From the NCBI GenBank assembly GCA_002269645.1, contig NIVC01001957.1, positions 124,001 through 188,000 of the forward strand: 64,000 nt of DNA, in the 5' to 3' direction. Shown here in pieces: positions 1-64,000 of this stretch. The notes beneath the pieces were generated by a model. It saw only the letters and a program-made list of their open reading frames with translations, was not told where the DNA came from and did not search any database. The first letter of the stretch is position 1, and each line of letters opens with the position of its first letter. Both the position numbers and the translations under genes were made by a program. The DNA is from Macrostomum lignano. Lineage: Eukaryota.

Positions 1-396
1 AATCAGTTTGTGAATTTTTATTTTTTAAGCTTATCATTTTTCAGATAAACTTGAGTGATTATAAATGTTTGTTAGAATATCTTCTCTAAACTAACCTTTG
101 CAATTAACTCTTTTTTATAATAAATATAATATATAAGATATCTTAAGCTTAAAATGTCTCTTGAGAGATAAGCATACTATTAGTTTAAGCTATTTATTAC
201 TTTTTAGCTGCTCATGTGATTTAGCAAGTTTGTCAATGGAACATTGTAGCCTTATAAGCATTTTAAATGTGTTCATAAGTACTTTAAGTCAAGACTCAAG
301 AGTATAAAATATTTGAATTGTTTTTCTATATAAAACATGTATTTGAGATTTTAATAATTCCATCCTAGTTGTCTATGGAATTTATGTTAGTTCGCG

Positions 397-2190
397 ATGC
401 TTTATCCAATGGCACACAATTTCCAACTTGGCTCTGAAAGTTCAGAAGCTGACCAAATCCGACTAGCAGCTGTGGGACTATCTAACTTCCTCGCAGCTCC
501 ATCACCTTTGATTCAATGTGAAGAATTGTCCAGTGTGATTGGTCAAACAGTGCTGCTCAAGCTTGAACACACTTTACCTAGTGGATCATTCAAGATTCGT
601 GGTGCATTTAATAAGATCAGCAGTGTGTTGAAGACTGCTGACCAGGATCAGGTAAAACTTAAAACATTTTTCTAATAACTTTAGCATTGAAAATTAAATT
701 ACATGGACTATCTACCATGCTTCAAAATTCTGCAGATCTCAATTGAGCTAGGCCACTTCTTATGCAAATTGCATCACTAGTATACAAACTTTTTAGTTCA
801 TATATAGCCCACTATAGCACAGTTTATACTATAAACAAGTATGTTTTTGTCTATTAAAGCTATTAAAAAAGACTTCCTTTTCATCGTAAATGGCCCAACA
901 ATGGGGTTTGTACCCTGTGGAACAGTAGTGCAAAGCACCCTTAAGATGGATTTTACCACTGACAAAACGTAATGGAAACATCTGGCTAGAGTACACAGCC
1001 AAGAGATAAGAATTCGGCCCATCATTACTAGATTTGCACATTAGTTCTGTATGTGTATGTTTTGATCTCTACAAAATGAAATAATAACAAGCGTCACGTG
1101 GGCATTCTAATTTCTGTGAGCAGAAACCGCAGTTTGTTACCAGTAGCGCTGGCAACCACGTGCTCGCCTGCTGTCACGTGTGGCAGCAGCTGGGGGTGTC
1201 GGGCAGCGCGGTTTTCGTCCCCACCACGGTGGCCCCGGCCAAGGAGGCAAAACTCGCTCGGCTGCACGAGGCTGGCCTCATTCGGCTCAGCAAAGTCGGC
1301 CGCGAGTGCCTGGAAACCGAGCTGGCAGGTCGCGAGTTCGCTCTCCGCTGTCCCGGCTCAGTGTACGTGCCGCCCTACTCGGACTGGGAGGTCATCCGAG
1401 GTCAGGGCTCGGCCGCGTTCGAGCTGCTCCCAGACCCGACTGGGACCGGCTGGGCCGGGCAGCTGTCCGCCAACTCCGATTGGCTGGCGGCTGGTCACGT
1501 GACTCTGCTTGTGCCGACGGGTGGCGGCGGCCTATTGGCTGGCGTGGCTCTGTGCGCCAAGCTGGGCCGGAGCGGCCTGCGGACGACTGTGATTGGCTGC
1601 CAGCCCGAGGCGGACCAGGTGCTGGCCAAGTCTGTGCAGGTAGGCCTTATCTTAATTTGCTTATCAATAATTAGCAGGATTCAAATAGTAAAGGTTGTCT
1701 CAGTTCCAAACAAGTTTCTATTGGCTGAGAGCGAGTCACGTGATACAGAATTGTAGCAGATGGCACCGTGATTGTAAAACACACCATAAAGAATTCTCAG
1801 TGAGATAATTACCTGATAATTACATTTATTATCGAGGCCGGTCGACTTCTAAGCTACGACGAGGCCGGTTCGCGCGAGACGGTTGCGCAGGGTACGGCTG
1901 GCGCTGTAGAAGACGGCTCGCCGACCTTTGAAGTTTGCCGCCAGCACGTGGACCGCTGGTGCTCGGTGACGGAGCAGGAGATCGCCTGGGCCTGCCTTCG
2001 GCTCAACAGAATTTTAGCGGCCGAAGGGCAGCCGAGAGCGGAGCCAGCGGCCGCCTTGGGAGTCGCTGCAGCCCTGAAGCTGGCGGGCTCGCTGCCTGCG
2101 GGGCCCGTCGTGGCCTTCGTGACGGGCGGCAACGTGGGGGACGCCGAGATGGAGCTGGTGAAGAGGCTGGCTGATGAGGCAGTCTTGTAA
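397..2190 (+). CDS. PLP-dependent Ser/Thr dehydratase / serine racemase family protein, copy 1 (catalytic domain only, SAGNH type)
   Basis: Three exons with phase-0 GT-AG introns: 397-651, 1124-1639, 1837-2190. Motifs: SGSFKIRGA (PLP lysine), FVTSSAGNH, PPYSDWEVIRGQG, VPTGGGGL (phosphate loop), EPAAALGVAA, VTGGN. No C-terminal ACT regulatory domain. Confidence 0.9.
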
Positions 2191-2838
2191 TTGAGCTGAC
2201 TCAATATTTACAGAAAAGACTTTTACTCAATGATTTCTTGTGGACAGCCGAAGTCAAAGATCTCCGCACTTGCAACTAATGCAAATTTTGCTATAAGTAT
2301 GAAGCATGGCGCTAAATTTCGACATGCGCCACAAAGTCGCTGGGAAATCTCTCTATAAAAATTCACTAAGGATAGGAGGAGCGCTCTTTGACGGCAATCG
2401 TCAATGGGATGATTAGCTCAGCCAGTACCTTTTGTCGTGTTATTTATATATAAAAGCTCTAAAATTCTTCCAGTAGTAAATCATGCTTTTCAGTGTAATT
2501 CCTTATTTAGTTTTCAATATTGATTTTATAAATAATTTTTTATCTACACTGCGCCTTGGTGACGTTGACCATCCATTTTATTACAATAGTAGTATTCGAA
2601 TCGCAATATTTTGATTTTATGTCATTTTTTATTCACAATACTGCAAACAGAATAAAAGTGCGCATTGATATATTTTTACTATTTTTTCTTAAAATTCGGA
2701 AATTTCGAATTGTAAATAATAACTGGAAATTTTTCATTATTATTTTAGTTATATTTTATTTATGTGAAGATTCGTTATTCATTACTGGAAATGGTGCAAA
2801 TTATGTAGCTGTAGTGCGTTATAGAGTTATTTCCTCTT

Positions 2839-3415
2839 GTACAGTCTAATCTGCAGTGAGTCACATCCTAATGGATAATGTACAGTCTAATCTGCAGTGA
2901 GTCACATCCTAATGGATAATGTACAGTCTAATCTGCAGTGAGTCACATCCTAATGGATAATGTACAGTCTAATCTGCAGTGAGTCACATACTAATGGATA
3001 ATGTACAGTCTAATCTGCAGTGAGTCACATCCTAATGGATAATGTACAGTCTAATCTGCAGTGAGTCACATCCTAATGGATAATGTACAGTCTAATCTGC
3101 AGTGAGTCACATCCTAATGGATAATGTACAGTCTAATCTGCAGTGAGTCACATACTAATGGATAATGTACAGTCTAATCTGCAGTGAGTCACATCCTAAT
3201 GGATAATGTACAGTCTAATCTGCAGTGAGTCACATCCTAATGGATAATGTACAGTCTAATCTTCAGTGAGTCACATCCTAATGAATAATGTACAGTCTAA
3301 TCTGCAGTGAGTTACAGCCTAATGGATAATGTACAGTTTAATCTGCAGTGAGTCATACGAGTATTCTAATTAATAATGTACAGTTTAATCTGCAGTGAGT
3401 CACATCCTAATTCGC
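2839..3415. repeat. 41-bp minisatellite (about 14 copies)
   Basis: Unit GTACAGTCTAATCTGCAGTGAGTCACATCCTAATGGATAAT, degenerating at the right end. Lies between the two dehydratase paralogs. Confidence 0.95.
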
Positions 3416-3620
3416 ATCGTGACAATCTAATATTAAGTTAGTCACATCCTAAAGGTGTATTATGCATTCTAACGTTTATTAGGCGACATGAATATGCAGT
3501 CTGCTCCGTGATCTTCCATATTGCATCTATACTATACTATATACCAATCTGGTTTTTGAAATAGGTGCAACCATCAAATACTGCAATTGCTCTTCATCAA
3601 AACTTCAGCTGGCAGCCAGC

Positions 3621-6600
3621 ATGCTGCAGTATCCACTCAGCTGTGACGTTGCCCAGTTCTTAGAAAGTTCATCCGAGGCCGACAAAATTCGCTTAGCCGC
3701 CATGAAATTGTCCAGCTTCCTTGGAGCTCCATCGCCTTTATTGGCATGTCCACCAGAGTTCAAGTTTAGAAACAACGATGCTAATGGCCCTCTACTGCTC
3801 AAGCTTGAGCACACTTTGCCAACTGGTTCGTTTAAAGTTCGAGGTGCATTCAACAAAATTAGTAGCACAATGCAAAATGCTACTGCTGACGGACAGGTGA
3901 GTGCCGGGGGTCTGAGACTGGTGAAATCGTGAATAAAGCTATAGTTAATGATAGTGCAATTAGCAGCCACCAAATTCCATTGCTGTAGGTAATCTTACAG
4001 CGATGACTCAATTTATTGCATGCTCAAAATAGAACCTGTGAGAGTTGCTCAGCTTCACGCTTATTGGAAAAGACAAATAGGAACAAAAAGCAACTTAGGT
4101 CAACTGAGAAATAAAAACTAAAAACTGCAGGGACCGACCTCAACGACCAGCCAGTAGTATGTCTCATTTTCGGGCCTGCCAGACCCGTTGCCATGTCGCA
4201 TATTGGCTGCAACGGTGTTGCAATTTCGCGACTATCCTGGGTTTTTGTCTGGCACAGATAACCGAACGCACTTACGACACGATATCCCTCCAGATACTGC
4301 CAAACAAAAAATAAATCTCTGCATGCCTTTGTACAGGAATCAAGTCACAACTTGTGCCATTTACATATGTACATGTAGACGAAAAAGACGTGGTGACCGC
4401 GGCATTAGAAACTCGGCTTCAACTGTTCGTCCTTATTAGCACCCTGTACAATGCGAATTGAATAATCTTTAATCTGAAGAATACGGGGATAATAGTCAGA
4501 CTCGCTGAAATTGATCTCGGAGCGAAATTAAGAGAATATTTTGATTATTGATATCTCATTTCATTTCTCATTTCGATGGTTCCGATTGCCGATCGACTCC
4601 ATTCTTCGATCGGTTTGAGGACCAAGTAGTCATTTGGTTTCTCCTTGCAAAACAGCTCGTTCTGTCGAAAATTAACAGCCCATTGTTATTTGCGACGTGC
4701 ATTGTCTGGAATAGCGGAAGCCCGTTTTGCTTCTATTGCCGCATCATCTACCTTGATCATCTATACCAAAACTTCTTTTGGTCTGTCAATATTATAGAAT
4801 ATGATAAATCAGAAAGCACAAGCGCATGGCAAGATACGTCATCTGCGATAAAAAAGCCAAAACAATTGAGCCTCTATCGAAGCAGTTCTTGCTTTCATCT
4901 GCTGGGACATTTTTCCACAGGAGCCCCGACTAATAAAACCTGCTCATATGCTGCATATCTGCACGAAAGCATAAAACTATTTTAACATTTTATTTCTGTT
5001 CTTTACTTAACACAGGCACCGCCGCACTTCGTTACTAGTAGTTCTGGCAACCACGTGCTCGCCTGCTGTCACGTGTGGCAGCAGCTGGGGGTGTCGGGCA
5101 GCGCGGTTTTCGTCCCCACCACGGTGGCCCCGGCCAAGGAGGCAAAACTCGCTCGGCTGCACGAGGCTGGCCTCATTCGGCTCAGCAAAGTCGGCCGCGA
5201 GTGCCTGGAAACCGAGCTGGCAGGTCGCGAGTTCGCTCTCCGCTGTCCCGGCTCAGTGTACGTGCCGCCCTACTCGGACTGGGAGGTCATCCGAGGTCAG
5301 GGCTCGGCCGCGTTCGAGCTGCTCCCGGACCCGACTGTGACCGGCTGGGCCGGGCAGCTGTCCGCCAACTCCGATTGGCTGGCGGCTGGTCACGTGACTC
5401 TGCTTGTGCCGACGGGTGGCGGCGGCCTATTGGCTGGCGTGGCTCTGTGCGCCAAGCTGGGCCGGAGCGGCCTGCGGACGACTGTGATTGGCTGCCAGCC
5501 CGAGGCGGACCAGGTGCTGGCCAAGTCTGTGCAGGTAGGCCTTGCTGTGTGTTTTATTGAGAGATTTTGTATGATGTGAAGTGGGGACTCTGTATGATAG
5601 TGTGAAGATTCTGTGTGATACTGTGACAATCGTGTGCCATAGTTTGAAGATTAATTATGACAATAATAATCATAATAATAATTGATTACACCTGCCCTAA
5701 TAGGCAGATGTGCACCCGACAGCTCAGCCGCAGCTATTGCGCAGCGCGTCTGAAGGCTGCGTACGGCTGTTCAGTCCAAGGACTGGGGGGTCGCCACACA
5801 CCCTCAATTTTCCCAGCAATTGCTAGCACCCATTTTACAGCTGGGTGAACTGAAGCAGGGTTAAGTGTCTTGCTAAAGGACAAAAATTGTTTTAGTGGGA
5901 TCGGGAATCGAACTCCCGACCTTTTAGTCGTGAGTCCGACTCTAACTACAGGCTCTCTAACCTCCAGTTGTGACAGATTCTGTGTACTGTACAGTACGAG
6001 TCTGACAGATGGTTCAAACTGATTGATAGACAGTTAACTCACGGGGGAATTTCTCAGATGTCAAGACTCAAAGTCGATGATGTTATTCTGACTGTTATGA
6101 CTGTATAAGGCTTCCTGTATGTCAAGTTTTTACTTTTTTATTTTTCATTTTGTTACCTCCCTCACGCGGGAATAGGATTGCAACGACGTAGTTTTGAAGC
6201 TAAACATTTAAAGACGATAAAAGAAAAGCGCAAGTGCACTTTACAAAACACACCTGATCACTTGACCATTGTTGGTGCTGTTTCCCCCCACAAGTTTCTA
6301 TTGGCTGAAACCGAGTCACGTGATAGTTATTTCATCCTATAGCAGCGCAGCTTGTAATAACGCAGTCAATAAAGACAGAAATGTACCACAGATGGCACAG
6401 TGTGATTATAAAACACACAATTAAGTCTTCTCAGTGAGATAATTACCTGATAATTACATTTATTATCGAGGCCGGTCGACTTCTAAGCTGCGACGAGGCC
6501 GGTTCGCGCGAGACGGTGGCGCAGGGCACGGCTGGCGCTGTAGAAGACGGCTCTCCGACCTTTGAAGTTTGCCGCCAGCACGTGGACCGCTGGTGCTCGG

Positions 6601-6824
6601 TGACGGAGCAGGAGATCGCCCGGGCCTGCCTGCGACTTAACAGAATTTTAGCGGCCGAAGGGCAACCGAGAGTGGAGCCAGCGGCCGCCTTGGGAGTCGC
6701 TGCAGCCCTGAAGCTGGCCGGGTCGCTGCCTGCGGGGCCCGTCGTGGCCTTCGTAACGGGCGGCAACGTGGGGGACGCCGAGATGGAGCTGGTGAAGAGG
6801 CTGGCTGATGAGGCAGTCTTGTAA
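3621..6824 (+). CDS. PLP-dependent Ser/Thr dehydratase / serine racemase family protein, copy 2 (SSGNH type)
   Basis: Exons 3621-3896, 5016-5534, 6471-6824, with the same intron positions and phases as copy 1. Motifs TGSFKVRGA, FVTSSSGNH, VPTGGGGL, VTGGN. Confidence 0.9.
3982..4022 (+). other. Relic spliced-leader (SL)-like sequence in intron 1 of dehydratase copy 2
   Basis: GCTGTAGGTAATCTTACAGCGATGACTCAATTTATTGCATG. The last 30 nt match 28/30 to the M. lignano SL as I recall it (...TCTTACTGCGAAGACTCAATTTATTGCATG). It is followed by CT rather than a GT donor. Confidence 0.65.
4560..4790 (-). mobile_element. Decayed Crypton-like (tyrosine recombinase N-terminal region) fragment
   Basis: The minus strand translates as DDAAIEAKRASAIPDNARRK*QWAVNF, resembling the 'AIPxNTxxxTxWAV' start of Crypton/ZMYM-type domains. 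Interrupted by a stop; intronic. Confidence 0.35.
5681..5965 (-). mobile_element. tRNA-derived SINE, copy 1
   Basis: Homologous to 52951-53245 and 56131-56406. The minus strand has a B-box (AGTTCGATTCCC), a central CACCCAGCTGTAAAATGGGTG segment and an (ATT)n-like tail. Confidence 0.8.
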
Positions 6825-7245
6825 TTGAGCTGACTCAATATTTACAGTAAAGACTTTTACTCAATGATTTCTTGTGAACAGCCGAAGTCAAAGATCGCCG
6901 CACTCACAGCTTTTCACTTCAGTCAGAACCGATACTACAGGCTGTTGACCCTCTGCGCTTTGTAGATTTTCGCGTTCTCAGCCTCCTCATGTTCTTCTGT
7001 CCGTTCTTCGCCCTTCCTCTTCAAGCGGTTCCTCTTGTACTTCTTCCTCTATGGCTTCACTACTGCCCCCAGCCAGCCATCATGGTTGATTTGAATGGTC
7101 TATAGTTTATATCCCGTTAGCACAGGGTTTTCTTTTCCAAGTTAAATCGGTTAGGAACACGCAGCTTTGTCCACACTTCGGTTCCGACTGAATTTTAAAG
7201 CTATCGAACTTCTATATTGGTTTCAGAAAATCAATCAAGTCAAAC

Positions 7246-7463
7246 CATGGATGAATAACATAACTGGATCGCCAAATGTTCGGTTTTTTTGGTCCTAGAC
7301 ATAGACATAGACAATTGCGCCGACATCACAAGAAGCTCAGGATTCTGTACTTTCATGCACGAGTTGTGACCCCACTTTGAGCTTCTTGTGATGCCGGTGC
7401 TTGTCTATGGCTAGGACCAAAACAATAGAGCTGGGCGATCCAGAACTATATTATTCAGCCATG
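7246..7463. mobile_element. 218-bp palindromic MITE with 8-bp TSD (hAT-like)
   Basis: Termini CATGGATGAATAA / TTATTCAGCCATG. Internal inverted arms (TGGATCGCC, TTGGTCCTAG, ATCACAAGAAGCTCA and their complements). TSD AGTCAAAC at 7238-7245 and 7464-7471. Confidence 0.85.
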
Positions 7464-7714
7464 AGTCAAACTCCCTTACGTCTGTATCAGTGTCTAAATT
7501 GATGCTGTCTCATGATTTTGCGGGCCGCACGGTCCACGGAATCCTCAGTGTGCCCATGAATCCATTCCGTACTCGCTAGTTTCGTCCATGGTTAATGGAA
7601 GGTAATATGAAGGGAGAATTTTATAGTTAAAGGTTCCATCTGCTGCATTGGTCGAAATGCCACTTCGCGGTTATAACCTCTGATTAATGGTCAGTCATCA
7701 ACTTTATTGTATGT

Positions 7715-7900
7715 TTCGGCCTTAGAAAGTGTATGTATGCTTCGTCCATAGACAGTGTATATATGCGTCGGCCATAGACAATGTATGTATGTCTCGGCCA
7801 TAGATAATGTATGTATGTCTCGGCCATAGATAATGTATGTATCTCTCGGCCATAGACAATGTATGTATGTCTCGGCCATAGATAATGTATGTATGTTACG
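7715..7900. repeat. 26-bp minisatellite
   Basis: Unit TGTATGTATGTCTCGGCCATAGATAA, flanked by imperfect direct repeats of about 55 bp (about 7648-7700 and 8006-8060). Confidence 0.8.
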
Positions 7901-9924
7901 CACTCGTGACCTTGGCTAATACCTTAAACTCTCGCTCCACATAAAACTTCCCTTAATTGCATTGTCTATGGCCGAAACAGTCGGTCAGTATAACGACAGA
8001 GAGGTCATTGATCGAAATGTCACTTCACGTTAATGTCTTCTGATTAATGACCGGTCATTATCTGTAAGACAAACGGCAATTTTAATAGCCTGTGGCTGTA
8101 GAGGCGCTGATTTCGGCTTGCCTGAAATGTTGAGTTGTGAGTCTTGCTGGAGAGGCATGAAAGTATCTGGAGAGAGATGGAAAGGGCTGGAGAGGGCTGG
8201 TGAGGAGGTAGAGTGAGGCTGCTAAAGAGACTGAAGCCACAGGGAGACGGGAGGAAAGAGTATCGGATAAATGGGGAGCAAGGGATACGAACACAACGGA
8301 ATACAGTGGCGGCAACGAAATGATGAGACAACACCGCTCTGCTTATGTCTATGGATTCGAGGGCCCGAATTAAGTCTGCCCGAAAATCCATTGGCAGAAC
8401 CATTAGTTCGGCTTGTTCGAAAAAATAGGTAGGTTTAGTTAAATTTTTAGTTTAGTTAAAAATGATAGATTTTGTTAAAAATAGGAGGCAAAAAGGTGTC
8501 GTTGTTTTATTTGAAACTCGAAATATCTCAGAGACTTTTACCGTGAAAAACCGGCGTCCCATGTTAGTTGAATTTCTACTAATACTTCAAATAATTAAAG
8601 ACTTAATTGACGTCGATTTTGAGTTTTATGGTATGTTAATTTAGACTAAATTGCAATTAGCACAACAGATTTCAACAAAATCAATTCAAGAAAAAAACAC
8701 CAATGGAAACCAGGGCTTTCTTACAGAGACCCATGTAAATGATAAATTAAATGCACTTAATTTTGGTACAACATCTTGCCAAGTCGCGTATACAGGAATC
8801 AGCTCTGTGTCTAAAATCGATGCTTAGATGTTCACTTTTGGTAGTTGAATCATCCGCGGGATTTTTTATCATATCTAATCGCATCGCTGTTTGGCGAGAT
8901 ATAACACAATTGAAACGTCCCAAAATAAGACTAACCTACTTGATACTACTTACAAGCCAAAGTTATAGTAGCAAATGCCGATGTCACGTTATTTGATGTT
9001 GGCCGTGACCCTTAAAAGGGCCGTTTTAGTCCTAAAATAAGTTGAAGTCAACTTAGGCGAAGTGGATGGTGTAGCGGAGCACTTGGCAATAAGGGCAGGA
9101 AACTGCCGTAGTCGTTTTTATTATCAATGTAAATAGTAAGTTTGGTTGTTACTGGCAAATAACAAACTATTGCTTTCTGGGCACTGGCGGCTGCAACAAT
9201 GGTTTCTTTTAAGGTAAATTGGATGTGAGTTCAAGCGACAGACGAGTGATATAATGGCGACGTAACGTGATGATCAATGGCAATGAGTACAGTGAAGGCA
9301 GTGAGACGTAGTAGGCAGGCGGATGAGCAGTGGCGAAGTTGGCGTCAGCCGTGGCGTGAGGTAAGGAGGCTCGAGGCAGCCAGACAGAGAGAAGGAAAAC
9401 AAGGCTAGAAGGCTAGGCAAGCCAGACGGGACGGAGGCAAGCCTAAGGAGAGAGAACACAGAACACAAGAACAGGGACGAGCAGGGAGACGAGGAAGAGT
9501 GAAACCCCCCAGCCCGCCAGGCGAAGGTTTAATAAAGGAGCGCAGAGGGGGGGGGGTAGCGCGAAGCACGAGTGATTTTCATTGGCTGGCGAGAGAACTT
9601 AAAATTATCGATCGTGCCAATTTTATACGGTCGCGAGAGAGGATAGTAAAATATACAGTGAATTAGAAATTGCCACAAAATCGTAGGGCACTACTACAAG
9701 TAAACGTCGCAATAAACAAATGGAAAAGTTTAGTTGAAACGGTGAAACTGAAGGGTTGAAACTATAGAGAAACAGCAGTCCAACGGCCCTTTTCGGGACC
9801 ACCTTAAACTGACAACGTCACAACCGACTCTTTGGTCTCAAGTGTTCGCTTCGATTATTTTTGCAAAAATACTTCATCTTACTTAATAGGTGACACCACA
9901 GAATATTCTGTGGGGGACACTGAT

Positions 9925-10748
9925 GACTCCTCTGTGTCTAACAGGTGACTCCTCTGTGTCTAACAGGTGACTCCTCTGTGTCTAACAGGTGACTCCTCTG
10001 TGTCTAACAGGTGACTCCTCTGTGTCTAACAGGTGACTCCTTCTGTCTAACAGGTGACTTCTCTGTGTCTAACAGGTGACTTCTCTGTGTCTAACAGGTG
10101 ACTCCTCTGTGTCTAACAGGTGACTCCTTTGTGTCTAACAGGTGGATCATCTGTGTCTAACAGGTGACTCCTCTGTGTCTAACAGGTGACTCCTCTGTGT
10201 CTAACAGCTAGGTGACTCCTCTGTGTCTAACAGGTGACTCCTCTGTGTCTAACAGCTAGGTGACTCCTCTGTGTCTAACAGCTAGGTGACTCCTCTGTGT
10301 CTAACAGGTGACTCCTCTGTGTCTAACAGGTGACTCCTCTGTGTCTAACAGGTGGATCATCTGTGTCTAACAGGTGACTCCTCTGTGTCTAACAGGTGAC
10401 TCCTCTATGTCTAACAGGTGGATCATCTGTGTCTAACAGGTGACTCCTCTGTGTCTAACAGGTGACTCCTCTGTGTCTAACAGGTGACTTCTCTGTGTCT
10501 AACAGGTGACTCCTCTGTGTCTAACAGGTGACTTCTCTGTGTCTAACAGTTGACTCCTCTGTGTCTAACAGGTGACTCCTGTGTCTAACAGGTGACTCAT
10601 CTGTGTCTAACAGGTGACTCCTCTGTGTCTGACAGGTGACTCATCTGTGTCTAACAGGTGACTCCTCTGTGTCTGACAGGTGACTAGCTCCTCTGTGTCT
10701 AACAGGTGACTCATCTGTGTCTAACAGGTGACTCCTCTGTGTCTAACA
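9925..10748. repeat. 22-bp minisatellite
   Basis: Unit GGTGACTCCTCTGTGTCTAACA, with variants. Confidence 0.95.
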
Positions 10749-11931
10749 GTTTGTTTATGAATCCATTACATGTATATAAAATTAACACTACAAAGTCTAA
10801 CATAATCTGAATGGAGTTCAGAATAAAAACAAAACGTAAATGAGAAAAATCCAATTTACTTAGTGTTTAAATGTACGTTTTATTTATAAAAAATAAGAAA
10901 ATATTTAGAACGCGGAAGTATATTAACTATTGAATAATTTAGCGACTTAAGTTTGATTTACAGTCTATCACAATCGGCTTCATAAATGAAATGAAACGTT
11001 ATCATAAAAGGCTGCAAATGACACTAAAAGTAAGTAGTAAATTAAATAATCTACACAATGTTAAGCTGGTGACAGAAAATCTCTTAAAATCAAAATTTAA
11101 GTTTTTTATGTTTTAAAAATCGGTTAGAAAATTGTTAGATTAAAATTCAAGAGAATTTGACAAGTTCAAGTTAAAGAAAATAAAATAGCAAGAGGAAGTG
11201 TGAAAAATCTAAGATAAACTAAGGCAGCAATTAAAAGTACCCTTTGCTTGGTAAACTTTAAATAAACCACAGAACATACTGCATAGTCTATGGTACCATC
11301 TGTTTTCTTCACCTCAGAAGAGACTTCAGCTTAACGCTTGTTAATCCGTTGAGAATGTCTATGGCCAGAAGGCAAACTTACGTTTTGCCTCACGTGGGAA
11401 GTTTCTTGACGTCTGTTTTAAGTCTGTTTTAAGTTTTAAGTTCAAGAAGTCTCATAGCATAGGAGAAAAATCCAAGGACTACTTAAGTATAGAAGGACAA
11501 GAAACTATGATTCTTAGAAATGGTTAATGAGGCTGGTTTTCGCCTAAAAATACACTACGAAGATAGGAACTTTTCATTTTTTAGAACAAAGCTTTTTCAG
11601 TACTTTAGTAGTCCTTGGAAAGAGCATTCTAGAACTTTCTAGAAAGCTAGAATGCGCACGAGGTGGCCACGTGATTCAGTGTCTATGCTGGTGTCCGCTT
11701 TTTTGTAATTTACCAGTATGTCCAACAAGTTTTGTCAAAGACTTACTTTGCGCGGTAAACAACTTGTTTAAAATCAAGTGCAAGTTTTCATGTCGAATGT
11801 ACTTATTGATACATTAAGTACTTATTATAAAAGGCATTCCAGGCAATCATTAAAGACTAATAAGAAGACCACATTTTCTAGTAAAACTTTCTAAATTATC
11901 GACGCATGAGCACTGACACGTAGATTACACG

Positions 11932-14900
11932 TTACATTACTACACACGTAGCAGACTTCGGATTAACGCTAAATGTTCCCGTAATTTCGTTGAATGCGAC
12001 GCCGTCGTTCTCACTGCCGGTTTCCACGGATGTAGCAGCGGCAGTAGCTACAGGTTGCGCAACAGAAGTGGCTCCTGTTGTTGCTGCTGTCGGACGTTTC
12101 GTCAGCTTGAGCCCAGCATAGGCAGCCACGGGTCCGCAGTCAATGGCCAAATAGTTCAAATCTGGCGTGAATGCCAAACAGTTGATGCCGTGCAAAGATT
12201 CGAATGCGCTCAGCACGGTCCAACGAGCAGTCTCCCACACGATGAGGCAGTGATCCATGCCGACCGTCACCATTCTCTGATAGTCCGGCGTGAACTGCAG
12301 CTTCAGTACGAAACTTTTGTGCCGCCGGACGCACCGTTCCAAGCTGCCGCCTTCAACCGACCAGAACAGCAGCGACCGAAATCCTGCGGTGACAAGAGTC
12401 CTACCATTCGATGGGAAGAATTTCATGCAGATGCAGGAGCTGCGAAGCTGGAACTTTTTCAGATATTTGCCCGAATCGGCTTCGATGAGCTTCACGGAGC
12501 CATCGGTGCTGGCAGCTGCTGCAAGTCGGCTGTCGTCGCTGACGGCGATGGCGCTGCAGCCCGCCATCATGGTGTCCATCTGGTTGGGGTTCAATGGCCC
12601 ACTGTCGCCCGTCTCAAGGCTGTACGCGATTGGAAAGTCGAAAAAGGTGCCGATGCACTGGGGAATGGGAGGTGTTTGAAATTTACTTGACTTCAATTTC
12701 AGATGACGAGCCGTAATTTTTATAATTAAAATTTTCAACAAAAGCAACATTTTAGACGGGCGAGAAATTGAGGATCTAGTTAGACGGAGAAGAGTCACCT
12801 GTTAGAAGTCACCTGTTAGACAGCGAGGAGTCACCTGTTAGACACAGAGGAGTCACCTGTTAGACAGAAGGAGTCACCTGTTAGAAGTCACCTGTTAGAC
12901 AGCGAGGAGCCACCTGTTAGACACAGATGATCCACCTGTTAGACACAAAGGAGTCACCTGTTAGACACAGAGGAGTCACCTAGCTGTTAGACACAGAGGA
13001 GTCACCTGTTAGACACAGATGAGTCACCTGTTAGACACAGAGGAGTCACCTCTTAGACAGCGAGGAGCCACCTGTTAGACAGAGAGGAGTCACCTGTTAG
13101 ACACAGATGATCTACCTGTTAGACACAAAGGAGTCACCTGTTAGACACAGAGAAGTAAACCGCTAGACAGAGAGGAGTCACCCGTTCGACATGTACTTTA
13201 CCACCAGTTAAATATCTAACGACTTACAAAGCTCTTAGCAAAATACACAAAATATAGCATTAATTTCTATTCACCTTTTTCCCATTTGGCGTGAGCCCGA
13301 CCTGATTAAAGCCGTACAGTCCGGGCATTTTATGCATTCGCTCCCCAGTTGATAGGTCAAACACGTATCCGTAGCATTCCATACCGGCTTTACCAGCCAC
13401 TAGAATGTTGTTGCTAAGAGCCAGACAACTCGGCTCGCCTCCCTCGATCGATAGAGTGTGCAATTCTGCGCCTAAAATGCATTTAGTTTGTTACATATAC
13501 ACGTACACTACTTTGTTTAATATACTTTAGATGCTATTAACTTACACTTCTTCAGTAGTATGCAGTGCAGAACGCCGTGCTTTTCGGCAACAACGAGCCA
13601 ACTTTCGTTGGACTCTGTCAGGCAGATGGGCGATTCGTATTTGCGACTTTGTTTCGGTTTCAGATTTCCGCTGCCGAGGTCGTGGAAGAGAACCCAACCG
13701 CTGGATCGAATGCAGGCTAACAGGTTGTACTGGCTACAGAGTTTGTGTGGGGGTGCAAATGTAATTTGGTTACTGCCTTCCAGTTACATTAGCTACTGGC
13801 CGTTGTGGCTTAAAGTACACTTCTTTTCTAGCATGGCTTAACTACCACCACGAATCTATGATGGTTGTGGCTTAACTGCTATCACAAATCTAACAGTTGT
13901 GGCTTAACTACTATCACAAATCTATATTAGTTGTGGTTTAACTACCCTCAGTTGTACCACAGAACTCACACGCTCAGATGCAAGCCAACAGTTTTCTCCG
14001 ATTCAGGATTTTTCTCGTAGCCAGTCTGAGCTTTCAGCTCTTGCAGTTCTCGCATCACTTCCGGATTCGTGCTCCGTCGATGACTGACTGCTCGATCAAT
14101 CAATTTCTGTCGATCCCAAACGCAACAAATATTGTCCTTAGCAACGGTTAGTAAATAACCTCGCCAGGACCAGCACAATAACAGTTCGCTCTCGTGCCCA
14201 CCAATGCTGCATAGCGTTTCGGCTTCGTCGAGATATTTACTAGCTTGCAGGGTTGCCGGTCGAAAAGTGCTGACCGTGAGATGTCGATCGTGGTTGAGGC
14301 AGTGGCACACCAGGCCCTGTTCAATTGACAGCCAAGCCATGCCGGTCACAGCGTGCCTGCTGGCGGGAATTCTGCTGACAACCCGACGTCTGGCCATGTC
14401 GTACACTAGTATTGGCCACTGACTGTTGCCATTGATGATTATGTGCTGATTATAGGCTGCCAATAGGAATCTAGCGTCCGGACTGGGACACAGCAGGCTC
14501 AGCTTGTACTTTACGTAGCCATTCGGTAGACGCTGTGCTTCGCCCTTGCTGACGTCAATCAGAGCCAAATCGCATTCGCCAGTTTTGTCCAAATGAGACG
14601 TACTCAACGAGGGGAACTCGCTTGTGACGAAGGTGTGCGGACCGACTGGCACGAGGAGCTGATTCCAGGTAGCTAGGAACTCCAGCTGGTCTCTGACCAA
14701 CGAAGCCGTGAATTTATCTTTATCGGAGTACTCTTCGCCAATAAACGAACGAATTCTATAAGACAATTTTTCGGACTCAACGGGCCAGACTAGGTACTCG
14801 AGTAGGCTGCTAATTCCTACCACGTAGCGACCGCACACAGACGTGAATGCGTGCAGAAGAACGTCCTCGGAGTCCAGAGAGTACACGACTCGAACCTTGG

Positions 14901-17900
14901 GCGCATCACTGCTGGACAAAGATTCCAAGGGGAAATCGAACAGCTGCAGTTTAGAGGCTTTCGGATTGGTGAGGTCAAGACAGAGAAGCGACCGCCCGGA
15001 GTGAGTAAAGCAGAGACGCCAGCACTGCTGCGGCGACCCGAATACCAGAGACTTGCTGACCGTGTCAAACACGGCGTCCATGCCCTGCGACATTCGTGAA
15101 AAAAAAACAAAAATGTTTTGTTCTTCCTTCTAAGGACAATGTTACACACAATGACAGACGCACTTTAATAAGTCTCTATGTTTCCTGAAGTACACTGAAA
15201 AGCAGTAAAAAAGTCAGAAATTTAACTAACCTTTGCCTGTTCGTAACTCTTGTCCCGATTGAAAGTGACGGACAGAATAACATATCGCTGATCCGCAGCA
15301 TTCTGCTGTTTAACCTGATGAATATCGAACGGCAGGTCGAAGCTGTCAGTCATGCGCAGCCGAGTGTCCAGCATCTGCAGCTGTGAGGTCCCGCCGTGTT
15401 TGAATTGCGTCACGAATAGCGATTGGTAATCCAGCGAGCGAGCGAACGGGCTGTCGTTGAAACGACCTGACATGAAATTGAACAGAATGTTTGACAGGAT
15501 TCTACCCTCGTAAAATAAGATTATGAAAATATATTTAATATTTTGACACTATTGACAGCATCTTTGACTCGCGTAGAGGTCATCTCATCTTTCTTACACG
15601 TAGAGGTTACCTACGTGTTAGAACCGATGGGTCAACCCATTGGGAACTAGGTTCTCGAACTTTTTAGTACACAATATCCACTGATTATAAATTAGACCCC
15701 CAACCAATTTTCACGTGGAAAAATAAAAAAGCAGCAATTACCAGTGTTAAATAAAAATCTACTCACCTCCGGGGTATCCGCACACAACTTCCCGCCTAGC
15801 AACAAGTTCTCCACCTGGCTGCGGCACGCACTGGCTTAATGGCAGCAGACAGGGAGCCTGCTGACCTTCAGCGAGCTCTACGGCGCGCTTGCAAAGAGTT
15901 TTAAAGTGCACCGGCACGCTGCTGCAGCCGGCCCACTGGCCAACCAGCTGCGCAGTAAGCGATCTGGGGCTCGAGATCAAACAGCTGTGCAGAAGCTCCA
16001 GCGTTGCTAAGAGATCTTCGCAGGCTCGTTTCGATTTGTTATCGGCTTCGTTTATGGACGTCTTTTCGATAGCCAACTCCAGGTCACTGAGCAGTCTAGA
16101 CAGGCCTAGGGCTTCAGCGACGCCGATCAACCAATCGACGTTGCAGGCGTATCGATCGACAAATTCGGCAACTCGACCGCCCAGCATGAGGTGGTGCGGC
16201 AGCTCGTCTAGTTGACGAAGATTCAACTGGAACGAAGTCAGTCGAAGTGGCTGCGCAGGAGCGCCTCTGTCGCAGTCGGCGTACGAAGCTTTCTTGCGCT
16301 TGAACAGCTCCAGCGGTTTTGGTTGACCGTACCAGCGTCCTGTGTTGAAGGGTTAAAAACAACACATACATACTAATCATTCATACTAAAACAAAATCCT
16401 TATCACTTCCCACCTCGCAGTACCGTCTATGAATTTCTAAGAAAACTTACCGCTAAAGTAATCGGCAAGGCAGCTGTGCAGTTTCTCGTTCAGCTGAGCG
16501 TCGCTGCAGTAGCGCCTCTCCGCAGCCTCGGCAAACTGCCTATGGTACCAAGCCACAACTCTAGAGCCGCCGAAGCCCTGCCTAGTGACTAAATACTCTC
16601 CGCAATCGTCCCTGATTCTTGTCCACAGCAGTGGCGGGAGGCGCACCATCTTTGGATCCGGCGGCAGCTGATGCAGATAGGTATCCTGGAGGACCTCGTC
16701 GTCTAGCGAGAGCACGTCTTCGAGCTCCTGCTCGGTGAGGCCGGACCGACTCAGCGCTAGATAGGCGAATGCTCGAGATACTAGCACCTGACCATGGCTT
16801 TTCTCCAAGCCGGTCAGGACCTGATCGATCGCCTGATCCAAAGTTGTTGGCAGTGAGTGGTTCCCAACCTCATTAAATGAGCGCCATTTTAAAGCTTGAT
16901 CAACCAGAAGCTTTGAAAACAATGGCTGGCCAGTTTTGGATACTGATTGAAGCAGCACCTGTCTCTGTCTATCGTAAGGGTTGGGAAACGGGGCACGGAA
17001 TGTAGGCGGGCTCAAATGACCATAGGAAAGTATCGCGGGATCATTTATGCACAAATACACCAAGGGAGACTTACTTTCCCGTGAGACTTCTTCCAGCAGC
17101 TTTCAGAAGCGACTCAACTAGAGCCTGTGAATCGGCCGGAACCATCGGGTCCAGCTGCACCAGGCAGTCATTGGGAAATCTACCGCGAGCGCTACTCAAA
17201 CAGACGCCGAGGCAGCGATCGCTAGCAAAAGTGACCACGAGTTTGACATTCGCTGGCAGCTCAGATGGTAAGAAGCTCAAACTATGAGCACCATCACTAG
17301 TCTCAAGTTGGTCCACCGAGTCGAGCACAAGAAGCAGAGCTCGTCCGTCAGTTGCAGCCGCTGACGCTCGATAAAGCAGCGCTTTGAAATGCTTGACAAG
17401 AAAGTGATAGTCTGTCGACAGCTCTGGATCGGTGTGCACGTCAAGTTCGTGCAAGCTGTACAGCAGGCAGATCTGATGGCACAAAGACGCCAAGAGTCGT
17501 TTGATAGTCAACGACTGAGCAGATGTTCCTAGGAATCTTAGCACCTTCACCGGCACGGTTGGGAACCAGGCGTCTGCAGTGGATGCCACCGCGGCGGCTA
17601 AGGACGTCTTGCCGCTGCCCGAAGGTCCGTGCAGGATCACTGGGCGGGAAATCAGATCGCCAGGCTGTGACAGCGGCGACTCCGTCAGCTTGCGCTGTCG
17701 CTCGCGCTCGCGCTCCTAGAGAGGAGGGAATAAATATTTGTGAGCTACACAGGTACGTATTATATGAGTTTAGGCTCAAGGGCACTTATGTTCGCAGCGA
17801 AAAGTATATGCATACTACTGAAAATCAAGTGCTTTAGCGTCACCCCGATCTAATTCCTAACCTCTGTGTCGTCCATAGCGAAACTGACTCCCATTTGCTC

Positions 17901-19583
17901 CTGCAACGCTTCGCCCATCTTCTGGTGCTGTTGGCTTGGACTTTCTTCTTTGTCTTCGTCCTTTTGAGTTTTGGCCGCGGTTGCATCACCCTGAGAACGT
18001 CGCTCACTCATCAAAGCGAGACGGACTCGCTCAAGATCAGCTGAGCGGCCAGCGAAAGTTTCTAGTTTACTGACAGCCAGATGCAGATGATGCAGTACTT
18101 CAGTGTACAGTTTCGGCGACTCCATACTGTAAGAAAATTGAGATGACCTAGCGGAGTCTACCTGTTGGCGAACAAGGTTGACGAAATCGCGACAGAGATT
18201 CTTTAGATAGTGCGTGTGCGACAGCAGGCCGCTGTCAACACCTTTATCTGTCCATTTCAGTCCCAAGTACTTCAGCATCTGCGACTCGGACAGCACGGCG
18301 GGAATCTTTGTTGATTTCAAACGTTGCAGAAGCGCCTGCGGTTCAGAGGCCACCTCGCCATCCTCAATGTCGATGAAACGACCTGCATTTTTCAATGTAA
18401 AAAACGATGCAAGTTTACAATTTCTATGATTGTATTAATGACGTGATACCAGATCAAACTCACTCGCTATTCTGTCGCCGATATTTATTTCGTCAAATTC
18501 TCGAACTATGCACAGGCAGCGAGAGTCAGCATCAACTCTAGCCTCGGCATCAAGTAGTCCCGCTTGAATTTCTTGCTCAGTAACAGAGGCTAGATACTTA
18601 AATGCGTCAGCTTCAGTCATTGTTGCCTTGGAAACGCAGGATTTGGCGCAGGATCGAAGAAATTCCGTTATGGAAGCGTTCTCCAATTGCCATTTTTTCT
18701 CGTCCTCCCGTCGGAGTCTCTCATCGTCTCGATTGTCGTAGTTGACCAGCACAGCCGTAATTGGCAGCAGAGCGTAACGTGGAGGTCGCGAGTTTGCGTC
18801 AAGTTTGAACCAACGATGAATGGATTGATCATCCAATTTAAGGCGTTTAGCTTCGTCAATGAGCTGATTGAATTCTTCAGTAGGAATCTCGTTGGGATAG
18901 TAGCGGTGACCATATTTCGCACCTAAGATTACCTGGAATATTTATTTTCCTAACTTTTAAAAAAAAGATTCATAACTGACTTGTAACTTTTTGGCAGAAA
19001 AATAGAGACAGGTTTTTATTTCTAAATGCGTACATGTCTAGCCTTAGAAATTTAGTGTGTTACTCACAGCAAAACATGGTCCCAACGAAACCTGGCGACA
19101 TTTCAACACTTCTCGAATGCACAGATCCGTCGTTTTGTGCTCCAACGCTGCGTCGTCTCTGACGCCCCATCGCATGTCGGCAACCTTTGAATTATTCACG
19201 AATCAATCAGTAACATTAAGCCCTCAATATCAAGACGGCTACCGATGTACCTGAAAGCTTACCTGAAAATCGAGTCGTCTTTCTCGGCAGTAGACCCTGA
19301 GTTTAGGAATCGCATCACGAAATAAAGCATTGCGCTCTTCGCCAGTGTCTGAGTGAGACAAGCATACAAATTATTTTTGTTGACATCTAGAAACTATCTG
19401 AGCCTTAATTGATCAACAAAAAGATTTAAATTGCTGAAGTAAGTTATACTGTTTCTCACCTGTAAAAGTTGAGCTCAAAAACACTCTGACAATTGTCTTC
19501 TCCTGATCTGGCAATTCGCGCAGGCAGCCTTCAAGGACCTGCTTAAACTTGGCTTCTGCACTCTCCCTGCGAGGTGTGAGCAT
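11932..19583 (-). CDS. NWD1: NACHT and WD40-repeat protein, NWD1/NWD2 family (STAND NTPase)
   Basis: About 13 exons. ATG at 19583: MLTPRRESAEAKFKQVLEGCLRELPDQEKTIVRVFLSSTFT|DTGEERNAL...|VADMRWGV...|VILGAKYG, the family N-terminus. Walker A HGPSGSGKT (about 17600), Walker B LLLVLDSVD, SRSGLTEQELEDVLSLDDEVL, WYHRQF, then WD40 exons to the stop at 11932. NWD1 vs NWD2 orthology is not resolved. Confidence 0.88.
12795..13190. repeat. Reverse-complement copy of the 22-bp minisatellite (last intron of the NWD gene)
   Basis: Unit GTCACCTGTTAGACACAGAGGA is the reverse complement of the 9925-10748 unit. Confidence 0.92.
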
Positions 19584-20911
19584 GCTGGATTTACTGGATT
19601 TTATCCAGCTATATTATTTTTGTTATTATGAAATTAAGTGTGTGGAAAATGCCTGGTTTAGCATTGGAATAAAATTGAAACAGTTCAAGTTTAAGCGACT
19701 ATTAGGAATAGCAAGAACAAAAATAGCAACATGAGTTTGTGCACTAATATAAAATGTGTGCCACCAGCTTGTCCATATAATATTGCTATCTGTGATAATT
19801 AAGATTGCATTAGCCATTATGATTGTAAAACATAAGCAAACTTATAGTTGTGTAGAACTAGAAAAAAATCTACAGCTCTGTTGTTGAATAAAATTGTCAG
19901 CATGTAATTATTGCTATCTGTTATTTTTAACATAAATAAGCTAGCAAGATAATTTCAAATATGTAAATTAAATACTTGTAAAACAAATAATGCAAAAAGT
20001 ATATATTGTAAAACTATTCTAGTAATATAGTAATTCAGCTATGAAGTCATAATTGCATAAACCAAATTCTCAGAAGTTATTCATACTTCATTAATTTTTG
20101 TGGGATTCACATCTCTTTTCAATAATGAATGATCTGCCTTTTGGCTTTTGCTTACAAAATGTGAATGAGGCATTAGAAAGGAAGCTGTACTGTTTTTAAA
20201 ATTAATCTATTTATGTGAGAGCAGAACTTTTTATTATACTTTTAAAATATTATTCGATTTGCAAAAATTACTCATAGTAAACAAGCATCTTAAGTCGACC
20301 TTAGAATGGCTTAGATAAAAGATAAAAGTTTATTGATTAAATAGAAAATAGTCTGTGTTTGTTACGCTGTATGCTGTAATATTTAGAATTTTTCGAGATA
20401 AAGATAAATTCTGTCATATGAGAAGTTAAAAAAACTTGTGAAGGTACCGCCAAACCTCATCCCAATGTTATTGATTGATAATTTAAATTTACACATTGAC
20501 AGTCATTAAAAATTAATGTAAATCACCGTATCGATTTTGTTTTCCTTATTTCATTTTCTTTAGCAACGAATGCAGAAGCGTTTTAATTTTAATGAAATAG
20601 ATTTAATTTTTGTATTTATCTGAGCTTATTACCAGAGTTTACTTTTTAATGTGTTTTTTGTTTTCTACTTTGTTAAGATTCAGTTTTTTAAACTTAACTA
20701 AATTAACTGCACGAATTTAAATTAACCTACATGCTTTATTGAGCTCGCTTGCATGGTGCGAGACCAATTGACGCCAGATAGAACTGAGACAAATTTAATG
20801 GAGCACATGTGTTGCTCTAGTTTTGCTATTATAATTCTACTTCTCTGTCTCTATTTAAACTACGAGTAATCGCTGCGAATTCCCTCAAAATTTACGAAGA
20901 TATCTCCTAGA

Positions 20912-23900
20912 TTGTGGCTGAATTTTCGACGACTGCAGTATAATGCTGCACTTTCTTCGCTTGCAATGCAATGCTATCATTATCAAGCGCGTAGATTATT
21001 TGGAAATTTTGCTGGCAGAGGCAATGCTAAAAAGGTCCTGGCTATTCGACGAGAGACTATTAATCTGTGGGAGAGACGCGCTCCACTGTCGCCTAATCAT
21101 GTTCGCAAACTAGTCAAAGAAGGCCTTAAAGTTATCGTTCAGCCTTCTAATCGACGAGCCTTTACGCATAATGTGAGTATATTTTTAAGCTTTTTATTTG
21201 CTACACTTTAAAGTCTTTCAGAAAATAATTGAGTTGAAGTTTGGCTGTTTAATTTTGATTTTTCCTGCCCCCCCCCTCTAATACAGGAGTACCTTCAAGC
21301 AGGAGCCGTGATTCAAGAAGATTTATCGGAGGCACCCGTTATTATTGGTGTGAAATCGGTGCCATTGGATTATCAAAGTCTCATGCCAAATAAAACCTAC
21401 GCATTCTTCTCGCATACCATCAAGGCACAAGAGGAGAACATGCCTCTGTTAGATACTTTGCTAGAACGCAACGTTCGCTTATTAGACTACGAAAAAATGG
21501 CTAATCCTAGCGGCAAAAGAATAGTGGCTTTCGGAAAATATGCCGGCATAGTTGGTATGATCAACATTCTGAATGGATTGGGCATTCGATTGCTGGCACT
21601 AGGGCATCACACTCCTTTTATGGTAAGCCCCTTAGTTTTAGTTTATCTAGGGACTAGGGAAAATGAGGTTTTTTATTTACATGTAGCCACGTGGTTTTTT
21701 ATTTCATTTTAATATCATTTTCAGCTGCTCACTCAGCACTCACTAGTCTCTTCTCTGCATGCCTTTATTTACATTTGTAAACATGTTTACGATTCGATTT
21801 TTTTTCTTTTGGATTTTCGTCTTCCTGGCTTCACAAGAAGAAACTTTATTTTCTTTAGCCGCTAAGTGGCCCGGCCTCGAGGCCCTCCTCAACCTGCTAA
21901 ACGCGTCAAGGCCGCGCGCCATTCATTCATACCCTTTACTCTCTACCCCTACCCCAGCGGCCCAAGAGGGTATTCAGGAGCACGCACATTAACTGTCCTA
22001 ATGTACATTGCACCCCCCTCGCCCAGCCCCCCCCCCCCCGATGATACCAATGTACATTTCGTTGCCCAAAGGTCGAGTATAGGGAATGTGGGTGTGGCTT
22101 TGATGCTCTGACGGGCCGCAAGCGCCAGGTCACGTGATCATTTATTTAAAGTTTAGAATGGCACTTTATTTTTTTATTATGGCTCGGGGCGGGGTTGCAG
22201 ATCGTGGGCCGAGATACCGAGTGAAGAGAGGGAGAAGAGAGAGGTAAAATTGTGAATAGCAACTTGAATAAAAAATGAGCCCATTCAAAAGCCACTCTTT
22301 TTCTAGTCTTCTTCAGTCAATTCAACCAGTTTTTAGTCTAAAATTCATTGTGTTTCCTAAACAAGAAACAATGTATAACAAGAGCCCAAGAGATTCTATT
22401 ATTTAACTATTTAACTAGGCATCAAACTATTTATTTGTCCAAGACCTTCCCGCATACCCTGGTCCTTTTCATAACCTACTGCAGAGTGCAGTCTACCACT
22501 TACCAGCAAGTTGTATCTAGATATGCCATGCCTTGTAGCTAACCTTATACAATTGAATTCGCTACCTTCATTGGAGTTCTCAGACAAATGAGAAGTTATA
22601 GTTGAGTTAAATGAAGCTACTAGGCTAGAGCTATTGAGGTGGGGTTGTGGGTTCGTTTCATTTTCATTTTCTATTTTATTACTCAAACTTTCTGCTTGCG
22701 GCCTTCGTGTCTGAGGCAGTCGATTGCGCTATCAAAGCAACCGAGAAGTTTCTTCTACGAGCTTAAGTATTTGCAGTTGCATTATTTTAAAAGTACAAGT
22801 CCAACTTTAGTATTAACATTCTCTCATGTAGCCATAGATAAATTGGAGTATTTCTTACCAACGTTAACTTATATTATAATGTCGGATATTATTCAGATTG
22901 ACCTTAATTGTTAAAATAAATCTAAATCGATTCAGTGGTTAACTATTGTACTTAATTTTTTTGATGGTAAAGGTTGAGAGGATAATGAAGTTTGAGGAAA
23001 TGGAGTTTGGTGATATGAAGTGTGTGGGATAAGAAGACTCGGGGTATGAAGTTTAGAGAGTGAATTTTAGGGGTATGAAATTTGGGGGTATGAAGTTTGG
23101 GGTATGAAGTTTTGGGGGTATGGAGGTTGGAGGGATGTAAAAGTTTGAGGATATGAGTTTGGGGAATACAAAGTTGGGGTATGAAATTTGGGGGTATATA
23201 AGGTTTGGAGGGTATGAAATTTGAGGGTATTTAAGGTTTGGAGGGTATGAAATTTGGGGGTATATAAGGTTTGGAGGGTATGAAATTTGGGGGTATATAA
23301 GGTTTGGAGGGTATGAAATTTGAGGGTATATAAGGTTTGGAGGGTATGAAATTTGAGGGTATATAAGGTTTGGAGGGTATGAAATTTGAGGGTATATAAG
23401 GTTTGGAGGGTATGAAATTTGAGGGTATATAAGGTTTGGAGGGTATGAAATTTGGGGGTATATAAGGTTTGGAGGGTATGAAATTTGAGGGTATTTAAGG
23501 TTTGGAGGGTATGAAATTTGAGGGTATTTAAGGTTTGGGGGTATGAATTTTGAGGGTATGAAGTTTGGGGGTATGGAGTTTTGGGGATATGAAGTTTGAG
23601 GATATGACGTTTAGGGAGTATAAAGGTTAGGACATATGAAGTTTGGGGAATACGAAAAATTTGGGGATATGAAGATTGGGGGTTATGAATTTTGGGGGTA
23701 AAAATTTTGTGGATTAAAAAAGTTTAGTGATTTTAGGGGTGTGTAATCTGTGGATTGTAAAATTCCATTGACTAAGGTTTACTATCACATTTACTTACAA
23801 GATGACGATGCATTTCCTGCTTAAATTGAAATACATTTTACTCCCGCCTTTTACTTAATATGTTGCACCAATCGACAGCACATCGGACCGGCGCACAACT

Positions 23901-26900
23901 ATCGCAGTGTGGAAATGGCCAAACAGGCTGTCCGCGACACTGGCTACGAGATATCGTTAGGCAATTTGCCGAAATCAATCGGCAACATGGTTGTGGTGTT
24001 TACCGGTTCCGGTAATGTCAGTCAAGGCGCTCAGGATATCTTTCGCGAACTGCCATTCGAAATGGTGCAAGTTGATCATCTGCCAGATATTGTGAAGCAC
24101 GGTTCCAGTTCAAAGATCTACGGTTGTGTTTGTAGTCGTTCGGATCATATTCGGCACCGCCAGACTGGCAAATTCGATCCCGAGGATTACGCTCAGAATC
24201 CTCAAAACTACATTAGCCTGTTCGCTAAAAAAGTGGCCCCATACGCTTCCGTGATCGTTAATGGCATCTACTGGGGCCCGAATTTGCCCAGGCTGATTAG
24301 TGTGCCGGATGCTAAACTGCTGTTGAGGGAGCAGCAGGATCACAGTCCATGGCTTGAGTCTTCGGCTGGTGAGAAATTTGAAACTTGGTGTTAATATACT
24401 CACCGAATGTGGAAACTGGGCGGTCACAATTGAAGGTCTATCAGCCACTGCCCCCCCCCCCCTATGATCCATCAGCCACTGCCCCCCCCCTATGATCCAT
24501 CAGCCACTGCCCCCCCCCTATGATCCATCAGCCACTGCCCCCCCCTATGATCCATCAGCGACTGCCCCCCCCTATAATCCATCAGCGACTGCCCCCCCCC
24601 CTATGATCCATCAGCCACTGCCCCCCGCCCTATGATCCACCAGGCACTGCCCCCCCCCCCTATGATCCATCAGCCACTGCCCCCCCCTATGATCCATCAG
24701 CGACTGCCCCCCCCCTATGATCCATCAGCGACTGCCCCCCCCCCCCTATGATCCATCAGCCACTGCCCCCTCCTATGATCCATCAGCCACTGCCCCCCGC
24801 CCTATGATCCACCAGGCACTGCCCCCCCTATGATCCATCAGCCACTGCCCCCCCCCTATGATCCATCAGCGACTGCCCCCCCCCTATGATCCATCAGCGA
24901 CTGCCCCGCCCCCCCCCTATGATCCATCAGCCACTGCCCCCTCCTATGATCCATCAGCCACTGCCCCCCCTATGATCCATCAGCCACTGCCCCCCTCCTA
25001 TGATCCATCAGCCACTGCCCCCCCCCTATGATCCATCAGCGACTGCCCCCCCCTATGATCCATCAGCGACTGCCCCGCCCCCCCCCTATGATCCATCAGC
25101 CACTGCCCCCCTCCTATGATCCATCAGCCACTGCCCCCCCTATGATCCATCAGCGACTGCCCCCCTCCTATGATCCATCAGCCACTGCCCCCCCTATGAT
25201 CCATCAGCGACTGCCCCCCTTGTTCTATTATTGTAGACAAAATTTTAAGAACATGTCATTTTTGTAACAGGCGATTTGTATTAAATTTAAATCACTTAAA
25301 CAGCAACTGTGCGAGTTTAAATTTAAACAGAAAAAATAGTGTTTTATATTCGGTTTACAGGTTGTCCCCAGCTGCCACATCGAATGCTGGCAATCTGCGA
25401 CATCAGCTGCGATCCCGGAGGGTCAATAGAGTTCATGAAAGAGATCACCACAATTGATAAACCATTCTGTCTCTATGATGCTGAACAGAATATGAGCTAC
25501 GATCAGTGAGTGCCTATTATAGAATTGGCGATTTAAAAAATGAAACTTGTGTTCTTAATACTCTAGTCACTGTCATCAGTAGCATGAACTGTTGTCGTTT
25601 TTTTAACAACCTTGCCTTGTTTTGACTAAAGCCTTCGAAGGAATCGCCCCTTAGGCTCCTTAAAGAATCGCCCCTAAGCCTCCTTAAAGAATCGCCCCTT
25701 AGGCTCCTTAAAGAACCGCCCCTAAGCCTCCTTAAAGAATCGCCCCTAAGCCTCCTTAAAGAATCGCCCCTAAGCCTCCTTAAAGAATCGCCCCTTAAGC
25801 TCCTTAAAGAATCGCCCTTAAGCCTCCTTAAAGAATCGCCCCTAAGCCTCCTTAAAGAATCGCCTCTAAGCCTCCTTAAAGAATCGCCTCTAAGCCTCCT
25901 TAAAGAATCGCCTCTAAGCCTCCTTAAAGAATCGCCTCTAAGCCTCCTTAAAGAATCGCCCCTAAGGCTCCTTAAAGAATCGCCCCTAAGTCTCCTTAAA
26001 GAATCGCCCCTAAGGCTCCTTAAAAATTCGTTTCTAAGCCTCCTTAAAGAATCGCCCTTGAGCCTCCTTAAAGAATCGCCCTTAAGCCTCCCTAAAGAAT
26101 CGCCTCTAAGCCTCCTAAAGCATCGTCTCTAAGCCTACTAAAGCATCGTCTCTAAGCCTCCTAAAGCATCGTCTCTAAGCCTCCTAAAGCATCGTCTCTA
26201 AGCCTCCTAAAGCATCGTCTCTAAGCCTCCTAAAGCATCGTCTCTAAGCCTCCTAAAGCATCGTCTCTAAGCCTCCTAAAGCATCGTCTCTAAGCCTCCT
26301 AAAGCATCGTCTCTAAGCCTCCTAAAGCATCGTCTCTAAGCCTCCTAAAGCATCGTCTCTAAGCCTCCTAAAGCATCGTCTCTAAGCCTCCTAAAGCATC
26401 GTCTCTAAGCCTCCTAAAGCATCGTCTCTAAGCCTCCATAAGAATCGACATTCACCCTTCGAGAGATGCATGTGGGAAAATTATACAAAAAGATGGGTTT
26501 TTCTGTAAAAAAAAATTCAGTTTTTCAGGCCCTGGCGTGATAATCTGCGCTGTGGACAACATGCCGGCTCAAATGCCCCGGGAGAGCACCGAGTTTTTCG
26601 GCTCGCTACTGATGCCATATGTCTACGATATTGTGAGTCTTTGGGGTAGACTCTAAATCCCCATTCCAGTAGTCTCCAATGGGATAATTGGGATCTCAGA
26701 CTCTAAATCCCCATTCCAGTAGTCTCCAATGGGATAATTGGGATCTCAGACTCTAAATCCCCATTCCAGTAGTCTCCAATGGGATAATTGGGATCTCAGA
26801 CTCTAAATCCCCATTCGAGTAGTCTCCAATGGGATAATTGGGATCTCAGACTCTAAATCCCCATTCGAGTAGTCTCCAATGGGATAATTGGGATCTCAGA

Positions 26901-29900
26901 TTCTAAATCCCCATAGTATAGTGTTTCGAAGTTCTTTTAAGGATATGCAATCAAAATCCTAATTCTCATTTCCAATTCAGATGTCTTCTGACGCCAAGCA
27001 GCCATTCGACAAATGGGAAGCTGATCCCATTGTCAAAAATGCCATCATTACTTCTAACGGCTCTTTGACTCCGAATTTCGAGTACATTGCCGAACTTCGC
27101 GACGCCAAGCGCAAGCAGTCGGCTGGCAGAGCTCGATCCAGACAGGCCGTGAAGCACCGGCTGCTGGTGCTGGGCTCGGGGCATGTGGCTGGTCCGCTGG
27201 TGGAGTATCTGCAGAGGGATGCGAGCTTGCAGATCACCATTGGTGAGTGCACTGACTGACTGACTGACTGACTGACTGACTGACTGACTGACTGACTGAC
27301 TGACTGACTGACTGACTGACTGACTGACTGACTGACTGACTGACTGACTGACTGACTGACTGACTGACTGACTGACTGACTGACTGACTGACTGACTGAC
27401 TGACTGACTGACTGACTGACTGACTGACTGACTGACTGACTGACTGACTGACTGACTGACTGACTGACTGACTGACTGACTGACTGACTGACTGACTGAC
27501 TGACTGACTGACTGACTGACTGACTGACTGACTGACTGACTGACTGACTGACTGACTGACTGACTGACTGACTGACTGACTGACTGACTGACTGACTGAC
27601 TGACTGACTGACTGACTGACTGACTGACTGACTGACTGACTGACTGACTGACTGACTGACTGACTGACTGACTGACTGACTGACTGACTGACTGACTGAC
27701 TGACTGACTGACTGACTGACTGACTGACTGACTGACTGACTGACTGACTGACTGACTGACTGACTGACTGACTGACTGACTGACTGACTGACTGACTGAC
27801 TGACTGACTGACTGACTGACTGACTGACTGACTGACTGACTGACTGACTGACTGACTGACTGACTGACTGACTGACTGACTGACTGACTGACTGACTGAC
27901 TGACTGACTGACTGACTGACTGACTGACTGACTGACTGACTGACTGACTGACTGACTGACTGACTGACTGACTGACTGACTGACTGACTGACTGACTGAC
28001 TGACTGACTGACTGACTGACTCACTGACTGACTGACTGACTGACTGACTGACTGACTCACTGACTGACTCACTGACTGACTCACTGACTGACTCACTGAC
28101 TGACTCACTGACTGACTCACTGACTGACTCACTGACTGACTCACTGACTGACTCACTGACTGACTCACTGACTGACTCACTGACTGACTGACTCACTGAC
28201 TCACTTACTGACCATAATGACAGGCCAACTCGATCCAAACAACTGCTTTTAAACGGAGTTTCCCTCATTTAACTTGCCATTTCCTTTCCTTCCTCAGCCT
28301 CCAACATCCGTGCAGACGTGGAGTCGATGGCATCCAAGTACAACTGTCAGCCCGTATTCGCGGACGTGAGCAGTCAGCCTCACTGACTGACTGACTCACT
28401 GACTCACTTACTGACCATAATGACAGGCCAACTCGATCCAAACAACTGCTTTTAAACGGAGTTTCCCTCATTTAACTTGCCATTTCCTTTCCTTCCTCAG
28501 CCTCCAACATCCGTGCAGACGTGGAGTCGATGGCATCCAAGTACAACTGTCAGCCCGTATTCGCGGACGTGAGCAGTCAGCCGGACGTGATCGAAGGTCT
28601 CATAGCGGATCACAGCCTAGTAGTGAGCCTGCTACCCTACAGATTTCATCCGAGGGTGTTGAAGATGTGCCTGCGAGCGAGGCGCAATCTAGTCACGGCC
28701 TCCTATGCCACCGACGAGATGCGGGAGCTGAGCAAAGAGGCCAAGGAGGTCGGCATAACGGTGTCCATGGAGAATGGGTTGGATCCCGGCATTGATCACC
28801 TGCTGGCTATGGAAGCTATCGAATCTATTAAAGAGCACGGCGGAACTATTGACAAGTGAGTCCGTGCTCAGATATATGCCTGGGCACAGTATATCCGGTC
28901 ATAATTATCCCCCGATAAAAGTATCCCCCATAAACATATCCTCCATACCCGAAAAAATATGTATTAAGGAATATCCTCATTATAACATTAATATTACTTT
29001 TTGCGGAGCATCAATGTAGAATTTTGTGAGGGCGCTTACGGAGCGCAGCTTATGCGCCCTCAAAATTCTACATTGATGCCCCGCAAAAAGTAATGTTTAT
29101 ATTATTGTCATTAATGCAAGAGATTTCCGGGCATCAATGTCGAAAATTCCGGGCTCTGTGTTATTACATAGAATGCAGTTGAAATGTCTATGGCCATTCT
29201 TTCTTTTGATTTGCGAGCTCTGGGCCATAGACGAAGTTTTGATGTTCCAGGTCTAGAGATGGACAGTAAAACTGAAGGAGCTAGAAAAATGCTAAATGTA
29301 TTTTTTTCAAATCTGTCAGGACTAAGCTGTGCTTGAGTTCTGAAAATGATCAACCGTTTAATTAATTATTCCAATCTGCCGGGAGAAATGGTTTCCGGTA
29401 TGTCGACCGAAGAGCTGGCGCGTGGGTATCATCCGAGTCGAACAGCCGGTATTTGGAGGAACTGAGCGAAGAATTTGCGCGCAAGATCGAATCAGAAGAG
29501 ATTCTCGACATTCCGGAGGACGTGATGCAAGAGTTGAATCAGCTTGAACGAGATGGAATACCGGACTCCTCCGCCCGGCAGATGGAGGACAATGTGAGCC
29601 GCTTCAAGACTTTTCTGGAAGAAATGAAACTGTCAACGGATCTGCTGCGAATTCCAAAGTCGATTCTGGCTAATTATTTGCGTTTCTTCTATTCGACACT
29701 GCGAACAAAGGACGAGCGGTACTATGCTCCAGCAAGTCTCATCTGCATTAGAGCCGGACTGTATCGCTTCTTCTGTCTCAGTCGCCCAGAGATTAACATT
29801 GTCAAAAATCAGCCTTTAGGATAATGCAATCGTCTATGGTTAAACCATGAGCACATTTATTTATTTTTTCACTTAAACTTCAGGATAATGATTTCAAACT

Positions 29901-32900
29901 CGGGATAATGGACACCTATTTTTAGAACAAAACAGCAAACACCAACAACAAAAGATTAGCGCTATGGAAAGTTAATTGTGCAGTATCAATATGGCGCAAT
30001 TGTCATAGTGCCGAAGACCATTACAGATTGCAATTGTTGAAAGTGCAGTTGTTCATAATAAAGATATTCCGACCGTTCATCTGACGACCATCAGACACGC
30101 TCACTGCTTCTTGCACGATGGAACTTTGGATGCTGATGTCAGCAGGCATTGTTACTTGACCGTGGGTTGCGGCGCTTTGTCCCATGTTCAACGCACGCGA
30201 CACTGCATCGCTGCATTGTTGCAGGGACTTGTCCCGTTTAACTGCCAGGTAGCGCCGGACCGTGCTCTCGGACTTTTGACCCGTGATAGCCATGATCTCG
30301 CTCATCGAATGCCCAGCCGATTCCAGGTCTCAAGAAAGTGCAAGAAGTTCAAAAAGTCTTCGTTATCCTTCATGTCCTTCTGAGATGTGGAAAGTCTTGA
30401 GATCCAATTGAGTTTGCTGCTAGATACGTTGGCTAAACTTTCGACAGGCAGATTGCCCCAGTTGATCGGATATGACGTCTGGTTCTCCATGGCCAAGCGA
30501 ATGTAGCTATTTACGTTTTATTCTCTCTTTCTCTCCACATCTCCTTCCTTTCCACCCTCTTAACCCCCAGCCTGTTTGCAACTTCGTTGTCTATGGCCCA
30601 AACTCCAGTAAACCACCTCAGTGTTTATGTCTCTCTCTCCTCGGTAACCCCTCTCTCCTTTCGATGCCCTTTTTGTCTATGGCCCCACTGAAATTCGACA
30701 ATGCGGTTATTCGTAAGTGAGACTTTAGGATAATAGTCCTATGCTCACTCGTGCGCTGCGCTAAAGTCTCACTTACGAATAACCAACCATTAACATTAAC
30801 TTCTGCTGTTATTTGTTTGCCTCTGTTTCACACTGTTGTTCTATTTCGCTCTATTACTGAAATAGAAAATACCATAGACAATTCAAGGCACGAATCGCCA
30901 CATTGACGCCCGGAAAAGGGACGCTTAAGCCCGCAAAAATTAATGACAATAACAATACCGCCATCAAAAGTATCCCCTATTAATCATATATCCATTATAA
31001 ATAGCCCTAATAAAAATATCCCTTACTAATAATATCCCCATTATCAATATCCCCAAAAAATGCCCTTACTAATAATATCCCCATTATAAACATCCCCAAT
31101 AAAAATATCCCCAATAAAAATGCCTTTACTAATAATATCCCAAATAAAAATACCCCCTACTAATATTATCCCCATAATAAATATCCCCTTTAAAAGCATC
31201 CCCACGCAAAATATGCCCACCCAGATTCATCAGTTACTGCGGCGGGCTGCCGGCACCGCAGCACAGCACGAACCCACTGCGCTACAAGTTCAGCTGGAGC
31301 CCCGAGGGCGCTCTGCTATCCACACTGAACGCTTCTCGCTACTTGAAGTCCGGCAAAATTGTTGAAATACCCCGCGGCGGTCACCTGATGCTGGCTGCTC
31401 AGGACATCGAGTACTTTCCCGGCTTCAATCTGGAAGGCTATCCCAACAGAGACAGCCTGCACTACCGGGATCTGTACGGGATCGAGTCCGCCCAGACCCT
31501 GCTCAGGGGGACGCTCAGGTATCGGGGCTACTCCAACGCAGCCTGGGGACTCATCCAGCTTGGCCTACTGTCGGACACTCCGCACGCCAGTCTGCATCCG
31601 GAAGGCCCAGACATCACCTGGAAACAGTTGCTATGCCAACTGCTCGGCAAACCTAGGGATATTTTTGTTGGCACGCTTAAAGACGCCGTGTTTGCTAAAG
31701 TCGGCCGGGACAGGGAGAAGTTCCAGTGCATCGAGGAGCTCGGGCTGTTCGAGGATAAGCTAATTGAGAAGAGGCACACGCCTTTGAGTAGTATCAGCTG
31801 CATGCTGGCTGAAAAGCTGAAGTACAGTGAGTGCATGATGTACTTTTCTATTTTCAACTATTGATCTTAGAATCTTAATCATTTGATGTTTTAGCCCTGA
31901 TCCAGGAATCCTCAAATCTAATACTTCGATCCCCAATCCTAATCTCTTGATTCTAAAATCCCAACATCTAGATCTCTAATCCCAATAAACAGATCCCTAA
32001 TCCTAATATCTAGATCCATAATCCCAATATCTAGATCCCTAATCCCAATATCTAGATCCCTAATCCTAACATCTGGATCCCTAATCCCAATATCTAGATC
32101 CCTAATCCCAATATCTAGATCCCTAATCCCAACACCTAGATCCCTAATCCCAATATCTAGATCCCTAATCTCAATATCTAGATCCCTAATCCTAATATCT
32201 AGATCCCTAATCCCAATATCTAGATCCCTAATCTCAATATCTAGATCCCTAATCCCAATATCTAGATCTCTATTCATGCATGTATGTCTCAATCCCCAGA
32301 CCTAGATCCCTAATCCCAATCCAATCACCTGTAAAATCATTCAGTACTGCTACTGCATCTAAAACTATAAATCCGTCCATCCCCCCACAGAGCCAGGCGA
32401 GACGGACGTGATCATAATGGTGCTGGATTTGTCCTGCCGGTTCCCCAACGGCACCCGGGAGAATCACGTGATCAGCCTGGTGAAGTACGGCGATCCTAAC
32501 GGCTATTCGGCAATGTCCCTCACCGTTGGCTATCAAACAGCTATAGCCGCCAAAATGCTGCTTGATGGTGAGTCTTGGAATGAGAATTTCAATGGAATGA
32601 GTCTGGGGAATGCTGCAAATGGATTGATGTGTCAGTGGGTATAACTGATGTGTCAGTGAATAGAACTGATGTGTCAGTGAATAGAACTGATGTGTCAGTG
32701 AATAGAACTGATGTGTCAGTGAATAGAACTGATGTGTCAGTGGGTATAACTGATGTGTCAGTGAATATAACTGATGTGTCACTGAATATAACTGATGTGT
32801 CACTGAATATAACTGATGTGTCACTGAATATAACTGATGTGTCACTGAATATAACTGATGTGTCAGTGAATAGAACTGATGTGTCACTGAATAGAACTGA

Positions 32901-35900
32901 TGTGTCACTGAATAGAACTGATGTGTCACTGAATAGAACTGATGTGTCAGTGAATAGAACTGATGTGTCAGTGAATAGAACTGATGTGTCAGTGAATAGA
33001 ACTGATGTGTCAGTGGATATAACTGATGTGTCACTGAATATAACTGATGTGTCAGTGAATAGAACTGATGTGTCACTGAATAGAACTGATGTGTCAGTGA
33101 ATAGAACTGATGTGTCACTGAATAGAACTGATGTGTCAGTGAATAGAACTGATGTGTCAGTAAATATAACTGATGTGTCAGTGAATAGAACTGATGTGTC
33201 ACTGAATAGAACTGATGTGTCAGTGAATAGAACTGATGTGTCAGTGGGTATAACTGATGTGTCAGTGAATAAAACTGGTGTGTCACTGAATAGAACTGAT
33301 GTTTCAGTGAATAGAACTGATGTGTCAGTGAATAGAACTGATGTGTCAGTGAATAGAACTGGTGTGTCAGTGAATATAACTGATGTGTCAGTGAATTGAA
33401 CTGGTGTGTCAGTGAATATAACTGATGTGTCAGTGGGTATAACTGATGTGTCAGTGAATAGAACTGGTGTGTCACTGAATAGAACTGATGTTTCAGTGAA
33501 TATAACTGATGTGTCAGTGAATTGAACTGGTGTGTCAGTGAATATAACTGATGTGTCAGTGGGTATAACTGATGTGTCAGTGAATTGAACTGGTGTGTCA
33601 GTGAATATAACTGATGTGTCACTGAATATAACTGATGTGTCACTGATTAGAACTGATGTGTCAGTGAATATAACTGATGTGTCAGTGAATATAACTGATG
33701 TGTCAGTGAATATAACTGATGTGTCACTGAATATAACTGATGTGTCACTGAATATAACTGATGTGTCACTGAATATAACTGATGTGTCACTGAATATAAC
33801 TGATGTGTCACTGAATAAAACTGATGTGTCAGTGAATAGAACTGATGTGTCACTGAATATAACTGATGTGTCACTGAATATAACTGATGTGTCACTGAAT
33901 ATAACTGATGTGTCACTGAATAGAACTGATGTGTCAGTGAATATAACTGATGTGTCACTGAATAGAACTGATGTGTCACTGAATAGAACTGATGTGTCAC
34001 TGAATAGAACTGATGTGTCACTGAATAGAACTGATGTGTCAGTGAATAGAACTGATGTGTCAGTGAATAGAACTGATGTGTCAGTGGGTATAACTGATGT
34101 GTCACTGAATAGAACTGATGTGTCAGTGAATAGAACTGATGTGTCAGTGAATAGAACTGGTGTGTCAGTGAATAGAACTGATGTGTCAGTGAATAGAACT
34201 GATGTGTCAGTAAATATAACTGATGTGTCAGTGAATAGAACTGATGTGTCACTGAATAGAACTGATGTGTCAGTGAATAGAACTGATGTGTCAGTGGGTA
34301 TAACTGATGTGTCAGTGAATAAAACTGGTGTGTCACTGAATAGAACTGATGTGTCAGTGAATAGAACTGATGTTTCAGTGAATAGAACTGATGTGTCAGT
34401 GAATAGAACTGATGTGTCAGTGAATAGAACTGGTGTGTCAGTGAATATAACTGATGTGTCAGTGAATTAAACTGGTGTGTCAGTGAATTGAACTGGTGTG
34501 TCAGTGAATATAACTGATGTGTCAGTGAATAGAACTGATGTGTCAGTGAATAGAATTGATGTGTCAGTGAATAGAACTGATGTGTCAGTGAATAGAACTG
34601 ATGTGTCAGTGAATAGAACTGATGTGTCAGTGAATAGAACTGATGTGTCAGTGGGTATAACTGATGTGTCAGTGAATATAACTGATGTGTCACTGAATAT
34701 AACTGATGTGTCACTGAATATAACTGATGTGTCACTGAATATAACTGATGTGTCACTGAATATAACTGATGTGTCAGTGAATAGAACTGATGTGTCACTG
34801 AATAGAACTGATGTGTCACTGAATAGAACTGATGTGTCACTGAATAGAACTGATGTGTCAGTGAATAGAACTGATGTGTCAGTGAATAGAACTGATGTGT
34901 CAGTGAATAGAACTGATGTGTCAGTGGATATAACTGATGTGTCACTGAATATAACTGATGTGTCAGTGAATAGAACTGATGTGTCAGTGAATATAACTGA
35001 TGTGTCACTGAATAGAACTGATGTGTCACTGAATAGAACTGATGTGTCAGTGAATAGAACTGATGTGTCAGTGAATATAACTGATGTGTCAGTGAATAGA
35101 ACTGATGTGTCACTGAATATAACTGATGTGTCACTGAATATAACTGATGTGTCACTGAATATAACTGATGTGTCACTGAATATAACTGATGTGTCACTGA
35201 ATAGAACTGATGTGTCACTGAATATAACTGATGTGTCACTGAATAGAACTGGTGTGTCAGTGAATAGAACTGATGTGTCAGTGGGTATAACTGATTTGTC
35301 AGTGAATAAAACTGGTGTGTCACTGAATAGAACTGATGTTTCAGTGAATAGAACTGATGTGTCAGTGAATAGAACTGATGTGTCAGTGAATAGAACTGGT
35401 GTGTCAGTGAATATAACTGATGTGTCAGTGAATTGAACTGGTGTGTCAGTGAATTGAACTGGTGTGTCAGTGAATATAACTGATGTGTCAGTGAATAGAA
35501 CTGATGTGTCAGTGAATAGAATTGATGTGTCAGTGAATAGAACTGATGTGTCAGTGAATAGAACTGATGTGTCAGTGAATAGAACTGATGTGTCAGTGAA
35601 TAGAACTGATGTGTCAGTGGGTATAACTGATGTGTCACTGAATATAACTGATGTGTCACTGAATATAACTGATGTGTCACTGAATATAACTGATGTGTCA
35701 GTGAATAGAACTGATGTGTCACTGAATAGAACTGATGTGTCACTGAATAGAACTGATGTGTCACTGAATAGAACTGATGTGTCACTGAATAGAACTGATG
35801 TGTCAGTGAATAGAACTGATGTGTCAGTGAATAGAACTGATGTGTCAGTGGATATAACTGATGTGTCACTGAATATAACTGATGTGTCAGTGAATAGAAC

Positions 35901-38900
35901 TGATGTGTCACTGAATAGAACTGATGTGTCAGTGAATAGAACTGATGTGTCACTGAATAGAACTGATGTGTCAGTGAATAGAACTGATGTGTCACTGAAT
36001 AGAACTGATGTGTCAGTGAATAGAACTGATGTGTCAGTGGGTATAACTGATGTGTCAGTGAATAGAACTGATGTGTCAGTGAATAGAACTGATGTGTCAG
36101 TGAATAGAACTGGTGTGTCAGTGAATAGAACTGATGTGTCAGTGAATAGAACTGATGTGTCAGTGAATATAACTGATGTGTCAGTGAATAGAACTGATGT
36201 GTCACTGAATAGAACTGATGTGTCAGTGGATATAACTGATGTGTCACTGAATATAACTGATGTGTCAGTGAATAGAACTGATGTGTCACTGAATAGAACT
36301 GATGTGTCAGTGAATAGAACTGATGTGTCACTGAATAGAACTGATGTGTCAGTGAATAGAACTGATGTGTCAGTGAATATAACTGATGTGTCAGTGAATA
36401 GAACTGATGTGTCACTGAATAGAACTGATGTGTCAGTGAATAGAACTGATGTGTCACTGAATAGAACTGATGTGTCACTGAATAGAACTGATGTGTCACT
36501 GAATAGAACTGATGTGTCAGTGAATAGAACTGATGTGTCAGTGGATATAACTGATGTGTCACTGAATAGAACTGATGTGTCAGTGAATAGAACTGGTGTG
36601 TCAGTGAATATAACTGATGTGTCAGTGAATTGAACTGGTGTGTCAGTGAATTGAACTGGTGTGTCAGTGAATATAACTGATGTGTCAGTGAATAGAACTG
36701 ATGTGTCAGTGAATAGAATTGATGTGTCAGTGAATAGAACTGATGTGTCAGTGAATAGAACTGATGTGTCAGTGAATAGAACTGATGTGTCAGTGAATAG
36801 AACTGATGTGTCAGTGGTATAACTGATGTGTCAGTGAATATAACTGATGTGTCACTGAATATAACTGATGTGTCACTGAATATAACTGATGTGTCACTGA
36901 ATATAACTGATGTGTCACTGAATATAACTGATGTGTCAGTGAATAGAACTGATGTGTCACTGAATAGAACTGATGTGTCACTGAATAGAACTGATGTGTC
37001 ACTGAATAGAACTGATGTGTCAGTGAATAGAACTGATGTGTCAGTGAATAGAACTGATGTGTCAGTGAATAGAACTGATGTGTCAGTGGATATAACTGAT
37101 GTGTCACTGAATATAACTGATGTGTCAGTGAATAGAACTGATGTGTCAGTGAATATAACTGATGTGTCAGTGAATAGAACTGATGTGTCACTGAATAGAA
37201 CTGATGTGTCAGTGAATAGAACTGATGTGTCAGTGAATATAACTGATGTGTCAGTGAATAGAACTGATGTGTCACTGAATAGAACTGATGTGTCAGTGAA
37301 TAGAACTGATGTGTCAGTGGGTATAACTGATGTGTCAGTGAATTGAACTGGTGTGTCAGTGAATATAACTGATGTGTCACTGAATATAACTGATGTGTCA
37401 CTGATTAGAACTGATGTGTCAGTGAATATAACTGATGTGTCAGTGAATATAACTGATGTGTCAGTGAATATAACTGATGTGTCACTGAATATAACTGATG
37501 TGTCACTGAATATAACTGATGTGTCAGTGAATAGAACTGATGTGTCACTGAATAGAACTGATGTGTCACTGAATAGAACTGATGTGTCAGTGAATAGAAC
37601 TGATGTGTCATTGAATATAACTGATGTGTCACTGAATATAACTGATGTGTCACTGAATATAACTGATGTGTCACTGAATATAACTGATGTGTCACTGAAT
37701 ATAACTGATGTGTCACTGAATATAACTGATGTGTCACTGAATAGAACTGATGTGTCACTGAATAGAACTGATGTGTCACTGAATAGAACTGATGTGTCAC
37801 TGAATAGAACTGATGTGTCAGTGAATAGAACTGATGTGTCACTGAATAGAACTGATGTGTCAGTGAATAGAACTGATGTGTCAGTGGGTATAACTGATGT
37901 GTCAGTGAATAGAACTGATGTGTCAGTGAATAGAACTGATGTGTCAGTGAATAGAACTGGTGTGTCAGTGAATAGAACTGATGTGTCAGTGAATAGAACT
38001 GATGTGTCAGTGAATATAACTGATGTGTCAGTGAATAGAACTGATGTGTCACTGAATAGAACTGATGTGTCAGTGGATATAACTGATGTGTCACTGAATA
38101 TAACTGATGTGTCAGTGAATAGAACTGATGTGTCACTGAATAGAACTGATGTGTCAGTGAATAGAACTGATGTGTCACTGAATAGAACTGATGTGTCAGT
38201 GAATAGAACTGATGTGTCAGTGAATATAACTGATGTGTCAGTGAATAGAACTGATGTGTCACTGAATAGAACTGATGTGTCAGTGAATAGAACTGATGTG
38301 TCAGTGAATAGAATTGATGTGTCAGTGAATAGAATTGATGTGTCAGTGAATAGAACTGATGTGTCAGTGAATATAACTGATGTGTCAGTGAATAGAACTG
38401 ATGTGTCAGTGAATAGAACTGATGTGTCAGTGAATAGAACTGATGTGTCAGTGAATAGAACTGGTGTGTCAGTGAATAGAACTGATGTGTCAGTGAATAG
38501 AACTGATGTGTCAGTGAATATAACTGATGTGTCAGTGAATAGAACTGATGTGTCACTGAATAGAACTGATGTGTCAGTGAATAGAACTGATGTGTCAGTG
38601 GGTATAACTGATGTGTCAGTGAATAAAACTGGTGTGTCACTGAATAGAACTGATGTTTCAGTGAATAGAACTGATGTGTCAGTGAATAGAACTGATGTGT
38701 CAGTGAATAGAACTGGTGTGTCAGTGAATATAACTGATGTGTCAGTGAATTGAACTGGTGTGTCAGTGAATATAACTGATGTGTCAGTGAATAGAACTGA
38801 TGTGTCAGTGAATAGAATTGATGTGTCAGTGAATAGAACTGATGTGTCAGTGAATAGAACTGATGTGTCAGTGAATAGAACTGATGTGTCAGTGAATAGA

Positions 38901-41889
38901 ACTGATGTGTCAGTGGGTATAACTGATGTGTCAGTGAATATAACTGATGTGTCACTGAATATAACTGATGTGTCACTGAATATAACTGATGTGTCACTGA
39001 ATATAACTGATGTGTCACTGAATATAACTGATGTGTCAGTGAATAGAACTGATGTGTCACTGAATAGAACTGATGTGTCAGTGAATAGAACTGATGTGTC
39101 ACTGAATAGAACTGATGTGTCAGTGAATAGAACTGATGTGTCAGTGAATATAACTGATGTGTCAGTGAATAGAACTGATGTGTCACTGAATAGAACTGAT
39201 GTGTCAGTGAATAGAACTGATGTGTCAGTGAATAGAATTGATGTGTCAGTGAATAGAATTGATGTGTCAGTGAATAGAACTGATGTGTCAGTGAATATAA
39301 CTGATGTGTCAGTGAATAGAACTGATGTGTCAGTGAATAGAACTGATGTGTCAGTGAATAGAACTGATGTGTCAGTGAATAGAACTGGTGTGTCAGTGAA
39401 TAGAACTGATGTGTCAGTGAATAGAACTGATGTGTCAGTGAATATAACTGATGTGTCAGTGAATAGAACTGATGTGTCACTGAATAGAACTGATGTGTCA
39501 GTGAATAGAACTGATGTGTCAGTGGGTATAACTGATGTGTCAGTGAATAAAACTGGTGTGTCACTGAATAGAACTGATGTTTCAGTGAATAGAACTGATG
39601 TGTCAGTGAATAGAACTGATGTGTCAGTGAATAGAACTGGTGTGTCAGTGAATATAACTGATGTGTCAGTGAATTGAACTGGTGTGTCAGTGAATTGAAC
39701 TGGTGTGTCAGTGAATAGAACTGATGTGTCAGTGAATAGAATTGATGTGTCAGTGAATAGAACTGATGTGTCAGTGAATAGAACTGATGTGTCACTGAAT
39801 ATAACTGATGTGTCACTGATTAGAACTGATGTGTCAGTGGGTATAACTGATGTGTCAGTGAATATAACTGATGTGTCACTGAATATAACTGATGTGTCAC
39901 TGAATATAACTGATGTGTCACTGAATATAACTGATGTGTCACTGAATATAACTGATGTGTCACTGAATATAACTGATGTGTCACTGAATAGAACTGATGT
40001 GTCAGTGAATAGAACTGATGTGTCACTGAATATAACTGATGTGTCACTGAATATAACTGATGTGTCACTGAATATAACTGATGTGTCACTGAATATAACT
40101 GATGTGTCACTGAATAGAACTGATGTGTCACTGAATATAACTGATGTGTCACTGAATAGAACTGATGTGTCACTGAATAGAACTGATGTGTCACTGAATA
40201 GAACTGATGTGTCACTGAATAGAACTGATGTGTCACTGAATAGAACTGATGTGTCAGTGAATAGAACTGATGTGTCAGTGGGTATAACTGATGTGTCACT
40301 GAATAGAACTGATGTGTCAGTGAATAGAACTGATGTGTCAGTGAATAGAACTGGTGTGTCAGTGAATAGAACTGATGTGTCAGTGAATAGAACTGATGTG
40401 TCAGTGAATATAACTGATGTGTCAGTGAATATAACTGATGTGTCACTGAATATAACTGATGTGTCACTGAATATAACTGATGTGTCACTGAATAGAACTG
40501 ATGTGTCACTGAATATAACTGATGTGTCAGTGAATAGAACTGATGTGTCACTGAATAGAACTGATGTGTCACTGAATAGAACTGATGTGTCACTGAATAT
40601 AACTGATGTGTCAGTGAATAGAACTGATGTGTCACTGAATAGAACTGATGTGTCACTGAATAGAACTGATGTGTCAGTGAATAGAACTGATGTGTCAGTG
40701 AATAGAACTGGTGTGTCACTGAATAGAACTGATGTTTCAGTGAATAGAACTGATGTGTCAGTGAATAGAACTGATGTTTCAGTGAATAGAACTGGTGTGT
40801 CAGTGAATATAACTGATGTGTCACTGAATATAACTGATGTGTCACTGAATATAACTGGTGTGTCAGTGAATAGAACTGGTGTGTCAGTGAATAGAACTGA
40901 TGTGTCAGTGAATAGAACTGGTGTGTCACTGAATAGAACTGATGTGTCAGTGAATATAACTGATGTGTCAGTGAATAGAACTGATGTGTCACTGAATAGA
41001 ACAGATGTGTCAGTGAATAGAACTGATGTGTCACTGAATATAACTGATGTGTCAGTGAATAGAACTCATGTGTCACTGAATAGAACTGATGTGTCACTGA
41101 ATATAACTGATGTGTCAGTGAATAGAACTGATGTGTCACTGAATAGAACTGATGTGTCACTGAATAGAACTGATGTGTCAGTGAATAGAACTGATGTGTC
41201 AGTGAATAGAACTGGTGTGTCACTGAATAGAACTGATGTTTCAGTGAATAGAACTGATGTGTCAGTGAATAGAACTGATGTGTCAGTGAATAGAACTGAT
41301 GTGTCAGTGAATAGAACTGATGTGTCAGTGGATAGAACTAATGTGGGGTGCTTTCACAAGGTCGAAATTTCACAACGTCGAAAAGTAAATTATTTCACAA
41401 GGTCGAAACTTCACAAGGTCGAAATTTCACAACATCGAAAACTTTAGCAGGAGACTTCATAAGGTCGACATTTCATAAGGTCGAAATTTCACAACATCGA
41501 AAACTCAAATAGCAGCCACTTTCACAAGGTCGAAACTTCACAAGGTCGAAATTTCACAACATCGAAAAATCTAGCAAGAGATTTCATAAGGTCGAAATTT
41601 CACAAGGTCGAAATTTCATAACATCGAAAACTCAAGTGCAGCCACTTTTGTGAAAATTTGTGAAAGTTGTGAAATTTCGAGTTTGTGAAACCCCCCCACT
41701 AATGTGTCAGTGAAGAGAACTGACGTGTCACTGGGTGACTCAAGCAAAGCCCGCTGTCATCTTTCAGAAGAGATCCAAGACCGCGGTCTCGTGCTGCCGC
41801 TGTCAATGAACATCTACCGACCAATATTGAAGCGACTCAAAGCTGAAGGCATCTCAGCCGTCGCCAAGACAACCGAAATTGAAGGCTGA
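20912..41889 (+). CDS. AASS: Alpha-aminoadipic semialdehyde synthase (bifunctional LKR/SDH)
   Basis: Exons: 20912 (first in-frame ATG 20966)-21172, 21287-21622, 23879-24368, 25361-25505, 26521-26632, 26981-27242, 28501-28855, 31225-31826, 32391-32567, 41768-41889. All junctions are GT-AG and phase-compatible. Motifs LAIRRE...[87 protein letters not shown]. The exact start is uncertain. Confidence 0.95.
22980..23720. repeat. G-rich 33-bp minisatellite (AASS intron 2)
   Basis: Unit GGAGGGTATGAAATTTGAGGGTATATAAGGTTT with degenerate flanks. Confidence 0.9.
24435..25220. repeat. C-rich minisatellite of about 27 bp (AASS intron 3)
   Basis: Unit CCATCAGC(C/G)ACTG(C)nTATGAT with a variable C run. 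Confidence 0.92.
25640..26440. repeat. 24-bp grading into 23-bp minisatellite (AASS intron 4)
   Basis: AAGCCTCCTTAAAGAATCGCCCCT changes to AAGCCTCCTAAAGCATCGTCTCT. Confidence 0.92.
26650..26913. repeat. 50-bp tandem repeat, about 5 copies (AASS intron 5)
   Basis: Unit ACTCTAAATCCCCATTCCAGTAGTCTCCAATGGGATAATTGGGATCTCAG. Confidence 0.92.
27251..28210. repeat. (ACTG)n microsatellite of about 960 bp (AASS intron 6)
   Basis: Pure ACTG with ACTC variants at the 3' end. Source of the SQSV ORFs. Confidence 0.97.
28180..28582 (+). repeat. 203-bp tandem duplication of an intron end, acceptor and partial AASS exon
   Basis: CTTACTGACCATAATGACAGG...TCCTCAG|CCTCCAACATCC...AGCAGTCAGC occurs twice. Acceptors end at 28297 and 28500. 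Confidence 0.92.
28993..30955. mobile_element. Crypton-like tyrosine-recombinase element remnant(s) with hairpins (AASS intron 7)
   Basis: Plus-strand ORF 29453-29824 ([10 protein letters not shown]...[35 protein letters not shown]; Crypton N-terminal core-binding region). Minus-strand ORF 30021-30305 ([24 protein letters not shown]; catalytic C-terminus with His replaced by Gln). Hairpins at 28993-29094 and 30705-30784. Imperfect inverted repeats at about 29100-29200 and 30865-30955. Confidence 0.65.
31930..32320. repeat. 21-bp minisatellite (AASS intron 8)
   Basis: Unit ATCTAGATCCCTAATCCCAAT. Confidence 0.92.
32625..41340. repeat. 8.7-kb 21-bp satellite with higher-order structure (AASS last intron)
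   Basis: Unit ACTGATGTGTCA(G/C)TGAATA(G/T)A plus rarer variants, roughly 415 monomers. Confidence 0.98.
41345..41697. mobile_element. 353-bp MITE inserted in the satellite edge
   Basis: TIR GGGGTGCTTTCACAA / TTGTGAAACCCCCCC. TSD ACTAATGT at 41337-41344 and 41698-41705 (could be read as 9 bp). Internal TTCACAAGGTCGAAAT subrepeats. Confidence 0.8.
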
Positions 41890-42689
41890 CGACCTACTAG
41901 CTGTGCTAATTTATATTGCTGTGATGTAAATGTCAAGGATCCTAACGTAGGAAAAAGAAAGTTCTTTTACCTCTGTTAGAATCTGTTTTTTGCACTTGCT
42001 TCAGAAAAGAAAGAACTTTTTCTTAGTACAATATTGTACTTTATTAGAAGAATATCGTTTGTTTACTATCGTTCGTTTGTTTAGTACAATATTGTACTTT
42101 ATTAGAAGAATATCGTTTGTTTACTATTTTATAATCTCTCTGGGTAAACAATACATACTTTCAAACTTCTCACTTAAAGTCTCATTATTTATTTCAATTT
42201 TTATTTACAGATTTTATTTATACTATTTTTAAACTCGCTCTACTCACTCCAGTAGTATGATGCGACTGCGAATCTAAAATTTATGTGGAGTATTTTTATG
42301 CTTATATCAGTAACTCGTTTTTGAAAAATGCCAAAAATTGCTTTGTTATTATTTCATTCCTTTCTTTGCAAATGTGTTAAATTAATATATACGAGCTATT
42401 TTGTGATTAAATAATTTCATACGATCTCCGCTACTTTCAGTAAGCTATGTAACGAAGTAACGTAGTAACGAAGCAGTAACGAAAACATTGCAGCTGTGAC
42501 AGAAAATATACGAACTGTGCAGACTATCACAAATTTTTTATTTATATGTATGTTCTGATATTTATGAAGCCAGGCGCAACTTCTTAATAAATTTAATTAT
42601 TGGCTTTTATAATCAGTCATGAGTCACTGTCTCAGCCCCAGCTCCACGTTTTGAGAGTCAACTCCAGGGTCTCTGCCCTCTGCACTTCA

Positions 42690-43310
42690 TAACCCATCCT
42701 CTCTGCACTCTATTATCAGCCCTCTCTGCACTCTATAACCCACCCTCTCTGCACTATAACCCACCCTCTCTGCACTCTATAACCCACCCTCTCTGCACTC
42801 TATAACCCACCCTCTCTGCACTCTATAACCCACCCTCTCTGCACTCTATTATCAGCCCTCTCTGCACTCTATAATCCACCCTCTCTGCACTTTATAATCC
42901 AGAACCAACCCCTATTATCCATGGCCCACTGAGGGGCGGTGCAAAACCAACCCCCGTTTTCCATGGCCCACTGAGGGGCGGTGCAAAACCAACCCCCGTT
43001 TTCCATGGCCCACTGAGGGGCGGTGCAAAACCAACCCCCGTTTTCCATGGCCCACTGAGGGGCGGTGCAAAACCAACCCCCGTTTTCCATGGCCCACTGA
43101 GGGGCGGTGCAAAACCAATCCCTGTTTTATATGGCCCACTGAGGGGCGGTGCAAAACCAGCCCCCGTTTTATATGGCCCACTGAGGGGCGGTGCAAAACC
43201 AACCCCCGTTTTATATGGCCCACTGAGGGGCGCTGGAGAACCAACCCCCGTTTTATATGGCCCACTTAGTGGTGGTGCAGAACCAACCCTCATTTTTCAT
43301 GCCCCACTGA
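42690..43310. repeat. Adjacent 23-bp and 42-bp minisatellites
   Basis: CTCTGCACTCTATAACCCACCCT (about 42690-42900), then CCATGGCCCACTGAGGGGCGGTGCAAAACCAACCCCCGTTTT (about 42905-43310). Confidence 0.9.
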
Positions 43311-43898
43311 GGTTTTACCATATACAAATTCTTAATAACTGATTGCTTGGGTACAAACAAAGAAACAAACAAACAAGCAAAACTTGCAGACAAACCCTCC
43401 TTACTTCTGTCTGTGGTATTATTAAAGTATTCTCCACTGCTTAGGCTGACCTAGCCGAAATTGAGAACTGTAATTGTAAGCACAGCTTTAGTTGCGCTAT
43501 CTCTGCACTGACACTCAAAAACAGGGCAGAAAAAAGATAATATTGCTCTCTGAGCAGAGACTGCACAATCCGACGGTTACTTCAAAATGGGCGCTAGAAA
43601 GCAGGTGAGCCAGCGTGCGCGCGTTGACGCCACCTGTCGCACCCTTTATACAATGCAGCTACTCCTATTGCAGAGAGAGACTCGCATAGTTTCACTTTGA
43701 AGTAAACGACATCTCTAACCCAAATGTACAGTCATCAAACTCTGCAACCGAGGAATGAAAGCGAAACTGGGCAATGTTTAAAAATAAGCGCTACTTTTGG
43801 TGTATTTAAACTCGCGTTTTCATCTTAGGCGAATTTCTTTAAATGAAATATATTGAGGCAAGCAAATGCTATACATATAAACTAAGACAGATACAGTA

Positions 43899-45672
43899 AT
43901 GCTTAAGAAGCAACTTCTAATTGCTTTGGCATTTCTGCTAGCTGGCATTGGTAAGTGTATTGGTGAGGACAGTAAAAGTAAGAGTTATTAAAGGATTCAA
44001 AGATGAAAAAAGTAAATGACTGAATAGAAGAGAGTGAGAGTGAGAGTGAGAGTGGGGTAAATGGGGAGAGGTGGAAGAGAGGAAGATTGGGAGAGAGGAG
44101 GGGAGAGAAAGACAGGGGGAGTGACAGAAAGTGGGAAAGGGGGAGAGGGAAGAAGGAGAGATGGAGAGATGGGTCCAGGGAAGGAACGGGGAGCGATGGA
44201 GAGGGGAGAGAGAGAGGGAGAGTGGAAAGGGGATAAGGGAGGGAGAGAGGGAGAGTTGAGAGAGAGAGAGGAGAGGAAGAGAGGGAGAGTGGAGAGTGAA
44301 GAGGGGAGAAAGAGAGAGAAGAGTGGAGAGGGAAGAGGGGAGGGTGGGAGAGTGGAGATGGAGAATCAAGGAAACAAGTGGGGTGTTGATTCAAAGACGC
44401 AGATGGATGAAAATAAGATTAGGCCAGTGTAGGCAAAGCAGGAGATCAGTAGCTCTCCCCTTCGCCAAGTGATGAAGTTCCGCCACCCACAAAAACCCAG
44501 CCGTGGACTCAGGCGCTGCCATCTTGTGCTACAGCCGGGACCAATCGACAGGCGTGGCCAATGGAACTGTAGACGACTGCCCGTCTGACTTGGCCTGCTA
44601 TCTGTACACAAAAGAAAAGGTAACTACGGGTAAAACTTTACACACTTTTTTGGGAAAGTGTATGCATAATGCCGCCAGGCCCAGATGTTCCACACTTCCC
44701 TGAGTACTTGGTTTGAAACTAAATTCCCAATAGTATAAAAGTATAAAAATATTATCCACCAGATAAGCTACGCAGGATGCGGTCGCTGCACAGAAGAAAA
44801 CACTGAAGATCACAACTGCGAGTCTTGCACATCTGACTACTGCAACGACTGGCCTTCGCTAATCGGCTGTTTCTATGCTAAAAGCGAAACTAAAAAGGAA
44901 AATTGGTTAAAAATATCCTGCAACAAGAAATTTTGCTACAGCTTTAACTACACTATCGGAGCCACGGTGAGAACTCGTTTCTGTAAAGCGAGACTGCTGC
45001 AGATATAGATTGCTTACAGAAATCTTAAATAGATAGATTCCACACCCCGCTGAGAGAAGTGTGAAAGCAACACCCCCAATCTTCCACCCACACCCCACTG
45101 ATAGCAGGTGTGAAACCAACACCCCTAATCTCCCACCCACACCCCACTGATAGCAGGTGTGAAACCAACACCCCCAATCTCTCACGTACACCCCACTGAT
45201 AGCAGGTGTGAAACCAACACCTCCAATCTCCCACGTACTCCCCACTGATAGCAGGTGTGAAACCAACCCCCCACCCCCAATCTTCCACACCCCACTGATA
45301 GCAGGTGTGAGACCAACCCCCCCCCCCGATCTTCCACACCCCACTGATAACAGGTGTGAGACCAACCCCCCCCCCCGATCCCCCGATCTTCCACACCCCA
45401 CTGATAGCAGGTGTGAGACTAACACCACAATACTTTACGAAGCGAAATACATTGAGACTGTAGTGTAGGACTAAAGTGTTAAAGGAATTTTATCCCCGAA
45501 ATTGCAGTATTACGCTGCCGGTTGTGGTAACTGCTCTGGTTACGAAAAGTTCGATACCTGCAGAGTGTGCAGCACAGACTACTGCAACTCAGCTACTGCA
45601 TTTTCAGCAGATAAATTACAATTTGTGGCCGGTGGCTTCATTATTCTGATCCTTCAGTCCTGGATAAATTGA
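43899..45672 (+). CDS. Cys-rich two-module Ly6/uPAR (three-finger)-like protein, probably GPI-anchored, copy 1
   Basis: Exons 43899-43950, 44501-44619, 44763-44966, 45508-45672 (phases 1,0,0). Signal peptide MLKKQLLIALAFLLAGI; two modules C..C..C..GCGxC..CxxCxxDYCN; hydrophobic C-terminal tail. Absent as a whole from the ORF track because the exons are small. Confidence 0.82.
44035..44365. repeat. GA-rich low-complexity tract (intron 1 of Ly6-like copy 1)
   Basis: Polypurine (GA/GGA) tract. Confidence 0.85.
45040..45425. repeat. Minisatellite of about 43 bp (intron 3 of Ly6-like copy 1)
   Basis: Unit ACACCCCACTGATAGCAGGTGTGAAACCAACCCCCAATCTTCC; same family as 48490-49315. Confidence 0.9.
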
Positions 45673-46127
45673 CTCCTGACAGATGCCGAGTAAGGGAGAA
45701 AAACGTACTCAAACTTGAAGAAACACGAGTCTCTTTTAAAGACAGAAATACCAATAATGTGATGTTTTTTAATTTTTAAGCTCAAGTGTTGGTATCCAGA
45801 TTTTAACTGCTATATAGGCTTTAGAAAACCCTTTTATCAGGGTTCTAATAACTAACTTCGATACATTTAAATTCTTCTGTTTTAATGAGCGTTCGTCAGT
45901 AGCTTGCAAAAATTATTTGCGGAATAATTTAATTTGCCAGTTATTTGGAAAGCCACAAATAAATTACCATATTAGCAGAGCTTTTTTTTCAAACTATGTT
46001 GAAAATAGCGTAAAACCTAAGTGAACACTCGCTTCTTGTATACAGCTTTCTTGGTGTGAAAACTCAGCGGAGTAAAAATTATTTTGCCAAATCAGTAGCT
46101 CTGTCAGTACTTGATGGGTGATCGTCT

Positions 46128-46745
<618 letters not shown>

Positions 46746-47199
46746 GAGGGAGCAATGAAAACTGTCTGAAGCATTATTCCTTCCATTTGCATTAGCGAAC
46801 TTCCATTTGCTCTTTTCAAAAAAAATTAGTTTGTGTTTTTTGTTCGAGCCAAGAAACTACTCTGCGTTTAGAATAGCCAGCATCATGCTGTGTACTGTAC
46901 TCTGATGAGGCTGCCTCTTTAGTGTAGTCACTGGGTCTCAGCCTCTCCATTCATGCAGTGAAGCCTCACTATCCACTGCAGCTCATTTTCAGTTTAGACT
47001 GAATTCATTTCTTCGGCTAAGATGACCCAGCCAGGTTTTCTAGCCCGAGACACAAAAATGAAACTCAAAGAAATAATAAAAATAGGTGCCCAGGTTGTGT
47101 ATTTAAACCCGAAGTCGTTTGTAAGGCTTTCTTATTGTATATTTTTAATAAACAGTTCAACGACACGAACACCGGTTTTCTGTGAAATCAAACAGACAA

Positions 47200-47600
47200 A
47201 TGTCACGGACAAAACTTCTAATCCATTTGGCAACACTGTTTGCTGCTTTTGGTAAGACATTTGTACATTTACATTATTTTATTGAGGGAGAGATGGGAGA
47301 GAGGGAGAGAGGCATAGAAAGAGAGAGAGAGGGAGAGGGAGAGATGGAGAGAGGAAGAGGGAGAGAGGGAGAGAGGGAGAGGGAGAGAGAGAGGGAGAGA
47401 GGAAGAGGGAGAGAGAGAGGGAGAGAGGGAGAGAGAGAGAGAGAGAGAGGGAGAGAGGAAGAGGGGGAGAGAGAGAGAGAGAGAGAGGAAGAGGGAGAGA
47501 GGGAGAGAGGGAGAGGGAGAGAGAGAGGGAGAGAGGAAGAGGGAGAGAGAGAGGGAGAGAGGGAGAGAGAGAGAGAGAGAGAGGGAGAGAGGAAGAGGGG

Positions 47601-47639
<39 letters not shown>

Positions 47640-49599
47640 GGAGAGAGGAAGAGAGGGAGAGAGGGAGAGAGGGAGAGATGGAGAGAGGGAGAGAGGGAGA
47701 GAGAGAGGCATGAGAGAGGGATGAGAGAGGGAGAGAGGGAGAGAGGGAGAGAGAGAGGCATGAGAGAGGGATGAGAGAGGGAGAAAGGAAGAGAGGGAGA
47801 GAGAGATAGGGATAGTGGGGGAGAGAGAGATTATGCAGGGAGAGAAGAGAGGCAGAGGCGATAGGCGAAGTCAGACAAGTTCATCCCGCAGCCAACAGCC
47901 AGCATCATAGAATCCCTGCCACCTGTTCCCCCAGCCGTGGATTTCAGCGGTGCGATCTCTTGCTACAGCCGCGACAAGTCAACAGGCAGAGCAAATGGAA
48001 CCGTATCCAACTGCACGTCTGATTCAGCCTGCTATCGCTACACTGCTGACGAGGTGTGTAAATTTGTGCTTGTAGTCATTGGCGTCACGGATAGTGGCAT
48101 TGGTGTCTAGGTGTGTAAGATGAACTAGGACGCAGCTGGGTTTACTAAAAAATATTTTTCTTAAGTCAATCTCGAATTCACCACCAAGGTAAGCTACGCA
48201 GGATGCGGCACCTGCTCAGCTGCTGACACCAGAGATTACAACTGCGAGTCTTGCACAGCTGACTACTGCAACACTTGGCCACCGTTGACTGGCTGTCTGT
48301 ATGCCAAAGGCGAGTACAGGAAGGAAAAATGGGTGAAAGTATCCTGTTCCCAAGCCAGCTGCTATCAGTTCAGCTATGGATACGGTCCTACTATTGTGAG
48401 ATCTTTGACACTGTTATTCTAACGAAACTTAACAACAATCTAACTGAGGTGTAGCATTTGAAAATATTGAATACCCAACGGGAGCAGGTACAAAACCAAC
48501 CCCCAATCTTCCACACCCCACTGATAGCAGGTGTGAAACCAACCCCCAATCTTCCACACCCCACTGATAGCAGGTGTGAAACCAACCCCCAATCTTCCAC
48601 ACCCCACTGATAGCAGGTGTGAAACCAACCCCCAATCTTCCACACCCCACTGATAGCAGGTGTGAAACCAACCCCCAATCTTCCACACCCCACTGAGAGC
48701 AGGTGTGAAACCAACCCCCAATCTTCCACACCCCACTGATAGCAGGTGTGAAACCAACCCCCAATCTTCCACACCCCACTGATAGCAGGTGTGAAACCAA
48801 CCCCTAATCTTCCACACCCCACTGATAGCAGGTGTGAAACCAACCCCCAATCTTCCACACCCCACTGAGAGCAGGTGCGAAACCAACCCACTATCTCCTA
48901 CACCCCAGTGATATCAGCTGTGAAACCAACCCCCAATCTTCCACACCCCACTGAGAGCAGGTGCGAAACCAACCCACTATCTCCTACACCCCAGTGATAT
49001 CAGCTGTGAAACCAACCCCCAATCTTCAACACCCCACTGAGAGCAGGTGCGAAACCAACCCCCAATCTTCCACACCCCACTGATAGCAGGTGTGAAACCA
49101 ACCCCCAATCTTCCACACCCCACTGATAGCAGGTGTGAAACCAACCCCCAATCTTCCACACCCCACTGATAGCAGGTGTGAAACGAACCCCCAATCTTCC
49201 ACACCCCACTGAGAGCAGGTGCGAAACCAACCCCCAATCTTCCACACCCCACTGATAGCAGGTGTGAAACCAACCCACTATCTCCTACACCCCAAGTGAT
49301 ATCAGCTGTGAAACCAACTCTCCATCAGTTATATTCAAGTACTTTAAGCTTTAACTTATCAAGTATAAACTCTAACTAATCATGAACGAATAGTCAATAA
49401 AATTAATAAATGAAAACTTCAGTTCTTTTTTGCTGGCTGCGGTGACTGCGCAGATTACGGGAATTTCGACAATTGCAAGACTTGCGCAACCGACTATTGC
49501 AATTCAGCAAAGGTTCTGACTGCAGAGCAAACGAATTTGATGCTGACTGCAGCTGGAGGCCTTCTCGTGATGGTCATGCAGCTCTGGGGTCATGGATAA
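47200..49599 (+). CDS. Cys-rich two-module Ly6/uPAR-like protein, probably GPI-anchored, copy 2
   Basis: Exons 47200-47251, 47935-48053, 48189-48395, 49423-49599; same phases and near-identical exon sizes to copy 1. [18 protein letters not shown]...SYAGCGTC...[10 protein letters not shown]...AGCGDC...[12 protein letters not shown], then a hydrophobic tail. Confidence 0.82.
47285..47850. repeat. GA-rich microsatellite (intron 1 of Ly6-like copy 2)
   Basis: (GA)n/GGGAGA tract; source of the ER- and SL-rich ORFs. Confidence 0.92.
48490..49315. repeat. 43-bp minisatellite (intron 3 of Ly6-like copy 2)
   Basis: Unit ACACCCCACTGATAGCAGGTGTGAAACCAACCCCCAATCTTCC. Confidence 0.93.
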
Positions 49600-49929
49600 C
49601 AGTTCCAATTTATCAGTAGCTAGAACTGATTGACTAACACTACAATGAGTTCTCTAAACTGACTCTGTTTATTTAAAAATAGACAAATTTTTATGGACTT
49701 TATACGTTTTTTATGGAAATTTAACAACCTGCGTGAAATAATATTACCGATTTCATCAATGTTTTCGAAATAATCAAGTAAATTAAATCTTTTTTATTGT
49801 TAGATGCATATTTTTGTTTTAATGAAACGATTTGCACAAAAGTTTTTCGTGTTGAAACCTTTTATTACGCCCGTATCCTAACTCCTTTGAAAACTCAGAT
49901 TTTGTTCGCTCCCCTGGCTCAATTATGAC

Positions 49930-51685
49930 CTCTCTGACTCAGTGATCATCTCTCTGACTCAGTGATCATATATCTGACTCAGTGATTATCTCTCTGACTC
50001 AGTGATCATCTCTCTGACTCAGTGATTATCTCTCTGACTCAGTGATCATCTCTCTGACTCAGTAATCATATATCTGACTCAGTGATTATCTCTCTGACTC
50101 AGTGATCATCTCTCTGACTCAGTGATTATCTCTCTGACTCAGTGATCATCTCTCTGACTCAGTGATCATATATCTGACTCAGTGATTATCTCTCTGACTC
50201 AGTGATCATCTCTCTGACTCAGTGATCATATATCTGACTCAGTGATTATCTCTCTGACTCAGTGATCATCTCTCTGACTCAGTGATTATCTCTCTGACTC
50301 AGTGATCATCTCTCTGACTCAGTGATCATATATCTGACTCAGTGATTATCTCTCTGACTCAGTGATCATCTCTCTGACTCAGTGATCATATATCTGACTC
50401 AGTGATTATCTCTCTGACTCAGTGATCATCTCTCTGACTCAGTAATCATATATCTGACTCAGTGATTATCTCTCTGACTCAGTGATCATCTCTCTGACTC
50501 AGTGATTATCTCTCTGACTCAGTGATCATCTCTCTGACTCAGTGATCATATATCTGACTCAGTGATTATCTCTCTGACTCAGTGATCATCTCTCTGACTC
50601 AGTGATCATATATCTGACTCAGTGATTATCTCTCTGACTCAGTGATCATCTCTCTGACTCAGTGATTATCTCTCTGACTCAGTGATCATCTCTCTGACTC
50701 AGTGATCATATATCTGACTCAGTGATTATCTCTCTGACTCAGTGATCATATATCTGACTCAGTGATCATATATCTGACTCAGTGATTATCTCTCTGACTC
50801 AGTGATTATCTATCTGACTCAGTGATCATATATCTGACTCAGTGATCATCTCTCTGACACAGTGATCATATATCTGACTCAGTGATCATCTCTCTGACAC
50901 AGTGATCATATATCTGACTCAGTGATTATCTCTCTGACTCAGTGATCATATGTCTGACTCAGTGATTATCTCTCTGACTCAGTGATTATCTCTCTGACTC
51001 AGTGATCATATATCTGACTCAGTGATCATATATCTGACTCAGTGATTATCTCTCTGACTCAGTGATCATCTCTCTAACTCAGTGATCATCTCTCTAACTC
51101 AGTGATTATCTCTCTAACTCAGTGATCATCTCTCTAACTCAGTGATTATCTCTCTAACTCAGTGATCATATATCTGACTCAGTGATTATCTCTCTGACTC
51201 AGTGATCATATATCTGACTCAGTGATCATCTCTTTGACTCAGTGATCATCTCTCTAACTCAGTGATCATATATCTGACTCAGTGATCATATATCTGACTC
51301 AGTGATTATCTCTCTGACTCAGTGATCATATATCTGACTCAGTGATTATCTCTCTGACTCAGTGATCATATATCTGACTCAGTGATTATCTCTCTGACTC
51401 AGTGATTATCTCTCTGACTCAGTGATTATCTCTCTGACTCAGTGATCATACATCTGATTCAGTGATCATCTCTCTGTTCATCTCTCTGACTCACTGTTCA
51501 TCATCTCTCTGACTTAGTGATCACCTCTCTGACTCACTGTTCATTATCTCTCTGACTCACTGTTCATCATCTCTCTGACTTAGTGATCACCTCTCTGACT
51601 CACTGTTCATCATCTCTCTGACTTAGTGATCACCTCTCTGACTCACTGTTCATCATCTCTCTGACTTAGTGATCACCTCTCTGAC
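49930..51685. repeat. 20-bp minisatellite (about 85-90 copies)
   Basis: Unit TGACTCAGTGAT(C/T)AT(C/A)T(C/A)TC. Confidence 0.96.
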
Positions 51686-52112
51686 TCTGTGATACTCTTT
51701 TTAACTTGGCGATAATCTCTTTATGTCGAGGAAGAGGATTTCTGAGTCCGAGTCTATGCATCATAAAAATTGTTTTTGATTGTAGTTTGCAGATAGCAAA
51801 CAAAATACAATTAGAATTGCGCTTTCCTGAGTATCATATCGGCTAGCTGGATCCCATCAACCGGTATTGCATATAAGTTGATATTTATCGATTTGGAATT
51901 TTGCTGTTTACATTCTCATCTGGTAGATACTCGTGTGAAGCATTCCCTACTGCAGATGCTGAAAACTGTTTGCACTGCAGTTGAGGCACCAATCAGGGCT
52001 CTTGGAGACAATTAGCTATTAAACGTTGTATAGCCTTTATCTGCTGAAGGTAACTATTTAATACTTGTCGATTTCAAAGTCCTCTTCTGCAGCCATCTTT
52101 CGGGAAACGAAA

Positions 52113-53558
52113 ATGGCATTGTTTTGGAACTCTGAAATAAAATTGCACCTTATCCTAATTTGGTTACTTCTCTCCGGGGCCTGCAGTCGTCAGCTCAATT
52201 ATCATTTAATCGGCTGCTATGTTGACGACAATGGAGGCGTCAGAGATCTGTCTGGTTTTGTTGGGATCAACAGCTGGAGTAGCTACGTGGTAGTGACCGA
52301 ACATGCTCAGGTGTACAGCGAGTTGATGACTCGACGATACTGCAGTCAGGTGTGCAGTCTAGGCGGATTCGTCTACATGGGACTGCAGAACGCGTACTCC
52401 TGCTACTGCGGCAACAAGTACGGCTCACAGGGAGCTGTCGCGTTAGCAGATTGTGGCAAACCATGCCCTGGAAATGGGAGCGAGACCTGCGGAGACATGG
52501 ACAGGAACCTGGTCTTCGGATTGAATTACCTGGGTGAGTTGCGCGAAGCAGAAATTGGTCAGTGATTGAAATTGATGTAGGATTGACATGCGAAGCTCTT
52601 CCTAGTCGTTTGTGTTCTGCTCCGCCTGTACGCCTTTCTAGTTTAATTTAAACAAAATTGCAACCCAATTCAATAAGGTCATAGAGCATAAAATTGAGGT
52701 GGTTATGCCATAGACGAAAAACAGACGCTTACCCAACTGATATTTGCTCATTAAATACGCCTTTTCAACCTTGAATGTTCGTCAGCTAATTTCAAATATG
52801 ACAAATTGCGTCTATGAAGAGAATCTATGTGAAAACGTAAACAAATAGACGACTATTTTTTAGAATGTTACAGTCGTAAAGGCCAAATTCGAAGTTAACC
52901 GTGAGGCTTTTGAGGTTGAAAAGGTATAGTTGATTGAATAATAAATAAAAATTGATTACACCTGCCCTAATTGGGCCAGATGTGCAACCGACAGCTCAGC
53001 CGCAGCTATTGCGCGGCGCATCTGAAGGCTGCGTACGGCTGTTCAGTCCAAGGACTGGGGGGTCGCCACACACACCCTCAGTTACCCCAGCTAATGCTGG
53101 CACCCATTTTACAGCTGGGTGAAAGGAAACAATGCAGAGTCAAGTGTCTTGCTCAAGGACACAAATTGTTCACGTGGGCTCGGGAATCGAACCCCCGACC
53201 TTCAAGTCGTGAGGCCGACGCTCTGACCACTTGGCTACAACCCCCTAATTAGCTTGAGGATCTTTTGAATCTACTTTTGTTTACAAAATTTTCTGTGTGC
53301 ACAATTTCAGAAAACAACCAATTCATATCGAAACCAACAAGACCGACAGTCACTGCCAGCGCTGCGTACGGAGAGCTGGCCTATCCGCGAATCATGGCCA
53401 CCAGTGCTATCGATTGCATCAGCAGCTGCCAGACATTCAGGAAAGACTGCCAGGCCGTGATCTACATTCTGCCGAATCAGCTGTGCCACTTGCTGAAGTT
53501 TTCGCTGGTTCCGGAGGCTCTTGTTGGAGTGACTGGCCAGTTTTACGTTAGAGTCTGA
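52113..53558 (+). CDS. Secreted WSC-domain protein with a C-terminal PAN/apple-like module
   Basis: Exons 52113-52533 and 53311-53558 (phase 1). Signal peptide; WSC motifs IGCYVD...CSQVC...[11 protein letters not shown]...[14 protein letters not shown]; exon 2 has [18 protein letters not shown]...LCHL. Confidence 0.82.
52951..53245 (-). mobile_element. tRNA-derived SINE, copy 2 (best preserved)
   Basis: The minus strand begins GGGGTTGTAGCCAAGTGGTCAGAGCGTCGGCCTCACGACTTGAAGGTCGGGGGTTCGATTCCC (A and B boxes), then GTGTCCTTGAGCAAGACACTT...CCAGCTGTAAAATGGG (CORE-like). Intronic. Confidence 0.85.
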
Positions 53559-53644
53559 CTGCCTTGAGATTCTGAGGTTTTGCTTATTTGAACTTGGCTC
53601 AACATTGAGCATCAAAGAGAAGAAAAAATATTGGTACATAGAAA

Positions 53645-53880
<236 letters not shown>

Positions 53881-54292
53881 GAACAAAGCGCAATAAATCG
53901 ATCTATTTCTGCTTCAAAAGCAGCGACAGCTACTGGTTGTTTATCCATGTTGGTAAATTTTTACAATCGAAAAGCAGCATGCACCGACGAACACAGCAGC
54001 CGCTGTAACCAGTGCGACTATCACACCACAGAAGATGAAATTTCAATATTCGTATAGTATGCGAAAAGCAAGATGATCGAGGTCTATATTAATCTAACTA
54101 CTGCTACAAGGCTACAGACTGAACTATAACTAGTCTATCGATATTTTGCTAACAGCTGTTTGTTAGGTTGTCAGTTTGCTACAAAAAAAAACTACTTCGA
54201 AGCGACATGCAGCTCGCCAGACGCTGTAGCATGGGAGACGATTTCATAGAAATTCAGTATGAATTTCCCCACAGTACTGAACTTTGAGCATC

Positions 54293-57200
54293 TCAGAAGC
54301 GCGTCTCCTCGTGGTAGCCCTGATTGTCCAGCCCGTCCTCCGGCAGAGCTCGCAGGTGTCCGTCGTCGCCTCGACCGACTGCCGAGTCAAAACCGCTTGA
54401 CCTGTGCCGGAGGTCCGGGCAGAGGTGCGCCGGATGATCCAGCGAGCTGTACTCCGGCAGAGACAGCTGCTGCTGCTGTTCGTCGTGCATCGAGTGAAGG
54501 TAGCCGCTGTATGCTTCCAGATGGCGGACACATTCACTTGGTCGTCGAGACGAGCCGAGGCCGTGTAGCGATGGGTCCTCGCCGGCGCTGTGGCTGATGC
54601 TGTAGGTCCGCGTCTGTCGGCGCCGCTCTCGAGCCGCGTCGTTGGCGTGCTGCGAGATGGACACTCGGCGACTGCGGGTTTGCGAGCGAGTTTGTTTGCA
54701 AGGAGCTAAAGCCCCTTGGTGCTAAAGCCCCTTGGTGCTAAAGCCCCTTGGTGCTAAAGCCCCTTGGTGCTAAAGCCCCTTGGTGCTAAAGCCCCTTGGT
54801 GCTAAAGCCCCTTGGTGCTAAAGCCCCTTGGTGCTAAAGCCCCTTGGTGCTAAAGCCCCTTGGTGCTAAAGCCCCTTGGTGCTAAAGCCCCTTGGTGCTA
54901 AAGCCCCTTGGTGCTAAAGCCCCTTGGTGCTAAAGCCCCTTGGTGCTAAAGCCCCTTGGTGCTAAAGCCCCTTGGTGCTAAAGCCCCTTGGTGCTAAAGC
55001 CCCTTGGTGCTAAAGCCCCTTGGTGCTAAAGCCCCTTGGTGCTAAAGCCCCTTGGTGCTAAAGCCCCTTGGTGCTAAAGCCCCTTGGTGCTAAAGCCCCT
55101 TGGTGCTAAAGCCCCTTGGTGCTAAAGCCCCTTGGTGCTAAAGCCCCTTGGTGCTAAAGCCCCTTGGTGCTAAAGCCCCTTGGTGCTAAAGCCCCTTGGT
55201 GCTAAAGCCCCTTGGTGCTAAAGCCCCTTGGTGCTAAAGCCCCTTGGTGCTAAAGCCCCTTGGTGCTAAAGCCCCTTGGTGCTAAAGCCCCTTGGTGCTA
55301 AAGCCCCTTGGTGCTAAAGCCCCTTGGTGCTAAAGCCCCTTGGTGCTAAAGCCCCTTGGTGCTAAAGCCCCTTGGTGCTAAAGCCCCTTGGTGCTAAAGC
55401 CCCTTGGTGCTAAAGCCCCTTGGTGCTAAAGCCCCTTGGTGCTAAAGCCCCTTGGTGCTAAAGCCCCTTGGTGCTAAAGCCCCTTGGTGCTAAAGCCCCT
55501 TGGTGCTAAAGCCCCTTGGTGCTAAAGCCCCTTGGTGCTAAAGCCCCTTGGTGCTAAAGCCCCTTGGTGCTAAAGCCCCTTGGTGCTAAAGCCCCTTGGT
55601 GCTAAAGCCCCTTGGTGCTAAAGCCCCTTGGTGCTAAAGCCCCTTGGTGCTAAAGCCCCTTGGTGCTAAAGCCCCTTGGTGCTAAAGCCCCTTGGTGCTA
55701 AAGCCCCTTGGTGCTAAAGCCCCTTGGTGCTAAAGCCCCTTGGTGCTAAAGCCTTGTTAACCTTGCAAACTGTCTTCTGTTTGAGCTTCTTTTGTCCACT
55801 GAAAAGTTCTTTGAGTACTAAAACAGTCGTTGAATAGACAGTATAGAGCTGTCATATTTACATAGACACTTGCATGAATTACATTAGCTAAACTTTATGA
55901 AAGAGTGTTTAATAAAATATTATTTCACTAATGTTCTTTCGTACTCGGATAAACTGACGCCGCTGGTTGATGCACCGCCTTGCTCGCCAATGCTGCTTCC
56001 CGTTTCATCCTGAAAATTATGCAGACACTTGTATGAATGTAAATTCCATCTAGAACGAGTCATGGACAGCTGAAGTAGAAGGACTCTCTCGAATCGTACG
56101 AATGTCACCGGTAAAAATGTTATTTTTTATTTCACACCTGACCTAATGGGCAGATGTGCAACCGACAGCTCAGCCGCAGCTATTTGCGCGGCGCATCTGA
56201 AGGCAGCGTACGGCTGTTCAGTCCAAGGACTGGGGGCCGTCAACACACAGCCTCAACTACCCCAGCTCATGCTGGCACCCATTCTACAGCTGGGTGATTT
56301 AATTAATGCAGAGTTAAGTGTTTTGTGCTCAAGAAAAAAGGTCGAGAATCGAACCACCGACCTTTTGATCTAGAGTTCGACTCTCTAACCACTAGGCTAC
56401 AACCCCTTCTACAACATTCAGAACGCATAATAATTATAAATTGATAAACTCTATTTTGTCCGAGGTTGACTCAAAACTTACTCGAATTCGGAAGTTCAAA
56501 AGGTGAAAAATCACTAAAAACACAAATAACTTATCAATTTGCAAATTCAGCGTCCTTCTACTTTAGCTATTGATTGCACAATGAACAATATTTCAGTAGC
56601 CTCTGCACCTCAACCAGCTCCTGGTAGAAATTGGACAGCGCGTAAATCACCGCGTCGTGGACGGTCACAAACAGACCAGCTTCGGAGCGCTTGTCGAAGA
56701 AGTTGGCCTTCCTCAGAAGCGAACGGACAAGCGAAGTGCAGCCGCACAAGTACATTTCGACGCCAATTTTACTGAAATCGTCGACAATTTTTGTCAGCAG
56801 ACGGACACCCACGGCGTCAATGAAGGCGCAGGCCGACAGGTCCAAGATGATACAGAAGACGTTTACAGTCGGCTCGCTTTCGTCGTCGCTATCAACGGAA
56901 GCTGGAAGATCAGCCGAATCGATGGAGCCCATGGATTCGTACGACTTTGAGGCGGTGATTGGCAGGTTCTTGAGCTCCTCCGAGGAGTTCAACTGGGCGC
57001 GCTGGCGAGCTATGGCGCTCTTTTATGGCAAATAATTGGGGGAAAGGTTAAGTCACTTTGTAAACAATCTCTGGTTAGAAAGTTCGTTTTTTAGGGGGCA
57101 GACTAGTTTAAGCAATCAACTCCGACGTCCGGTTTTCGTGCCAAGGTACCCAGGTTCGATTCCGTGTGTAATTCTGCAATAATTTGAGACCCTGTCCTAA

Positions 57201-60200
57201 GGCATATCTCGGTAAAGTCAGGGTCGTATGTGTATACGCTCGTACCTGCGTACGTACGAGTATCTGTGTACGTGTGAGCGATTCGTGGTCAGAAGGGATG
57301 AGCATGATTGCTTGCCTCCTCGTTGGCGGTGGCTACGAAAAAACTTATTACTGAGACAGTACTGTAGTTCTCAATTTTTCTTAGGGCGAGTCTGGTTGCT
57401 TCCCGAATCCATGGTTTGACTTGGACGCGTCGATGTTAACTCGGTGTTCAAGGACAGTAATTACCTCGTATAGTTAAAGGTACAGTGCTTGACAACAACT
57501 AGGTCAGAGTTGTTGCAGACCACGTGCTATTTTTGCATGTCTTCTTTTTTATCCCTGTACGTGTCCCTGAACGTGATTTCATGACTGTTGTATTGGTTTA
57601 ACAGCATTAGCCCCCAGCGGAAACGTAGACAGATTAACATGAATCCGTTAAATGATGATTGCAAAAACAATGTCGTTAAATTTACCGGATGACTTCCCTC
57701 TTCCTTGACAACTCCGAGCACTTCCTTGATGCCCTGGGCGTTGAGCACGTCAGTCCGAAGGTTCATATCGCCGCTAGCTCCTCCGCTTCGCTTGGCTGCG
57801 GCTTTAGCGCGTTCAAGAATCTTCTTCGGATTCATGGCCACAGAGCGGAATAGGCGCTTGCGAAAGTTGTCTGCGCTGGCGAAATAGAGCGAGCCGTCGA
57901 ATTTGAAAATTTTCAGGCCAGGAATTTCTTCGGCCTGAATAGTAAATATTTTTGGGTTCACGAATTTCAGTAAAAACGAAGTGTCGATTTTGTGCGAGGC
58001 CATGCTACTTTTTGGCTTGTACTATTCTCAGCTGTTAAGAGTCAACCACTAGAGGCACTGTGCATTACACGACTGATGATAAGAGTTACCTAGTAAAGAC
58101 TTTTACAGCTTGTGTGAGCGCTGGCCTGCGAATTTTCACTTTATTGTCTATGGTATCTATCCCTGTGCTCACGGACCGTCATGCTGTCCTGTTGACGTAA
58201 GTGGCCTAAGAAATGCATAGTGACGGCAGCAACTACTAAGAGACTGAGCTACATGCTAGCACGACCGCTATGTACCAATCGTCTTACAATAGCCTCATCG
58301 GCTATAACTCGATATTTTTTTAAAGTTCTCTATGCTCTGAAACTCACCCCTTTAATCTTCTTAATGTTCTTATAAATGTCAGTTTTCGGCACTCGTCCCA
58401 GCAGGTAGGCCTTCGGAGCCTGGGTCCGATAAATGATGGTGAGCAACGAGAAGGCGACCCCGATTCCCAGACCGATGGGCAGGTCCAGACCAAGGATTGC
58501 AGCCAGCGTTACAATCCAAATTGACTGTAATTACATGGGAATTCAACTAATTACAATCAATCATATTGTAAAAAGTAATAAACAGTGAAAGTACAAAGTC
58601 GTATCGATTGGTTCGCCACAGTCGAGGCAGTTGCTCCACTTGCAGGATCATGTTCTTCAAATTCACGATTATAATTGCGGAAAGTACGCACTGAAATTGA
58701 TAATGCAATTATAATATAGGATTGCTCACTTGATCAGCAAATTATGGAATAGACTGCTGATAAACAGGTATTCACCTTGGGTACCGGCTCAAAATAGGAG
58801 CAAAAAGTAAGAATGCTGATTAGTGTAATTATTGTAGCGTAAACCGAATAGATCTGAAGTGCGAAATAAAATGGCACATTGTAAACGGCATAAGGTATTA
58901 TTCCTAAATTATGACTCTTACGCTTGTACTTAAGGCAACTTTTTCTTACTAGTGTCTTTCCTCTCATGGACTCGTGCAGCGAGGTGCAAGCAATGGACGA
59001 GGCCGACACGAACGTGCTGAACCAGCTCATGCCGAAGTTGACAAATCCGTAGGCTAGGACCTCCTGGTTGGCGTCCACTTCATATCCGTGACGTAGAGCG
59101 AAGGTCTTGGCTACAGACACCGACAGGGCATAGGAGATTATGCCAAGCACGATGCCGTTCACTAAAATTCCGGACCCGCTTGTGAAATGCTCCGGCAGTG
59201 GAGCGCGCGGCACCTCGAATCTGAAGTTAAATTTTGATGGGTCGCTTTTAAACCGGTGTCAGAAATGCGGTGTCAGATGGGTCTTAGCTAAAAAGTTCTA
59301 TTTGCTTCACACACTGCCTTTTACGAGGGGTGTTCCATAAGTCTTTTCCGTTTTGAGTATAGCTTAGGCTGTAAAGGTCTTATTGATGAACAGTCTTCGA
59401 CGTTAAGAACTTTTTTCTATGCTTCTTTTGACACCAAAGTCATATTGAAGTGTCAAACCAACGCTCAACTACGCTCATATAAGTTTTGGCCGTAAATACC
59501 TCCTACTCTGTTTCATGTCTGCATAAAAGTAACCCTGTCAATCGGATGAAAATGCGTAAGAGTCTTTTTAATCCTATACTGATGGATAAAGTCATATCCG
59601 ACACTGACAAGCAGACTTTTCATTACTGCTATGTTGAATTGTTTCTATTCGCTGCTTCTGTCAAAGTAAAAGACGTGTGGCTTTTTCTCACAGAGAAAGT
59701 TTTTTTAAATTTTAATTATACCTTTAAAAGAAGCGATAGATAACGGTGGCAAAAGTGGTATTTTACATTTTCCAAGCGCGGCTTACCCTTGTCGAATGAC
59801 GCCAACATTTTCCACTTTAATAGTCCCCTTCCAATTCATGAACTGCGACATTAGAAGACTTGTAATCAACTGAAATCAAGTTATATTGTGTTTGTGTGCT
59901 TCTTATACTCGTATCTTCTCGTGGCTCGTAACAACAAATCAACGGTTTAAAAAAATAGCGCAAACCTTACCACAATGATGTCGATTGGAATTGGAATTTT
60001 CACATATTTAGAGCACTTCTCGTTCACCAGCTTGATGGCCAGCAGCAGAGCAAAGAAGGCTACGAAAATGCCGATTGTGTATCCGTTTACCTGACCCGTG
60101 AATAGCCTTTTGAATGCCTCGATAAAGTACTAAATGGGGTTAGATGGAATACAAAAAACAGATGTAGACATCTCAACTTATAATACTGACAGAATGTCAA

Positions 60201-63200
60201 ATACCAATTGATTAGGTTACATCTCAAACGAAACTTGAACAAGTCAACGCTATTGCAAGTTTGTGTCGATTAAAAACTAAACTAGAACGACACGGCTCTA
60301 AGAAATTAGTTTAATTTCTTAGTATTTTTAGTGTCGTATCTGGACTACTGAATTAAAAAATATGTCCAAGTAGAACAACCATGTGTCTTATCCTACGTTG
60401 ATTAACAAATTTGTCGAACCAAAGTTTAACAAAATTTTATCAAAGAGTAATAAGAAATATTTTTAAAGAAATTTTGTTCGAATTTCTTTTTGCAAACTTA
60501 TTTAAAAAAGTAAATCTCAATTTAGTGAAAAAAACTATACTATGCGCGTTGAAGCTCCATTAAGTTTTCTTCAAAACTATTAACATTAATGAACTTGCGA
60601 ATTAGGACCTCAGTAACTTTATTACTAAAAAACGCTCACAATAGTTTACCTGACCACCTGCAAGAACCAAAGCCATTGCTACTCACCATGAAGAATTTCC
60701 CGTTGCCATTTATGGCCGGAATTTTCGCTCCGAGCAGATTGCCCAACTGACTGCTGACGATGTGCAGCGCAGCACCGCAGGTGAACGCGCTATTCAACGG
60801 ATCGGACATGTAGATGGTGAGAAAGCCCAGCTGCAGAGCGCCCAGCAGAATCTGCAACAGGCCAGCAACCATGGTAATGGATAAGGCCACCATTGCGTTT
60901 GCGTCATCCCGGTTAATGCAGCCAGCTGGAAATGCGAGGGAAATTCCAGTTATGTTGATTTGACAGGCAAATACGCTTGAATATAATAGCCCTCTAAAAG
61001 TTTTTTCAAAATTTTTCTACATTAAAAAAAACTACCGTCGTCTACAGTTTTTCTATTGGTACAGCTCGACGATAAGTTGTTGAAGTTTCTTTAAAAAGGA
61101 ATCATAATTAGATAGATTTCGCCACTGATGTTAAAAATGCAAAGAAACCAACCTGTCGCTCCTGTCGTGACATTCGGAGCCGTAGTAACCAAAGCCATTG
61201 TTTTAGATTCGGTAGCAATGGTAGTTGATTCGTTGCCAGTATACAGACCAACATTAGAGACTGAGGCAGTTTCGCAGAGTCCAACACCATTGGGGTACAC
61301 CTGTTGGACACCGGCTCGAACTGCTTCGCCAACAATTAGCGATACGGCGCCTTGACTTGCTAAAAATTAATTAGTTAATTCGATTTCAAGATTAGCGGTT
61401 GCATTGTGCATCGATGTTTACCTTTTAGGGATGCTAAACAAGCAATGCTGTTTTGTCTTTTTGGGTTGTTAATAAAATGACAACTCGACTGTCGATCATG
61501 ACGGTTGGATTGTTGATGAGGTGACGGTTGGATTGTTGATGAGGTGACGGTTGGATTGTTGATGAGGTGACGGTTGGATTGTTGATGAGGTGACGGTTGG
61601 ATTGTTGATGAGGTGACGGTTGGATTGTTGATGAGGTGACGGTTGGATTGTTGATGAGGTTACGGTTGGATTGTTGATGAGGTGACGGTTGGATTGTTGA
61701 TGAGGTGACGGTTGGACTGTTGATGAGGTGACGGTTGGATTGTTGATGAGGTGACGGTTGGATTGTTGATGAGGTTACGGTTGGACTGTTGATGAGGTGA
61801 CGGTTGGATTGTTGATGAGGTGACGGTTGGATTGTTGATGAGGTGACGGTTGGATTGTTGATGAGGTGACGGTTGGATTGTTGATGAGGTTACGGTTGGA
61901 TTGTTGATGAGGTGACGGTTGGATTGTTGATGAGGTGACGGTTGGATTGTTGATGAGGTGACGGTTGGATTGTTGATGAGGTTACGGTTGGACTGTTGAT
62001 GAGGTGACAGTTGGATTGTTGATGAGGTGACGGTTGGACTGTTGATGAGGTTACGGTTGGATTGTTGATGAGGTGACGGTTGGACTGTTGATGAGGTGAC
62101 GGTTGGATTGTTGATGAGGTGACGGTTGGATTGTTGATGAGGTGACGGTTGGATTGTTGATGAGGTGACGGTTGGACTGTTGATGAGGTGACGGTTGGAC
62201 TGTTGATGAGGTGACGGTTGGACTGTTGATGAGGTGACGGTTGGACTGTTGATGAGGTGACGGTTGGATTGTTGATGAGGTGACGGCTGGATTGTTGATG
62301 AGGTGACGGTTGGACTGTTGATAATGTTTCGGTTGGACTGTTGATGGGGTGTCGGTTGGACTGTTGATGGGGTGTCGGTTGGACTGTTGATGGGGTGACG
62401 GTTGGACTGTTGATGAGGTGACGGTTGGACTGTTGATGAGGTTGGATTGTTAATGAGATGGCGGTTAGATTGTGATAATGTGACGCTTGGACTGTTTTTC
62501 CTATAGATTGAAATTCCAATTAGCTAGATGACGGTTCTGTCTCGTAATAAACCTTTTAAAAAATTTAGTAAGGCAGACAAATCAACTTACACATGTTGAG
62601 ATGATTCGACGTCCCGAAGATAAAGTAGATCAGCATAGCAAAAAAGGCCGAATAGAATCCGTATTGCGGCTTCACGTTTGCCAACAATGAGAAAGCGATT
62701 GCTAAAATTCAACAAGGAAAAGCTTGACTTTTTAACGTCATTAAAATTAATTAAAGTGCTTTTTAAACTCACCCTGCGGAATGATGAACAGCCCAACGCT
62801 AACACCTGAAATAAGGTCAAACACAGCGTACTCGCGAACTTTATAGTTGACAAACACGTTGATGCATGGAAACGCTTTGTTAAGAATGCCAATGGCTTTA
62901 GTTTTTATGTCCTTTTTCTCTTTAAATTGATTGGCTTTGCGTTGCTGCATCAAATTGAGCCGGTGCGCTTTGCGTTCGCTCGGTTCCAGACGAATCTGAT
63001 ACTCTTCTTCCAGCTGCACTTCGTTGTAGGTTGGCCTGGAAGCAATCGTTCCACCGCGTTTGCCGTCGCCTCCAGCGCCGCCACCGGCTGATGCCGTGAT
63101 GGCTGCGAGATCCGTCAGCCTCTCGTTCGACATCTGCTTGCGAAGATCTCTGGGAATGTTGGCCAGGTTTCGGTTCGGCTGGCCGCCTCCGCCACCGCCT

Positions 63201-63253
63201 CCGCCGCCGCCGCCGCCATCGCCGCCACCGCCCCCAGGACGTCCCGAAGACAT
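54293..63253 (-). CDS. SLC26: SLC26 sulfate/anion transporter (prestin/pendrin-like) with STAS domain
   Basis: About 12 exons. First exon 63253-62773 (poly-Gly N-terminus, FDLISGVSVGLFIIPQG). TM exons (GFLTIYMSDPLNSAFTCGAA; SYALSVSVAKTFALRHGYEVDANQEVLAYG). STAS domain (PGLKIFKFDGSLYFAS; IILDLSACAFIDAVG...FVTVHDAV). Penultimate exon 56009-55945; last exon 54671-54293 ending ETRF, a PDZ-ligand-like tail (compare ETKF in SLC26A3). Confidence 0.92.
54705..55752. repeat. Homogeneous 16-bp minisatellite (about 65 copies, last intron of SLC26)
   Basis: Unit GCTAAAGCCCCTTGGT, with no variants seen. Confidence 0.97.
56131..56406 (-). mobile_element. tRNA-derived SINE, copy 3
   Basis: Homologous to 5681-5965 and 52951-53245 (CAGATGTGCAACCGACAGCTCAGCCGCAGC...GAATCGAACC...CTACAACCCC). 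Confidence 0.8.
61495..62460. repeat. 23-bp minisatellite (SLC26 intron 1)
   Basis: Unit GACGGTTGGA(T/C)TGTTGATGAGGT. Confidence 0.95.
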
Positions 63254-63351
63254 GTCAAATTTGTTAGAATTTTCCCAGTTTTCCAAAATTAATTCACTCG
63301 ATGCTCGGATTCCTGGGGAATGGTTATAAAAGGGGATGTGAACTTAAGAGT

Positions 63352-63918
63352 CAAAATAAAGCCCGAAATACACGGTCCCGATTTCTCTAAGCCAATCCCT
63401 TCATCTGGAGCCAAATTGCTCCCATTATGCCGAAAACGCGACCACCGTAGCATTTGGGGATCTCTACGCTCTTATGGGGAGAAATGGTTGTGAGGGAGCT
63501 TATAGCACCTTTGACCATGATATAAATGTGCTATTTATGTCTCCACAGAGACAGGGAAACACAATGAGAGCTTGGCTGGGGGCAACAGCATAAACAATGT
63601 TGAGATAACATAATGGAGGGAATAAAATAACATTACTATCGCTTTTATTCATCATACTAACACATAAAAAGAGCGTTTATCCTGGTCTTCTCGTCATATA
63701 AGCATTTGAAGCTCCAAATGAAGGTATTGGCATAGAGAAACCGGGACCCAATGCTTCATGCTCCATTCTGGAGCCTTAGTTTAGCTCACGTGAAATCCTC
63801 ATTTATTCGTTTCTCCCCATAGAGATCCCCAAATGCTAAACCGGTTGGTTTTTGGTGGTCAGGAGCAATTTGGCTCCAAGTAGAGAAATAGGGACCGTAT
63901 ATTTCGGGCTTCATTTTG
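63352..63918. mobile_element. MITE-like element with imperfect inverted repeats of about 130 bp, upstream of SLC26
   Basis: CAAAATAAAGCCCGAAATACACGGTCCC...TGGAGCCAAATTGCTCC...TAGCATTTGGGGATCTCTA...TATGGGGAGAAA is mirrored at about 63790-63918. No TSD established. Confidence 0.7.
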
Positions 63919-64000
63919 GCTATTCTGTTTCAACAATAGCCCTTAATTTATAATGCTAACAACCTACCATCTTATCCAACAACAACTTACCCAAACAGTA

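What the first reader, a model, noticed from the sequence alone, without database searches (positions are those of the whole stretch)
1124..5054. Tandem paralogs differ at the racemase/dehydratase switch residue (SAGNH vs SSGNH)
Seen: copy 1 encodes FVTSSAGNH (GCT, 1148-1150) and copy 2 encodes FVTSSSGNH (TCT, 5043-5045), while the rest of exon 2 is almost identical. Established: in PLP fold-type II enzymes the residue before GNH is Ser84 of human serine racemase, the re-face proton donor needed for racemisation; serine dehydratases have Ala there (Ala65 in SDH). Inference: the locus may pair an L-Ser/Thr dehydratase with an amino-acid racemase or D-amino-acid-active lyase, a possible D-amino-acid system in this animal. 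Caveats: Ser is necessary but not sufficient, since some pure lyases also have SSGNH. The substrate loop reads PPY, not the SSS of invertebrate aspartate racemases, and the metal-ligand Glu position is Gln (CQP).
Basis: partly seen in the sequence, partly recalled or inferred. Interest (0 to 1): 0.75.

Follow-up and report, generated by a model that had tools for sequence, protein, structure and literature searches.

The report
Tandem flatworm dehydratase genes, Ala/Ser switch
Two neighbouring copies of a bacterial-type serine/threonine dehydratase gene in the flatworm Macrostomum lignano keep an old alanine-versus-serine difference at a catalytic position, exactly where gene conversion between them stops, but nothing yet shows that either copy is a racemase.

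Summary
Two tandem three-exon genes on the + strand encode FVTSSAGNH (GCT 1148-1150) and FVTSSSGNH (TCT 5043-5045). The window is Macrostomum lignano DNA. Copy 1 is the annotated BOX15_Mlig018515g1; copy 2 is intact but unannotated.

The difference is neither a sequencing error nor a polymorphism, because a second locus (NIVC01000268.1) carries the same pair with the same Ala/Ser.

The residue aligns with Ser84 of human serine racemase, but the proteins are not racemase-family or SDS-family members. They are divergent relatives of the PRK06815 'threonine/serine dehydratase' clade, and they lack the racemase metal site, the Gln89 ATP link and Arg135.

In that clade Ser is the norm (108 Ser, 8 Thr, 1 Asn of 119). 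Ala occurs only in M. lignano copy 1. So copy 1 is the unusual one, not copy 2.

New result: the Ala/Ser nucleotide is the last site with orthologous signal (24 sites against 0). From there to the stop codon, both loci show concerted evolution (23 sites against 0). N-terminal dS is saturated, against 0.03-0.05 downstream.

Both copies are most likely beta-eliminating dehydratases. A dehydratase/racemase split is possible but untested.

The parts
397..651 (+). Copy 1 exon 1 (Met1-Gln85; holds the Schiff-base lysine, SGSFK66IRG). GC 0.44, GC3 0.36.
   Evidence: The spliced product is 100% identical to PAA62256.1 / BOX15_Mlig018515g1. GT donor at 652.
1124..1639 (+). Copy 1 exon 2 (KPQFVTSSAGNH ... 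GGGG loop ... GCQPE). GC 0.68, GC3 0.80.
   Evidence: AG acceptor at 1122-1123, GT donor at 1640.
1148..1150 (+). Copy 1 switch codon GCT = Ala94, aligned with Ser84 of human serine racemase. Base 1148 (G here, T in copy 2) is the last site with orthologous signal before the conversion tract.
1837..2190 (+). Copy 1 exon 3 including the stop codon (… FVT353GGNV …). GC 0.67.
1149..2262 (+). Copy 1 side of the gene-conversion (concerted evolution) tract. It runs from just after the first base of the switch codon, through intron 2 and exon 3, to about 72 nt past the stop codon.
   Evidence: Four-way alignment with locus L003: 23 LOCUS-pattern sites, 0 orthology sites and 1 discordant site between 1149 and 2190; the orthology pattern returns at 2272. 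blastn gives 1127-1648 = 5022-5543 (98.7%) and 1745-2270 = 6375-6904 (94.7%).
3621..3896 (+). Copy 2 exon 1 (Met1-Gln92; TGSFK74VRG). 54% amino-acid identity to copy 1 exon 1. Not annotated in GCA_002269645.1.
   Evidence: Intact in the second locus too. Between-locus dN/dS is 0.28.
5016..5534 (+). Copy 2 exon 2 (APPHFVTSSSGNH …).
5043..5045 (+). Copy 2 switch codon TCT = Ser102, the state typical of the family.
6471..6824 (+). Copy 2 exon 3 including the stop codon.
5046..6904 (+). Copy 2 side of the conversion tract. It is interrupted by a copy-2-specific insertion in intron 2 (about 5544-6289, plus 6326-6374).

Best explanation
The locus holds two intact tandem paralogues of a fold-type II PLP enzyme in Macrostomum lignano. 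They are a divergent, animal-encoded offshoot of the mostly bacterial PRK06815-type 'threonine/serine dehydratase' clade.

Shown: the duplication is old, because synonymous sites in the N-terminal quarter are saturated. Everything from one base after the first position of the switch codon to about 70 nt past the stop codon has been homogenised by gene conversion. This happened separately in each of two M. lignano loci after those loci split. The N-terminal quarter, up to and including the Ala/Ser codon, has escaped homogenisation. Ser (copy 2) is the ancestral, family-typical state. Ala (copy 1) is derived and unique among 119 sampled clade members.

Inferred mechanism: both proteins are beta-eliminating L-Ser/L-Thr ammonia-lyases. 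Lys66 (copy 1) or Lys74 (copy 2) holds PLP and removes the alpha-proton on the si face, the beta-OH leaves, and the aminoacrylate hydrolyses to a 2-oxo acid plus ammonia. Copy 1, lacking the re-face hydroxyl, should be restricted to L-substrate elimination. Copy 2 keeps whatever re-face chemistry the clade has, which could be minor racemisation or use of D-substrates.

Either selection or simple loss of homology could fix the conversion boundary at this codon; the data do not separate the two.
For: Family: Pfam PALP scores 165.5 and 159.7 bits against a cut-off of 35. The best NCBIfam model for copy 1, copy 2 and P0002 is PRK06815, about 50 bits ahead of the next model. The family profile matches TdcB best in the PDB (356 bits), against 291-313 for serine racemases and 180-192 for SDS. 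The AF2 model has pLDDT 91 and a fold-type II fold, with TM 0.82-0.88 to IlvA, TdcB and serine racemase. The catalytic Lys, the SxGNH loop, the GGGG loop and the N1-contacting Thr are all present.

Gene conversion: there are 24 orthology sites and 0 locus-pattern sites up to 1148, then 23 locus-pattern and 0 orthology sites from 1149 to 2190. In the N-part, dS is saturated and dN is 0.38. In the C-part, dS is 0.05 (c1-c2) and 0.032 (c1'-c2'), below the between-locus values of 0.084-0.12. The 3' ends of the tract differ between loci (about 2263-2271 against 2197-2224), so the events were independent.

Both copies are constrained: between-locus dN/dS is 0.17 (copy 1) and 0.28 (copy 2) in the N-part and 0.11 (copy 1) and 0.20 (copy 2) in the C-part. 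All splice sites and reading frames are intact at both loci.

Polarity: the switch residue is S108/T8/N1/A2 in the signature clade. The relative P0002 (60% identity) has Thr (ACC).

Chemistry of the position: PMC6424897 and PMC5998037.
Against: No enzyme of this clade is known to me to have been characterised, so 'dehydratase' is an annotation and not a measurement.

The Macrostomum proteins score only 183-189 bits against the PRK06815 cut-off of 371. They also deviate at residues that are 85-98% conserved in the family (Q60L, A92S, G98V, N171S, D275Q, G327P), so substrate or reaction may have shifted.

Copy 2 is unannotated at both loci, and no matching protein or fragment is in the 15-billion-protein collection, so its expression is unproven. 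Full-length copy 1 is also absent from the Logan-derived proteins, which makes that absence weak evidence.

The coincidence between the boundary and the switch codon rests on one ancestral boundary. Later conversions cannot extend past the edge of homology anyway.
Confidence: 0.65

Rival explanations
1. One reading: the pair is functionally split. Copy 1 (Ala) is an L-Ser/L-Thr dehydratase. Copy 2 (Ser) is an amino-acid racemase or D-amino-acid lyase that supplies or removes D-amino acids in the worm. Selection for this split is what stops gene conversion at the switch codon.
For: The position aligns with the re-face base Ser84. Ser84 is required for racemisation and D-Ser dehydration but not for L-Ser dehydration. 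Lys114, proposed to activate Ser84, is conserved. The Ala/Ser difference is old and is kept at two loci. The conversion tract stops one base after the discriminating nucleotide, with no erosion for 283 nt (window pair) and 59 nt (L003 pair). D-amino acids are bioactive in other flatworms, for example D-Trp in planarian ovary induction (PMC5364533).
Against: Ser is the default in 108 of 119 clade members annotated as dehydratases, including two mollusc proteins, so Ser alone predicts nothing special. The racemase metal site (E210, D216), Gln89, Arg135 and the HPNQ/SSS loop are all absent. About 38 other residues differ in the unconverted N-terminal part. The boundary can be explained by loss of homology alone. 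Expression of copy 2 is unproven.
Confidence: 0.2
2. Copy 2 is a silent or decaying duplicate. Its 3' three-quarters look healthy only because gene conversion from the expressed copy 1 keeps repairing them. Under this model the Ala/Ser difference has no functional meaning.
For: Copy 2 is not annotated at either locus of GCA_002269645.1, and neither its exact protein nor any fragment of its N-terminus is in the protein collection. In the window, conversion ran from copy 1 into copy 2 at the 3' flank (c2 = c1 = c1', different from c2', between 2224 and 2262). The window copy 2 also carries a 746-nt insertion in intron 2.
Against: Exon 1 lies outside the conversion tract, yet it is open, has a start codon and conserved GT/AG sites at both loci, and shows 8 synonymous against 8 non-synonymous changes where about 12 non-synonymous are expected under neutrality (dN/dS 0.28). 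The catalytic Lys motif is intact. Synonymous divergence between the two N-terminal parts is saturated, so the duplication is old, and a silent copy would be expected to have picked up stop codons or frameshifts in that time.
Confidence: 0.12
3. The genes are a recent bacterial horizontal transfer or a contaminant, and the high GC of exons 2-3 is donor composition.
For: Apart from P0002, the nearest relatives are bacterial or metagenomic at no more than 44% identity. Exons 2-3 are 67-68% GC in a 36-53% GC region. An NJ tree does not join the Macrostomum clade to the mollusc members (0-1% bootstrap).
Against: The genes have three exons with GT-AG introns and a repeat insertion. They lie between ordinary animal genes (NACHT-WD40, AASS-like, SLC26) and occur at two loci. 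Identity to any bacterial protein is at most 44%, so a transfer could not be recent. The scallop member passes the PRK06815 cut-off and the chiton member nearly does (379 and 360 bits against 371). The FKxRG-SxGNH loop is 22-25 residues only in the Macrostomum proteins, P0213 and the molluscs, against 20 in 120 of 136 sequences. The GC-rich part coincides exactly with the conversion tract, as GC-biased gene conversion would produce.
Confidence: 0.1

Closest known systems
NCBIfam NF005292 / PRK06815 'threonine/serine dehydratase' clade (bacterial, with mollusc 'TdcB-like' members such as Ylistrum balloti P0191 and Liolophura sinensis P0234)
   Same: It is the best-scoring model for both copies and for P0002. 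The shared signatures are SxGNH, S/PPY, GCQPE and GTAG. Size and fold also match.
   Different: The scores (183-189 bits) are half the cut-off of 371. The Macrostomum proteins have an N-terminal extension and a roughly 17-residue insertion (PDPTGTGWAGQLSANSDWLAAGH). Highly conserved residues are replaced (Q60L, D275Q, G327P and others). Copy 1 has Ala where the clade has Ser or Thr.
Catabolic threonine dehydratase TdcB (PDB 2GN0) and the IlvA catalytic domain
   Same: TdcB is the closest solved structure by profile (356 bits) and by fold (TM 0.85-0.88). TdcB and IlvA carry SAGNH, as copy 1 does, and TdcB has the PPY loop (alignments).
   Different: Identity is only 25-27%. The TdcB model scores 114-122 bits against a cut-off of 453. 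Leu replaces the nucleotide-coupling Gln89 equivalent. There is no ACT regulatory domain.
Eukaryotic serine racemase / aspartate racemase family (human SRR, PDB 3L6B; Scapharca AspR, PDB 5YBW)
   Same: The fold is the same. The Lys56, Ser84 (copy 2 only), Asn86, His87 and Lys114 equivalents are present.
   Different: The metal ligands E210 and D216 are Q and V, Q89 is L, R135 is T, and HPNQ/SSS is PPYS. Sequence matches are weaker (1.8e-18 for serine racemase and 4.6e-8 for AspR, against 7e-27 for a threonine dehydratase).
Mammalian L-serine dehydratase SDS/SDSL (Ala65; PDB 1P5J)
   Same: Ala lies at the switch position, as in copy 1. The Ala65 assignment is from my own knowledge and was not checked here.
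   Different: SDS is the most distant of the dehydratase and racemase relatives (1.5e-13; 180-192 bits).
Partial concerted evolution of tandem duplicates in which function-determining sites escape conversion, for example primate L/M opsin genes (from my own knowledge)
   Same: Most of the gene is homogenised by gene conversion, while a segment carrying a functionally important residue keeps its old divergence.
   Different: Here the escaped segment is the whole 5' quarter and not an island around the site. A functional difference between the copies has not been shown.

Membership tests
Fold-type II PLP-dependent enzymes (Pfam PF00291 PALP) | Profile match above the Pfam gathering score | tested here: met
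   165.5 bits (copy 1) and 159.7 bits (copy 2) against a cut-off of 35, covering profile positions 6-295 of 295.
Fold-type II PLP-dependent enzymes (Pfam PF00291 PALP) | Schiff-base lysine in the S-F-K-x-R-G motif, the S-x-G-N-H loop, the GGGG phosphate loop, and a Ser/Thr/Cys facing the pyridine N1 | tested here: met
   K66/K74, SSA/SGNH, PTGGGGL and T353 are present. F65, K66, R68, G69, S93, G95, N96, H97 and G218-G220 are invariant in 136 relatives.
Fold-type II PLP-dependent enzymes (Pfam PF00291 PALP) | Two-domain alpha/beta fold superposable on solved members | tested here: met
   The AF2 model has pLDDT 91.1 and pTM 0.91. Foldseek gives TM 0.82-0.88 (normalised by target length) to IlvA, TdcB and serine racemase.
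NCBIfam PRK06815 threonine/serine dehydratase (equivalog) | Score at or above the curated cut-off of 371 bits | tested here: not met
   Scores are 188.7 (copy 1), 183.5 (copy 2) and 183.4 (P0002). PRK06815 is still the top model. Bacterial P0125 scores 424 and scallop P0191 scores 379, both above the cut-off.
NCBIfam PRK06815 threonine/serine dehydratase (equivalog) | Clade signatures A-S-S-G-N-H, G-C-Q-P-E and D-G-T-A-G-G | tested here: inconclusive
   GCQPE is present. SSGNH is present in copy 2 only. DGTAGG reads QGTAGA, although the Asp is 98% conserved in the family.
Serine/aspartate racemase family (SRR type) | Re-face Ser (hSR Ser84) | tested here: inconclusive
   Copy 2 has Ser102 and copy 1 has Ala94. 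So the feature is met by one copy only, and it is shared with 108 of 119 dehydratase-annotated relatives.
Serine/aspartate racemase family (SRR type) | Divalent-metal site (Glu210, Asp216), the Gln89 nucleotide link, Arg135, and the HPNQ or SSS substrate loop | tested here: not met
   The aligned residues are Q, V, L, T and PPYS.
Serine/aspartate racemase family (SRR type) | Measured racemase activity | not testable with these tools
   This needs the recombinant enzyme and a chiral assay.
TdcB / IlvA threonine ammonia-lyases | Score at or above the curated cut-offs (TdcB 453; IlvA models 378-801) | tested here: not met
   TdcB scores 122 (copy 1) and 114 (copy 2). IlvA models score 104-136 (copy 1) and 110-112 (copy 2). 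No ACT or C-terminal regulatory domain is present.
SDS/SDSL L-serine dehydratases | Closest sequence relationship to solved SDS structures | tested here: not met
   SDS chains score E = 1.5e-13 to 4e-11, against 7e-27 for a bacterial threonine dehydratase. By profile they score 180-192 bits, against 356.
Concerted evolution by gene conversion between tandem paralogues | Paralogues within a locus are more alike than orthologues between loci, and the tract has sharp boundaries | tested here: met
   There are 23 locus-pattern and 0 orthology sites in 1149-2190, against 0 and 24 in 1090-1148. Within-locus dS is 0.032-0.05, below the between-locus 0.084-0.12. The 3' ends differ between loci.

The most novel reading that the evidence does not exclude
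Natural selection holds a one-residue catalytic switch (Ala94 against Ser102, the re-face proton donor) apart against recurrent gene conversion. Under this reading, the flatworm runs a strictly L-specific dehydratase next to a sister enzyme with racemase or D-amino-acid lyase activity. That would be an animal D-amino-acid enzyme recruited from a bacterial-type dehydratase clade unrelated to the canonical SRR family.
Probability: 0.15. Interest if true: 0.7.

Novelty: new member of a known kind. Interest (0 to 1): 0.4.

Why it matters
If the Ala/Ser difference really changes the chemistry, this would be a second, independent route to D-amino-acid metabolism in animals, outside the serine/aspartate racemase family. 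It would sit in a flatworm lineage whose relatives respond to D-amino acids during sexual maturation (PMC5364533). The pair would also be a natural A-to-S swap experiment with a nearly identical C-terminal three-quarters.

Even without that, the locus is a clean example of partial concerted evolution. Its conversion boundary is resolved to within 60 nt and sits beside a catalytic residue. The GC3 contrast inside one gene (0.36-0.46 against 0.74-0.80) tracks the conversion tract, which is useful for studying GC-biased gene conversion in M. lignano.

There is also a practical annotation result: copy 2 is an intact gene missing from the annotation at both loci.

Tried and rejected
1. Sequencing error or polymorphism. 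Rejected, because the same Ala/Ser pair occurs at a second locus with an orthologous pattern.

2. More copies in the window. tblastn finds only the two.

3. Transcript evidence for copy 2. Its exact protein is not in the collection, and no fragment matching its N-terminus appeared among the hits. This is uninformative, because full-length copy 1 is also absent from the Logan-derived proteins. No paper mentions the gene ids, or Macrostomum together with racemase.

4. Separating dehydratase from racemase by fold. Foldseek scores IlvA, TdcB and serine racemase equally, so it cannot discriminate.

5. A single eukaryotic clade. A shared longer loop links Macrostomum, P0213 and the molluscs, but NJ bootstrap support for that grouping is 0-1%. 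The origin (old animal gene or old transfer) is left unresolved. No ML tree program was available.

6. Dating the duplication against P0002. In the N-terminal part the counts are c1=c2 14, c1=P0002 9 and c2=P0002 7. This leans weakly towards a duplication after the split and is not significant.

7. A tRNA or SINE call for the insertion in intron 2 of copy 2. ARAGORN and Rfam find nothing.

8. A literature check of the SDS A65S result. It was not found in the searchable library, so it is cited only as my own recollection.

Full report
**What is in the sequence.** The first 7 kb of the window hold two head-to-tail genes on the + strand. Each has three exons, GT-AG introns and phase-0 junctions.
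- Copy 1: exons 397-651, 1124-1639 and 1837-2190, 374 aa.
- Copy 2: exons 3621-3896, 5016-5534 and 6471-6824, 382 aa.
- Copy 1 reads AGT AGC GCT GGC AAC CAC (SSAGNH) at 1142-1159. Copy 2 reads AGT AGT TCT GGC AAC CAC (SSSGNH) at 5037-5054.

Only these two copies occur in the window.

**Source and annotation.** The copy 1 protein is 100% identical to PAA62256.1, 'hypothetical protein BOX15_Mlig018515g1' of Macrostomum lignano, which UniRef names L-serine ammonia-lyase. The window lies on contig NIVC01001957.1 of assembly GCA_002269645.1. Copy 2 is not called as a gene there, and its exact protein is absent from the 15-billion-protein collection. Neighbouring genes are ordinary animal genes: NACHT-WD40, an AASS-like lysine-ketoglutarate reductase/saccharopine dehydrogenase, and an SLC26 transporter. 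The genes are therefore resident flatworm genes and not contamination.

**Not an error or a polymorphism.** A second contig (NIVC01000268.1, locus L003) carries the same tandem pair. Copy 1' is annotated (P0121, SSAGNH). Copy 2' is unannotated but intact (APPHFVTSSSGNH). Synonymous divergence between the loci is about 0.08-0.12. The Ala/Ser difference is therefore older than the split of these loci.

**Concerted evolution, with a boundary at the switch codon.** This is the main new result. I aligned the four copies (c1 and c2 from the window, c1' and c2' from L003).
- From 1090 to 1148, every informative site supports orthology (c1=c1', c2=c2'): 24 sites, none contrary.
- From 1149 to the stop codon at 2190, 23 informative sites support c1=c2 against c1'=c2', none supports orthology, and one is discordant.
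- The orthology pattern returns at 2272.
- The last orthologous site is base 1148, the G/T that makes Ala or Ser.
- After it, the window pair has no difference for 283 nt and the L003 pair none for 59 nt.

Nei-Gojobori estimates agree. In the N-terminal part, c1 against c2 has saturated dS and dN 0.38. In the C-terminal part, dS is 0.05 (c1-c2) and 0.032 (c1'-c2'). Both values are below the between-locus 0.084-0.12, so each locus has undergone conversion since the loci split. The 3' ends of the tracts differ (about 2263-2271 in the window, about 2197-2224 in L003), which confirms independent events. In the window, the 3' flank of copy 2 has been overwritten with copy 1 sequence.

The tract also coincides with a compositional jump. 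Exon 1 has GC3 0.36-0.46 and exons 2-3 have 0.74-0.80, while other exons in the window sit near 0.5-0.6. This fits GC-biased gene conversion. However, the related transcript P0002 is GC-rich throughout, so an originally GC-rich gene whose unconverted exon 1 has decayed is equally possible.

**Both copies look functional.** All reading frames, start codons and splice sites are intact at both loci. Between-locus dN/dS in the unconverted N-terminal part is 0.17 for copy 1 and 0.28 for copy 2. For copy 2 that is 8 synonymous and 8 non-synonymous changes, where neutrality predicts about 12 non-synonymous of 16. These counts are small, and expression of copy 2 remains unproven.

**What family the genes belong to.**
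- Both proteins are full-length Pfam PALP domains.
- The best NCBIfam model is PRK06815 'threonine/serine dehydratase' at 183-189 bits. That is about 50 bits ahead of EutB, IlvA, TdcB and threo-3-hydroxyaspartate ammonia-lyase, but far below the cut-off of 371.
- Bacterial relatives pass or approach that cut-off, and so do two mollusc proteins: scallop P0191 at 379 bits and chiton P0234 at 360 bits.
- Apart from one 60%-identical transcript of unknown species (P0002, Logan runs SRR30276812 and SRR30276804), no relative exceeds 44% identity.
- Against solved structures, the single sequence and the family profile both rank threonine dehydratases first (8Y1J, 1VE5, TdcB 2GN0), then serine racemases, then SDS, with aspartate racemase well behind.
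- The AF2 model (pLDDT 91) superposes equally well on IlvA, TdcB and serine racemase, so the fold cannot decide the reaction.

**The switch residue in context.** I aligned the proteins with human serine racemase.
- Ala94 and Ser102 sit at Ser84. The Lys56 and Lys114 equivalents are conserved.
- Gln89 is Leu, Arg135 is Thr, Glu210 is Gln, Asp216 is Val, and HPNQ is PPYS.

The literature confirms several points about Ser84 (PMC6424897 and PMC5998037). It is the re-face base and is essential for racemisation and D-Ser dehydration, but it is not needed for L-Ser dehydration. S84A, S84D and S84N abolish racemisation, while S84T retains it at about 10-fold lower efficiency.

The inference needs re-framing. 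Among 136 aligned relatives the position is Ser in 116, Ala in 10, Thr in 9 and Asn in 1. Restricting to the 119 sequences that share the clade signatures (GC.P and T/S-A-G), it is S 108, T 8, N 1 and A 2, and both Ala sequences are M. lignano copy 1 and copy 1'. P0002 has Thr (ACC). All other Ala-bearing sequences in the alignment lack the clade signatures. Ser in copy 2 is therefore the inherited default, and the evolutionary event is loss of the hydroxyl in copy 1.

**Most likely mechanism.** Shown: the architecture, the conserved PLP-binding residues, the old duplication, the ongoing conversion, and the polarity of the Ala/Ser change.

Inferred: both enzymes catalyse PLP-dependent beta-elimination of L-Ser or L-Thr. 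Copy 1 cannot perform re-face proton transfer and should be strictly L-specific. Copy 2 retains whatever re-face chemistry the clade has.

Whether selection keeps conversion from crossing the codon is open. The boundary is sharp and un-eroded at both loci. However, once the upstream 25 nt of exon 2 (8 substitutions plus a 3-nt indel) and intron 1 had diverged, later tracts could not extend further in any case. The real coincidence is therefore a single ancestral boundary. My rough estimate, not a computed value, is that a random boundary would land next to one of the dozen or so catalytic residues in a 375-codon gene a few per cent of the time.

**Caveats.**
- I know of no characterised enzyme in this clade.
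- The Macrostomum proteins deviate at several residues that are 85-98% conserved in the family: Q60L, A92S, G98V, N171S, S249D, D275Q/N and G327P. They also carry a lineage-specific insertion, so their substrate may differ from Ser or Thr.
- The phyletic origin is unresolved. A longer FKxRG-SxGNH loop is shared only by the Macrostomum proteins, P0213 and the molluscs, yet NJ bootstrap support for that group is 0-1%.

**Verdict.** These genes are new (one of them unannotated) members of a known enzyme kind. They show a neat and well-resolved case of partial concerted evolution that ends at a catalytic residue. The racemase or D-amino-acid reading is possible, at about 15-20%, but it is not indicated by anything beyond the single residue.

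Noticed in passing
window 3621-6824 (and L003 13796-17002): Copy 2 is an intact three-exon PALP gene that is missing from the GCA_002269645.1 annotation at both loci. Its protein is absent from the 15-billion-protein collection.
   Followed up: yes
window 397-651 and 3621-3896 versus 1124-2190 and 5016-6824: Composition splits sharply inside one gene. Exon 1 has GC3 0.36-0.46 and exons 2-3 have GC3 0.74-0.80, and the split coincides with the gene-conversion tract. The related transcript P0002 is GC-rich throughout. GC-biased gene conversion, or decay of an originally GC-rich gene, could explain it.
   Followed up: partly
window 2838-3452: A 41-bp tandem repeat (14.8 copies, 92% matches) fills much of the spacer between the two genes.
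   Followed up: no
window about 5544-6289 and 6326-6374: Intron 2 of copy 2 has insertions that are absent from copy 1, copy 1' and copy 2'. They include a stretch around 5880-5960 that looks tRNA- or SINE-like by eye, but ARAGORN and Rfam report nothing.
   Followed up: partly
window 32625-41345: An 8.7-kb satellite of a 21-bp unit (415 copies, 94% matches) with strong GC skew. Many other mini- and microsatellites are present, for example 9924-10749, 24440-25219, 25641-26447, 27251-28212, 49930-51693, 54705-55753 and 61499-62496.
   Followed up: no
window 11900-18950 (-), 21233-31861 (+), 57530-61016 (-): Neighbouring genes by Pfam on open reading frames: a NACHT/AAA_16 plus WD40 gene; AlaDh_PNT_N plus Sacchrp_dh_C (AASS-like, lysine catabolism); and an SLC26 sulfate permease plus STAS.
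   Followed up: partly
copy 1 residues 60, 92, 98, 154, 171, 249, 275, 327 (both copies and P0002): The whole Macrostomum clade replaces residues that are 85-98% conserved in the PRK06815-like family (Q60L, A92S, G98V, A154G, N171S, S249D, D275Q/N, G327P). It also carries a roughly 17-residue insertion before the GGGG loop. This hints at a shifted substrate pocket, independent of the Ala/Ser site.
   Followed up: partly
L001 / L002 (Logan SRR30276812, SRR30276804): The only close relative outside M. lignano is an intronless 1.3-1.8 kb contig, presumably a transcript of an unidentified species. It encodes a 401-aa protein, 60% identical, with Thr (ACC) at the switch position.
   Followed up: partly
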